Of a stretch of DNA of 37,378 nt, positions 1 to 37,378 are shown piece by piece (within the stretch, counting starts at the first letter, position 1; each line of letters begins with the position of its first letter). A program made the position numbers and the translations under genes. The DNA comes from an uncultured Actinomycetes bacterium (lineage in GTDB: Bacteria; Actinomycetota; Actinomycetes; S36-B12; UBA5976). The notes under the pieces were generated by a model. That model had not been told where the DNA came from. It did no database searches and saw only the letters and a list, made by a program, of their open reading frames with translations. The DNA is taken from contig CALBND010000098.1 in assembly GCA_937896305.1 (NCBI GenBank), forward strand, positions 1-37,378. Reading direction: 5' to 3'.

Positions 1-117
1 AGATATTGGACTCCATTTGGAGGATTTAAAAAATCAGGTTTGGGACGCGAACTAGGTCCAGATGCACTAAACGCGTTTACCGAAGAAAAGAACGTATTCA
101 TTAACACAGAGATATAA
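1..117 (+). CDS. aldehyde dehydrogenase family protein, C-terminal fragment (5' end outside window)
   Basis: Frame 1 is open from base 1 to TAA at 115-117: [38 protein letters not shown]. The PFGGFKxSGxGRExG motif is the conserved C-terminal signature of NAD(P)-dependent aldehyde dehydrogenases. It is missing from the ORF track because it is truncated. Confidence 0.75.
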
Positions 118-129
118 GGAGAAAATATC

Positions 130-894
130 TTGAACAGATTAGAAGGCAGAGTTGCCACCATTACTGGTGGAGGATCTGGTTTAGGTAAAGCAACCGCAAT
201 TCGTTTTGCCTCTGAAGGAGCTCACGTTGTAATTGCTGATCTCGATGAAAAAAATGGACAAGCTGTGGCCAGTGAAGTTAATGGCACATTTATTAAATGT
301 AACGTCACTGACAAAGACAGTGTTGACAATATGTTTGCAGAAACTTTTAAGAAGTTTGGCAAAATAGATATTGCTTTTAATAATGCCGGGATTTCTCCAC
401 CAGATGATGATTCAATTTTGACCACCGAAAGAGATGCTTGGGACAAAGTTCTATTAGTTAATTTAACTTCTGTTTATCTTTGCTGCAAAGCAGTTTTGCC
501 CTACATGTTGGAAGCAAAAAAAGGATCAATTATTAACACTGCTTCTTTCGTAGCAACTTTGGCTGCAGCTACCTCCCAAATTTCTTACACCGCTTCTAAA
601 GGTGGAGTTTTGGCAATGACAAGAGAGCTTGGTGTGCAATTTGCTCGCGAAGGAGTTCGAATTAACGCTTTATCTCCAGGACCTGTAAACACTCCATTGT
701 TACAAGAACTATTTGCTAAAGATAAAGAACGTGCACAAAGAAGACTTGTGCATATTCCAATGGGACGTTTCGGTGAAGCTCATGAAATTGCTGCTGCGGT
801 GGCATTTTTAGCAAGTGATGATTCTTCATTTATTACTGCATCAAATTTCTTAGTTGATGGCGGTATTACAGGAGCTTACGTAACACCACTGTAA
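130..894 (+). CDS. SDR family oxidoreductase (FabG-like short-chain dehydrogenase)
   Basis: 254 aa. TGGGSGLG cofactor motif, NNAG, and a YTASK catalytic Tyr-x3-Lys. TTG start preceded by AAGGAG. Confidence 0.85.
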   Translation: MNRLEGRVATITGGGSGLGKATAIRFASEGAHVVIADLDEKNGQAVASEVNGTFIKCNVTDKDSVDNMFAETFKKFGKIDIAFNNAGISPPDDDSILTTERDAWDKVLLVNLTSVYLCCKAVLPYMLEAKKGSIINTASFVATLAAATSQISYTASKGGVLAMTRELGVQFAREGVRINALSPGPVNTPLLQELFAKDKERAQRRLVHIPMGRFGEAHEIAAAVAFLASDDSSFITASNFLVDGGITGAYVTPL

Positions 895-900
895 AGAATT

Positions 901-946
901 AAATAATTAAAGCCCAAGATTTAAATATCTTGGGCTTTAATTATTT
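901..946. terminator. bidirectional intrinsic terminator between convergent genes
   Basis: Perfect 20-bp inverted repeat, 901-920 pairing with 927-946, with GC core AGCCCAAGAT/ATCTTGGGCT and loop TTAAAT. It is flanked by A/T runs on both sides and overlaps the stop codon of the minus-strand gene. Confidence 0.7.
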
Positions 947-1627
947 CTGAGCAGCTTTAATTAATGCTTGAAATAATCTTTTATCTTCACTCATTTCAGG
1001 ATGCCACTGCACCCCTAAATGAAATTTTCTACTTGGATCTTCTAAAACTTCAATAGTTTCATCTTCAGCCCAACCCGTGATAGTTAAAGAACCTGGATTA
1101 TCAACAGCTTGATGATGAGAAGAATTAACAATCATTTCTGATCCAACTATCGAAGCAACTAGTGAATCATTTTTAAATCTTGCCTGATGATTAGAAAATT
1201 GTGCTGGAGCTGGTCTGTGATTTAGTTTTGTCACATCTGGCAGATGTTGAATTAAAGTTCCACCTTCAGCTACAGCCATAATTTGTAAACCACGACAAAT
1301 TCCTAAGAAAGGTAAACCAATTTCTTTAGCTGCGTTGTATAACGCAATTTCTCCACCATCTCTGGTTTCGCGAGGTTTGTCAGCAGTTTCATGTGGTGTT
1401 TGTTTGTATAAACGTGCATCAATATCTGCACCCCCTGCAATGATTAAGCCATCAAGATTATTTACAACATGTCCACCTTGAGTATCTGGTGGAATTATTA
1501 CTGCTCTGCCACCAGCTTGTGTAATAGATGAAATGTAATCAAAAGGTAAAACTGCAGCGGTGATATCCCAAGCACCCCACTTGGCTGGTTCAACGTAACA
1601 AGAAATTCCGATGATGGGTGAATTCAT
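941..1627 (-). CDS. class I glutamine amidotransferase-like hydrolase (gamma-glutamyl-GABA hydrolase PuuD / peptidase C26 family)
   Basis: 228 aa. Nucleophile elbow GICRGLQ and a C-terminal VQWHPE His/Glu motif, both typical of the C26/PuuD family. Confidence 0.75.
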   Translation of the reverse strand: MNSPIIGISCYVEPAKWGAWDITAAVLPFDYISSITQAGGRAVIIPPDTQGGHVVNNLDGLIIAGGADIDARLYKQTPHETADKPRETRDGGEIALYNAAKEIGLPFLGICRGLQIMAVAEGGTLIQHLPDVTKLNHRPAPAQFSNHQARFKNDSLVASIVGSEMIVNSSHHQAVDNPGSLTITGWAEDETIEVLEDPSRKFHLGVQWHPEMSEDKRLFQALIKAAQK

Positions 1628-1720
1628 GATGTAGCCAGTCTGGCACGTTCTTGACTATTTTTCACCCACTGCCTTGCCCCAATGTTTAGCTAATCGTTTT
1701 GAGCATGAAACTCTTATCTT

Positions 1721-2896
1721 ATGAAGATTGATGCCTTGGTTGATCCAAGTCAAAAACTAACCAATGAAGAAATAAAACGTTATGCCAGACACATTCTTTT
1801 ACCTGAAGTTGGCAGTCAAGGTCAACAAAGAATAAAAAATGCCAAAGTTTTAGTTATTGGAGCAGGTGGTTTAGGTTCACCAGTTTTACTTTATTTAGCC
1901 GGTGCTGGTGTTGGCGAAATAGGAATATGTGAATTTGATGTGGTTGAAGAAAGTAACTTACAGCGACAAATTATTCACAGTAATTCTAAAATTGGGCAAT
2001 CAAAGGCTCAAAGTGCGAAAGAAAAAGTATTAGATTTAAATCCATTAATAAAAGTTAACCTTCATGAAGAGAAACTAACTTCAAAAAACGCTCTTAATAT
2101 TATTAAAAACTATGACTTAGTCATTGATGGCACAGATAACTTTGCTACCAGATATTTAATTAATGATGCCTGTGTTTTATTAAATAAACCATTTATTTGG
2201 GGATCAATATATAGATTTGATGGTCAGTTAAGTGTCTTTTGGAAAAAACATGGTCCTTGCTATAGATGCCTGCATCCAACACCACCTCCATCAAACATGG
2301 TGCCAAGTTGTGCCACCGGCGGAGTTTTAGGAAGCATGTGTGCAACTATCGGCTCACTGCAAGTCACTCAAGCTTTAGCAATTATTACGGGAATGGCAGA
2401 GGTCTTAATTGGGGAAGTTTTGTCCTATGCCGCAGTGCAATCTTCGTTTAATAAAATCAAAATAAGTAAAGACCAGAACTGTGTTATATGTGGTAATAAC
2501 CCTAGTTTGACTGAGTTAATTGACTATGAAGAATTTTGTAATAACCAAAGTGTTGTGCTTGACCCAGGAATCTCTGTATCAGAGTTAGCAAAAATGCTTG
2601 TTGCTAAAAAAGATGAAGCAAAAGACTTTCTATTAGTTGATGTTCGAGAGGAAAGTGAGAACAAACTAGTAAATATTGCTGGTTCAGTTTTAATCAACAA
2701 AGACGATATTTTAAGCGGGGAAAAACTAAATTTGTTGCCTCTTGATAAACCAGTTGTGCTTTATTGCCGTTCTGGCTCTAGATCAAATGAAGTTTTGGCC
2801 TATTTAAGACACAACGGATATCTACAAACCCAGCATTTAGCTGGGGGAATATTGGCTTGGATCAAAGAAATGGAACCAACAAAGCCCACTTATTAA
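1721..2896 (+). CDS. moeZ: MoeB/ThiF-type adenylyltransferase fused to a rhodanese domain (MoeZ-like adenylyltransferase/sulfurtransferase)
   Basis: 391 aa. E1-like Rossmann motif GAGGLGSP, CxxC pairs (CYRC, CVIC), and a C-terminal rhodanese with active-site loop CRSGSRS. Confidence 0.85.
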   Translation: MKIDALVDPSQKLTNEEIKRYARHILLPEVGSQGQQRIKNAKVLVIGAGGLGSPVLLYLAGAGVGEIGICEFDVVEESNLQRQIIHSNSKIGQSKAQSAKEKVLDLNPLIKVNLHEEKLTSKNALNIIKNYDLVIDGTDNFATRYLINDACVLLNKPFIWGSIYRFDGQLSVFWKKHGPCYRCLHPTPPPSNMVPSCATGGVLGSMCATIGSLQVTQALAIITGMAEVLIGEVLSYAAVQSSFNKIKISKDQNCVICGNNPSLTELIDYEEFCNNQSVVLDPGISVSELAKMLVAKKDEAKDFLLVDVREESENKLVNIAGSVLINKDDILSGEKLNLLPLDKPVVLYCRSGSRSNEVLAYLRHNGYLQTQHLAGGILAWIKEMEPTKPTY

Positions 2897-3019
2897 TGCT
2901 TGAATGGGTAGGCAAATGCCGGTTTTTGTGACTATATATATGACCCTTGTGGCGTGGGGGAATGCTTAGGCTCGTAGACTCGTATTTCGGTTAATCAAAA
3001 AGCTGACGTTAAGAGAGGT

Positions 3020-3238
3020 ATGGCAAAAGAAGGAGCCATTGAGCTAGAAGGCACCATCGCCGAGGCTCTACCCAACGCAATGTTTCGGGTGGAACTTGAT
3101 AATGGCCATAAAGTTCTTGCACACATCAGCGGCAAAATGCGAATGCATTACATCAGAATTTTGCCAGACGATCGCGTAATCGTGGAGTTATCACCCTACG
3201 ATTTAACTCGCGGTCGGATTGTTTACCGCTACAAGTAA
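3020..3238 (+). CDS. infA: translation initiation factor IF-1
   Basis: 72 aa, [41 protein letters not shown]..., nearly invariant IF-1 sequence. GAGAGG Shine-Dalgarno upstream. Confidence 0.97.
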
Positions 3239-3261
3239 ACCAATTACGAAAAAAGGAAAGT

Positions 3262-3375
3262 ATGAAAGTACAACCAAGTGTTAAAAAGATTTGTGACAAG
3301 TGCAAAGTTATTCGTCGTCACAAACGCGTAATGGTTATTTGCGAAAACCCTAGACACAAACAACGTCAAGGTTAA
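3262..3375 (+). CDS. rpmJ: 50S ribosomal protein L36
   Basis: Not in the ORF track because it is only 37 aa. Hand translation gives [37 protein letters not shown], ending at TAA. AAGGAAAG Shine-Dalgarno upstream. It sits in the canonical infA-rpmJ-rpsM position. Confidence 0.95.
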
Positions 3376-3475
3376 GCACAAAACTTGTAGTAACCAATTA
3401 CGGTTATCCGTCATCTCAAATTAAATCTTGCCGATTTAAATAGAGAACGACACCTTTGGAACCAGAAGCCAAAGA

Positions 3476-3494
3476 CTTACCCAGGGCGGGTAAG
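3476..3494 (+). promoter_or_regulatory. hairpin in the 176-nt rpmJ-rpsM spacer (candidate alpha-operon leader structure)
   Basis: CTTACCC (3476-3482) pairs with GGGTAAG (3488-3494), loop AGGGC, and no T-run follows. The loop-side GGGCGG (3484-3489) is also complementary to CCGCCC (3543-3548), just 5' of the rpsM ATG. Confidence 0.3.
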
Positions 3495-3551
3495 ACCGAT
3501 AACACGTAGCCAACACTTCTGTAACTAGATAGAAAAGGAAAACCGCCCAAT

Positions 3552-3929
3552 ATGGCACGTTTAGCTGGAGTTGATCTTCCTCGCGATAAGCGCGTTGAAG
3601 TTGCACTCACCTACATTTATGGAATCGGACGTACGCGTTCAGTTCAAATGCTTGCTGCAGCAGGTGTTGATCCAAATACCAGAGTTAAAGATTTGGATGA
3701 ACCTGCATTAGTAAAACTTCGTGAATACATAGATCAAAACTTTAAAGTTGAAGGTGATCTTCGTCGTGAAGTTTCATCAGATATCAGACGTAAAGTTGAA
3801 ATTGGTTCTTACCAAGGTATTCGTCATCGTCGCGGACTTCCCGTTCGTGGACAAAGAACACACACTAACGCCAGAACTCGTAAAGGTCCGCGCAAAACCG
3901 TTGCCGGCAAAAAGATTGCAGCGAAGTAG
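3552..3929 (+). CDS. rpsM: 30S ribosomal protein S13
   Basis: 125 aa, [26 protein letters not shown]..., canonical S13 N-terminus. Confidence 0.97.
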
Positions 3930-3941
3930 AGGATTTGACTA

Positions 3942-4358
3942 ATGGCTGAAAAAGAAAAGAAAGCTAAACCAAATGCGAAAAATAAAAAAGTTCGCAAAAA
4001 AGTTAAAAAGAATGTGGCACATGGTCAAGCCCACATCAAATCAACTTTTAACAACACAATTGTTTCCATCACAGATTTAACTGGAGCAGTTATCTCATCT
4101 TCTTCAAGTGGACATGTGGGCTTTAAAGGTTCACGTAAGTCAACACCATTTGCTGCGCAAATGGCAGCAGAAGATGCAGCGAAAAAAGCAATGGAACATG
4201 GACTTAAGAAAGTCGATGTTTTTGTTAAGGGCCCAGGGTCAGGTCGCGAAACCGCAATCAGATCTTTGCAAGCCTCTGGTCTTGAAGTTGGTCAAATTCA
4301 AGATGTCACCCCAGTTCCATTCAACGGTGTGCGCCACCGCAAGCGCCGTCGCGTCTAG
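3942..4358 (+). CDS. rpsK: 30S ribosomal protein S11
   Basis: 138 aa. Lys-rich N-terminal extension followed by a conserved S11 core ([15 protein letters not shown]...[14 protein letters not shown]). Confidence 0.97.
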
Positions 4359-4396
4359 TTAACAACTTTTAAAGAAACAAGGAGAAAAGAAAACTT

Positions 4397-5023
4397 ATGG
4401 CACGTTACACAGGGGCAGATTGCAAGAGATGCCGTCGCGAAAAAGTAAAACTTTATTTAAAAGGTTCTAAATGTGATTCACCAAAGTGTCCAATGGAATC
4501 TCGTCCATTCCCACCAGGTCAACACGGTAGAAACCGAAGCAAAGAATCTGAATACTCATTACAGAAACGTGAAAAGCAAAAAACTGCACGTATCTATGGT
4601 GTATTGGAAAGACAATTCCGTAACTATTACGAAGAAGCTTCCCGAAGAACAGGTAAGACTGGTGAAAACCTTCTTTCCATGTTAGAAACACGTTTAGACA
4701 ACGTGGTTTATCGCGCAGGTTTTGCTAAAAGTCGTGACATGTCCAGACAAGTTGTAAGACATGGTCACGTATTAGTAAATGGTAAGAAATTAAATATTCC
4801 TTCTTACCAAGTTTCTGTATCAGACATCATCGAAGTTCGTCCCGAGTCACGCGAGTTAACACCTTTCGTTGTGGCAAGAGCTGAATCAGGTGAGAAGCCA
4901 ATTCCAGCATGGCTAGATGTTTCATCAACTATCATGCGAATTTTGGTAACTGCAAAACCACTTAGATCACAAATCGACACAGCTGTTCAAGAACAGTTGA
5001 TCGTTGAGTTGTACTCCAAGTAA
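4397..5023 (+). CDS. rpsD: 30S ribosomal protein S4
   Basis: 208 aa, MARYTGADCKRCRREKVKLYLKG..., with an S4 domain in the C-terminal half. Confidence 0.97.
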   Translation: MARYTGADCKRCRREKVKLYLKGSKCDSPKCPMESRPFPPGQHGRNRSKESEYSLQKREKQKTARIYGVLERQFRNYYEEASRRTGKTGENLLSMLETRLDNVVYRAGFAKSRDMSRQVVRHGHVLVNGKKLNIPSYQVSVSDIIEVRPESRELTPFVVARAESGEKPIPAWLDVSSTIMRILVTAKPLRSQIDTAVQEQLIVELYSK

Positions 5024-5081
5024 AAAAAGCAATTCCCCAAGTAGGCGTCAAATAGAGGTCGCCTGAGAGGTAGTAAAAAAT

Positions 5082-6098
5082 ATGTTAATCGCACAACGTC
5101 CAGTCTTGGTCGAAGAGAAAATCTCTGAAACCCAAGGTCGCTATATTCTTGAGCCCCTAGAACCAGGTTTTGGTTACACCCTAGGAAACTCATTACGCAG
5201 AACTCTGCTTTCCTCAATTCCAGGAGCAGCAGTTACCAGCATTCGCATTGATGGTGCACTTCATGAATTCACCACACTTGATGGTGTAGTTGAAGATGTC
5301 ACAGAAATCGTGATGAATGTGAAAGAACTAGTTGTTTCATCAGATAACGATGAACCATCAATCCTTTATTTGAAAAAATCTGGTCCAGGAGCTGTTACTG
5401 CAGCAGATATCACTGCTCCAGCTGGAGTAGAAGTTCATAATCCAAAACATCACATTGCCACACTTAATGGCAAAGGTAAATTGGAAATGGAATTAGTAGT
5501 TGAGCGCGGTCGTGGCTATGTCACAGCTGTGCAAAACAAAGTAACCGGTGCTGAAATTGGTCGTATTCCAGTTGACTCAATTTATTCACCAGTAGTAAAA
5601 GTTACTTACAAAGTTGAAGCCACCCGTGTGGAACAAAGAACAGACTTTGATCGTTTGATCATCGATGTTGAAACCAAACCATCAATGAGACCTGGGGATG
5701 CAGTGGCATCTGCTGGTCGTACTTTGGTTGAACTATTTGGTTTGGCACATGAACTAAACGTAAATGCTGAAGGCATTGAAATCGGGCCCAGCCCAATTGA
5801 TGCTTACGTATTAGAACAACTAAATATGCCAACCGAACAACTTGACTTAACTGTTCGTTCATACAACTGCTTGAAGCGCGAAGGCGTGCACACAGTTGGT
5901 GAATTGATTACCAGAAGTGAAGCTGATTTGATGGACGTTCGTAACTTCGGTCAAAAATCAATTGACGAAGTTATCGCAAAACTTCAGATGTTGGGCTTGC
6001 AACTAAAAGATTCACCAGCAGGCTATGACAGAACAAAATCACCAGGCTATAGCGAAGAGTCTGATGATGAAAATCTTGCTGAAGACGAACAATACTAA
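5082..6098 (+). CDS. rpoA: DNA-directed RNA polymerase subunit alpha
   Basis: 338 aa, [12 protein letters not shown]...[14 protein letters not shown], plus a C-terminal-domain helix-hairpin-helix ([16 protein letters not shown]) and an acidic tail. Confidence 0.97.
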
Positions 6099-6133
6099 AA
6101 CCAACGACGCTTTAAGATACTTAGGAGATAACA

Positions 6134-6601
6134 ATGGCAACACCAACCCAAGGTACGCGTCTTGGTGGTTCAGCAGCCCATCAAAAATTGATTTTAGCTA
6201 ACTTAGCTACATCACTATTTGAAAAAGGCAAGATCACAACAACAGAAGCCAAAGCACGCAAACTTCGTCCCTTTGCAGAAAGAATCATTACTTTTGCAAA
6301 ACGTGGCGATCTTTCTGCTCGCAGAAGAGTTATGGGAATTATCCGTGACAAATCTGTAGTGCACTCACTATTTACTGAAATTGGTCCAAGTTTTGCTACC
6401 AGAAATGGTGGCTACACCAGAATTACCAAACTTGGTCCCAGAAAAGGTGACAATGCTCCAATGGCTGTTGTGGAACTAGTTGAATCAACTGCGCAAAAAG
6501 TTGTAGCTGAAGCTGAAGGTGCTGCCAAGAGTGCAGCAAAGAAAGCAGCAGCTAAACCTGCGAAAAAAGCAGCAGCTAAAGAAGAACCAAAGGACGAATA
6601 A
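6134..6601 (+). CDS. rplQ: 50S ribosomal protein L17
   Basis: 155 aa. L17 core ([24 protein letters not shown]) with an Ala/Lys-rich C-terminal tail. Confidence 0.95.
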
Positions 6602-6625
6602 CTTTTTTCTCACAAATCAAAAAAA

Positions 6626-7474
6626 ATGAAAAAAATTGAGCCCACTTCCAAAAGAGGTGGGCTCATTCGTATTCGTTTAGATATTGCCTATGACGGCACA
6701 AACTATTCAGGATTTGGCATTCAGCCACACGGTAAAACTGTGCAAGGAGAATTAAATAAAGCACTGCAACAATTTTTAAGTATTGCCAAACCAAAAACAA
6801 TTGGGGCAGGAAGAACTGATGCGGGAGTCCATGCTCGCGGTCAAGTGGTGCATTTTGATGTGGAAGAAAATGTCTGGCAAAAAGTAAAAGATCCGTTATA
6901 TAAATTTAGAAGAATTTTACCTGCAGATATTCAAGTTAAAAGCTATGAAGTTACACATCCAGATTTTGATGCCAGATATTCAGCCCTAACTAGAAGGTAT
7001 TCCTACACAATTTGTAATTCACAAAACGGTAGTGATCCAATGAGCTCTCGTTATGTTCTAGATTATCGAAAAAAACTAAATGTTTCTTTGATGAATAAAG
7101 CCAGCAAAGAACTAATTGGGTTACATGACTTTATTGCCTTTTGTAAAACCAGATCTGGCTCTACCACAATAAGAGATTTAAAGAAATTCAAATGGATGAG
7201 AACTGGAGATTATGTAACTTGTGAAGTTGTAGCTGATGCCTTTTGCTACTCCATGGTTCGAGGATTAATCGGAGTCTTATTACAAGTTGGGGATGAATCT
7301 AAATCAGTTAATTGGCCTAAAGAGTTATTGAAGAAAAGAATCAAGGTAGCTGAAGTAAACGTGGTGGCAGCAAAAGCTTTGGTATTAGAAGAAGTTAAAT
7401 ATCCCACAAATTCAAAACTAAAGGCTCAATATGAAATAACCAGACGAACTAGACATCTAGAGGGTATTTCTTAG
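6626..7474 (+). CDS. truA: tRNA pseudouridine(38-40) synthase
   Basis: 282 aa. IAYDGTNYSGF and the catalytic-Asp motif GAGRTDAGVHA. It follows rplQ, as in many bacteria. Confidence 0.9.
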   Translation: MKKIEPTSKRGGLIRIRLDIAYDGTNYSGFGIQPHGKTVQGELNKALQQFLSIAKPKTIGAGRTDAGVHARGQVVHFDVEENVWQKVKDPLYKFRRILPADIQVKSYEVTHPDFDARYSALTRRYSYTICNSQNGSDPMSSRYVLDYRKKLNVSLMNKASKELIGLHDFIAFCKTRSGSTTIRDLKKFKWMRTGDYVTCEVVADAFCYSMVRGLIGVLLQVGDESKSVNWPKELLKKRIKVAEVNVVAAKALVLEEVKYPTNSKLKAQYEITRRTRHLEGIS

Positions 7475-7563
7475 GTTGAATAATCTTTAAATAAATTCTT
7501 TTGCCCAAGTCATTGAAAAAATCCTAATTCAGGAGCAACATGGGTTAAGAGTAAGGAGTTTTT

Positions 7564-7992
7564 ATGAAAGTTATGAGTTTGATCAAAAACAAAAAAGTTA
7601 TAACAATTGATGAGAGTGCAACTTTACTTGAGTTGGTGTCCAAATTTAGTCAGCACAAAGTAGGTGCCTTGGTGGTATCAAAAGACGGAATAGGTTTTAA
7701 AGGCATTGTTTCTGAACGAGACGTTGTTAGAGAAATGCATAAGAACTTCAACAACTTGGCAAGCATAAAAGTGCGAGACATCATGACTACCAATGTCATA
7801 ACCTGCAAAGAAAATGAACAGATCGCAGAGTTGATGGCCATCATGACTAATCAAAAATTTCGACACATTCCAGTAGTTGACGATGCAAATAATTTGATTT
7901 CAATTATTTCCATAGGCGACATTGTGAAGGCGTATGTAGACGAGTTAGAGAATGAGAAAAAAGCTTTGCAAGACTACATAACCACAGGTTGA
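7564..7992 (+). CDS. CBS domain pair protein
   Basis: 142 aa with two tandem CBS-like repeats (VGALVVSKDG..GIVSERDV and RHIPVVDDANNLISIISIGDIV). Stand-alone CBS pair architecture. Confidence 0.8.
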   Translation: MKVMSLIKNKKVITIDESATLLELVSKFSQHKVGALVVSKDGIGFKGIVSERDVVREMHKNFNNLASIKVRDIMTTNVITCKENEQIAELMAIMTNQKFRHIPVVDDANNLISIISIGDIVKAYVDELENEKKALQDYITTG

Positions 7993-8034
7993 GAACACAA
8001 GACATGAACACCTGCGCCCCCGAAGACTTTGTAA

Positions 8035-8916
8035 ATGGGCTTAGTAGAGTTGGCCTTAATTTCCAGAGAAAATGGGTGGCCTGTGAACTCCACTAAAGTT
8101 TGGTTAAATGATTCTCTAGTTGATGCCGATAAGGCAACTGTTTCTATTTTTGATCACGGTTTCACCGTTGGCGATGGAGCATTTGAAACATTAAAAGTAA
8201 TTAAAGGTCAACCCGTTGCCCTCACAAGACATGTTGAGAGATTGATTTACTCTCTTGATTGCATAGGTATTGAATTAAATAGTGAAGAGATTTTAAGAAA
8301 AGCAATTAATGAAGTAATAGTTGCCAATAAAGATTTAGGGGATGTGATGCGCATGCGCATCACATATACCTCAGGAGTTGGACCATTAGGTTCTGATCGC
8401 ACTAAAGAAAACTTTACTTTGGTAGTGGCAGTAAGTCCTGAAGCTATTTGGCCAGAAACTGCAATTGTTACAACTGTGGGAGATGCTCGAAACGATAGAA
8501 GTATGTTGGCTGGAGCCAAAACAACTTCGTATGCCCAAAATGCGGCACTACTTAATGTGGCTAAAAAACTAGGTGCACATGAAGCAATCATGCCTAATAC
8601 AAAAGGTGAATTATGTGAAGGAACTGGTTCCAATATTTTTGTGGTCAAAGATGGTCAAGTCTTAACCCCTGCTTTAAGTAGTGGTTGTTTAGGTGGAATT
8701 ACAAGAGCTTTAGTTGTGCAATGGTTTGATGTTAAAGAAGTCAATTTACCAATGTCAGTTTTGACAGATGTTGATGAAGCTTTCTTAACTTCTTCAACCA
8801 GAGATATTCAACCTATTTCTAAAATTGATAATAGAGTTTTGCAAGCACCTGGACCGGTTGCTTCAGATTTACGCAAGAAATTTATAGAAAAACTCGCAGA
8901 AAACTACGACGCCTAG
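8035..8916 (+). CDS. fold-type IV PLP enzyme (aminodeoxychorismate lyase / class IV aminotransferase family)
   Basis: 293 aa. GDGAFETLKV, the conserved E-x-TGSNIF motif (EGTGSNIFVV) and a GITR motif, all typical of class IV aminotransferases. The PabC versus IlvE/Dat assignment is not resolvable by eye. Confidence 0.75.
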   Translation: MGLVELALISRENGWPVNSTKVWLNDSLVDADKATVSIFDHGFTVGDGAFETLKVIKGQPVALTRHVERLIYSLDCIGIELNSEEILRKAINEVIVANKDLGDVMRMRITYTSGVGPLGSDRTKENFTLVVAVSPEAIWPETAIVTTVGDARNDRSMLAGAKTTSYAQNAALLNVAKKLGAHEAIMPNTKGELCEGTGSNIFVVKDGQVLTPALSSGCLGGITRALVVQWFDVKEVNLPMSVLTDVDEAFLTSSTRDIQPISKIDNRVLQAPGPVASDLRKKFIEKLAENYDA

Positions 8917-9190
8917 TTTTTCAGTAATTTTGCTAGAAAATCATTTTGTCTTCAGAATGTCCAAAATCGAGCTTTTTCATATTCAGATCCAGGGGTTTGT
9001 GCTCAATAATCAGCTAACGCCCAAAATTGGTCTTTTTTTCTTCCCAGAATCCAGATTCTTGAGGGCAAACTGGGGAGGGATTTGTCCATTTTGAGCCAGA
9101 CCCTCGGTGTGACTCAAGACCAACACCAGAGGTAATCTAGGACTTCGAGCAAGTTAGTACCAAATAGCCCCAAAAGGATGAATCAAACTC

Positions 9191-9643
9191 GTGCGTACAT
9201 TTAGCCCAAAAGCTTCCGATGTAACTCGTCAATGGCACATTATTGATGCCAACGATGTTCCACTAGGTCGCATTGCCTCAGCTGCAGCCATACTTTTGCG
9301 CGGCAAACACAAAACAATTTTTGCACCACACGTTGACACAGGCGATTTTGTAATCGTTATTAATGCTGGCAAAGTTTCTCTTTCTGGATCAAAGCGTCAA
9401 CAAAAAGAAGCTTTCTCATACTCAGGTTTTCCAGGCGGTATGACTGCTATTGGTTACGACAAATTATTAGAAACAAACCCACAACGCGCAATTGAAATTG
9501 CAGTTAAAGGAATGTTGCCTCACAACAAACTTGGTCGTCAAATGATCAAGAAATTAAAAGTTTATGCAGATGGTAACCATCCCCATGTTGCACAAGGTCC
9601 AAAGCCTTACGAAATTAAACAAATCAAGCAAGTTGCTAACTAA
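9191..9643 (+). CDS. rplM: 50S ribosomal protein L13
   Basis: 150 aa, GTG start. [20 protein letters not shown]...[16 protein letters not shown]. Confidence 0.95.
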
Positions 9644-9655
9644 AAGGAAAATATC

Positions 9656-10114
9656 TTGAGCGAATCAGAAAACTACGTATCTTCAGAATCACCAAAAGCC
9701 GCAATTAATTTAAAGCCAGGAAAAGTTGGCCCAAGTGCTGGTACCGGTAGAAGAAAAGAAGCTATTGCTCGCGTAAGAATTGTTCCAGGCAACGGTAAGT
9801 TTATTGTTAACGGTAAAGAATTAGCTGTTTATTTCCCAAACAAATTACATCAACAATTGGTAAATGATCCATTTAAAGTTTTGGGAATTGAAAAAACTTA
9901 TGATGTTATTTCTCATATTGTTGGCGGAGGATCAAGTGGACAAGCTGGTGCTCTTCGTTTAGGAATTGCTAGAGCATTAAATGAAATTGATCGTGACGCA
10001 AACAGACCTACTTTGAAAAAAGCTGGCTTCTTAACTCGTGATCCAAGAGTTATTGAACGTAAAAAAGCTGGTTTGAAGAAAGCGCGTAAGCGTTCACAAT
10101 ACAGTAAGCGCTAA
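9656..10114 (+). CDS. rpsI: 30S ribosomal protein S9
   Basis: 152 aa, TTG start after [24 protein letters not shown]...[13 protein letters not shown]-terminus. Confidence 0.95.
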
Positions 10115-10117
10115 TTT

Positions 10118-11452
10118 GTGGGCCGATTATTCGGCACCGATGGTGTGCGTGGAGTTGCTAATAAAGATTTAACTCCCGAATTAGTTTTTTCCCTTGGTAA
10201 AGCTGCCTCCTTAGTTATTGCTCAACAACACGGCTCAGGTAAAGCAAAAGCTGTTGTGGGTAGAGATCCAAGAGCTTCAGGTGAAATGTTAGAAGCAGCC
10301 TTAATCGCAGGTTTGGCCACAACTGGAGTAGAAGTTTTAAAAGTTGGAGTCCTCCCAACACCAGCAATTGCTTATTTAACTCAATATTATTCTGCTGATT
10401 TAGGTGTAGTTTTATCTGCTTCGCATAATGTGTTTTCAGATAACGGCGTTAAATTCTTTTCCAAAGATGGCAAAAAATTACCTGATACCACAGAAGATGA
10501 AATAGAAAAAAACCTAGAAACAATTGTGCCCCATCCAACGGGCAGTGAGATTGGAAGAGTCAAAGAAATGGCAGATGCCTATGAGGCATACCTGCATCAT
10601 TTATTAGAAACTATCCCCACAGGATCCTTGAAGGGATTAAAAATTGCAGTTGATTGCGCCAATGGCGCAGCCTCAGAATCAGCACCTGATTTATATCAAA
10701 GAGCAGGAGCAGATGTAATTGCAATTCATAATGCTCCCGATGGCATAAATATTAATGACAATTGTGGTTCAACTCATCTTGAATCATTAATAGAAACAGT
10801 TAAGAAAAATAAATGTGATTTAGGCATCGCTCACGATGGTGATGCCGATAGATGTTTAGCAATTGATTCTCAAGGAAACATTATTGATGGTGATCACATT
10901 TTAGCTATCTTGGCAAACGATTTTAAGAACTCTGGCAATTTAAACAATGACACAGTTGTTTCAACTGTGATGGCAAATCTTGGATTTAAATTAGCTATGC
11001 AATCATCAAAAATATCTGTGATCCAAACAGCAGTAGGAGATAGATATGTCTTAGAAGCAATGGAAGAAAACAATTTTGTTTTAGGTGGGGAACAATCAGG
11101 ACATGTGATTATGCGCAATCACTCCACAACTGGAGATGGTTTATTAACTGCGCTACAGCTAATGAATGCTGTTGTTAATTCAAATAGAACATTAGGTGAA
11201 TTAGCTGGTGTTGTTACTAAGTTTCCTCAAGTATTGATAAATGTTTCAGGTGTAGATAGAGCAAAAATAGATAACCCTATTTTGCAAGAAGAAGTTCAAA
11301 AGATAGAAAAAACTTTAGCTGATAAGGGAAGAGTGTTATTGCGTTCCAGTGGAACTGAACCATTAATCAGAGTTATGGTTGAAGCAGAAACTGCCCAACA
11401 AGCACAAGAAATAGCTGAAGCTTTAGCTGCAGTGGTTAAAAAAACCTGTTAA
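10118..11452 (+). CDS. glmM: phosphoglucosamine mutase
   Basis: 444 aa, GTG start. GRLFGTDGVRG N-terminus, phosphoserine loop SASHN, GDADR metal loop. Confidence 0.95.
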   Translation: MGRLFGTDGVRGVANKDLTPELVFSLGKAASLVIAQQHGSGKAKAVVGRDPRASGEMLEAALIAGLATTGVEVLKVGVLPTPAIAYLTQYYSADLGVVLSASHNVFSDNGVKFFSKDGKKLPDTTEDEIEKNLETIVPHPTGSEIGRVKEMADAYEAYLHHLLETIPTGSLKGLKIAVDCANGAASESAPDLYQRAGADVIAIHNAPDGININDNCGSTHLESLIETVKKNKCDLGIAHDGDADRCLAIDSQGNIIDGDHILAILANDFKNSGNLNNDTVVSTVMANLGFKLAMQSSKISVIQTAVGDRYVLEAMEENNFVLGGEQSGHVIMRNHSTTGDGLLTALQLMNAVVNSNRTLGELAGVVTKFPQVLINVSGVDRAKIDNPILQEEVQKIEKTLADKGRVLLRSSGTEPLIRVMVEAETAQQAQEIAEALAAVVKKTC

Positions 11453-12048
11453 ACCAGTAACACCTTTAAAAGAATTTCATCAATTAAACTTACCCATTTA
11501 TCTTCATCAATTCGGTTAGGATTAATGTCATCCACAATTTTTCCTAAGGTGTAGGCCTGGATAAAGACTGCAAGCACTTGAGGATCTAAATCTTTTCTGA
11601 TGAATTCTTTTTCAATTGCTTCACGAATAATATCGGTTAAAGCAGTTGTTAGTCTTGTCTGTTCAACTGATAAAGCTTTATGAAATCTTTCATTATCTAG
11701 AGTTAAACTGATGGTCTCAGTTCTTTCAAGTCTTCTACTTGATTGTGAAAAATTTTGAGTCGAGACTGTAACTTCATGTAGAGCTTTTACTGCATCTTCT
11801 TTAGTTTTTGAACTGGCAATCAAGTTGCTAATTATTTCAATTGATGAATCAACCCATCGGGAAAACTTCACAATTCGAACAGTTTCGATTAGGTGATTGA
11901 AGTCTTCAAAATGGTGGTAAAGAGATCCCTTGGTTATACCTGATGTTTCCAAAACCATCTCAGAGGTAATTGAGCGAAAGTTATTGGTTTTTAAAAGTTC
12001 CAAATAAGTCTGGATTAACTTTTCCTTGGTGGGGTGCAGAATCGCCAT
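11449..12048 (-). CDS. TetR family transcriptional regulator
   Basis: 199 aa. N-terminal HTH (TSEMVLETSGITKGSLYHHFEDF) with an all-helical C-terminal region. Its stop overlaps the glmM stop in a shared TTAA. Confidence 0.8.
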   Translation of the reverse strand: MAILHPTKEKLIQTYLELLKTNNFRSITSEMVLETSGITKGSLYHHFEDFNHLIETVRIVKFSRWVDSSIEIISNLIASSKTKEDAVKALHEVTVSTQNFSQSSRRLERTETISLTLDNERFHKALSVEQTRLTTALTDIIREAIEKEFIRKDLDPQVLAVFIQAYTLGKIVDDINPNRIDEDKWVSLIDEILLKVLLV

Positions 12049-12050
12049 AA

Positions 12051-12064
12051 AGTTAAGTTTAACT
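12051..12064. promoter_or_regulatory. candidate TetR autoregulatory operator (6-2-6 palindrome)
   Basis: AGTTAA-GT-TTAACT is a perfect inverted repeat 3-16 nt upstream of the TetR ATG (12048). No Shine-Dalgarno is visible there. AT-rich palindromes are not rare in this genome. Confidence 0.25.
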
Positions 12065-12105
12065 GATGACTCCAGCCACGTGTCAGGGAGATAAGTGTTA
12101 TGTGA

Positions 12106-12789
12106 TTATTTACTTATAACATCTAGAAACCAACTAGTTTTATTTGTTGGTTTTATTAATTCACATTTAAATTCTTTGCTGAGTAGTTTCTGTAATTCTT
12201 GAGCTGTTTTTGGCACCTTAGATTGCTTGACTAAAAAGTTTGCTACTTCACCTCTAGTTTTCTTAGACATATGTGTCACCACAGATTTTTTACCATTTTT
12301 TATAATAAAAACTCTGATTCCAACAGTTTTATTTAAATCTGGAACCCAAACTCCTTGATAAGTAGAAGATCTGCAATCAATAATCAAAGGGGTTTTAATT
12401 TTTTCTAAAGCTGTTGGAATTACTTGTTTCCACAAAGCATTAAGAGATCCTATTTTTGGTAACGATTTGGCCATATCAAGTTTGTAGGTTGGAATTTTAT
12501 CTAACAATTGCACAGCTCCAAAAACTGCAGAAATGATCACAATATTTTTTTCAGCTCTTTTTTTGCTGGCAGTATTTAGATTTAAATAATCAAGTGCTTG
12601 ATACAAGACACCTGAATAAACATTTATGGCTTTATCACTTGCAGCTTTGAGTATCTTTGAGCCAAGTGCGTTTAAGACTTGTTTCCTGGTAGTAGTTAAT
12701 TCTTTGGCAAAGGAAAGGGAGGCAAGTGAGACCGGTTTGCCCTTTTGAATAAGGTTTTTTCCTTCACTGGGAGGCAACAAGATAAGCAC
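12106..12789 (-). CDS. yaaA: YaaA family (DUF328) peroxide stress protein
   Basis: 227 aa. The MLILLPPSEGK N-terminus and overall size are typical of DUF328/YaaA. Confidence 0.75.
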   Translation of the reverse strand: MLILLPPSEGKNLIQKGKPVSLASLSFAKELTTTRKQVLNALGSKILKAASDKAINVYSGVLYQALDYLNLNTASKKRAEKNIVIISAVFGAVQLLDKIPTYKLDMAKSLPKIGSLNALWKQVIPTALEKIKTPLIIDCRSSTYQGVWVPDLNKTVGIRVFIIKNGKKSVVTHMSKKTRGEVANFLVKQSKVPKTAQELQKLLSKEFKCELIKPTNKTSWFLDVISK

Positions 12790-12836
12790 AGATAGCAGAC
12801 TACTTCAAAACTTCTTTCCCCTAGACTCAAAGCACA

Positions 12837-14687
12837 ATGTGTGGAATTGTTGGATACGTCGGAGACAAGCAAGCCTTAGCCGTAGTGGTTGAGGGGCTTC
12901 GTCGTCTTGAGTATCGCGGTTATGACTCTGCTGGTGTTGCAGTTGTGCAAGATCACAAACTCGAGGTTAGAAAAAAAGCTGGCAAACTTGTTAATTTAGA
13001 AACTCTTTTAGGAACAGATCCTTTACCAAATTCCACAACTGGAATAGGTCACACTCGTTGGGCAACCCACGGTATCCCTAATGATGCAAATGCTCATCCG
13101 CACACAGATGTTGCAAACGAAATAGCAGTTATTCATAACGGAATTATTGAAAACTTTGCAGAATTAAGAAAAGAATTACAAAACAATGGCATTAAATTAA
13201 GCAGTGACACAGATACTGAAGTTGTAGCACATTTACTTAGTTTTGAATATCCTAAATCAAATAATGACTTAGCAGAAAGTATGCGAAAAGTAGTTCGTAA
13301 ACTAAAAGGTGCTTTTACGTTAGTAGCAGTTCATGCCCAACAACCAGATGTCGTAGTTGGAGCAAGAAGAAACTCACCTCTTGTGGTTGGACGAGGTGAA
13401 GGGGAAAACTTTTTAGCTTCAGATGTTGCTGCATTCATTTCTCATACCAAAAACGCTATTGAATTAGGTCAAGATCAAGTTGTGGAATTAAAAAAAGACA
13501 AAATAACAATTACAGACTTTGAAGGCAAGCCTGCGCAAACTAAAGAATTTGTTGTGAACTGGGATGCCCAAGCTGCTGAAAAAGGTGGCTTTGATCTATT
13601 TATGTTAAAAGAGATATTTGAACAACCAAAAGCAGTTGCTGAAACTTTAGTTGGTCGTTTAAGTGATGATGGCAAAGTAACTTTAGAAGAAATGAAATTA
13701 AGTGCTGCTGAAATTAAAAAGTTTGAAAAAATAATCTTTGTAGCTTGCGGCACTGCTTATCATTCAGGCCTAATTGGTAAATATGCCATGGAGCGCTGGG
13801 CCAGAATTCCATGCGAAGTTGAAGTTGCCAGTGAATTTAGATACCGTGATCCAATTTTGAATGACAAAACTTTAATTGTGGCTATTTCTCAAAGCGGTGA
13901 AACCATGGACACACTTATGGCCATAAGGCATGCAAAATCTCAAGGGGCAAAAGTTTTAGCAATCTGTAACACTCAAGGATCAACTATTCCTCGTGAATCA
14001 GATGCAGTTTTATATACCCGTGGGGGACCTGAAATTGCTGTTGCTTCCACAAAAGCATTCTTAACCCAAGTAGTTGCTGTTGAAATGCTTTCTCTTTATT
14101 TTGCTCAATTAAGACTTGATAAACCAACTACAGAAATTAAACAAGTAATGACGGAATTAGCTGACATTTCTTACAAAATAGATGTAGTACTTGACACCAC
14201 AGAAGCGGTAAATGATTTAGCTAAAAAATATGTGAACGCAAACAGTGTGCTATTTATTGGTCGACATGTAGGTTTTCCAATAGCACTAGAAGGTGCTTTA
14301 AAATTAAAAGAACTTGCCTATATGCACGCTGAAGGATTTGCAGCTGGAGAATTAAAACATGGACCAATAGCTTTAATTGAAGATGGCATCCCAGTGGTGG
14401 TAATTGTGCCAAGTGTGAGAGTAGAAAAAGAATTACACGAAAAAGTTGTCAGCAATATTCAAGAAATAAGAGCAAGGGGAGCCAAAACAATATTGATTGT
14501 GGAAGAAGAAGATGATTCGGTTCTTGATTTTGCAGATCACATCATCCGGATTCCTCAAACCAGCTCACTTTTGCAACCTTTGGTGGCAACTGTTCCTTTA
14601 CAAGTATTTTCCTGCGCACTGGCCACACTGAAAGGCCACGATGTTGACCAACCCCGTAATCTGGCTAAATCGGTAACAGTTGAGTAG
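12837..14687 (+). CDS. glmS: glutamine--fructose-6-phosphate aminotransferase (isomerizing)
   Basis: 616 aa. Ntn Cys in MCGIVGY, two SIS domains, and the canonical C-terminal ...KSVTVE. Confidence 0.97.
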   Translation: MCGIVGYVGDKQALAVVVEGLRRLEYRGYDSAGVAVVQDHKLEVRKKAGKLVNLETLLGTDPLPNSTTGIGHTRWATHGIPNDANAHPHTDVANEIAVIHNGIIENFAELRKELQNNGIKLSSDTDTEVVAHLLSFEYPKSNNDLAESMRKVVRKLKGAFTLVAVHAQQPDVVVGARRNSPLVVGRGEGENFLASDVAAFISHTKNAIELGQDQVVELKKDKITITDFEGKPAQTKEFVVNWDAQAAEKGGFDLFMLKEIFEQPKAVAETLVGRLSDDGKVTLEEMKLSAAEIKKFEKIIFVACGTAYHSGLIGKYAMERWARIPCEVEVASEFRYRDPILNDKTLIVAISQSGETMDTLMAIRHAKSQGAKVLAICNTQGSTIPRESDAVLYTRGGPEIAVASTKAFLTQVVAVEMLSLYFAQLRLDKPTTEIKQVMTELADISYKIDVVLDTTEAVNDLAKKYVNANSVLFIGRHVGFPIALEGALKLKELAYMHAEGFAAGELKHGPIALIEDGIPVVVIVPSVRVEKELHEKVVSNIQEIRARGAKTILIVEEEDDSVLDFADHIIRIPQTSSLLQPLVATVPLQVFSCALATLKGHDVDQPRNLAKSVTVE

Positions 14688-14702
14688 TGAGGAAATAGTT
14701 AA

Positions 14703-15074
14703 ATGATCATAGGTATCGGTGTTGATGTTGTTGACACTCCTCGTTTTCAAGGATCTCTCATTAGAACTCCTGGATTATCAAATCGTTTGTTTACCGAAAG
14801 AGAAATTGCTACACCCGGAGGAAAAGGTGAAAACGCAGTTTCCTTAGCTGCCAGATTTGCTGCCAAAGAAGCAGTCGCAAAAGCTTTAGGTGCACCAGCT
14901 GGTTTAAGTTGGCAAGATTGCGAAATATTAATTGGCCAACGTGGCAAACCATATTTAGAAATATCTGGCACAGTTTTAGCTGAAGCTAAAAATCAAGGAA
15001 TTACTAATTGGCATTTATCACTTTCTCATGATGGAAATATTGCAACTGCTTTCGTTATTGCTGAAAAGCAATAA
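14703..15074 (+). CDS. acpS: holo-[acyl-carrier-protein] synthase
   Basis: 123 aa. [11 protein letters not shown]-terminus, [19 protein letters not shown]. Confidence 0.92.
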
Positions 15075-15093
15075 ATTAGACGTAGGAATATAA

Positions 15094-16224
15094 ATGTCTA
15101 ATTTGCGTGGTGCCTATATTGATTTAGCAGCCATCAGAGAAAACGTCACAGTCTTACAAGATTTAGCAAAAAATTCTGAAGTTATGGCAGTAGTTAAAGC
15201 CGATGCCTATGGTCATGGACTAATTCCCACAGCAAAAGCAGCCAGACAAGGTGGGGCAAATTGGCTGGGCACCGCCCTTTTAGAAGAAGCAATTGAATTA
15301 AGAAAAGCTGGAGATCAAGGAAAAATTCTTACCTGGCTTGGATCTCCCAATGATCAGTGGGAAAAATGTGTTGATTTAGGAATCGATGTTTCTGTTTCCT
15401 CTATGGAAATAGCTGTATCAGTAATTGCAGGTGCCAAAAAATGTGGCAAAACTGCTCAAGTGCACATAAAAGTTGACACCGGTTTAGGAAGAAATGGAGT
15501 TAGTCCAAAAGACTTACCCGAACTGCTTGATTACTTATTAGATGCAAAAGCCCAAGGTTTAATAGAAATAGTGGCAGTCTGGACACACTTTGCACTAGCA
15601 GATGCTCCAAGTAGTCCAACCATCATGAAACAACTGGAAGTACTTGATGAAAGTTTTAAATATATTTCTTCTAAGGGAATTAGAAACTTAATGAAACATG
15701 CTGCCAATAGTGCAGCAACACTTACTGCACCTCACACACATTTTGATTTAGTAAGACCAGGTATTGCCGTTTATGGAATCACTCCTGGTGGCGAAGTTGG
15801 ACCAGCTTCAGAATTTGGTTTAAGACCAGCAATGACTTTAAAAGCAGAAGTAGCTTTAGTTAAAGAATTACCTAAAGGACATGGTATTTCTTATGGGTCA
15901 GAATATGTCACAAGTAAAGACACCAAAATTGCTTTAATTCCACTTGGTTATGCAGATGGGGTTCCTCGAATCGCAGGAAATAAAGGTGTGGTTTTAGCTA
16001 ATGGTAAAACTTTTAATGTTGCAGGACGAATCTGTATGGATCAATTTATGATCGATATTGACGATCTAGATTTACAAGCAGGAGATGAAGTAATACTTTT
16101 TGGTGATCCTGCAAAAAATCATCCCGATGTTGAACAATGGGCAAAAGCTTCTCAAAGTATTGGATATGAAATTATTACCCGACTTGGACCACGAGTTCCT
16201 CGTATATATTTAAACGAAATTTAG
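15094..16224 (+). CDS. alr: alanine racemase
   Basis: 376 aa. PLP-Lys motif AVVKADAYGHG and C-terminal GYEIITRLGPRVPR. Confidence 0.93.
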   Translation: MSNLRGAYIDLAAIRENVTVLQDLAKNSEVMAVVKADAYGHGLIPTAKAARQGGANWLGTALLEEAIELRKAGDQGKILTWLGSPNDQWEKCVDLGIDVSVSSMEIAVSVIAGAKKCGKTAQVHIKVDTGLGRNGVSPKDLPELLDYLLDAKAQGLIEIVAVWTHFALADAPSSPTIMKQLEVLDESFKYISSKGIRNLMKHAANSAATLTAPHTHFDLVRPGIAVYGITPGGEVGPASEFGLRPAMTLKAEVALVKELPKGHGISYGSEYVTSKDTKIALIPLGYADGVPRIAGNKGVVLANGKTFNVAGRICMDQFMIDIDDLDLQAGDEVILFGDPAKNHPDVEQWAKASQSIGYEIITRLGPRVPRIYLNEI

Positions 16225-16238
16225 AAATCACTTAGTTT

Positions 16239-16697
16239 ATGCCTCTAACAATTCAAACTAATAGTGCAACTGAAACCAAAGAATTAGGTAAAAAACTAGG
16301 TCAGCTCTTAAAACCAGGAAATGTTGTTTTATTGGATGGGGAATTAGGGGCTGGAAAAACCACATTTACCCAAGGAATAGCTCAAGATTTAGAAATAAAA
16401 GGACATGTCACAAGCCCCACCTTCGTTATCGCCCGAGAACATAAAGCCATAGGCAAAGGACCAGCACTAGTTCATGTTGATGCATATCGTTTAAATACTT
16501 TGGCAGAAATTTCTCATTTAGATCTGGCAAGTGATTTAGAGCAAAGCATTTTAGTTGTGGAGTGGGGCAAGGGACTGGTAAATGATTTAGTAACCGAGCC
16601 CATCCACATTCAAATTAATCAGTTTGTGGATAATGAAGAGAGAAGAGAATTTGTTATCTCCGCAGACGAATCAATACTTGAAGGATTGGCCAAATAA
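16239..16697 (+). CDS. tsaE: tRNA t6A37 biosynthesis ATPase TsaE
   Basis: 152 aa. Walker A GELGAGKTT and SPTFVI motif. Operon position next to tsaB-rimI-tsaD. Confidence 0.9.
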   Translation: MPLTIQTNSATETKELGKKLGQLLKPGNVVLLDGELGAGKTTFTQGIAQDLEIKGHVTSPTFVIAREHKAIGKGPALVHVDAYRLNTLAEISHLDLASDLEQSILVVEWGKGLVNDLVTEPIHIQINQFVDNEERREFVISADESILEGLAK

Positions 16698-17374
16698 TGA
16701 AAGGCCCAACTAATTTATTAGTGGTTGATACCTCAACTAACAGAATCGCTGTGGCACTTTTACAATTTGGAAAACCTGCAGTAGTAGCGATAAAAGATGA
16801 TGGTTTAAGGCATGCAGAATTTTGTGCTCAACTAATTAAACAAGTTATTGATGAATCAGGATTATTGAGCCCAGAACTTGGTGGAATTATTTGTGGAATT
16901 GGTCCAGGACCTTTTACTGGTTTAAGAGTTGGCATTGTAAGCGCCCAAACAATAAGTTATGCCCTAAATATTCCAGTTTATGGAATTTGTAGCCATGATG
17001 CTCTTGCTTTTGAATATGTAAGTAAAAATGGAAACAAAGAATTCACCGTTGTGACAGATGCCAGAAGAAAAGAAGTTTATTGGACCCAATATCAAGGGAT
17101 CAGACGAATTAGTACTCCGAGAGTTTCTAAATTAGAAGAGGTTCCTAATAATTTTCCGTTAGTAATAAATGAAGGCCTAGATCCAGTTGCATTAGGAAAT
17201 GCTGCCATTGAAGCATTCAATAGATCTGAAATTCGAGAAGAAATAAAAAGTTTTGCCACAGATTCCAGTTCAGGTGATGGTTCAATAGTGGCACTTCCTA
17301 GACAAGTTTTACTCCCCCCAATTCCGCTTTATTTGAGAAGACCAGATGCCCTAACTTTGGCTGAACGCGCATGA
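16697..17374 (+). CDS. tsaB: tRNA t6A37 biosynthesis protein TsaB (YeaZ)
   Basis: 225 aa. LVVDTST...GPGPFTGLRVG, an inactive Kae1/M22 homolog. TAATG overlap with tsaE. Confidence 0.88.
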   Translation: MKGPTNLLVVDTSTNRIAVALLQFGKPAVVAIKDDGLRHAEFCAQLIKQVIDESGLLSPELGGIICGIGPGPFTGLRVGIVSAQTISYALNIPVYGICSHDALAFEYVSKNGNKEFTVVTDARRKEVYWTQYQGIRRISTPRVSKLEEVPNNFPLVINEGLDPVALGNAAIEAFNRSEIREEIKSFATDSSSGDGSIVALPRQVLLPPIPLYLRRPDALTLAERA

Positions 17375-17823
17375 GTTTAAAAATAGAACCATTGAGTTGG
17401 TGGCATATTGCGAAAGCTCATAAAATAGATCAGCAAGTTTTTAATGCCACTGCTTGGTCATTAAATACTTTTTGGGATGAACTAAGTCTGCAAAACCGCT
17501 ACTACTTAGCTTTGACTGATGAAAAAGGTGAAATTGTAGGTTTTGGCGGTGCTGCCTTTAATGGGGCAGATGCCGATATTCAAACCATGGTGATTAAACC
17601 TGAGTATCAAAATAAAGGATTTGGGGGCAAATTATTAGATGCCTTGTTAGAAAAAATTAAAGAAAAAAACGCTAACCGAATTTCCCTTGAAGTAGTGGCA
17701 GAAAATCAACCTGCAATTGCACTATATAAATCAAGAAAATTTGATCAAATCGCTAAAAGAAGTAACTATTATCCCAACGGAAATGACGCGGTCGTTATGC
17801 AACTTGATTTGAGAAGTAAATGA
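17371..17823 (+). CDS. rimI: ribosomal-protein-alanine N-acetyltransferase (GNAT)
   Basis: 150 aa. GNAT acetyl-CoA motif ([10 protein letters not shown]). ATGA overlaps with both neighbours. Confidence 0.85.
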
Positions 17824-18863
17824 CAAATCCATTAATCCTAGGAATTGAAACATCTTGTGATGAAACAGGAATTGGAATCGTTAGAGGAAACCAATTATTA
17901 GCCGACACCTTGGCATCTTCTGTGGAAGAACAGGCAAGATTTGGTGGAGTAGTACCTGAAGTTGCATCAAGAGCACACGTCGAAGCAATGATTCCTACAA
18001 TAAAAAAATCAGTTGAAGCCTCTGGCATAAGTTTAAATCAAATAGATGCAATTGCTGTGACTAGTGGACCAGGTTTAGCAGGTGCATTAGTAGTGGGAGT
18101 AGCTGCTGCTAAAGCATTGGCGGTTGCTTTAAATAAACCAATTTATGGGGTAAACCATTTAGCAGCACACGTAGCAGTTGACACTTTAGAAAACGGGGCT
18201 TTGCCTGAACCTTGTTTAGCATTATTAGTTAGTGGTGGACATTCTTCTTTACTAAAAGTTAATAATATTAATTATTCAATTGAGTCTTTAGGTAAAACTT
18301 TAGACGATGCAGCAGGTGAAGCCTTTGATAAAGTTGCTCGAGTTTTAGGTTTACCTTTTCCTGGTGGCCCCTGGATTGACAAAGCAGCACAAAGTGGTGA
18401 TCAATTATCAATTGATTTCCCTAAAGGATTAATGAGCAAACAAGATTTAATTGATCATACTTATGATTTTTCATTCTCTGGCTTAAAAACTGCGGTTGCC
18501 AGATGGGTGCAAGCCTGGCAAAAAACTGGAGAAGCAATACCTGTGGCAGATGTTGCCGCATCTTTTCAAGAAGCCGTCGTTGAAGTATTGGTTAAAAAAA
18601 CTATGTTGGCTGCCCAAAACTTTGGGATTAACACTGTAGTTATTGGTGGCGGGGTAGCTGCAAATTCCAGATTAAGAGCAATGGCTCAAAGTGAAGCCGA
18701 AAAACATGGAGTAAGAGTCAGAATTCCTAGACCAGCACTTTGTACAGACAATGGCGCGATGGTGGCAGCCCTTGGTTCACATTTATATAGTGCAGGACTT
18801 GATCCAGCAGACTTAAGTTTTGAAGTAGACCCAACACTTGATATCACCCAAGTCCAAGCCTAA
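17820..18863 (+). CDS. tsaD: tRNA N6-adenosine threonylcarbamoyltransferase TsaD
   Basis: 347 aa. [11 protein letters not shown]-terminus, HxxxH metal motif (NHLAAH), GGGVAAN. Confidence 0.95.
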
Positions 18864-18884
18864 ATCCGGACAATGAAGCAAAAT

Positions 18885-18905
18885 ACCTTTTCTTAAGGTT
18901 TTTTT
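18885..18905 (+). terminator. weak candidate intrinsic terminator after tsaD
   Basis: ACCTT/AAGGT 5-bp stem, loop TTCTT, followed by a T6 run (18900-18905). The stem is short, so this is tentative. Confidence 0.35.
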
Positions 18906-18916
18906 GCCCAATTGCT

Positions 18917-18930
18917 ATTATTGAAATAAT
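18917..18930. promoter_or_regulatory. AT-rich inverted repeat upstream of katG (candidate Fur-family/PerR-like box)
   Basis: ATTATT-GA-AATAAT is a perfect 6-2-6 palindrome about 120 nt upstream of the katG ATG. It resembles the A/T-rich inverted repeats of Fur-family operators but matches no consensus exactly. Confidence 0.2.
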
Positions 18931-18994
18931 CACGCTGCAAACTCCATTTTTTCCGACGTAGTGCATAGGCTCGGAGCTGGAGTAGATAATGTGA

Positions 18995-21208
<2,214 letters not shown>

Positions 21209-21228
21209 ATAGAAAATAGTAAGAGCTC

Positions 21229-21275
21229 AAAAGAACTGCCTAGGCCCAGTAGTGGACCTAGGCAGTTCTTTTTGC
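21229..21275 (+). terminator. intrinsic terminator after katG
   Basis: AAAAGAACTGCCTAGG (21229-21244) pairs with CCTAGGCAGTTCTTTT (21257-21272). GC-containing 14-16 bp stem followed by a T-run. Confidence 0.8.
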
Positions 21276-21302
21276 CCCACAGATTGGTCAATTTTGCTCA
21301 AT

Positions 21303-21329
21303 CTGGCACTCGAGTTGTGAGAGTGCTAA
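21303..21329. promoter_or_regulatory. CIRCE operator (HrcA binding site) upstream of groES
   Basis: CTGGCACTC-N9-GAGTGCTAA versus the consensus TTAGCACTC-N9-GAGTGCTAA. The right half is perfect and the left half has 2 mismatches. It lies 88 nt upstream of the groES GTG. Confidence 0.9.
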
Positions 21330-21416
21330 CGACTTGGTAAGTTAGGACTTAAGCCTTTTCCATGAATGTGGGAAAGACCCAAATCAAAAACCTCATCCCA
21401 TGAAGGGGAGTAGACC

Positions 21417-21716
21417 GTGGCGGTCCAAATTAAACCACTCGAGGATCGAATCCTCGTTGAAGTACTAGACGCTGAAACAAAAACTGCGTCAGGCTTAGTA
21501 ATCCCAGATACTGCAAAAGAAAAACCTCAAGAAGGCAAAGTAGTTGCAGTTGGTCCAGGTCGTTTCGACGAAGACGGCGAAAAGCGTGTGCCTATGGATA
21601 TCAAAACTGGCGACACTGTAATTTTCTCAAAATACGGTGGCACAGAAGTTAGCTACGATGGCAAAGATTATTTATTGCTATCAGCACGTGATGTTTTAGC
21701 AATCGTCTCAAAGTAA
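21417..21716 (+). CDS. groES: co-chaperonin GroES
   Basis: 99 aa, GTG start after [19 protein letters not shown]...[23 protein letters not shown]. Confidence 0.96.
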
Positions 21717-21734
21717 ACAACTAAACAAAATCAT

Positions 21735-21767
21735 TTTGCTCCGGTTTAATACCTAAACCGGAGCAAA
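21735..21767 (+). other. 14-bp stem-loop in the groES-groEL spacer
   Basis: TTTGCTCCGGTTTA (21735-21748) pairs perfectly with TAAACCGGAGCAAA (21754-21767), loop ATACC, and no T-run follows. It may be an intercistronic attenuator or mRNA processing/stability element. Confidence 0.5.
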
Positions 21768-21783
21768 TAAAAACTTAATTTAG

Positions 21784-23421
<1,638 letters not shown>

Positions 23422-23437
23422 ATAATTAAAAAATTAA

Positions 23438-23465
23438 GGGCTGTTTCATTAATTTGAAACAGCCC
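23438..23465. terminator. bidirectional terminator between groEL and the CopC-domain gene
   Basis: GGGCTGTTTCA (23438-23448) pairs with TGAAACAGCCC (23455-23465), with A/T runs on both flanks. Confidence 0.75.
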
Positions 23466-23488
23466 ATAATTTATTTTAAATCTCTTTT

Positions 23489-24013
23489 TTATTTTTTACG
23501 CATTTTCAGTAAAAATGTTATCGCAACACCAATTGCTGCCCCTAAAGATAACCATTGCAACCAGTTAATACTTGACTTATTTTCCTCACCTTGCGCACTA
23601 ATTAACATCGGTTGATCATCTTGCGCAGTAATCTCTGGAGCGGATTCAACTACTTCTTCGGTAGCTAATTGAAGGGCGTAAACAACTTGTCCTTCTAGGG
23701 GATGACCATCAGAGGCAACTGTTTTGTAATTAATTATTAGTTCATTGCCTGTGATATCTGAGGCAATTGCTACATAAATATCAGCACCTTCAACTCGTAT
23801 GGTTGTTTCAAGAGAAGTTTCACCATAGGTCAGCGAAGCAAATGTTCCATCAGCAAGTATTTCTTCACCAAAAGTTAATTTAACTTCTGCAGGTAGCAAA
23901 ATTAAGCTTTGCTCGGTCGTAGGTTCGGTTGAGATTAAATCAGTGTGGGCAAGGGCTGGCAAGGCAGAAAAAAGTGAAATAAGAGTTAGCAGAATTACTC
24001 CTATTTTTTTCAT
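23489..24013 (-). CDS. CopC-domain copper-binding protein, secreted with a C-terminal membrane anchor
   Basis: 174 aa. Signal peptide ending ALA|HTD gives a mature N-terminal His. The D-x-H motif in VASDGHPLEG is the Cu(II)-site signature of CopC. Very few Met, so no Met-rich Cu(I) site. C-terminal TM helix followed by KMRKK. The ATG overlaps the TGA of the upstream GntR gene (ATGA). Confidence 0.75.
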   Translation of the reverse strand: MKKIGVILLTLISLFSALPALAHTDLISTEPTTEQSLILLPAEVKLTFGEEILADGTFASLTYGETSLETTIRVEGADIYVAIASDITGNELIINYKTVASDGHPLEGQVVYALQLATEEVVESAPEITAQDDQPMLISAQGEENKSSINWLQWLSLGAAIGVAITFLLKMRKK

Positions 24014-24747
24014 CTGGTTCTTAATATTAAAAATTGGAATCTTCCTTCAATAAAGTATGTCTTGCTGTACATCATGGGGTCACCTTCCCCTGAATAATGT
24101 ACTTGTTCTAGTAAGAGAAACAGATCATTTTTTGGTCTATCTGGACCCCAACCAATTTCTTTAGAGATAACCGCATTTAATTCAGCTAAAGCTCTAATCG
24201 GTCTGGAATTAATTGTGTCTAGTGATGCAAAGACACTGCCTGATTTCATTTGTTCCACTACTGCTTCAGAAAGGGAACTAATACTAATTGTGTCATAGGA
24301 GAAAGCAACTGGTTTTCCATCAGCTAAAACTGCACGCTCTAAATACAAAACCTGTTCAGGAAGATCTAGTTGTAATTTTTCCATTTCTTTCTCGGAAGCA
24401 TTGCGAATTTCAGAAACTTTAAATTCCATTGAAGGCGAATAGCCCATTTCGCGAATAGTTTCAGACATTGATCTAAGTTCATGTAAACCTGTCGGAATCG
24501 CTCTTCCAAAATCGTTTACATAAGTTCCTGAACCATGACGAATATCTAGTAGGCCTTGATATTCCAAAGTTTTTAAGGCAGTTCTAACGGTTACGCGTGA
24601 AACCTTATACTTCTCAGCTAATTCTGCTTCACTATTTATCTTCTCGCCCGGTGCCCATTCCTTGGCCAAAATCCGAGCCCGAATGTCGTCACTTATCTGC
24701 CTGGTCAGCGAGGCTCGACCGCCAAACTGCTCCCCACCAAGGCTCAT
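24010..24747 (-). CDS. GntR family transcriptional regulator, HutC subfamily (wHTH + UTRA effector domain)
   Basis: 245 aa. wHTH SEAELAEKYKVSRVTVRTALKTLEYQGLL and a ~150-aa C-terminal domain of UTRA type. Divergent from the mtnA-like operon. Confidence 0.85.
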   Translation of the reverse strand: MSLGGEQFGGRASLTRQISDDIRARILAKEWAPGEKINSEAELAEKYKVSRVTVRTALKTLEYQGLLDIRHGSGTYVNDFGRAIPTGLHELRSMSETIREMGYSPSMEFKVSEIRNASEKEMEKLQLDLPEQVLYLERAVLADGKPVAFSYDTISISSLSEAVVEQMKSGSVFASLDTINSRPIRALAELNAVISKEIGWGPDRPKNDLFLLLEQVHYSGEGDPMMYSKTYFIEGRFQFLILRTR

Positions 24748-24770
24748 GAGGCGAAGTATTTCTTTTTCAT
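24744..24770 (-). other. candidate 8-codon leader ORF (MKKKYFAS) translationally coupled to the GntR gene
   Basis: On the minus strand, AAGGA-N6-ATG AAA AAG AAA TAC TTC GCC TCA TGA. The TGA overlaps the GntR ATG (ATGA), and the GntR ATG has no Shine-Dalgarno of its own. Confidence 0.25.
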
Positions 24771-24828
24771 AACAAATCCTTAAAGGAAGTTGACAAGAAA
24801 GACGATATCTAAGAGGCTAGAGGCTGAA

Positions 24829-24843
24829 AGTTGTAGGACAACT
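24829..24843 (+). promoter_or_regulatory. operator site 1: perfect 15-bp palindrome AGTTGTAGGACAACT (candidate HutC/GntR box)
   Basis: AGTTGT-AGG-ACAACT sits 25 nt upstream of the likely mtnA-like start and 82 nt from the divergent GntR start. The identical 16-mer (A + 15-mer) recurs at 36274-36289 on the other strand. The GT..AC core is typical of GntR-family operators. Confidence 0.7.
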
Positions 24844-24868
24844 ATTGACTAATCAAAGAGGGGTTTTC

Positions 24869-25900
24869 TTGAAAGAGATTCGAGCGATTTCATGGGTAAA
24901 TGACGGTTTAACTTTGATCGATCAAACAAAGCTGCCGCATCAAGAAATCAATATCGAGATTGAAACGGTTGATCAATTAGTTGACGCGATTTCAACATTG
25001 GCTGTGCGAGGCGCACCAGCATTAGGTGCAGCTGGCGCTTGGGGAATTGTTGTTGCAATGCGACAAGGGGCCAAAGAAAACTGGAGTGCAGAAAAACTTA
25101 ATGCAGAATTTTTAAGAATTAGAAATGCTCGCCCGACAGCTGTTAATTTAGCTTGGGGGGTAGACAAAGTTTTACCAGTGGTTTCATCAGGAGTTGAGGC
25201 AGTACTTGCTGCTGCAAATAAAATTGCTGCAGAAGATGAAGCAGGAAATCGAGCAATGGGAAAATTGGGCGCTGATTGGATTGAGAAAAAAGTTGCCAAC
25301 AGACCAATTAGAGCATTAACACATTGCAACACCGGCTCACTTGCAACAACAACTTGGGGAACTGCGTTGGGAGTTATTAGAGAAATTAATTCTCGAGGAA
25401 TTTTAAAACACGTGTTTGCAGATGAAACAAGACCACTTCTGCAAGGTGGAAGATTGACAGCTTGGGAATTATCACAAGATGGTATCGAACATTTCGTCAT
25501 TGCTGATGGAGCCGCAACAAGTATTATTGCTCGCGGAGAAGTTGATGTTGCATTAATTGGAGCTGATCGAGTTGCAGCAAATGGAGATACTGCAAATAAA
25601 ATTGGATCTTTTGCTGTTGCCTTAGCTTGTAAGTATGCCGGGATTCCTTTTGTTGTTGTTGCACCTGAATCAACTGTAGATATCAGTACCCCAAGTGGAA
25701 AAGAAATAGAAATTGAATTTAGAAGTGAAGATGAAATATTGAGTTTAAATGGACAGAGAATTTCACCGAAACAATCAAAAGGTTTAAATCCTGCATTTGA
25801 CGTTACCCCTGCTGAATTAATTTCTGCACTAGTTACAGAAAAAGGGGTTTATGAAATCTCAAACGGAATTATCCCCGGATCTAGGGCGGTTTTAATTTAA
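24869..25900 (+). CDS. mtnA: MtnA/eIF-2B-like family isomerase (S-methyl-5-thioribose-1-phosphate isomerase family)
   Basis: Catalytic Cys motif THCNTGSLAT and Asp motif GADRVAANGDTANKIGS, plus NPAFDVTPAELI. The ORF track starts at TTG 24845, directly abutting the palindrome. I prefer TTG 24869, which has AAAGAGGGG 5 nt upstream and gives MKEIRAISW... Confidence 0.88.
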   Translation: MKEIRAISWVNDGLTLIDQTKLPHQEINIEIETVDQLVDAISTLAVRGAPALGAAGAWGIVVAMRQGAKENWSAEKLNAEFLRIRNARPTAVNLAWGVDKVLPVVSSGVEAVLAAANKIAAEDEAGNRAMGKLGADWIEKKVANRPIRALTHCNTGSLATTTWGTALGVIREINSRGILKHVFADETRPLLQGGRLTAWELSQDGIEHFVIADGAATSIIARGEVDVALIGADRVAANGDTANKIGSFAVALACKYAGIPFVVVAPESTVDISTPSGKEIEIEFRSEDEILSLNGQRISPKQSKGLNPAFDVTPAELISALVTEKGVYEISNGIIPGSRAVLI

Positions 25901-27891
25901 TGAATACCATTCCAAAACCTCTTCAAGAACTTGTTGAAAGATCACAAGTTTTAGGAAATAATCAAGATTTTGTTGTTTATGGTGGGGGAAATACTTCTGC
26001 CAAAGGTGAAATAAAAGATCATTTCCAAAGAAATAGAAAAGTCTTATGGGTCAAAGGATCTGGTGCAGACATGATGAATGCAACTGCTCCTGATTACCCT
26101 GCCCTCTATCTTGATGAATTACTTCCACTGTTGGATTTCAACGCCATGACTGATGAAGAAATGACGGATTTAGTTGGACGAGCTCTGGTAGATCCAACTA
26201 GTAGAAGGCCTTCCATTGAAACATTGCTACACGCTTTCTTGCCCTTTAAACATATTGACCACGTACATGCTGATGCAATTTGTGCTTTAACAAATCATAA
26301 AGATGGACAAAAGGCAGTACAAGAAGCATTAGGTGATGGATTTGCTTACGTAGATTGGATTAGACCTGGTTTTGAATTAAGTAAAAAATCATCTCTGCTT
26401 GGCGATTATGAAGGAATTATTTTAGCTCATCACGGACTAATCGTTTGGGACGAAGACAGTGATGTTTGTAAAGAAAAGAATTATGAAGTAATTAGAAAAG
26501 TTGAAAAATATCTATCTTCTTTAACAAAGAGACCTGATTCAATTTTTCAACATACTGAATATAGCGATGAAGAATACCAAACATTAATGTTACAAATTCG
26601 TGGTCGCTTAAATAAAAATAGTAAAAAAATTATTGTTAATGACCCACGATTAAAAGAAACATCTACCAGAAAAGATATCCAGGAAATAGTTTCTGCAGGA
26701 GTCTCAAGTGCAGACCATATGCTGAGAATCAAACCTTGGTCTGCTGTTATTGAAAACCCTAAAGAACCAAATAGTGTTAATAATTCAATTGATAAATACG
26801 CAAAAAATTATGAGAGATACTTTGAAGAAAATAAAAACTTATTGACTCCAGGTTATTCAATGCACGATACAGATCCAAGAGTTGTAATTGTTCCTGGAAT
26901 TGGCGCAATCACTTCAGGTTTAAACACAAATGAATGCAAAATGTATTCCGATATTGCATTTCATACTCACAAAACAGCCGCAATGGCAAAAGATGCATTT
27001 AATAATGTAGAAGGTTTACCAAACTCCGAAATATTTGGTTTTGATTATTGGCCAATGGAACTTTACAAATTGGCTAGCAAACCTGCCCCTAAGAAATTCG
27101 CTGGGAGTATATTTATCGTGACCGGTGCAGGTAGTGGTATTGGGAGAGGAATTGCTCTTGATCTAGCAGAAAAAGGAGCAACTCTAGTCTTGGCAGATCT
27201 AGACGAAAAGGGTCTCAGGGATGTTGAGGCTTTGTTTAAGGAATCTAAATTTAATCGACCACTGATTGTCAGTGGGGATCAATCAGATGAAAAAGTTGTT
27301 AGTCAAACAGTTGCTGAAACAATTAATAATTTTGGTGGATTTGATGGAGTCGTTTTCAGTGCCGGAATTGCAGTCACGGATTCACTCAAAGATTTAACTC
27401 TTGCTAAGTGGAATAAAGGATTAGCCGTGAACCTAACCAGTTCTTTCTTGATGACAAAGGCTGCTCTAAGCGCGTTACGAACACAAAACTCAGGTGGGTC
27501 TTTGGTTTACATTGCAAGCAAGAACGCATTTGCCCCGGGAGCTGGATTTGGTGGCTATTCAGTAAGTAAAGCTGGAATGTTGCAATTGATGAGAATTGCC
27601 GCCCTCGAAGGTGGCGCAGAAAAAATTAGAGCAAATGCAATTAATCCAGATGCAATTTTTGATAACAGCAAACTCTGGGAAGGAGGAATCAGAGAGGAAC
27701 GCGCTAAAGCTCACGGTGTTAAACCAGAAGCATTGGAAGATTTTTATGCACAAAGAAATATTTTAAAATCACATGTTACTTCCAAAGATGTCGCCGAAAC
27801 CACAGCATTTTTACTTTCTGATGAATCTGCCAGAACCACAGGCTCGGTCATTGCCGTCGACGGCGGAGTGGCTGCTGCGTTTCCGCGCTAA
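25900..27891 (+). CDS. bifunctional class II aldolase/adducin-domain + short-chain dehydrogenase fusion (YuxG/RhaEW-like)
   Basis: 663 aa. The N-terminal ~400 aa carry a metal motif HIDHVHAD and ILAHHGLIVWDED. The C-terminal SDR has TGAGSGIGRG and YSVSK. TAATG overlap with the preceding isomerase gene. Confidence 0.85.
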   Translation: MNTIPKPLQELVERSQVLGNNQDFVVYGGGNTSAKGEIKDHFQRNRKVLWVKGSGADMMNATAPDYPALYLDELLPLLDFNAMTDEEMTDLVGRALVDPTSRRPSIETLLHAFLPFKHIDHVHADAICALTNHKDGQKAVQEALGDGFAYVDWIRPGFELSKKSSLLGDYEGIILAHHGLIVWDEDSDVCKEKNYEVIRKVEKYLSSLTKRPDSIFQHTEYSDEEYQTLMLQIRGRLNKNSKKIIVNDPRLKETSTRKDIQEIVSAGVSSADHMLRIKPWSAVIENPKEPNSVNNSIDKYAKNYERYFEENKNLLTPGYSMHDTDPRVVIVPGIGAITSGLNTNECKMYSDIAFHTHKTAAMAKDAFNNVEGLPNSEIFGFDYWPMELYKLASKPAPKKFAGSIFIVTGAGSGIGRGIALDLAEKGATLVLADLDEKGLRDVEALFKESKFNRPLIVSGDQSDEKVVSQTVAETINNFGGFDGVVFSAGIAVTDSLKDLTLAKWNKGLAVNLTSSFLMTKAALSALRTQNSGGSLVYIASKNAFAPGAGFGGYSVSKAGMLQLMRIAALEGGAEKIRANAINPDAIFDNSKLWEGGIREERAKAHGVKPEALEDFYAQRNILKSHVTSKDVAETTAFLLSDESARTTGSVIAVDGGVAAAFPR

Positions 27892-27907
27892 ACGGAAATG
27901 AGTAAGG

Positions 27908-27933
27908 ACAAGTGAATTAAAGAATTCACTTGT
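27908..27933 (+). promoter_or_regulatory. perfect 11-bp inverted repeat immediately upstream of the binding-protein gene RBS
   Basis: ACAAGTGAATT-AAAG-AATTCACTTGT with no T-run after it. It lies in the 59-nt spacer between the aldolase-SDR stop and the SBP ATG. It could be an mRNA stem-loop or an internal operator. Confidence 0.45.
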
Positions 27934-27950
27934 AACAAGAGGGAGACAGA

Positions 27951-29051
27951 ATGAGAAGAAGTAAAAACACAGCATTAGCTGGAATTTCAGTTGTTGCTGC
28001 ATTACTTCTCGCTGCATGTTCACAAGGTGGTAGCGATACCACTGCACCTGCAGCAGATGAAGGCACTGTTACTGATACAACTGCTGCTAAACCAGCGCCA
28101 TTTGACGCAGGATTAGTAAAGATTGCAATTGTACAAAACAGTGGAGCTGGAGATTATTTCCAACAATGGACAAACGGTGCTAAGCAACAAGCTGAAGCTA
28201 TCGGTTTTGACGTGCAAATTTATGACGCACAAGCTGATAACGCTAAGCAAGCAACTGACATGGAAACAGCAATTGGTTCTGGCGTAGCTGGCATCATTGT
28301 TGATCACGGTCAAAAAGACACCATGTGTCCATTGATCAAACAAGCAACTGATGCAGGTATTCCAGTAGTTGTTTACGACGTTGCTATTAGTGACTGCGCA
28401 CCGGATGCAGTACAAACACAACAAAGTGATGCATCTCTTGCCCAAGCAGTACTAGAGCAAATGGCAAAAGATCTTGGTAAAGATCAAAAAGTTGGATACG
28501 TAAACGTATTAGGTATCGCACCTTTGGATCGTCGTCACGTTGTATGGGAAGAAATTGTTAAAGCTAACAATTGGACCCAATCATTCTTCGTTGGTAAATT
28601 CACCAACGCAGTTGCAACTGACAATGCTCAATTAGTTGACGCAGCTCTAAAAGCTAATCCAGACGTAACAGGCATTTTTGCTCCTTACGATGAATTAACT
28701 AAGGGAACTGTTTCAGCAATTGAACAAAACAACCTTCAAGGTTCAATCAAGGCATACGGAATTGATATTTCAAATGCTGACATTGAAATCATGACCAAAG
28801 AAGGAAGCCCATGGGCAGCAACAGCAGGTACTGATCCAAACGCGATTGGTGCAGCAGTTGTTAGAAACATGGCTCTTGAACTAGCAGGCCAATTGGGTGT
28901 TAAATCAGTTGACTTCCCAGGTGTTCTTATCACTGCAGCTTTCCTAAAGGAAAATGCAATCAAGAACATGGTTGACTTGCGTGCAGCATTGCCATCATTG
29001 AACTTAGCCGAAGTTAGCGCTGCTGACTGGATTCCAGCAGTTAAGTTCTAA
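27951..29051 (+). CDS. sugar ABC transporter substrate-binding lipoprotein (RbsB/periplasmic binding protein type I family)
   Basis: 366 aa. Signal peptide with lipobox LLAAC, a Thr/Ala-rich linker, then an alternating alpha/beta type I PBP pattern (IAIVQNS...GIIVDHG...). Confidence 0.85.
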   Translation: MRRSKNTALAGISVVAALLLAACSQGGSDTTAPAADEGTVTDTTAAKPAPFDAGLVKIAIVQNSGAGDYFQQWTNGAKQQAEAIGFDVQIYDAQADNAKQATDMETAIGSGVAGIIVDHGQKDTMCPLIKQATDAGIPVVVYDVAISDCAPDAVQTQQSDASLAQAVLEQMAKDLGKDQKVGYVNVLGIAPLDRRHVVWEEIVKANNWTQSFFVGKFTNAVATDNAQLVDAALKANPDVTGIFAPYDELTKGTVSAIEQNNLQGSIKAYGIDISNADIEIMTKEGSPWAATAGTDPNAIGAAVVRNMALELAGQLGVKSVDFPGVLITAAFLKENAIKNMVDLRAALPSLNLAEVSAADWIPAVKF

Positions 29052-29081
29052 GTAACAAAAAGTAAAAGAAAAGGTGAGTTA

Positions 29082-30587
29082 ATGGTTGCAGCAGTGGAAG
29101 TTAGAAATATTTCCATGGCGTTTGGGTCAAACCAAGTGTTAAGTGGAGTAGATCTAATTATTGACAAAGGTCAAACAACCGCATTGTTAGGTGCTAATGG
29201 TGCGGGGAAATCCACTTTGATAAAAGTTTTATCCGGTGTTTATTCTTCCTTTACCGGAGAAATAATTATCGATGGTAAATCTGCAACTATTGACTCACCA
29301 ATTACTGCCAGAGCTTCTGGCATCGAAACAGTTCATCAAAGAATTGATGAAGGAGTAATCCCTGGTTTAACAGTTGCTGAAAATTTACTATTTGAACGAA
29401 TTGTCACAGGAGATGTGCCTAATCGCGTTTCACTAAAAACAATTGTTGAGAAAGCTGTAGAAATTGCAGCAGCACTAGATTTAAATTGGAATAAATCAAA
29501 GCTTAGAAGTGATGTTTACGAATTGGGAATAGCTGAACAGCAATTATTGATATTAGCCAGAGCACTTTCTCGCTCTCCCAAACTACTTATTTTAGATGAA
29601 CCAACATCAGCCCTTTCTGCATCAGAAAGTCAGAATTTATTTAAAGTTGTGAAAAATTTGCAAGATAAAGGTATTGCCATTCTCTATGTCTCACATAAAT
29701 TAAGTGAATTAGATCAAATTGCTAACAATCTAGTTGTGATTCGCGATGGGAAAATTAGAAATGAACAAAAAACACCTTTTAGTTGGGATCAGGCGCTGAA
29801 AGAAATGTTAGGCCAACAAATAGTTGGCCAAAGACAAGAAATTTCATCATTAGCAAGTGGCAAGGTTGCTTTGGAGCTAAAAGGAGTCAAACTTTTACCA
29901 GAAAGTGAGCCCATTAATTTATCTTTAAGAAAAAATGAAGTAACTGGTGTAATTGGTCTATTGGGTGCTGGAAAAACAGAATTAGCAAAAATTATTTATG
30001 GTGCTGAAAAAATTCTTGAAGGCGAAATGTTATTTGAAAATAAGAAATACCAACCATCTCATCCTGCAGAAGCCGTGGCAAAAGATATCTATCTAGTTCC
30101 TGAGGATCGAGCAGCAGAATCGATGATTCCTGCTTGGAGCATTTCTGAAACTGCAACTTTGCCTTTTATGGGCAATTTTTCAGCACGGGGAATTATTAAA
30201 AAAGCAGCAGAATTTATTCGAGGAAAACAACTGGTGGAAGATTTGAAAGTTATAACTACTTCGCATTTAGCTCAAGTTGATTCCTTATCGGGTGGTAATC
30301 AACAAAAAGTGGTTGTGGGTAGATGGCTACAATCCACACCTAAAATAATGATTTTGGACGAACCATTTCGAGGAGTCGATATTGGGGCTCGAAGGGATAT
30401 TTCAAAACGAGTTAGGGATTTAGCTGCAACAGATGTTGCAGTTTTAGTTTTAGCATCTGATGTTGATGAAATATTGGATGTCGCAGATCGGATAATTGTT
30501 CTAGTTGAGGGGAAGATAGTGATGGACGAAATATCAAGTAAGACTTCCAAAGAATTAATTGTCAACAAAATGTCGGAGGTGGCATAA
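29082..30587 (+). CDS. sugar ABC transporter ATP-binding protein (tandem ABC domains, RbsA-like)
   Basis: 501 aa. Walker A GANGAGKST and GLLGAGKTE, signature LSGGNQQKV in the second domain, Walker B ILDEP twice. Confidence 0.9.
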   Translation: MVAAVEVRNISMAFGSNQVLSGVDLIIDKGQTTALLGANGAGKSTLIKVLSGVYSSFTGEIIIDGKSATIDSPITARASGIETVHQRIDEGVIPGLTVAENLLFERIVTGDVPNRVSLKTIVEKAVEIAAALDLNWNKSKLRSDVYELGIAEQQLLILARALSRSPKLLILDEPTSALSASESQNLFKVVKNLQDKGIAILYVSHKLSELDQIANNLVVIRDGKIRNEQKTPFSWDQALKEMLGQQIVGQRQEISSLASGKVALELKGVKLLPESEPINLSLRKNEVTGVIGLLGAGKTELAKIIYGAEKILEGEMLFENKKYQPSHPAEAVAKDIYLVPEDRAAESMIPAWSISETATLPFMGNFSARGIIKKAAEFIRGKQLVEDLKVITTSHLAQVDSLSGGNQQKVVVGRWLQSTPKIMILDEPFRGVDIGARRDISKRVRDLAATDVAVLVLASDVDEILDVADRIIVLVEGKIVMDEISSKTSKELIVNKMSEVA

Positions 30588-31616
30588 ATGAGTACCGCAA
30601 AACTAAGTAACTTAGCCAATTATGATTTAAGGCAATTCACAGTTAAATATGGATTCATTGTTGTAACTGTGGTGCTCTTCTTATGGTTTGCTTTAACTGA
30701 ACCTTCATTTAGAATGGAATCAACATTGTTTTCAATGTTGAAATTTACTTCTGTAGTAGCCATCACTGGTCTTGGAGTAACTATGACAATGGTGGTCGGC
30801 GGACTTGATCTTTCTGTTGGATCGATTGCAGGGTTATCTGTAACACTTTCTGCGATGACTATGGTTATTTATGCTCAAACTGGTGCAGTTGCTTTAATAG
30901 TTGTTTTATTAGGTGGAGCGTTAGTCGGATTGTTTAATGCCTTCTTAATTGTGGTACTAAAAATTCCTGATCTCTTAGCAACCTTGGCTACAATGTTTAC
31001 AATCATGGGATTGAAACTTGTTCCAGTAGATGGACAGTCTGTTTCTTCAGGATTAATTTTACGAGATGGCAGTGTTGCTCCAGGAAAATTTACTCCAGGA
31101 TTTTTATTAATTGACCGAGCCTACATAGGGCCTGTTCCACTTCCTGTCGCCATATTTTTTGGATTAGCTTTTTTCGTTTGGTTTTTCTTGACCAGAACTA
31201 GATGGGGCAGAGTTATGTATGCAATTGGTTCAAATCCAGAAGCTGCCAGGCTTGCAGGGGTAAGAGTAAAAAGATATCGTGCTTTGGCCTACATTATGTC
31301 TGGTGTATTTGCTTCAATTGGTGGATTGATTTTGTCTTCTCGTATTGGTCAAGGAGACATCAGTGCCGGAAACTCACTTCTGCTAGACGCTGTGGCAGTT
31401 TCTTTAGTCGGAACTTCTGTATTAGGTATGGCAAGACCAAATGCTTGGGGAACAATATTAGGAGCAGTTTTAATTGGTATTGTGATCACTGGCTTAACTA
31501 TTAAAGGATTTCCTTATTACGCCCAAGATGTCGTGAAGGGCTTAGTCTTATTGACAGCTTTGATTTTCTCCTTTACTTTATCGAGGAGAAAAACTAAATT
31601 CGTACCTGCAGTTTAG
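30588..31616 (+). CDS. ABC transporter permease (RbsC/branched-chain sugar permease family)
   Basis: 342 aa, about 9-10 hydrophobic helices, GGLDLSVGS motif typical of RbsC-type permeases. Its start immediately follows the ATPase stop. Confidence 0.88.
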   Translation: MSTAKLSNLANYDLRQFTVKYGFIVVTVVLFLWFALTEPSFRMESTLFSMLKFTSVVAITGLGVTMTMVVGGLDLSVGSIAGLSVTLSAMTMVIYAQTGAVALIVVLLGGALVGLFNAFLIVVLKIPDLLATLATMFTIMGLKLVPVDGQSVSSGLILRDGSVAPGKFTPGFLLIDRAYIGPVPLPVAIFFGLAFFVWFFLTRTRWGRVMYAIGSNPEAARLAGVRVKRYRALAYIMSGVFASIGGLILSSRIGQGDISAGNSLLLDAVAVSLVGTSVLGMARPNAWGTILGAVLIGIVITGLTIKGFPYYAQDVVKGLVLLTALIFSFTLSRRKTKFVPAV

Positions 31617-31629
31617 AAAAGGAGATAAT

Positions 31630-32856
31630 GTGGCTGAAGAATATGAATTTTTATCAAAAGATAATATTTCAAGTTATTTATCAAGCAAAGCGGTCTTTTC
31701 TAAATTAATTGATTCGCAAAACATTGTTGTATTCAAAGAAGTTGGGGACGGTAATTTAAATCTCGTTTTTATTATGAAAGACAATAAAGGAAAAGGAATT
31801 GTCTTAAAGCAAGCACTTCCTTATGTACGACTTGTGGGACCAGATTGGCCCATGACACCAACCAGGGCTCGCATAGAAGCTGAAACAACAATTGCGCATT
31901 CAAAGTATGCAAAAGATTTAGTTCCAGAAATTTATGATTACGATGAATCTCGTTACATTATTGCGATGGAAGACTTATCTGATCATGTTGTTTGGCGAGG
32001 AGCGCTAAATGAAGGATTTCAATTTGAAGGTGTAGCTGGACCACTTGGAACCTATGTTGCAAAAACTGGTTTTGGAACTTCAGTTTTTACACTAGGACAA
32101 GAAACTCACAAACTAGAATTGGCTCGAGCAATTAATCCAGGATTATGTTTAATCACAGAAGATCTAGTATTCTCTGAACCATATTTTGAAAATGGAAGAA
32201 ATTCATTTCTTCCAGCAAATGAAATTGATGCAAAAGAATTGGCAAATGATTCAGATATGGTTAGAGAAATTGGAATATTGAAATATAAATTCATGACAAC
32301 TTCTGAAAGCTTAATTCATGGAGATTTACACACAGGTTCAGTAATGATTAAAGCTGAAGATAAACAATCAGCTATCAGCATTAAAGCAATCGATTCTGAA
32401 TTTGCTTTCTATGGTCCACTGGCCTTTGATCTAGGTGCTCTAATGGCAAATTATGTGATTGCAGCTGCGAGATTTTGCGCACTTGGCAAGATAGAACAGA
32501 TGCAATGGGCACTTGGACTGCCTGAACAAACCTGGGTTGCTTTTGAAAAGGAAATTCGAGCCCTTTGGCCAACTCGGGTTGATAAACGCGTATTTAACGA
32601 TGAGTTTTTGGAAGTTTTGTTGAAAACTTGGCGGGAAGACGCTTTGGGATTTACTGGTGCAAAAATGGCCAGAAGAATTGTTGGACTAGCTAAAACAACC
32701 GATATTGAAACCTTGGAACCAAATCTTCGTGAAGGTGCTGCTCGTGGGGTGCTACGAGCCGCTCGCATGATTACTAAAACCAGAAAACAAGTTAAAACTT
32801 GGGCGGACATTGCTAATGAAACAAAAGCAATTTTAACTTCAGCGGCAACAAAATAA
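31630..32856 (+). CDS. mtnK: MtnK family kinase (S-methyl-5-thioribose kinase family)
   Basis: 408 aa, GTG start after AAGGAG. EVGDGNLNLVF, KQALPYVRLVGPDWPMTPTRARIEAE and HGDLHTGSV are close matches to the Bacillus MtnK signature motifs. Confidence 0.88.
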   Translation: MAEEYEFLSKDNISSYLSSKAVFSKLIDSQNIVVFKEVGDGNLNLVFIMKDNKGKGIVLKQALPYVRLVGPDWPMTPTRARIEAETTIAHSKYAKDLVPEIYDYDESRYIIAMEDLSDHVVWRGALNEGFQFEGVAGPLGTYVAKTGFGTSVFTLGQETHKLELARAINPGLCLITEDLVFSEPYFENGRNSFLPANEIDAKELANDSDMVREIGILKYKFMTTSESLIHGDLHTGSVMIKAEDKQSAISIKAIDSEFAFYGPLAFDLGALMANYVIAAARFCALGKIEQMQWALGLPEQTWVAFEKEIRALWPTRVDKRVFNDEFLEVLLKTWREDALGFTGAKMARRIVGLAKTTDIETLEPNLREGAARGVLRAARMITKTRKQVKTWADIANETKAILTSAATK

Positions 32857-32865
32857 GGAGAAATT

Positions 32866-33225
32866 ATGAAAACACCTCGTGAAATAGCAGAATCATATTG
32901 GAAAGCAGAATGCGCTAGAGACACTGCAGCTGTTTTAAGCCACTATCATCAGGATGCAGTTTTTTGTCCACCTGGACAAGAGTTAAAAGGTCACGAACAA
33001 ATTGCTACGTTTTATGATGCTTCAGGTGAATCATTTCCTGGACTAAAAGTTGAAATATTGCATGAAGTCAGAAATGGTGATGAAAGTTGTCTTGAATGGT
33101 ATGCAACATTGACTGATAAAAATGGGAATGTATTTAATATTCCGGGAGTAAATGTAATTAAGATTAGAGATGAAAAATTTGAATCTGTTCACGCATACTT
33201 TGATCCGACTGTATTAAACGCTTAA
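32866..33225 (+). CDS. SnoaL-like / NTF2-fold small protein of unknown function
   Basis: 119 aa with strong AAGGAG Shine-Dalgarno. The N-terminal helix plus ...YHQDAVF..P... pattern and size match the SnoaL/ketosteroid-isomerase-like cone fold. It is the last gene of the plus-strand operon. Confidence 0.6.
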   Translation: MKTPREIAESYWKAECARDTAAVLSHYHQDAVFCPPGQELKGHEQIATFYDASGESFPGLKVEILHEVRNGDESCLEWYATLTDKNGNVFNIPGVNVIKIRDEKFESVHAYFDPTVLNA

Positions 33226-34325
33226 CCTTCTATTTTATCTACAATATTTCTTAGACTTTTAGCATTCTCAAGTAAGTTACCTCGGTGTAGCGCTCCACCG
33301 ATTAAAAACACGGTGTCATTGCCAAAGAAGTTAATTATTTCTGAAATTCTTTCAATCGTCATCCCACCACCAGGACTTGGCCAAATTGTTTTAATTTCAC
33401 CTAGTTGACTTCTACATGTATCAGCTATCTTTGTGCATTCATCTTTTGAAAAACTAAACCTGCCACCATAATTTGGAAACACAGAAATATCTGCTCCAGC
33501 TAAACGCATTAATGTGGCTAGAACAATTTCATGATTTATTCCATGATTTTTGCTCATAAAATGTGATCCAAGCATTGAAGGGTGACTCATGATTGGTAGA
33601 GCAATTTCATCGTTATCTGCAATTGCTCTCATAGTGTCAAAACCTGAAACTCCCGGTAGCACCATTAATGCACCACTACCTAACTGTGCTGCTCTGATTG
33701 CAGAATCAATAATTTGATCTGCAGGAAGATTGACACTGGGAGCGTAAACAGATTTAGTGCCAAATTTTTCATTAGCTTCATTAACGGCACTAGCAATAAT
33801 TTTGACGCGATCTTCCCAAAGCGCCCAAGGCTGATTGGCCAAACTGTGATCATCTTTTATTAGGTCGATCCCTGCTTCAACCATCACCACAGCTATTTGA
33901 GCCATTTCTTTTGCACTCAACCCCATTGGTTTTAAGGCAGTTGCCAATATGGGGCGATTTTTAATCCCAAAGTATTCACGTAAACCACTTATCCCAAATC
34001 TTGGTCCTTTAAATACAGCTAGTTGATCTTGTTCAAGCTCTATGTCAACTACTCGCACATCCGGAAACATCGAAACATTGCCCCATAAAACATTTAAGAG
34101 CTGGGGAAGTTCATTTCCGGTTATACCTACGTTGTAATCAATTTCTAAAAGAGAGCGATTGTTTGCTAGTGAATTTAAGTTAACGACTTGACCCACAACT
34201 TCATTTTGAATCCAAGTTGGAGCTAATTCAATGGGAAATTCTATTGTTTGTTCAACTCTGATGGCTTCAGCAACTTCTTTGGCAGAATCAGTATTTAATT
34301 CATAACTTATTCTAAAAGTACTCAT
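33222..34325 (-). CDS. RuBisCO-like protein (form IV RLP), short divergent type
   Basis: 367 aa. By-eye alignment to the RuBisCO large subunit: LKPMGLSAKE vs IKPKLGLSAKN, IDLIKDDHSLANQPW vs LDFTKDDENVNSQPF, IMSHPSM vs HIHRAMH, PSPGGGM vs VASGGIH, LIGGALH vs FGGGTLGH, and N-domain GNV retained. Confidence 0.85.
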   Translation of the reverse strand: MSTFRISYELNTDSAKEVAEAIRVEQTIEFPIELAPTWIQNEVVGQVVNLNSLANNRSLLEIDYNVGITGNELPQLLNVLWGNVSMFPDVRVVDIELEQDQLAVFKGPRFGISGLREYFGIKNRPILATALKPMGLSAKEMAQIAVVMVEAGIDLIKDDHSLANQPWALWEDRVKIIASAVNEANEKFGTKSVYAPSVNLPADQIIDSAIRAAQLGSGALMVLPGVSGFDTMRAIADNDEIALPIMSHPSMLGSHFMSKNHGINHEIVLATLMRLAGADISVFPNYGGRFSFSKDECTKIADTCRSQLGEIKTIWPSPGGGMTIERISEIINFFGNDTVFLIGGALHRGNLLENAKSLRNIVDKIEG

Positions 34326-34330
34326 AACTA

Positions 34331-35344
34331 TTACAGAGCTTCTGCTTTAGCGGTGCTATGTACGTCGATGACTCTGGTTTGTGATAACTCTTCTTCAGAT
34401 ATTTTAAGATCTTTATCCATTAATTTTTCTGTTGCTTCAATTAAACTTCTGGCACCCAATCCATATTTTTGTAACAAGTATTTTTGAGATGCACCATGTG
34501 CGTAAGTATCTTTAAGTCCAATTTTTATGAGTTTCTTGCCAATGCCATGTTCAGCCATTAAATCAGCTACAGCACTACCCAGTCCACCTATTACGCTGTG
34601 ATTTTCCATGGAAATAATTCCATGTTTAGCTGATTTTAAACTTTCAATAACTTGCGGATCGTCGAATGGCTTTAATGTTGAAATATGTAAATGCTGCACA
34701 GAAACACCATGTTCTTGCAAGGCAGGTATGGCACGCAGTGCTTCTTCTGTAGAAATACCAGAACTGATTACAGTTACATCGAAACCATTACTCAAAACTC
34801 TTGCTTGGTTAAATTGCATGGCTTCTGCTTTAGGAAAAATACGAGAAACTTCACCGCGCAGCATTCTTATGTAAACTGGGCCATCAATTTTGTGGGCTAC
34901 ATCTAATACCGATTCGACTTCGGTAGCGTCTCCGGTTTCCAAAATTGTCATGTTTGGAACGCCTCTTAAAGCATTAATGTCATCTATTGCTTGATGAGTA
35001 ACTCCTCCTGGGGTGGTGATTCCTGGCAAAAAGCCCACAAATCGAACTGGAAGATTTGGGTAAGCCACTGATAAATGAAGTTGATCAAATGGTCGACGGT
35101 AAAGAAATACAGCAAAAGTGTGCAGCCATGGTTCAAAACCTTCTCGAGCTAATCCAGCTGCAAAGGAAACCATATTTTGTTCAGCCATACCCATTGAGAT
35201 GTATCTCTCTGGGTAAATATCACGCCATTTACCAACTTCACATGAATTAGTTAAATCAGCTGTGACTACCAAAACTTTTGGTTTATCTTTGCTCCAATTA
35301 ATAAAGTTTTCAACATGTGGTCTATTTACAATTTCGTATCCCAT
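34331..35344 (-). CDS. transketolase family protein, C-terminal (pyrimidine-binding + C-terminal domain) subunit
   Basis: 337 aa. Catalytic-Glu region ISMGMAEQNMVSFAAGLA, then HTFAVF. Its ATG abuts the TAA of the N-terminal subunit gene (TAAATG). Confidence 0.88.
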   Translation of the reverse strand: MGYEIVNRPHVENFINWSKDKPKVLVVTADLTNSCEVGKWRDIYPERYISMGMAEQNMVSFAAGLAREGFEPWLHTFAVFLYRRPFDQLHLSVAYPNLPVRFVGFLPGITTPGGVTHQAIDDINALRGVPNMTILETGDATEVESVLDVAHKIDGPVYIRMLRGEVSRIFPKAEAMQFNQARVLSNGFDVTVISSGISTEEALRAIPALQEHGVSVQHLHISTLKPFDDPQVIESLKSAKHGIISMENHSVIGGLGSAVADLMAEHGIGKKLIKIGLKDTYAHGASQKYLLQKYGLGARSLIEATEKLMDKDLKISEEELSQTRVIDVHSTAKAEAL

Positions 35345-36247
35345 TTAAACCCAAGCCTCCAAAAATTCTTTGTACTTTTCCCGCTCAGCTGGACTTGAAA
35401 AACGTACATAATGCAAAGTTGGTGCTCGCTCTTGCAAGATTGGAATATCTCTTATGGGATCGGTGTAGCAAAGAATTATCTTTGGCTTATCTGTTTTTGC
35501 AGTTCCAGCAGCAAAAATTTCATCAATACTATTTCCATCTACAACCGATACGTCCCAACCAAAACTTTCAACTCTTTGTTTAAGTGGTTCAATAGACATA
35601 ACGCTTTCCATCGGCCCATCACATTGGTTTTTATTGACATCAACAATAACTTTTAGATTGTCTAATTTGTGATAACTAGAAGCAGCTAAGGCTTCCCAAG
35701 TTTGACCTTCTTGGAATTCTCCATCAGACATGAAAACCCAAACATTTCCAGTTTCTTTTTTAAATTTGCGAGCCATGGCAACTCCGCTTGCTTGGGAAAG
35801 TGCTTGAGCGAGTGAACCTGTGGTGGTTTCAAATCCAGGGGAGTGCTCAGCACCTATCATTTCAACAGTTGATCCATCTTTATTAAATTTTTCTAAAGAA
35901 CTCTCACTTAATCTTTTTGTTTCAATCAAAGCTGCATAAATGACTAGGGCATAATGAGCAGGGCTCATGAAAATTCGATCTAACTCTGGACCCTGCCGGC
36001 CGTGAAATTCTGCACCCGTGACATAACTTTTAAAAGTTTCACTAGGTACCCCCAAGAACGGTCTTGGATCTAAAGGCTTTTCCAGTGGTGTGATTTTTGC
36101 TAAACCACCATAAAGGCTGGCCAAAATTTCAGCAGCCGAACAAGCTTGGCTTAAATAACCACCGTTATTTAAAACAGTGTGTTCTAATACTCGACGTCTT
36201 ATGCCGTGGGCAATGGCCTCTACTTCGGCTTTGTTCTCAATTGTCAT
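35345..36247 (-). CDS. transketolase, N-terminal (thiamine diphosphate-binding) subunit
   Basis: 300 aa. GGYLSQACSAAEILASLY, SPAHYA, and a ThDP motif variant SDGEFQEGQTWEA...VDVNKN. Confidence 0.88.
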   Translation of the reverse strand: MTIENKAEVEAIAHGIRRRVLEHTVLNNGGYLSQACSAAEILASLYGGLAKITPLEKPLDPRPFLGVPSETFKSYVTGAEFHGRQGPELDRIFMSPAHYALVIYAALIETKRLSESSLEKFNKDGSTVEMIGAEHSPGFETTTGSLAQALSQASGVAMARKFKKETGNVWVFMSDGEFQEGQTWEALAASSYHKLDNLKVIVDVNKNQCDGPMESVMSIEPLKQRVESFGWDVSVVDGNSIDEIFAAGTAKTDKPKIILCYTDPIRDIPILQERAPTLHYVRFSSPAEREKYKEFLEAWV

Positions 36248-36273
36248 TATGTCTTGAATATAGCAAAGAGAGC

Positions 36274-36288
36274 AGTTGTCCTACAACT
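36274..36288 (-). promoter_or_regulatory. operator site 2: the same palindrome (reads AGTTGTAGGACAACT on the minus strand) upstream of the transketolase-RLP operon
   Basis: The plus strand reads AGTTGTCCTACAACT, 27-41 nt upstream of the transketolase ATG (36247). A TATATT -10-like hexamer (minus strand, 36262-36257) lies 11 nt downstream of it, and no Shine-Dalgarno is visible. Confidence 0.7.
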
Positions 36289-36302
36289 TCTGTCCAGCAT
36301 TA

Positions 36303-36336
36303 AAAAGTCCCCTTTATTTGCATAAAGGGGACTTTT
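36303..36336. terminator. intrinsic (bidirectional-looking) terminator after the whiB-like gene
   Basis: AAAAGTCCCCTTTAT (36303-36317) pairs perfectly with ATAAAGGGGACTTTT (36322-36336), loop TTGC, with an A-run before and a T-run after. It separates whiB from the transketolase promoter region. Confidence 0.85.
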
Positions 36337-36366
36337 CTTTTGGAGGGTCATTCAAAAAGACTATAT

Positions 36367-36666
36367 TTATCCAGCTATTGGCATTGGTGCTTTAACTGGG
36401 GCATAGATGGTTTCGCGATCATCTTCACTCATCGCACCCCACACCCCATAAGGTTCACGAACCGCTAGGGCATGTTCAGCACATTGACGAAGAACTGGGC
36501 AGGTGGCACAAATTGACTTGGCCAATGCGATCCTGTTCTCGCGGGCTGGGCCACGCTCACCTTCGGGATGAAAGAAAATCTCAGGATCTTCCCCACGGCA
36601 AGCACCTTTCAACTGCCAGTCCCAAATATCAGCATTTGGACCGGGCAATCTTGAGATATCAGCCAT
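36367..36666 (-). CDS. whiB: WhiB family [4Fe-4S] transcription factor (WhiB3/WhiD-like)
   Basis: 99 aa. LPGPNADIWDWQLKGACRG...FFHPEGERG...CATCPVLRQCAEHAL...PYGVWGA. Four Cys in the WhiB pattern, and an N-terminus very close to the mycobacterial WhiB3 pattern LPGPNADIWNWQ. Confidence 0.92.
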   Translation of the reverse strand: MADISRLPGPNADIWDWQLKGACRGEDPEIFFHPEGERGPARENRIALAKSICATCPVLRQCAEHALAVREPYGVWGAMSEDDRETIYAPVKAPMPIAG

Positions 36667-36813
36667 TTAGGGCTCCTTTGATTGTTACTTCTACTTAAAA
36701 CTATATAGATTGTTCATAAGTTAGTCAATCAAAAGCAATGAACAGTTTAGTGAAATAGGTCATAGTGGGGAACTCAGGTAGCCAAAAGTGGTGAAGTTAG
36801 GCAGACTTTAGCC

Positions 36814-37378
36814 ATGAACACCGAAGTTTTACCAGGCGATGAAGCCACATTCGTGGGATTAACTGTTGCCATGGTTGCTAGTCGAGTAGGAGTAGCTCCT
36901 GCAACTTTGAGAACTTGGGAACGCCGTTATGGCATGAGTCCTAGTCAAAGATCTGAAGGTGGCCATAGACGTTATTGCTCAACAGACATTGTGCGTTTAG
37001 AAATTATGCGACGCTTAGTTCTTTCAGGAATGCCAGCAGGAGATGCGGCACGAGCAGCTCTAGAATCTAAAATTCCTGATGTCTCAATGATTTCACCAGT
37101 TGATATTGAACAAATAGTTTTAAGAGTAAGTGAAATATTTAAAACTCTAGATTGTCACACCACTTCACTTCATCCAGGGGGTGGAGCAGTTTTATCAATA
37201 GCTGGATCAAATGCAATTGCTCGCGGATTATCAAAAGCTGCCTCATCTTTGGATTCAGAAAGTTGTAATCAAATAATAACTCAAAATATTAACGAAAAAG
37301 GCGTGGTATGGACTTGGGAAAATTTAATCTCTAAAGTCATATGCGCTCTAGGGGAACGTTGGGCAAAGACTGGTCAAG
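36814..37378 (+). CDS. MerR family transcriptional regulator (3' end outside window)
   Basis: Open frame from ATG 36814 to the window end (hand-translated, no stops). The N-terminal HTH LTVAMVASRVGVAPATLRTWERRYGMSP..GGHRRY matches the MerR signature. It is absent from the ORF track because it is truncated. Confidence 0.75.
   Translation, partial: MNTEVLPGDEATFVGLTVAMVASRVGVAPATLRTWERRYGMSPSQRSEGGHRRYCSTDIVRLEIMRRLVLSGMPAGDAARAALESKIPDVSMISPVDIEQIVLRVSEIFKTLDCHTTSLHPGGGAVLSIAGSNAIARGLSKAASSLDSESCNQIITQNINEKGVVWTWENLISKVICALGERWAKTGQ

Follow-up and report, generated by a model that had tools for sequence, protein, structure and literature searches.

An MtnA-linked class II aldolase-dehydrogenase fusion of acI/Nanopelagicales as a candidate DHAP-shunt enzyme

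Genes at the locus and domains of the fusion protein

We analyzed a 37,378-nucleotide stretch of DNA, contig CALBND010000098.1 of assembly GCA_937896305.1 (hereafter the window). It comes from a 1.26 Mb acI/Nanopelagicales genome that is 94.95% complete; acI/Nanopelagicales are among the most abundant freshwater bacteria. The following features surround and make up the gene of interest, a fusion of aldolase and dehydrogenase domains.

24010..24747, minus strand: divergent GntR/HutC (UTRA) regulator (Pfam GntR and UTRA)
24845..25900, plus strand: MtnA-type aldose-1-P to ketose-1-P isomerase (5-methylthioribose-1-P / 5-deoxyribose-1-P isomerase; TIGR00512)
25900..27891, plus strand: 663-aa bifunctional protein made up of a class II aldolase, a middle domain, and an SDR (ORF; Pfam, NCBIfam, AF2)
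25900..26529, plus strand: its metal-dependent (class II) aldolase domain at the N terminus, residues 1-210 (fold search, conserved motifs)
26542..27093, plus strand: its middle domain, peculiar to the fusion family, residues about 215-398 (AF2 model, conservation)
27094..27891, plus strand: its classical SDR domain at the C terminus, residues about 399-663, with the stop codon (Pfam, Foldseek, motifs)
27951..31616, plus strand: ribose-type sugar ABC importer (Pfam, NCBIfam)
27951-29051, plus strand: importer binding protein
29082-30587, plus strand: importer ATPase
30588-31616, plus strand: importer permease
31630..32856, plus strand: MtnK-type 5-methylthioribose / 5-deoxyribose kinase (TIGR01767)
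32866..33225, plus strand: SnoaL-like (NTF2-fold) protein (Pfam SnoaL_2)
33222..36247, minus strand: convergent operon of a RuBisCO-like protein (RLP) and a split transketolase (NCBIfam, Pfam)
33222-34325, minus strand: RLP
34331-35344, minus strand: split transketolase, C half
35345-36247, minus strand: split transketolase, N half

The gene upstream of the fusion scores 413.5 bits against TIGR00512, above the MtnA equivalog cut-off of 279, which bears out its initial assignment to the MtnA family. Its TAA stop occupies 25898-25900 and the fusion ORF starts with an ATG at 25900, so that base 25900 is common to both ORFs (TAATG), as the initial annotation had read; from this 1-nt overlap we infer co-translation of the two genes.

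Pfam places Aldolase_II at residues 9-199 of the fusion and adh_short/adh_short_C2 at residues 405-657, and the AF2 model of the protein has a pLDDT of 93.7. In the fold search the class II aldolase fold was restricted to about residues 1-210, with VIA Z scores of 31 to 3m4r, 21 to FucA, 18.7 to RhaD, and 17.3 to APIP/MtnB. The sequence of this N-domain contains the motifs GGGNTS (28-33), E107, H111, H121-x-H123, and H178, which are invariant or nearly so among 66 aligned family members (G29, G30, N31, S33, E107, H121, H123, and H178). It thus combines the fold of the class II aldolase/adducin superfamily with the His-His-His metal triad, the catalytic Glu, and the phosphate-binding GxN(T/S) loop. 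The middle domain is well folded in the AF2 model and has conserved residues of its own (R234, D272-H273, Y304, Y383-W384, E387, and K390), but it gave no fold match above Z 4.5. Because the aldolase fold stops at about residue 210 and the region behind it has no fold match, the aldolase domain of about 400 aa that had initially been described is really two domains: the aldolase is present at about 1-210, and a separate domain follows at about 215-395. Substitutions specific to the MtnA-linked clade flank the middle-domain motifs (S270, A271, and M274 by D272-H273; D382 by Y383), and further ones lie by active-site motifs (V122 and C128).

The C-terminal domain has the TGxxxGxG motif (TGAGSGIG, 408-415), the Ser-Tyr-Lys residues (S540 and Y553-x3-K557), and the acidic residue at the end of beta-2 (D433) of classical SDRs, all in columns that are invariant across the family; D433 predicts a preference for NAD. 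Its Foldseek matches with a TM of 0.9 are levodione reductase, 3-hydroxybutyrate dehydrogenase, and butanediol dehydrogenase. According to motif reading and alignment, both active sites of the fusion are intact and family-invariant.

Relationship to RhaEW and linkage to MtnA

The domain arrangement is that of RhaEW/YuxG (Chloroflexus aurantiacus Caur_2283 and B. subtilis YuxG), the bifunctional enzyme that is an L-rhamnulose-1-P aldolase as well as an L-lactaldehyde dehydrogenase (Rodionova et al., 2013; PMC3870299). Both proteins consist of a class II aldolase, a conserved middle domain, and an NAD-type SDR with the catalytic motifs common to the family, and the three-part architecture of about 660-700 aa is evident in the fusion from Pfam, from the full-length alignment to all PRK08324/TIGR02632 models, and from the AF2 model. 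Homologues are labeled "rhamnulose-1-phosphate aldolase/alcohol dehydrogenase" by JGI. The fusion nevertheless falls under every NCBIfam equivalog cut-off: NF006190, its best model, gives 567 bits (cut-off 1014), TIGR02632 gives 523.6 (567.75), NF006189 gives 490.5 (634), and NF006188 gives 383 (1152). The phylogenetic comparison with RhaEW that had been proposed places the MtnA-linked proteins in a clade of their own (19 rows, SH-aLRT 99), whereas RhaEW-type paralogues lie deep in another part of the tree and do not group with the fusion. Two genomes of the order (G128 and G064) hold both the fusion type and a RhaEW-type paralogue that is only about 33% identical to it. The G128 paralogue, the one for which context and score were scanned, reaches 984 bits on TIGR02632 and adjoins a rhamnulokinase-like kinase and LldD; a second equivalog score for the RhaEW-type paralogue of the order is 1242. 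Homologues of 34-37% identity occur in 13 of 400 other sampled Actinomycetota genomes, and no MtnA was found within 1.5 kb of them in the 11 loci checked.

Unlike RhaEW, the fusion has no rha genes adjoining it in the loci examined but MtnA instead. The initial annotation had pointed out that rhamnose genes are missing nearby, and searches with Pfam and NCBIfam models agree: RhaA, RhaI, RhaB, and RhaM are absent from the window. Rhamnose isomerase and kinase genes elsewhere in the genome, which would have spoken against a role outside rhamnose catabolism, were not found either, with the caveat that at 95% completeness absence is not absolute. RhaA (PF06134) and RhaM (PF05336) gave no match in the genome, the best RhaI match (TIGR02635) has 34 bits against a cut-off of 531, adjoins a xylulokinase gene, and is probably a xylose isomerase, and no rhamnulokinase was found, the two FGGY kinases both being XylB-like.

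By contrast, MtnA abuts or overlaps the fusion on its upstream side in 54 of the 57 related Nanopelagicales loci with enough upstream DNA, and of 201 genomes sampled from the order, 28 have a fusion orthologue and all but one of these also have MtnA. On a metagenome contig, a 47%-identical homologue lies between MtnA and MtnK. On these sequence comparisons we assign the fusion to a subfamily linked to MtnA within the RhaEW architecture family and regard it as a member of that family but not as a RhaEW orthologue. The original idea of a RhaEW-type fusion recruited next to MtnA therefore holds, with cut-offs, clade, and synteny all setting the MtnA-linked paralogue apart from true RhaEW.

Other neighbors are more variable. 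The GntR/UTRA regulator is kept beside MtnA in 14 related loci. MtnK (378.4 bits on TIGR01767, cut-off 275) occurs in 10 of the 201 genomes, eight of which have the fusion, and it also lies downstream of the fusion in loci L103, L104, and L039. The ABC importer, a variable operon insert, is limited to 7 of 74 related loci and is accompanied by MtnK in every one of them, and the SnoaL-like gene co-occurs with this insert; the importer binding protein shows a weak, unspecific likeness to ribose, rhizopine, and rhamnose binders. The RLP/transketolase operon is a common but dispensable neighbor of the MtnA-fusion pair; in L025, L026, L029, and L059 it follows the fusion immediately and has the same orientation. 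The best NCBIfam match of the RLP is the MtnW enolase model, with 222 bits below a cut-off of 409. No RLP was found in four of five genomes with the MtnA-fusion pair only, which supports the view that this pair may be a self-sufficient module.

Stand-alone aldolases and MtnB in related genomes

All five sampled genomes with MtnA but no fusion encode a stand-alone FucA / ribulose-1-P-aldolase-like protein, which in three of them (G088, G156, and G197) is encoded immediately downstream of MtnA; in G156 the operon consists of MtnA, aldolase, phosphorylase, and deaminase and is a classical DHAP shunt. These stand-alone proteins score 63-95 bits on the MtnB model (cut-off 137), and the haloarchaeal ribulose-1-phosphate aldolase model NF053831 is their best or second-best match (141-179 vs 300 bits). 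In known DHAP shunts, 5-methylthioribulose-1-P and 5-deoxyribulose-1-P are cleaved by the aldolases Ald2 (R. rubrum and E. coli ATCC 25922) and DrdA (B. thuringiensis), and the aldehyde is handled by a separate, still unidentified enzyme (PMC13474568). The fusion shares with Ald2 and DrdA the predicted reaction, the genomic slot directly after MtnA, here in an operon with MtnA and MtnK, and the class II aldolase fold; its Foldseek matches include the DrdA structures 6btd and 6btg. It differs in that Ald2 and DrdA are FucA-like stand-alone proteins of about 210 aa, whereas its N-domain belongs to the RhaE branch and carries two extra domains. Identity between the N-domain and the FucA-like and DrdA structures is no more than 13-20%, and the domain's profile matches at E <= 1 include no FucA, Ald2, or ribulose-1-P aldolase model. 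Judged from gene order and profiles, we take the fusion to be a non-orthologous displacement of Ald2-type aldolases.

The initial annotation had left open a dehydratase role on the ground that MtnB has the same fold. The shared fold stands (see the Z of 17.3 to APIP), but the role now appears unlikely. The N-domain fails the MtnB model TIGR03328 by a wide margin (13.6 bits, cut-off 137), while models of the fusion family give 188-215 bits. Moreover, in five genomes (G108, G176, G084, G182, and G152) the fusion coexists with an ARD/MtnD gene and with another class II aldolase gene that stands alone. In the G108 cluster beside the fusion, to which the cut-off scan was confined, MtnB (155 bits) and MtnC pass their cut-offs and ARD is also present; the other four genomes have MtnB-like candidates. 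Since the fusion coexists with MtnB in G108, a second dehydratase there would be redundant. What the fusion does have in common with MtnB is the fold and, as predicted, action on the product of MtnA. There is also precedent for this fold being fused to the next enzyme of the pathway, in the MtnB fusions MtnBD of Tetrahymena and DEP1 of Arabidopsis (PMC6302742, PMC6079011), although the partner there is a dioxygenase or a phosphatase and here an SDR.

Proposed pathway and alternative explanations

Databases give the gene a rhamnose label; in these bacteria it accompanies MtnA, the isomerase of SAM sugar-waste recycling, and most likely its product both cleaves the resulting sugar phosphate and converts the aldehyde set free. 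Because relatives with MtnA but without the fusion have a FucA/Ald2-like aldolase, and because five genomes have the fusion alongside MtnB and MtnD candidates, the fusion is very probably a DHAP-shunt aldolase with an aldehyde dehydrogenase or reductase of its own rather than a dehydratase. On this comparative evidence we consider it likely, though not certain, that it is both the DHAP-shunt aldolase for 5'-deoxynucleoside by-products of SAM and the enzyme that disposes of the aldehyde. That one protein might carry out both steps had been suggested initially, and the suggestion gains support from the slot after MtnA and from the FucA/Ald2-like aldolases in the same slot of three relatives.

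For this pathway we infer substrates, products, and cofactor direction as follows. On the endogenous route, a deaminase and a phosphorylase would convert 5'-deoxyadenosine or 5'-methylthioadenosine to 5-deoxyribose-1-P or 5-methylthioribose-1-P; on the external route, the ABC importer and MtnK would supply the sugar-1-phosphate from free 5-deoxyribose or methylthioribose. MtnA would then form the ketose-1-phosphate, which the N-domain (His121, His123, His178, Glu107, and a metal) would cleave to DHAP and acetaldehyde or 2-(methylthio)acetaldehyde, both possible products. By analogy with RhaW, the NAD-type SDR would use NAD+ to oxidize the aldehyde, giving acetate or 2-(methylthio)acetate; alternatively, it might reduce it to the alcohol. 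The logic is probably the same as in RhaEW, a deoxy-ketose-1-P giving DHAP and an aldehyde that is converted without release. The window's genome encodes a TRZ/ATZ deaminase and an MTIP/MTAP-type phosphorylase on one contig, C141 (MTIP-type model, 260.7 bits, cut-off 223), and an AcsA (979 bits) that could activate the acetate; its sole class II aldolase domain is that of the fusion. A search of 13 genomes of the genus found no spermidine synthase, which makes the 5'-deoxyadenosine formed by radical-SAM enzymes the likely chief source inside the cell. This favors the 5-deoxy (acetaldehyde) route for endogenous flux, with 5-deoxyribulose-1-P probably the main endogenous substrate.

Some points count against this pathway. 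Aldehyde oxidation is rare among SDRs. The expected substrates, 5-deoxy- and 5-methylthio-D-ribulose-1-P (3R,4R), have the opposite C4 configuration to L-rhamnulose-1-P (3R,4S) (PMC6079011), and a RhaE-type pocket would need to tolerate this difference at C4. The window's genome also has another consumer of this ketose-1-P adjoining the fusion operon, namely the RLP with the split transketolase.

A wider reading, which we put forward only tentatively, is an "oxidative DHAP shunt" of acI/Nanopelagicales in which a single NAD+-coupled three-domain enzyme would turn 5-deoxyribulose-1-P (and 5-methylthioribulose-1-P) into DHAP and acetate (or methylthioacetate), at no point setting the toxic aldehyde free. 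If so, those of these streamlined cells whose operon has the ABC importer and MtnK could use 5-deoxyribose or methylthioribose lost by other planktonic organisms as food, and the "rhamnulose-1-P aldolase/dehydrogenase" family would be one of general deoxy-ketose-1-P cleavers with several substrate-specific subfamilies and a cleavage mechanism that is possibly NAD+-obligate.

The chemistry of RhaEW itself suggests another possibility. RhaEW is NAD+-dependent and yields DHAP and lactate, not lactaldehyde, and without NAD+ neither DHAP nor lactate was formed (PMC3870299); as no DHAP appears when NAD+ is absent, the family chemistry may be something other than plain aldol cleavage with a dehydrogenase step after it. 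The SDR might instead first oxidize a hydroxyl of the ketose-1-P (e.g. C4-OH, with NAD+), and the "aldolase" domain might hydrolyze the resulting beta-diketone to DHAP and an acid, with no free aldehyde. The closest SDR structures are indeed enzymes of secondary alcohols and ketones, and the conserved middle domain with its D272-H273 pair lacks an assigned role. Yet we think this mechanism improbable. Class II aldolase-fold enzymes comprise aldolases, epimerases, dehydratases, and decarboxylases, and we know of no beta-diketone hydrolase with this fold. The RhaEW authors, for their part, read their data as aldolase plus aldehyde dehydrogenase (PMC3870299). About equally improbable is a different sugar 1-phosphate, either an imported pentose or D-ribulose-1-P formed by the MtnA-type isomerase from nucleoside ribose-1-P, cleaved to DHAP and glycolaldehyde and further to glycolate. 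The NF053831 scores of the replacing stand-alone aldolases, the unspecific binding protein, and the promiscuity of MtnA/MtnK, for which B. subtilis ribose metabolism is cited (PMC6302742), would fit. However, the isomerase and the kinase both exceed their MtnA and MTR-kinase equivalog cut-offs, and ribose-1-P is already served by an ordinary purine nucleoside phosphorylase encoded beside a phosphomutase. The relatives' clusters also hold an MTIP/MTAP-type phosphorylase, a 5'-deoxyadenosine/MTA-type deaminase, MtnB, MtnC, and MtnD, which ties the cluster to SAM by-products.

Still less probable is an MtnB-like N-domain whose diketone product passes to the RLP as enolase, in the style of Bacillus methionine salvage, with the SDR reducing an intermediate. 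Beyond the shared fold, it could draw on the MtnW match of the nearby RLP and on the lack of any other MtnB candidate in the window's genome. Against it stand the TIGR03328 score and the coexistence with MtnB, MtnC, and ARD/MtnD described above, the sub-threshold MtnW score, and the four of five pair-only genomes without an RLP; in addition, the search of the window's genome for an ARD gave none, and in relatives it is FucA-like aldolases, and not MtnB, that occupy the slot of the fusion. That the protein is a true RhaEW acting on L-rhamnulose-1-P, and lies next to MtnA by coincidence, is hardly credible. It has on its side the identical three-part architecture, the JGI names, and a TIGR02632 score little under the cut-off, but the genome yielded neither type of rhamnose isomerase, nor a rhamnulokinase or RhaM, and the MtnA linkage extends over nearly all loci. 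The MtnA-linked clade, finally, stands apart from the RhaEW-type paralogues, one of them with scanned context, and two genomes carry both types.

The fusion gene and its product

The window's genome (1.26 Mb, 38% G+C, 95% complete) has relatives carrying the names Nanopelagicales and Nanopelagicaceae, that is, the acI lineage. The aldolase-dehydrogenase fusion is encoded in a plus-strand operon with the order MtnA, fusion, ribose-type ABC importer, MtnK and SnoaL-like protein. A GntR/HutC regulator gene is divergent from this operon, and the genes for a RuBisCO-like protein (RLP) and a split transketolase are convergent to it. This small acI genome also encodes a full-length KatG catalase-peroxidase upstream of groEL (19049-21208, plus strand; TIGR00198, 1189 bits).

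Features of the operon
24845-25900, plus strand: MtnA (TIGR00512, 413 bits against a cut-off of 279)
25900-27891, plus strand: the fusion (ATG start, 663 aa)
26542-27093, plus strand: middle domain of the fusion (residues about 215-398), compact and well folded in the model
after the ABC importer, plus strand: MtnK (TIGR01767, 378 bits against a cut-off of 275)
32866-33225, plus strand: SnoaL-like (NTF2-fold) gene, last in the operon

The 1-nt overlap between the fusion start and the MtnA stop, described in the initial annotation, was confirmed: the ORF at 24845-25900 stops with TAA, and the final A of this codon, base 25900, also opens the ATG. The ORF, the Pfam matches and the TIGR00512 score likewise bear out the observed architecture and the adjacency to MtnA. 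By Pfam, the class II aldolase domain spans residues 9-199 and the classical SDR residues 405-657, and three domains are visible in the AlphaFold model (pLDDT 93.7; 93.0 for residues 1-398 modelled alone). In the VIA fold search on the model, residues 1-210 adopt the class II aldolase fold, with Z scores of 31 to 3m4r (the N-domain of a Thermoplasma homologue), 21 to FucA, 18.7 to RhaD and 17.3 to APIP/MtnB. Foldseek with the whole protein returned mostly SDRs, and residues about 399-663 matched 3-hydroxybutyrate, butanediol and levodione dehydrogenases with a TM of about 0.9. For the middle domain, no fold match exceeded Z 4.5 when residues 1-398 were searched separately, and no Pfam model covering it was found; to our knowledge, its role in RhaEW-type enzymes has apparently never been addressed.

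Across 66 family members, the aldolase residues (phosphate loop G29-G30-N31-x-S33, E107, H111, H121, H123 and H178), the SDR residues (G409, D433, Y553 and K557) and eight middle-domain residues (R234, D272, H273, Y304, Y383, W384, E387 and K390) are invariant or nearly so, and the window protein has every one of them. An acidic residue ending SDR beta-2 goes with NAD preference, and D433 in that position predicts the use of NAD, not NADP. The substitutions peculiar to the MtnA-linked clade (V122, C128, S270, A271, M274 and D382) adjoin catalytic motifs and would fit an altered substrate pocket, but are no proof of one.

Metatranscriptome runs X9 and X12 yielded short contigs of at least 99% identity within 23400-36400 on MtnA, the fusion, the binding protein and the permease; those from X9 covered 25897-26087 and 27414-27683, and a single X12 contig fell on MtnA. 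Neither run gave a contig bridging the MtnA/fusion junction by at least 31 nt, and the RLP/transketolase part was without cover. X9 and X12 belong to the study that also produced the DNA runs containing the window, and DNA carry-over is possible. The contigs are at most a weak hint of fusion expression and bear neither on co-transcription nor on silence.

Relationship to rhamnose catabolism

The same three-part architecture is found in RhaEW, the bifunctional rhamnulose-1-phosphate aldolase/lactaldehyde dehydrogenase. The initial annotation saw no rhamnose genes nearby and named co-regulated rhamnose isomerase and kinase genes elsewhere in the genome as a refutation of its reading; genome-wide searches for the isomerase, the kinase and RhaM revealed none. 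Neither RhaA nor RhaM had a match in the 95% complete genome, both FGGY kinases considered as rhamnulokinase candidates are XylB-like, and the only RhaI match (34 bits, cut-off 531) adjoins a xylulokinase gene and is probably a xylose isomerase. The fusion itself scores below all NCBIfam equivalog cut-offs of its family (TIGR02632, 523.6 against 567.75).

Among 201 sampled genomes of the order, two kinds of homologue occur, orthologues with 49-79% identity and paralogues with about 33%, and two genomes (G128 and G064) have both. The G128 paralogue (L091:8920-11022), which was the one scanned, reaches 984 bits on TIGR02632 and has genes for a DeoR regulator, a rhamnulokinase-like kinase and LldD as neighbours, a neighbourhood matching actinobacterial RhaEW loci as described (PMC3870299). 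Maximum-likelihood analysis of 138 family members grouped the window protein with every MtnA-linked protein and with two representatives of 61% and 47% identity; this clade has an SH-aLRT of 99, and the RhaEW-type paralogues are far from it. The best matches in 400 genomes of other Actinomycetota are 34-37% identical, and none of the 11 such loci checked has MtnA within 1.5 kb. Hundreds of acI protein clusters are named 'rhamnulose-1-phosphate aldolase/alcohol dehydrogenase', 'rhamnose utilization protein RhaD' and similar, and acI metabolic reconstructions that take the fusion as a sign of rhamnose use are probably wrong. If right, the present assignment would correct a label in wide use for this dominant freshwater lineage.

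Distant family members (representatives P0123, P0126, P0127, P0134 and P0174) lie on short contigs or in unrelated neighbourhoods, with neighbours such as glycerol-3-phosphate dehydrogenase, an FGGY kinase and DeoC, a peptide permease, or a beta-eliminating lyase. Subfamilies at loci L107 (P0134), L109/L110 (P0127) and L106 (P0126) have a context that is neither rhamnose nor MtnA, and the aldolase-SDR family probably has further substrate specificities.

Linkage to MtnA and the aldolase slot of the DHAP shunt

MtnA abuts or overlaps the fusion on the same strand in 54 of the 57 related loci with sufficient upstream DNA, and is present in 27 of 28 sampled genomes with an orthologue, the exception being a gene at a contig end. 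The 47%-identical homologue lies between MtnA and MtnK on its own contig. MtnK and the ABC importer form a variable insert (7/74 loci; MtnK in 10/201 genomes). RLP and transketolase often adjoin the fusion, in the same operon at loci L025, L026, L029 and L059, and RLP is absent genome-wide from four of the five genomes whose locus holds only MtnA and the fusion. The linkage counts, the variable insert and the dispensable RLP together define MtnA plus fusion as the core unit.

All five sampled genomes with MtnA and no fusion hold a stand-alone class II aldolase of about 210-260 aa, whose best models are L-fuculose-phosphate aldolase and ribulose-1-phosphate aldolase and which scores 63-95 bits on the MtnB model, under its cut-off of 137. 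It directly follows MtnA in three of them (G088, G156 and G197), which indicates that the fusion occupies the slot of Ald2/DrdA, the stand-alone DHAP-shunt aldolases. In G156, MtnA, the aldolase, a PNP-family phosphorylase and an amidohydrolase have overlapping stops and starts; by gene content, this operon is a textbook DHAP shunt.

Comparative genomics thus supports the initial proposal that one fused protein serves a DHAP shunt beside MtnA, and we consider it reasonably probable that the fusion is a DHAP-shunt aldolase for SAM by-products with a built-in aldehyde enzyme. Judged from sequence comparison, this is a known pathway in a new form, with a RhaE-type aldolase-SDR fusion replacing the FucA-type aldolase. 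The putative recruitment of a non-FucA class II aldolase branch to a (3R,4R) substrate is a clear non-orthologous displacement within one order.

An MtnB-like dehydratase would share the aldolase fold. Candidate MtnB-like and ARD genes lie near the fusion in G176, G084, G152 and G182, and cluster L135 of G108 (C30:99500-109500) encodes MtnA, fusion, MtnC (225 bits), MtnB (155 bits, cut-off 137), ARD/MtnD, cytidine deaminase, an MTIP/MTAP-type phosphorylase and a TRZ/ATZ deaminase, so that canonical methionine salvage and the fusion branch stand side by side. With an MtnB in the same cluster, the fusion is unlikely to be a second dehydratase. The fusion is better read as a branch that would remove 5-deoxyribulose-1-phosphate, a compound of no productive use to the methionine pathway, following the logic of the Drd pathway (Beaudoin 2018; PMC6079011). 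As to how the shunt aldolase would cleave its substrate, RhaEW formed no DHAP without NAD+ (PMC3870299), and a rival mechanism for the fusion would accordingly be oxidation first and then hydrolytic cleavage. L-Rhamnulose-1-phosphate and the ribulose-1-phosphate derivatives differ at C4, and use of the latter would therefore require a change in stereopreference.

Predicted pathway and its significance

The fusion contains the only class II aldolase domain in the window's genome, in which no ARD was found. Elsewhere in this genome (contig C141, locus L012:177-2226, minus strand), an MTIP/MTAP-type phosphorylase (NF006599, 260.7 bits, cut-off 223) adjoins a TRZ/ATZ deaminase resembling 5'-deoxyadenosine/MTA deaminases. 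This pair suggests that, as in Pseudomonas, deamination comes first and phosphorolysis second, a route that would supply MtnA with no need for a nucleosidase. A search of 13 genomes of the genus for spermidine synthase (TIGR00417) gave none; endogenous methylthioadenosine output should therefore be small, and radical-SAM enzymes, through 5'-deoxyadenosine, are probably the chief internal source, which would make acetaldehyde the predominant aldehyde. A small methylthioadenosine output raises the question of the purpose of the RLP/transketolase branch, perhaps imported methylthioribose.

By analogy with RhaW, which is NAD+-dependent, forms lactate and is inactive with NADH (PMC3870299), the SDR would be expected to oxidize the aldehyde to the acid; reduction is possible. 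Acetate could then be activated by AcsA (979 bits in this genome). The importer and MtnK would supply outside 5-deoxyribose or methylthioribose, much as E. coli does with a permease and its DHAP shunt (PMC12632272), and an operon of this form hints that lake bacteria cross-feed on deoxy-sugars derived from SAM.

Among bacterial routes for disposing of 5'-deoxyadenosine and methylthioadenosine, the DHAP shunt is the most widespread. Its aldehyde-handling enzyme is still unidentified in model organisms (PMC13474568), and the fusion may identify this missing step: a candidate aldehyde enzyme is physically fused to the aldolase, and one recombinant protein makes the question directly testable. Full-text searches, with many subscription papers outside their scope, gave nothing relevant on the fusion or any SDR with methylthioribulose/5-deoxyribulose metabolism, with acI, or with RLP plus transketolase, and neither a methionine-salvage review (PMC6302742) nor Beaudoin 2018 mentions such a fusion.

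The SnoaL-like gene always travels with the ABC importer and MtnK insert (loci L014, L016, L017, L029 and L076). One published Drd cluster reportedly holds a fucose-mutarotase homologue, and on that basis the SnoaL-like protein might, as pure speculation, be a sugar anomerase or mutarotase analogue.

What the first reader, a model, noticed from the sequence alone, without database searches (positions are those of the whole stretch)
33222..34325. Short (367 aa) RuBisCO-like protein with an unusual active-site pattern (KDDH, K177 lost, R295P)
By-eye alignment against the form I large subunit (spinach numbering) gives the following.

Retained:
- Lys175 (LKPM)
- the carbamylatable Lys201 and Asp203 (IKDDH)
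- His294 (SHPS)
- the C-terminal phosphate-binding glycines (PGGG, IGGA)
- Asn123 (WGNV)

Changed:
- Lys177 is lost. KPKLG becomes KPMG, with a one-residue deletion.
- Metal ligand Glu204 is His.
- Arg295 is Pro.
- The His327 position is not His (region ISVFPN).
- Lys334 is Arg.
- The N-domain E-x-x-TGTW motif is replaced by VEQTIEFP.

The N-terminal domain is also about 20-40 residues shorter than in typical RuBisCO or RLP sequences. This pattern rules out carboxylase chemistry. The KDDH metal site in particular does not look like the KDDE retained in the characterised MtnW, DeepYkr and Photo RLPs as I recall them. The gene is translationally coupled to a split transketolase, with 5 nt between stop and start and no separate Shine-Dalgarno.
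Basis: partly seen in the sequence, partly recalled or inferred. Interest (0 to 1): 0.8.

Follow-up and report, generated by a model that had tools for sequence, protein, structure and literature searches.

The report
DeepYkr-type RuBisCO-like isomerase with dedicated transketolase
The gene encodes a RuBisCO-like sugar-phosphate isomerase of an already characterised type, so its odd active site is normal for its family, but it is almost always joined to an altered two-piece transketolase, which points to an undescribed branch of methylthioribose/5-deoxyribose salvage in abundant freshwater bacteria.

Summary
ORF 33222-34325(-) is a 367-aa RuBisCO-like protein (RLP), and a MAFFT alignment to spinach RbcL reproduces every residue call: K175, K201, D203, H294, N123 and E60 are kept; K177→M, E204→H, R295→P, H327→V, K334→R.

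The same pattern is in PDB 3qfw, the Rhodopseudomonas palustris RLP that is not rlp2. It is also the signature of about 100 family representatives. Their usual partner is a cupin, fused or adjacent, as in the DeepYkr MTRu-1-P 1,3-isomerase pathway.

What looks new is the partner here. TK-N/TK-C/RLP is a conserved operon: 68 of 70 metagenome loci with room, plus Thermotoga profunda. It sits among mtnK, mtnA, a sugar ABC transporter and an aldolase-dehydrogenase fusion.

This transketolase always carries H26Y, H100M/L, H461F and D469G, but keeps the ThDP site and most of the phosphate site. H100→hydrophobic is the known TK→DXP-synthase switch for 1-deoxy donors.

Best model: MtnK→MtnA→RLP (1,3-isomerase)→TK-like cleavage of 1-methylthio- or 1-deoxy-xylulose-5-P to GAP plus a C2 unit. 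The transketolase replaces the cupin. I found no paper describing this.

The parts
33222..34325 (-). RuBisCO-like protein (367 aa), DeepYkr type. Predicted 5-methylthio-/5-deoxy-ribulose-1-P 1,3-isomerase.
   Evidence: Pfam RuBisCO_large. Best PDB hit 3qfw. Signature E25/N83/K132/K157/D159/H160/H248/P249/R289. AF2 model pLDDT 93.9.
34326..34330 (-). 5-nt spacer between the TK-C stop and the RLP start (translational coupling).
   Evidence: read directly. In 64 of 70 related loci the RLP begins within 200 bp downstream of TK-C on the same strand.
34331..35344 (-). Transketolase-like C-terminal subunit (Pyr and TKC domains). It has H461F and D469G (E. coli TktA numbering). R358, S385, E411, H473 and R520 are kept.
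   Evidence: Best PDB hit 6yaj (split TK, 2.4e-60). F461 and G469 in 80/80 loci.
35345..36247 (-). Transketolase-like N-terminal subunit (PP domain). It has H26Y, H100M and a ~27-residue insertion. H66, G114, L116, D155, G156 and N185 are kept.
   Evidence: Y26 in 67/67 loci and M/L100 in 67/67.
32866..33225 (+). SnoaL/NTF2-like 119-aa protein, last gene of the + operon. Its stop overlaps the RLP stop by 4 nt. A recurrent accessory gene of unknown role.
   Evidence: SnoaL_2 6e-16; it lies between mtnK and TK-N in L015, L022, L033 and L041.
31630..32856 (+). MtnK, 5-methylthioribose (or 5-deoxyribose) kinase.
   Evidence: TIGR01767 378 bits, above the 275 cut-off.
27951..31616 (+). Sugar ABC transporter: binding protein 27951-29051, ATPase 29082-30587, permease 30588-31616.
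   Evidence: The same transporter-mtnK block recurs next to TK-RLP.
25900..27891 (+). Class II aldolase / short-chain dehydrogenase fusion. Probable DHAP-shunt-type cleavage branch.
   Evidence: NF006190 567 bits and TIGR02632 524 bits, both below cut-off. Present in 19 of 80 TK-RLP loci.
24845..25900 (+). MtnA, 5-methylthioribose-1-P (or 5-deoxyribose-1-P) isomerase. It supplies the RLP substrate.
   Evidence: TIGR00512 413 bits, above the 279 cut-off. Present in 21 of 80 TK-RLP loci.
24010..24747 (-). GntR-family regulator, divergent from mtnA.
   Evidence: Recurs in 9 of 80 loci.

Best explanation
The ORF encodes a catalytically intact RuBisCO-like protein of the short DeepYkr type. Its most likely reaction is the one shown for the R. 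rubrum and R. palustris RLP1 enzymes. That is a 1,3-proton-transfer isomerisation of the MtnA product: 5-methylthio-ribulose-1-P, and by analogy 5-deoxy-ribulose-1-P, becomes 1-methylthio-xylulose-5-P (or 1-deoxy-xylulose-5-P).

In the known pathway a cupin methylsulfurylase takes this product. Here, and in most of this clade, the next enzyme is a dedicated split ThDP enzyme derived from transketolase. Its pocket for the donor C1-hydroxyl has become hydrophobic (H100M/L, together with H26Y, D469G and H461F). Its distal phosphate site is largely kept.

I infer that this enzyme cleaves the C2-C3 bond of the 1-substituted xylulose-5-P. That releases glyceraldehyde-3-P and leaves a ThDP-bound C2 unit. 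How the C2 unit is resolved is open. It could leave as (methylthio)acetaldehyde or acetaldehyde. It could lose methanethiol by beta-elimination, giving an acetyl unit. Or it could be transferred to an acceptor.

The whole route would be: ABC import, then MtnK, MtnA, RLP, then the TK-like enzyme. In this window it runs alongside an aldolase-dehydrogenase (DHAP-shunt-like) branch.

Shown here: homology, the residue pattern, operon linkage and the transketolase substitutions.

Inferred: the substrates, the order of steps and the fate of the C2 unit.
For: RLP type:
- 3qfw (R. palustris RLP, not rlp2) is the best sequence and fold match and shares all diagnostic residues.
- R. palustris RLP1 (DeepYkr) is an experimentally shown MTRu-1-P 1,3-isomerase whose neighbour is the cupin (PMC5893883).
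- Many of the closest family representatives are RLP-cupin fusions. The nearest relative of 3qfw has a cupin immediately downstream.
- The signature is invariant in 62/62 TK-linked RLPs, which argues for an active enzyme.

Pathway context:
- mtnK and mtnA pass their equivalog cut-offs.
- Thermotoga profunda (WP_041083670.1) has one co-directional operon: SBP-ATPase-permease-MtnK-MtnA-TKN-TKC-RLP, with no aldolase and no cupin.
- 64 of 70 metagenome loci with room have the RLP within 200 bp downstream of this TK-C, and 4 more have it nearby.
- mtnA, mtnK, the transporter, a nucleoside phosphorylase and an amidohydrolase recur around the trio.
- The TK trio also occurs with more distant RLP subclades: P0124, P0125 and P0133.

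Transketolase specialisation:
- Y26, M/L100, F461 and G469 are universal. The ThDP and metal motifs, E411, H473, R358, S385 and R520 are kept.
- The canonical split TK of C. hydrogenoformans has H/H/H/D at those four positions.
- PMC7661550 states that His100 is the donor-binding residue consistently replaced by Phe in DXP synthase. It also reports that H100F and H100L give a transketolase activity with the 1-deoxy donor pyruvate.
Against: - No biochemistry exists for any TK-linked member.
- The R. rubrum reference sequence and the other form IV clades (GOS, AMC, Aful) were not in my tree. Its deep nodes are star-like NJ branches without support values. Strict DeepYkr membership, as against a sister clade, is therefore not proven.
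- Identity to 3qfw is only 36%.
- The window RLP has a 6-residue segment (HFMSKN) that 3qfw lacks.
- The window also encodes an aldolase able to consume the same MtnA product, so the need for a second branch is unexplained.
- H461F and D469G could equally mean a hydrophobic acceptor or donor tail rather than a 5-phosphate.
- Two TK loci have no RLP hit in the DNA held (L070, L093).
- The fate of the C2-ThDP intermediate is speculation.
Confidence: 0.6

Rival explanations
1. The RLP catalyses a different, still uncharacterised reaction on another sugar phosphate. The transketolase-like enzyme would then be an ordinary ketol transferase in a new deoxy-sugar catabolic route. The DeepYkr-like residues would only reflect shared ancestry.
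For: - Only 36% identity to 3qfw.
- The partner enzyme differs: TK instead of cupin.
- An extra 6-residue segment next to the H294 region.
- RLP clades are known to differ in function, for example the apiose-pathway RLPs mentioned in PMC6302742.
Against: - All active-site positions match the characterised type.
- MtnK and MtnA score as equivalogs, and MtnA directly abuts TK-RLP in several loci.
- The TK has lost exactly the residue that reads the donor C1-OH, so it is not an ordinary ketol transferase.
Confidence: 0.2
2. The transketolase-like enzyme acts first or in parallel. It would cleave 5-X-ribulose-1-P directly, or use the aldolase-derived aldehyde as acceptor. The RLP would then work on a product of that reaction.
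For: - PMC8102628 cites a proposed transketolase-type cleavage of 5-deoxyribulose-1-P in M. jannaschii.
- H461F and D469G make the distal pocket more hydrophobic, which would suit a CH3 or CH2SCH3 tail.
Against: - R358, S385 and R520 (distal phosphate site) are kept.
- H100M/L makes the C1 pocket hydrophobic, which does not suit a C1-phosphate.
- Ribulose has the wrong C3 configuration for transketolase donors (established TK stereochemistry).
- The characterised RLP substrate is the MtnA product.
Confidence: 0.1
3. It is a MtnW-type 2,3-diketo-5-methylthiopentyl-1-P enolase of the classical methionine salvage pathway.
For: The best NCBIfam models are MtnW models (222 and 162 bits). MtnW structures are strong fold matches.
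Against: - The scores are far below the cut-offs of 409 and 514.
- The position of the MtnW catalytic Lys (spinach N123) is Asn, and KDDE is KDDH.
- No mtnB, mtnX or mtnD was identified among the window ORFs scanned.
- In the NJ tree the family branches apart from the MtnW sequences.
Confidence: 0.03
4. One reading: this is a new RLP clade with an unprecedented metal site (KDDH), unlike any characterised RLP.
For: The residue calls themselves are correct.
Against: KDDH, no K177, P295 and R334 are present in the solved R. palustris RLP 3qfw and in about 80-95% of family representatives.
Confidence: 0.04
5. It is a decayed or non-catalytic RuBisCO relic.
For: Several carboxylase residues are lost.
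Against: - The remaining active-site residues are invariant in 62/62 orthologues.
- The fold is confidently predicted (pLDDT 93.9).
- The operon is conserved across phyla.
Confidence: 0.02

Closest known systems
DeepYkr RLP (RLP1) of Rhodospirillum rubrum and Rhodopseudomonas palustris: 5-methylthioribulose-1-P 1,3-isomerase of the MTA-isoprenoid shunt. Structure 3qfw.
   Same: - Short ~370-aa fold.
- The same active-site pattern: E60, N123, K175, K201, D203, H204, H294, P295, V/I327, R334.
- Linked to mtnA-type genes.
- Best sequence and fold match.
   Different: - 36% identity only.
- The downstream partner is a specialised split transketolase, not the cupin MTXu-5-P methylsulfurylase.
- The feed is MtnK plus an ABC importer, rather than the MtnP (MTA phosphorylase) described for the known pathway in PMC5893883.
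- The host is a low-GC freshwater actinobacterium.
MtnW / YkrW RLP (DK-MTP-1-P enolase; 2oek, 2zvi, 4nas)
   Same: - Sister clade in the NJ tree.
- P at position 295.
- Similar fold (TM about 0.9).
- Methionine-salvage context.
   Different: - Lys at the N123 position, and KDDE.
- About 40 residues longer.
- The NCBIfam cut-offs are not reached.
Canonical and split transketolase (E. coli TktA; C. hydrogenoformans 6yak/6yaj)
   Same: - Two-subunit PP plus Pyr/TKC architecture.
- ThDP and metal motifs, E411, H473, R358, S385 and R520.
   Different: - H26Y, H100M/L, H461F and D469G.
- A ~27-residue insertion in the N subunit.
- Obligate linkage to an RLP.
1-Deoxy-D-xylulose-5-P synthase (DXS)
   Same: - A hydrophobic residue at the TK-His100 position, meaning a methyl-bearing (1-deoxy) C2-ThDP intermediate (PMC7661550).
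- The TK-C subunit is about as similar to DXS as to human TK.
   Different: - Split genes.
- The TK_N Pfam match is much stronger than the DXP_synthase_N match.
- The predicted direction is cleavage, not decarboxylative synthesis.
DHAP shunt (MtnK/MtnP-MtnA-Ald2) for MTA and 5'-deoxyadenosine salvage
   Same: - The same first two steps.
- The same logic: a triose phosphate plus a C2 aldehyde.
- An aldolase branch is present in this very window.
   Different: - Cleavage would be ThDP-dependent, after an RLP isomerisation.
- It would yield GAP rather than DHAP.

Membership tests
DeepYkr-type RLP (MTRu-1-P 1,3-isomerase) | Closest to R. rubrum / R. palustris RLP1 rather than to the YkrW, Photo or NonPhoto RLPs. 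| tested here: met
   phmmer bits: 3qfw 224, against 4nas 164, 2oek 149, 1tel 119, 2qyg 114 and 3nwr 76. Lowest rmsd to 3qfw (1.7 A). Caveat: R. rubrum and the GOS, AMC and Aful references were absent, and the NJ tree has no support values.
DeepYkr-type RLP (MTRu-1-P 1,3-isomerase) | The active-site pattern of the solved or characterised member. | tested here: met
   Identical classes at positions 60, 123, 175, 201, 203, 204, 294, 295, 327 and 334 in the window protein and in 3qfw. This is the family consensus.
DeepYkr-type RLP (MTRu-1-P 1,3-isomerase) | Genomic partnership with the cupin MTXu-5-P methylsulfurylase. | tested here: not met
   No cupin was found among the scanned window ORFs. 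The partner is TK-N/TK-C. Cupin fusion or adjacency is seen in other family members.
DeepYkr-type RLP (MTRu-1-P 1,3-isomerase) | Association with genes that make MTRu-1-P (mtnA with mtnP or mtnK). | tested here: met
   mtnA and mtnK are in the window and in many related loci.
DeepYkr-type RLP (MTRu-1-P 1,3-isomerase) | Catalyses the 1,3-isomerisation of MTRu-1-P. | not testable with these tools
   Needs an enzyme assay.
MtnW/YkrW enolase | Catalytic Lys at the N123 position, a KDDE metal site, and a score above the NCBIfam equivalog cut-off. | tested here: not met
   Asn83 and KDDH. 222 bits against a 409 cut-off, and 162 against 514.
Bona fide RuBisCO (forms I-III) | K177, E204, R295, H327 and K334 (loop 6). 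| tested here: not met
   M, H, P, V and R at these positions. Rubisco_III model 143 bits against a 497 cut-off.
OiaX/OiaC apiose-pathway RLPs | Score above the NCBIfam NF042437 cut-off. | tested here: not met
   90 bits against a 700 cut-off.
Canonical transketolase (partner genes) | Substrate-contacting His26, His100, His461 and Asp469. | tested here: not met
   Y, M/L, F and G in 67-80 of 67-80 loci. All NCBIfam transketolase scores are below cut-off.
Canonical transketolase (partner genes) | ThDP/Mg binding (GDG..N, E411, F434/F437) and the PP/Pyr/TKC domain set. | tested here: met

The most novel reading that the evidence does not exclude
The RLP and the altered split transketolase together form a third, undescribed exit from methylthioribose / 5-deoxyribose salvage, a 'GAP shunt'. 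The RLP turns the MtnA product into a 1-substituted xylulose-5-P. A ThDP enzyme with a DXS-like hydrophobic donor pocket then splits it into GAP and a C2-ThDP adduct. That adduct expels methanethiol in a phosphoketolase-like beta-elimination, or releases the aldehyde. This would give genome-streamlined freshwater Nanopelagicales a way to harvest reduced sulfur and carbon from imported methylthioribose. They are reported to depend on reduced sulfur, but that rests on my recollection and was not checked here.
Probability: 0.3. Interest if true: 0.8.

Novelty: new variant of a known kind. Interest (0 to 1): 0.6.

Why it matters
The RLP on its own adds little. It is a new member of a family whose chemistry and structure are already known.

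The conserved RLP-transketolase operon is a different matter:
- It would define a new ThDP-dependent step in the recycling of S-adenosylmethionine by-products.
- It would assign a function to a widespread transketolase paralogue now annotated generically.
- It would give a natural example of the H100/H26/D469 substitutions that enzyme engineers introduce to make transketolase accept non-hydroxylated substrates.
- It could explain how some of the most abundant freshwater bacteria scavenge sulfur and carbon from methylthioribose or 5-deoxyribose.

All of this is directly testable with four recombinant proteins.

Tried and rejected
- **Genome scan.** The genome-contig scan with the single protein returned only 4 close Nanopelagicales loci.
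- **Papers not held.** The key primary papers (Imker 2008, Erb 2012, Tabita 2007, Warlick 2012) are not in the library. The DeepYkr residue table and the R. rubrum sequence could therefore not be checked directly. I relied on 3qfw and PMC5893883.
- **Literature searches.** Searches for RLP + transketolase, DHAP shunt + transketolase, mtnK + transketolase, methylsulfurylase + transketolase and Nanopelagicales + RuBisCO-like found no description of this pairing. Absence from this library does not prove absence.
- **Assignments rejected on residues and cut-offs:** MtnW enolase, carboxylase and OiaX for the RLP, and canonical transketolase for the partner.
- **Cupin in the window.** None was found among the ORFs scanned. 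Not every ORF was scanned.
- **His261.** The His261 equivalent of the TK-N subunit could not be aligned with confidence. A conserved (L/F)H(Y/S) near the C-terminus is the probable counterpart.
- **Composition.** GC is uniform at about 39%, so nothing points to recent transfer.
Full report
**1. Observation**

The ORF at 33222-34325 (minus strand, ATG, 367 aa) is real. It matches Pfam RuBisCO_large at 6.5e-27. An identical protein is on record on 5 public contigs.

It proved 100% identical to PDB 1ir1_A. I aligned it with the window protein, four RLP structures and about 100 family representatives (MAFFT L-INS-i). Every residue call is reproduced:
- Kept: K175=K132, K201=K157, D203=D159, H294=H248, N123=N83, G381=G321 and G403/404=G343/344.
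- Changed: K177→M134 (with the one-residue deletion), E204→H160, R295→P249, H327→V282, K334→R289 and S379→G319.
- E60 is actually retained (E25).

The protein is short at both ends. The 5-nt gap to the upstream transketolase gene is as described.

**2. The pattern is not unusual**

The best solved relative is 3qfw (E 2.6e-65 over the full length; 36% identity). Foldseek on a confident AF2 model (pLDDT 93.9) describes it as 'Rubisco-like protein from Rhodopseudomonas palustris'. It has the lowest rmsd of the matches listed (1.7 A) and TM 0.93.

2qyg is the other R. palustris RLP, rlp2 of the Photo clade. PMC5893883 states that R. palustris has exactly two RLPs. It shows that RLP1 (DeepYkr, RPA2169, next to cupin RPA2170) catalyses the MTRu-1-P 1,3-isomerisation in vivo and in vitro. 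3qfw is therefore the RLP1 type.

3qfw has the same residues as the window protein at all diagnostic positions: K175, Q177, K201, D203, H204, H294, P295, V327, R334.

A full HMMER scan of 1.84 billion cluster representatives found 297 relatives below 1e-30. Among 105 full-length representatives the counts are E60 98, N123 95, K175 103, K201 104, D203 104, H204 86 (Q in 15), H294 104, P295 102 and R334 98. KDDH is thus the hallmark of this short-RLP family.

In an NJ tree rooted on spinach RbcL the family branches apart from the MtnW/YkrW sequences. MtnW differs in having Lys at the N123 position and KDDE. The NCBIfam MtnW, form III and OiaX models all score far below their cut-offs.

**3. Family partners**

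Seven of ten long relatives scanned are RLP-cupin fusions. The representative nearest to 3qfw has a cupin gene overlapping its 3' end. This matches the known RLP-to-cupin (MTXu-5-P methylsulfurylase) pathway.

Fused members are scattered over the tree. The window protein therefore lies inside a family whose default downstream enzyme acts on the RLP1 product.

**4. Context in the window**

Upstream on the plus strand lie, in order:
- a divergent GntR regulator;
- mtnA (TIGR00512, 413 bits against a 279 cut-off);
- a class II aldolase / SDR fusion;
- a sugar ABC transporter;
- mtnK (TIGR01767, 378 bits against a 275 cut-off);
- a SnoaL-like gene.

Converging on these are TK-N, TK-C and the RLP. 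The genome is about 39% GC and carries WhiB. The closest homologues are labelled Nanopelagicales.

**5. The RLP-transketolase trio is conserved**

It recurs in the following places:
- A Nanopelagicales MAG, next to an amidohydrolase, a PNP-family phosphorylase and a cytidine deaminase.
- Loci L006 and L007, which hold the TK-C-sized upstream gene and the RLP because each locus is cut at one end.
- A 5.2-Mb genome.
- A locus whose RLP is only 40% identical to the window's.
- Thermotoga profunda (WP_041083670.1). There a single operon reads SBP-ATPase-permease-MtnK-MtnA-TKN-TKC-RLP, followed by a regulator, with neither aldolase nor cupin.

Scanning metagenomes with an alignment of four TK-C subunits returned 80 loci. 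Of the 70 with at least 600 bp of room, 64 have the RLP within 200 bp downstream on the same strand. Four more have it nearby, and two have none.

Recurrent layouts are MtnA-AldSDR-TKN-TKC-RLP, SBP-ABC-permease-MtnK-SnoaL-TKN-TKC-RLP and MtnA-MtnK-TKN-TKC-RLP.

**6. The transketolase is specialised**

I used E. coli TktA numbering.

The RLP-linked enzymes carry H26Y, H100M/L, H461F and D469G, plus a ~27-residue insertion. They keep H66, G114, L116, D155, G156, N185, E411, F434, F437, H473, S385 and R520 almost invariably, and R358 in 72 of 80. These hold in four genomes from three lineages. They also hold in 67/67 TK-N and 80/80 TK-C metagenome sequences.

The closest solved enzyme, the active split transketolase of C. 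hydrogenoformans, has the canonical H/H/H/D.

PMC7661550 records that His100 is a donor-binding residue, and that it is consistently Phe in DXP synthase. It also records that H100F and H100L confer activity with pyruvate, a donor that lacks the C1 hydroxyl.

From my own knowledge, not checked here: His100 and His473 bind the donor C1-OH, His26 and His261 bind C3-OH, Asp469 binds C4-OH, and Arg358, Ser385, His461 and Arg520 bind the phosphate. H26Y and D469 variants are classic engineered changes for non-hydroxylated substrates.

A hydrophobic C1 pocket with a retained distal phosphate site fits a donor such as 1-deoxy- or 1-methylthio-xylulose-5-P. That is exactly the product of the DeepYkr isomerase.

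**7. Model and its limits**

The proposed route is import, MtnK, MtnA, RLP (1,3-isomerase), then ThDP-dependent C2-C3 cleavage to GAP plus a C2 adduct. The transketolase takes the place of the cupin.

The T. profunda operon shows that these enzymes alone could form a complete route to central metabolism.

Three points are not established: the substrates, the order of the two steps, and the fate of the C2-ThDP intermediate (aldehyde release, methanethiol elimination or transfer). Why the window also has an aldolase branch is unexplained.

Strict clade membership needs a supported tree with all form IV references, which I could not assemble because the key papers are not held.

**8. Novelty**

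The RLP's active site is already explained, so the RLP itself is a new member of a known kind.

I found no paper that links an RLP with a transketolase. The operon is therefore best described as a new variant of the known MTA / 5-deoxyribose salvage shunts. It is widespread in freshwater Actinobacteria and present in at least Thermotogota. It is readily testable in vitro.

Noticed in passing
window 32866-33225 (+): A SnoaL/NTF2-like 119-aa gene follows mtnK. Its stop codon overlaps the convergent RLP stop by 4 nt. In four metagenome loci (L015, L022, L033, L041) the same gene lies co-directionally between mtnK and TK-N, so it may be an accessory enzyme of the pathway, for example an isomerase or epimerase.
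   Followed up: partly
window 19049-21208 (+): A full-length katG catalase-peroxidase (TIGR00198, 1189 bits) in a Nanopelagicales-like genome. To my recollection, cultured members of this group are noted for lacking catalase.
   Followed up: no
window 25900-27891 (+): A class II aldolase fused to a short-chain dehydrogenase, just below the cut-off of the rhamnulose-1-P aldolase/dehydrogenase model. It directly follows mtnA, with the start and stop sharing a base. It is probably a DHAP-shunt-like branch with a built-in aldehyde-processing domain. It is present in 19 of 80 TK-RLP loci.
   Followed up: partly
P0126, P0129, P0136, P0137, P0150, P0155, P0159; P0185: Many family members are RLP-cupin fusion proteins of 520-785 aa. 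One is an inositol-monophosphatase-RLP fusion. Several long forms (P0130, P0139) carry N-terminal extensions of about 200-270 residues with no Pfam match.
   Followed up: partly
L004 5361-7854; L059, L060, L068, L072, L079: Divergent from TK-N in several Nanopelagicales loci lies an amidohydrolase plus a PNP-family phosphorylase, and in L004 also a cytidine deaminase. This suggests a deaminase/phosphorylase entry from MTA or 5'-deoxyadenosine in place of MtnK.
   Followed up: partly
L070, L093: Two loci carry the variant transketolase (GCYLSQ, VEMIGAEHSPG, GFLPGITTPGG in L093) with no RLP hit in the DNA held. L093 is from a high-GC organism.
   Followed up: partly
L096 (P0141): A family RLP sits next to ThiF/rhodanese, SrpI-like, cysteine-desulfurase-like and DUF4395 genes. 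This is a sulfur-transfer context with neither cupin nor transketolase.
   Followed up: no
L068 10428-10943: A second, weak (32%) RLP-like tblastn hit lies a few kb downstream of the TK-RLP operon.
   Followed up: no
window 36367-36666 (-): A WhiB-family regulator lies directly upstream of TK-N on the same strand. The same adjacency is seen in L019 (81% identity).
   Followed up: no

What the first reader, a model, noticed from the sequence alone, without database searches (positions are those of the whole stretch)
34331..36262. Split transketolase operonic with the RLP and apparently expressed from a near-leaderless, operator-occluded promoter
The ThDP-binding and pyrimidine-binding halves are separate genes joined as TAAATG, followed 5 nt later by the RLP gene.

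On the minus strand the layout is: palindromic operator, 11 nt, TATATT, 9 nt, ATG. No Shine-Dalgarno is present. A transcript starting about 7 nt after the -10 would therefore have only a few nt of leader; leaderless mRNAs are common in Actinobacteria. The expected -35 position falls inside the operator (TTGTAG), so repressor binding would block RNA polymerase.

Functionally, a transketolase cannot use a ketose-1-phosphate. It could use a ketose-5-phosphate with xylulo configuration. That is what an RLP-type 1,3-isomerisation of a 5-substituted ribulose-1-P produces (1-methylthio-xylulose-5-P in R. rubrum, or 1-deoxy-xylulose-5-P from the 5-deoxy analogue). The gene order therefore suggests a substrate-product relationship between the RLP and the transketolase.
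Basis: partly seen in the sequence, partly recalled or inferred. Interest (0 to 1): 0.62.

Follow-up and report, generated by a model that had tools for sequence, protein, structure and literature searches.

The report
RLP-linked transketolase-like methylthioribose salvage operon
A freshwater actinobacterium carries a widely conserved three-gene unit (an unusual two-piece thiamine enzyme plus a RuBisCO-like isomerase) that probably recycles the sulfur-containing waste of S-adenosylmethionine by a route not yet described, and it is switched by the same repressor site as the neighbouring uptake genes.

Summary
The two transketolase halves join as TAAATG, the RLP gene follows 5 nt later, and upstream lie a palindrome, 11 nt, TATATT, 9 nt and ATG, with no Shine-Dalgarno.

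The identical 15-mer also sits upstream of mtnA, next to a divergent GntR/HutC regulator. The layout operator, 10-11 nt, TANNNT, 6-9 nt, start codon recurs in eight other lineages.

tktN-tktC-RLP lies in this order in 49 of 62 informative genomes from about eight phyla. Eleven of these have the order mtnK-mtnA-tktN-tktC-RLP. Loci with a cupin next to the RLP lack the tkt genes.

The RLP shares 54 near-invariant residues with cupin-linked RLPs of the MTA-isoprenoid shunt and lacks the MtnW catalytic lysine.

The thiamine enzyme is not a canonical transketolase. His26 to Tyr, His100 to Met, His461 to Phe and Asp469 to Gly (E. coli numbering) hold in all or nearly all loci, while the cofactor residues are kept.

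Best reading: the RLP makes 1-methylthio-xylulose-5-P and the thiamine enzyme cleaves it to glyceraldehyde-3-P. My inference is that methanethiol is then eliminated, replacing the thiol-dependent cupin. The chemistry and the transcription start are untested. No paper or database name describing this pairing was found.

The parts
36302..36337 (-). Intrinsic terminator of whiB: a 16-bp stem followed by a U-run. It insulates the tkt promoter from whiB transcription.
   Evidence: -25.9 kcal/mol, z = -6.2. Equivalent hairpins lie after whiB in L001, L003, L006, L007 and L008.
36274..36288 (-). Operator palindrome AGTTGTAGGACAACT. It contains the -35-like TTGTAG at 36286..36281.
   Evidence: Conserved (0-3 mismatches) upstream of tktN in L001, L006, L007, L008, L015, L019 and L035.
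36257..36262 (-). -10 hexamer TATATT, 18 nt after TTGTAG and 9 nt before the ATG.
   Evidence: A TANNNT hexamer sits at the same place in eight other lineages, 6-9 nt before the start codon.
35345..36247 (-). tktN: the ThDP/diphosphate-binding half of a non-canonical split transketolase-like enzyme. It has no Shine-Dalgarno and is probably translated from a leaderless or 1-3 nt-leader mRNA.
34331..35344 (-). tktC: the pyrimidine-binding and C-terminal half. Its ATG directly follows the TAA of tktN, and a GGAGG lies 11 nt upstream inside tktN.
33222..34325 (-). RuBisCO-like protein of the DeepYkr (isomerase) type, predicted to be a 5-methylthioribulose-1-P 1,3-isomerase.
24829..24843 (+). Second, identical copy of the operator, between the divergent gntR and mtnA genes.
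   Evidence: Conserved in L001, L006, L007, L025, L015, L019 and L035.
24010..24747 (-). GntR/HutC-family regulator, the presumed repressor that binds both operators.
   Evidence: full-length matches to HutC/PhnF-type models. The L001 ortholog has GntR + UTRA domains.
24869..25900 (+). mtnA-like 5-methylthioribose-1-P isomerase. The likely true start is TTG at 24869, preceded by the Shine-Dalgarno AGAGGGG. The mechanical ORF call begins at 24845.
   Evidence: TIGR00512, 413 bits, above its cut-off; comparison of N-termini.
25900..27891 (+). Fusion of a class II aldolase and a short-chain dehydrogenase: a DHAP-shunt-like parallel branch from the same ribulose-1-P intermediate.
   Evidence: Paired with mtnA in 29 loci.
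27951..31616 (+). Sugar ABC transporter: binding protein 27951-29051, ATPase 29082-30587, permease 30588-31616.
31630..32856 (+). mtnK-like 5-methylthioribose kinase.
   Evidence: TIGR01767, 378 bits; cut-off 275.
32866..33225 (+). SnoaL/NTF2-like protein of unknown role. It travels with mtnK in Nanopelagicales-type loci, and its stop codon overlaps the RLP stop codon in TTAA (convergent genes).

Best explanation
The three genes encode the distal half of a salvage pathway for 5-methylthioribose and 5'-methylthioadenosine, and possibly for 5-deoxyribose.

Steps that rest on strong comparative evidence:
- The ABC transporter and MtnK (or an MTA phosphorylase in other genomes) feed MtnA, which makes 5-methylthioribulose-1-P.
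- The RLP is the same kind of enzyme as the Rhodospirillum and Rhodopseudomonas RLP. It moves the carbonyl to give 1-methylthio-xylulose-5-P.
- The split ThDP enzyme acts on that product. It takes the place that the cupin methylsulfurylase holds in the MTA-isoprenoid shunt.

Step that is inferred:
- The ThDP enzyme cleaves C2-C3 and releases glyceraldehyde-3-P. The ThDP-bound two-carbon carbanion carries CH3S- in the beta position and expels methanethiol, giving acetyl-ThDP. Acetyl-ThDP leaves as acetate or acetyl phosphate.
- This is the chemistry of phosphoketolase and of sulfoacetaldehyde acetyltransferase (my own knowledge).
- The net reaction balances: MTXu-5-P + H2O gives G3P + acetate + CH3SH. 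It needs no thiol reductant and no O2.

Expression:
- A GntR/HutC repressor binds AGTTGTAGGACAACT, which overlaps the -35 of a promoter whose -10 lies 6-9 nt from the start codon. The resulting mRNA is leaderless or nearly so.
- The same operator controls the mtnA-aldolase-ABC-mtnK operon, so both operons form one regulon.
For: RLP identity:
- The best solved relative is 3qfw (224 bits), ahead of the MtnW enolases (163 and 149 bits).
- Many relatives at 35-50% identity are RLP-Cupin_2 fusions.
- Cupin-adjacent RLPs reach 56% identity to the window RLP (L011).
- tkt-linked and cupin-linked RLPs share 54 positions that are at least 90% conserved in both groups. Only two positions (30 and 367) met the tkt-group-specific criterion, and neither lies in a known catalytic motif; position 367 rests on 2 sequences.
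- The enolase base Lys98 of MtnW is Asn83 here.
- R. palustris RLP1 is an experimentally verified MTRu-1-P 1,3-isomerase whose gene is adjacent to the cupin gene (PMC5893883).

Coupling of the RLP and the ThDP enzyme:
- tktN-tktC-RLP is directly adjacent in 49 of 62 informative loci. These span Actinomycetota, Chloroflexota, Bacillota, Planctomycetota, Spirochaetota, Pseudomonadota, NC10 and Myxococcota.
- Eleven loci have the order mtnK-mtnA-tktN-tktC-RLP; in those whose gene maps were inspected (e.g. L049, L062) no other conserved pathway enzyme, such as an aldolase, lies in the cluster.
- The three loci with an adjacent cupin have no tkt genes.
- Other neighbours are a NupC nucleoside transporter, a PNP/MtnP phosphorylase, a Cys/Met PLP enzyme and a class II aldolase.

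Active site of the ThDP enzyme (E. coli TktA numbering):
- Kept in nearly all loci: His66 (His in 51 of 55, Gln in 4), Asp155, Asn185, Glu411, His473, Arg520, Ser385 and a His at the His261 position.
- Replaced in 55-63 loci (invariant, except Met at the His100 position: 49 of 55, otherwise Leu or Gln): His26 to Tyr, His100 to Met, His461 to Phe, Asp469 to Gly.
- The characterised split transketolase of Carboxydothermus keeps the canonical residues.
- His100 is Phe in all DXP synthases, and H100F/L mutations shift a transketolase towards the non-hydroxylated donor pyruvate (PMC7661550). A hydrophobic residue at this position therefore points to a donor without a C1-OH.

Rationale for replacing the cupin:
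- The cupin enzyme needs an active thiol, which differs between phyla (PMC6302742).

Regulation:
-.
Against: - No biochemical data exist for any member of this transketolase-like subfamily.
- Elimination of methanethiol is chemical inference only.
- Asp469 to Gly and His461 to Phe also alter the site that normally holds the glyceraldehyde-3-P part, so the substrate may be bound differently, or may be different, from what I assume.
- Identity of the RLP to the verified R. palustris enzyme is only 36%, against 31% to an MtnW enolase.
- A metatranscriptome contig covers 35949-36319, that is, through the -10 and the operator into the terminator loop. If it derives from RNA, there is some read-through or an upstream start.
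- I could not check whether the same genome also has a canonical transketolase.
Confidence: 0.55

Rival explanations
1. The ThDP enzyme acts on the RLP product but does not eliminate methanethiol. It either releases the two-carbon unit as 2-(methylthio)acetaldehyde (a lyase, like DXP synthase run backwards) or transfers it to an acceptor aldehyde as a true transketolase with an unusual donor.
For: The same comparative evidence for RLP-to-Tkt coupling applies. The fold and the cofactor residues are those of transferases. The neighbouring aldolase/SDR fusion shows that the cell can handle methylthio-acetaldehyde-type products.
Against: This route would duplicate the product of the aldolase branch and would not free the sulfur. 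Eleven loci have the order mtnK-mtnA-tktN-tktC-RLP, and in those whose gene maps were inspected no conserved downstream enzyme was seen. A beta-thioether on a ThDP carbanion is expected to leave readily (my own knowledge, by analogy with phosphoketolase, Xsc and fluoropyruvate).
Confidence: 0.2
2. The main substrate is 5-deoxyribose from 5'-deoxyadenosine. The RLP turns 5-deoxyribulose-1-P into 1-deoxyxylulose-5-P, and the DXS-like ThDP enzyme interconverts DXP with glyceraldehyde-3-P plus a hydroxyethyl/acetaldehyde unit.
For: Met at the His100 position mimics the Phe of DXP synthases, which handle a C1 methyl group. The tktC half scores nearly as well against DXS models as against transketolase models. 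Kinase and isomerase enzymes of the DHAP shunt are known to be bifunctional for MTR and 5-deoxyribose (abstracts listed).
Against: DXP is itself a valuable precursor and there is no obvious gain in cleaving it. The aldolase branch already disposes of 5-deoxyribulose-1-P. The DXS residues that bind glyceraldehyde-3-P (Arg420, Asp427, His49) are Leu, Gly and Tyr here. A Cys/Met PLP enzyme is clustered with the operon in L049 and is also present within the fetched flanks of L067 and L072, which points to sulfur metabolism.
Confidence: 0.12
3. The split enzyme is an ordinary housekeeping transketolase of the pentose phosphate pathway and lies next to the RLP by chance.
For: Pfam and NCBIfam hits are to generic transketolase models, and databases name it transketolase.
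Against: Four substrate-contacting residues are replaced in every lineage or nearly so. Identity to E. coli TktA is 22%. All NCBIfam scores are far below the equivalog cut-offs. Linkage to the RLP is strict across phyla and the genes share the mtnA operator. Nanopelagicales isolates are all reported to encode a transketolase (PMC12817590). That paper does not say which type.
Confidence: 0.03
4. Promoter rival: tktN is transcribed mainly by read-through from whiB or from a start upstream of the palindrome. The mRNA then has a leader, and the palindrome acts as a roadblock rather than by occluding the -35.
For: An RNA-library contig spans 36248-36319.
Against: The contig has depth 3.7, is unstranded and could come from a single genomic-DNA or read-through read. 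The whiB contig has depth 15 and ends at the terminator. The terminator is strong and conserved. The distance from the -10 to the start codon is held at 6-9 nt in nine lineages, and no Shine-Dalgarno is conserved.
Confidence: 0.2

Closest known systems
MTA-isoprenoid shunt of Rhodospirillum rubrum and Rhodopseudomonas palustris (DeepYkr RLP plus cupin MTXu-5-P methylsulfurylase)
   Same: Same input, MTRu-1-P from MtnA. Same RLP type, with shared invariant residues and cupin-linked relatives up to 56% identical. It also coexists with an aldolase (DHAP-shunt) branch, as in R. palustris.
   Different: No cupin is present in the window. A split ThDP enzyme occupies the partner position. The predicted products are G3P, a C2 acid and methanethiol rather than DXP, with no need for a thiol reductant.
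Canonical transketolase (EC 2.2.1.1), including the characterised split enzyme of Carboxydothermus hydrogenoformans (PDB 6yak/6yaj)
   Same: Same fold and the same two-gene split. It keeps the GDG...N metal/diphosphate motif, the cofactor Glu, and His66, His473, Arg520 and Ser385.
   Different: His26 to Tyr, His100 to Met, His461 to Phe and Asp469 to Gly. There is a roughly 30-aa insertion after residue 45 of tktN. The genes are linked to an RLP instead of to pentose-phosphate genes.
1-deoxy-D-xylulose-5-phosphate synthase (DXS)
   Same: A hydrophobic residue at the His100 position, which fits a donor or product without a C1-OH. The tktC half scores 160 bits on the DXS model.
   Different: The DXS residues His49, Arg420 and Asp427 are not conserved. 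There is no single-chain DXS architecture.
Phosphoketolase and sulfoacetaldehyde acetyltransferase (Xsc): ThDP enzymes that expel a beta-leaving group to form acetyl-ThDP
   Same: The proposed chemistry: a ThDP carbanion, beta-elimination, then acetyl-ThDP.
   Different: These belong to different branches of the ThDP superfamily. The resemblance is mechanistic, recalled from my own knowledge, and was not tested here.
AptAB (apulose-4-P transketolase) and SqwGH (sulfofructose transketolase): specialised split transketolases in sugar catabolism
   Same: Two-gene transketolase-like enzymes embedded in a dedicated catabolic cluster.
   Different: Their contexts are different (apiose and sulfoquinovose). 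No reference sequences were available, so the relationship was not tested.
HutC/DasR-type GntR repressors with operators of the A(G/C)TGGTCTAGACCA(G/C)T type
   Same: A GntR HTH plus a UTRA effector domain. A 15-bp palindrome with GT...AC half-sites overlaps the promoters, including the regulator's own divergent promoter.
   Different: The operator sequence and the effector are unknown. The comparison with the DasR site is from memory.

Membership tests
Transketolase EC 2.2.1.1 | ThDP/metal-binding motif GDG-X(~28)-N and the cofactor-activating Glu (E. coli Asp155, Asn185, Glu411) | tested here: met
   Asp175 and Asn205 in tktN and Glu55 in tktC are invariant in 55-61 loci.
Transketolase EC 2.2.1.1 | Histidines that contact the donor C1-OH and C3-OH (E. 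coli His26, His100, His261, His473) | tested here: not met
   His26 is Tyr (55 of 55 loci) and His100 is Met (49 of 55, otherwise Leu or Gln). His473, and a His at the His261 position, are kept.
Transketolase EC 2.2.1.1 | Sugar-phosphate site: Arg358, Ser385, His461, Arg520, and Asp469 for the 2-OH of the aldose | tested here: not met
   Ser34 and Arg163 are kept, and Arg/Lys8 is plausibly Arg358. His461 is Phe (62 of 62) and Asp469 is Gly (63 of 63).
Transketolase EC 2.2.1.1 | Score above the curated equivalog cut-off | tested here: not met
   The best model, NF004559, scores 146 bits (tktN) and 188 bits (tktC) against a cut-off of 488 for the full-length model, so even the two halves summed fall short.
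DXP synthase | His49, Arg420 and Asp427 for glyceraldehyde-3-P, and a hydrophobic residue at the Tkt-His100 position | tested here: not met
   Tyr, Leu and Gly stand at the first three positions. Only the hydrophobic residue (Met) fits.
DeepYkr-type RLP (MTRu-1-P 1,3-isomerase) | RuBisCO large-subunit catalytic domain of about 370 aa with a KDDH metal/carbamate motif, and closest to verified members | tested here: met
   PF00016. K157-D158-D159-H160 are nearly invariant. The best PDB hit is 3qfw. 54 invariant positions are shared with cupin-linked RLPs.
DeepYkr-type RLP (MTRu-1-P 1,3-isomerase) | Genomic association with mtnA, mtnK or mtnP | tested here: met
DeepYkr-type RLP (MTRu-1-P 1,3-isomerase) | Partner cupin MTXu-5-P methylsulfurylase | tested here: not met
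   No cupin is found in the window or in tkt-linked loci. The partner is replaced.
DeepYkr-type RLP (MTRu-1-P 1,3-isomerase) | Conversion of MTRu-1-P to MTXu-5-P and MTRu-5-P | not testable with these tools
   An enzyme assay is needed.
MtnW (DK-MTP-1-P enolase) | Catalytic base Lys98 (G. kaustophilus numbering) and a score above the equivalog cut-off | tested here: not met
   Asn83 aligns with Lys98. PRK09549 scores 222 bits against a cut-off of 409.
GntR/HutC repressor regulon | GntR HTH plus UTRA domain, and a palindromic operator repeated at the target promoters | tested here: met
   Binding itself was not tested.
Leaderless mRNA | No Shine-Dalgarno, and a -10 hexamer about 6-9 nt upstream of the start codon | tested here: met
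Leaderless mRNA | Mapped primary 5' end at or within a few nt of the start codon | tested here: inconclusive
   Only unstranded metatranscriptome contigs were available, and one extends upstream of the promoter.

The most novel reading that the evidence does not exclude
The RLP-linked TktNC proteins are a previously unrecognised ThDP enzyme family: a phosphoketolase-like 1-methylthio-xylulose-5-phosphate lyase that forms methanethiol. Together with the RLP it would define a third route of methylthioadenosine sulfur salvage, independent of thiols and of O2. The route would be spread over at least eight bacterial phyla and would be standard equipment of the most abundant freshwater bacterioplankton.
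Probability: 0.35. Interest if true: 0.8.

Novelty: new variant of a known kind. Interest (0 to 1): 0.68.

Why it matters
- **New enzyme family.** RLP-based MTA salvage is known only with a cupin partner that needs a cell-specific thiol. A ThDP enzyme in that position would be a new enzyme family and a new reaction: a C-S bond lost through a thiamine carbanion.
- **Annotation.** It would explain thousands of genes now labelled 'transketolase' or 'DXS N-terminal domain protein'.
- **Ecology.** It would show how streamlined freshwater Actinobacteria recover sulfur and carbon from methylthioribose, taken up or made internally. These bacteria are generally thought to depend on reduced sulfur (my own knowledge).
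- **Regulation.** The two-operator GntR regulon with a conserved leaderless promoter is a clean regulatory model in a lineage that is hard to study genetically.
- **Testability.** Cultured carriers exist: Alicyclobacillus sp. ALC3, Chloroflexus sp. MS-G, Alkalispirochaeta alkalica and Enemella sp. A6.

Tried and rejected
- **Mapping the start from public RNA.** Only three metatranscriptome runs held the sequence. They are kept as assembled, unstranded contigs at depth 3-15, so they could not place a 5' end.
- **Riboswitches and other RNA elements.** There were no Rfam hits at gathering threshold, either in eight non-actinobacterial loci or in the window, and no tRNAs. A SAM-riboswitch link to sulfur metabolism could therefore not be used.
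- **Literature.** Eight full-text searches combined RLP, MtnK, MtnA, MTXu-5-P or DeepYkrW with transketolase or thiamine. None found a paper describing the pairing. The key subscription-journal papers (Erb 2012; Warlick 2012a and 2012b) are not held, so prior mention there cannot be excluded.
- **My ORF caller.** It produced spurious antisense ORFs in high-GC loci (clusters 9, 12, 13 and 18). I used tblastn coordinates for all counts instead.
- **MtnW-enolase reading of the RLP, with the aldolase domain acting as an MtnB dehydratase.** Rejected because Lys98 is absent, the score is below the cut-off, and the close relatives are cupin-linked.
- **Sulfoquinovose or apiose catabolism.** Rejected because the context is mtnK, mtnA, mtnP and nupC.
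- **The mtnA promoter.** Its -10 could not be assigned with confidence.
Full report
**1. What is in the sequence**

On the minus strand the window carries three genes in a row:
- tktN, 36247..35345, 300 aa, Transketolase_N.
- tktC, 35344..34331, 337 aa, Transket_pyr + Transketolase_C.
- An RLP gene, 34325..33222, 367 aa, RuBisCO_large.

Upstream, in order, lie:
- the whiB stop codon;
- a 16-bp hairpin with a U-run at 36337..36302 (-25.9 kcal/mol, z = -6.2);
- the palindrome AGTTGTAGGACAACT at 36288..36274;
- 11 nt;
- TATATT at 36262..36257;
- 9 nt;
- the ATG.

There is no Shine-Dalgarno and no alternative start before the conserved N-terminal helix.

The organism is a low-GC (38-42%) relative of the freshwater Nanopelagicales/acI Actinobacteria.

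**2. The palindrome is a shared operator**

- The exact 15-mer occurs only once more in the window, at 24829-24843. It has the same orientation relative to its downstream gene and lies between a divergent GntR/HutC-type regulator gene (24747..24010) and an mtnA-like gene.
- That plus-strand operon continues with an aldolase-II/short-chain-dehydrogenase fusion, a sugar ABC transporter, an mtnK-like kinase (TIGR01767, above its cut-off) and a SnoaL-like gene. It converges on the RLP operon.
- In related genomes the operator is found at both places:
  - upstream of tktN in L001, L006, L007, L008, L015, L019 and L035;
  - upstream of mtnA, beside gntR, in L001, L006, L007, L025, L015, L019 and L035.
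- These lineages share only 54-71% RLP identity with the window, and some have a much higher GC content.

**3. The promoter layout is conserved**

| Locus | Operator to -10 | -10 hexamer | -10 to start | Start codon |
|---|---|---|---|---|
| window | 11 nt | TATATT | 9 nt | ATG |
| L001 | 11 nt | TAGAGT | 8 nt | ATG |
| L006, L007 | 11 nt | TATGCT | 8 nt | ATG |
| L008 | 11 nt | TATTCT | 6 nt | ATG |
| L015 | 10 nt | TAGGGT | 6 nt | ATG |
| L035 | 10 nt | TAGCCT | 6 nt | ATG |
| L019 | 10 nt | TACCCT | 6 nt | GTG |
| L003 | no operator | TAGAGT | 9 nt | ATG |

- The -35-like TTGTAG lies inside the operator with a 17-18 nt spacer, so a bound repressor would cover it.
- No Shine-Dalgarno is conserved.
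- This is the signature of a leaderless or 1-3 nt-leader mRNA, a form common in Actinobacteria (established knowledge).
- Direct evidence is lacking. The only RNA data are assembled, unstranded metatranscriptome contigs. A whiB contig of depth 15 ends at the terminator. A contig of depth 3.7 covers 35949-36319, which includes 72 nt upstream of the ATG. A single read-through or genomic-DNA read could explain the second contig, but it keeps the read-through rival alive.

**4. The RLP is the isomerase type**

- Its best solved relative is 3qfw (224 bits). The MtnW enolases score 163 and 149 bits.
- Against 1.8 billion cluster representatives, many relatives at 35-50% identity are RLP-Cupin_2 fusions.
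- RLP next to a cupin is the hallmark of the MTA-isoprenoid shunt. There, R. palustris RLP1 (RPA2169) is a verified MTRu-1-P 1,3-isomerase and the adjacent cupin (RPA2170) is the MTXu-5-P methylsulfurylase (PMC5893883).
- RLPs with an adjacent cupin are up to 56% identical to the window protein (L011).
- 68 tkt-linked and 35 cupin-linked RLPs share 54 positions that are at least 90% conserved in both sets. Only two positions (30 and 367) met the tkt-group-specific criterion, neither in a known catalytic motif, and position 367 rests on 2 sequences.
- The catalytic Lys98 of the MtnW enolase is Asn83 here.
- I conclude that the tkt-linked RLPs catalyse the same reaction as the cupin-linked ones.

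**5. The gene trio is a widespread module**

A scan of one genome per species returned 80 loci. Of the 62 loci with at least 2 kb upstream of the RLP gene:
- 49 have tktN and tktC directly upstream on the same strand;
- a few more have them within about 2.7 kb;
- 3 have a cupin instead and no tkt genes;
- 6 have neither.

Carriers include Actinomycetota, Chloroflexota (Chloroflexus sp. MS-G), Bacillota (Alicyclobacillus sp. ALC3), Planctomycetota, Spirochaetota (Alkalispirochaeta alkalica), Gammaproteobacteria, NC10 and Polyangia.

- Eleven loci have the order mtnK-mtnA-tktN-tktC-RLP. In those whose gene maps were inspected (e.g. L049, L062), the ThDP enzyme and the RLP are the only conserved candidates for processing the MtnA product.
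- Other recurrent neighbours are NupC, a PNP/MtnP phosphorylase, a short class II aldolase, a Cys/Met PLP enzyme and SorC or GntR regulators.
- In a neighbour-joining tree, tkt-linked and cupin-linked RLPs are interleaved, which suggests that the partner was swapped more than once (a crude tree).

**6. The thiamine enzyme is not a canonical transketolase**

The two halves were aligned with E. coli TktA and DXS and checked across 55-63 loci.

| E. coli TktA residue | This family | Conservation |
|---|---|---|
| His66, Asp155, Asn185, Glu411 | kept | all or nearly all loci (His66: 51 of 55, otherwise Gln) |
| His473, Arg520, Ser385 | kept | nearly all loci |
| His261 | a His at this position | kept |
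| His26 | Tyr | 55 of 55 |
| His100 | Met | 49 of 55 (otherwise Leu or Gln) |
| His461 | Phe | 62 of 62 |
| Asp469 | Gly | 63 of 63 |

- There is also a roughly 30-residue insertion.
- The characterised split transketolase of Carboxydothermus keeps all the canonical residues.
- His100 is Phe in all DXP synthases, and H100F/L mutations shift a transketolase towards the non-hydroxylated donor pyruvate (PMC7661550). A hydrophobic residue here therefore fits a ketose whose C1 carries CH3 or CH2-S-CH3 rather than OH. That is exactly what the RLP product offers.
- Databases give the family only generic names, and all NCBIfam equivalog scores are far below their cut-offs.

**7. Proposed mechanism**

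Shown or strongly supported by comparison:
- MtnK and MtnA feed the RLP.
- The RLP makes MTXu-5-P.
- TktNC acts next, in the place of the cupin.

Inferred:
- ThDP attacks C2, and C2-C3 cleavage releases glyceraldehyde-3-P.
- The carbanion expels methanethiolate from the beta carbon, giving acetyl-ThDP and then acetate or acetyl-P.
- This follows phosphoketolase, sulfoacetaldehyde acetyltransferase and fluoropyruvate turnover (my own knowledge).
- The reaction balances without a reductant. The cupin, in contrast, needs an active thiol that differs between phyla (PMC6302742).

The aldolase/dehydrogenase fusion would be a parallel DHAP-shunt branch, as in R. palustris, which runs both routes.

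Open points:
- Asp469 to Gly and His461 to Phe remodel the pocket that normally holds the aldose phosphate.
- The role of the SnoaL-like protein is unknown.
- The fate of the acetyl group is unknown.

**8. Rivals**

- Release or transfer of the methylthio-C2 unit without elimination.
- A 5-deoxyribose/DXP version of the pathway.
- A housekeeping transketolase, which I consider very unlikely.
- For the promoter, read-through from whiB.

Each is laid out in the Rival explanations section with the result that would refute it.

**9. Verdict**

- It extends well beyond this window, to a conserved and apparently undescribed module that pairs an RLP with a transketolase-like enzyme.
- I rate it as a new variant of a known kind (RLP-based methylthioadenosine salvage).
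- The regulation is ordinary but cleanly supported. The enzymology is the interesting part and is directly testable in cultured carriers.

Noticed in passing
window 32866-33225 (+) and 33222-33225: A SnoaL/NTF2-like gene always travels with mtnK in Nanopelagicales-type loci (8 loci). In some it sits directly between mtnK and tktN on the same strand. Here it converges on the RLP gene, and the two stop codons overlap in the palindrome TTAA with no terminator between them; the same 4-nt overlap follows from the gene coordinates in L001. Its role is unknown. It might epimerise the minor RLP product, MTRu-5-P.
   Followed up: partly
window 24845-24871: The mechanical ORF call starts mtnA at TTG 24845, immediately after the operator. 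Comparison of N-termini with L006 and L007 points to TTG 24869, preceded by the Shine-Dalgarno AGAGGGG. mtnA would then have a conventional leader, while tktN has none.
   Followed up: yes
window 24748-24845: The gntR-mtnA intergenic region has a conserved TTGACA and a conserved block ATATCTAAGAGGCTA. Read on the minus strand, TTGTCC inside the operator, 16 nt, then TAGCCT would make an autoregulated gntR promoter. The -10 of mtnA could not be assigned.
   Followed up: partly
window 36367-36666 (-) and about 36813-37378 (+, cut by the window end): whiB and a divergent MerR-family gene lie upstream of the tkt operon in all close relatives. The L003 ortholog of the MerR protein also has a B12-binding_2 domain, which suggests a LitR/CarH-like light-responsive regulator.
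   Followed up: no
window 19049-21208 (+): A 719-aa catalase-peroxidase (two peroxidase-domain stretches, KatG-like) lies in a streamlined acI-type genome. Nearby are groEL (21799-23421), a CopC-domain gene, glmS, alr and tsaB/D.
   Followed up: no
L071 7776-9986: In one uncultured bacterium the two transketolase-like halves appear fused into a single ORF directly upstream of the RLP gene. The ORF is 736 aa as called, but the start is probably overcalled. This supports the view that the halves are subunits of one enzyme and offers a convenient construct for expression.
   Followed up: partly
L061 11113-12270; L075 12012-13214; also L074 and L079: In Chloroflexota and Spirochaetota the RLP gene is followed by a protein of about 390 aa with a weak SBP_bac_1 match and no obvious signal peptide. 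It looks like a cytoplasmic solute-binding-like protein of unknown role in the operon.
   Followed up: partly
L049 2784-3944: In Alicyclobacillus sp. ALC3 the cluster is: SorC regulator, Cys/Met PLP enzyme, amino-acid permease, mtnK, mtnA, tktN, tktC, RLP. This links the module to methionine and sulfur metabolism.
   Followed up: partly
window 36299-36319 (runs X18, X19): The metatranscriptome whiB contig (depth 15) leaves the window sequence exactly after the terminator U-run, with 10 unmatched letters. A separate low-depth contig continues into tktN. This may reflect strain variation or transcript 3' ends at the terminator.
   Followed up: partly
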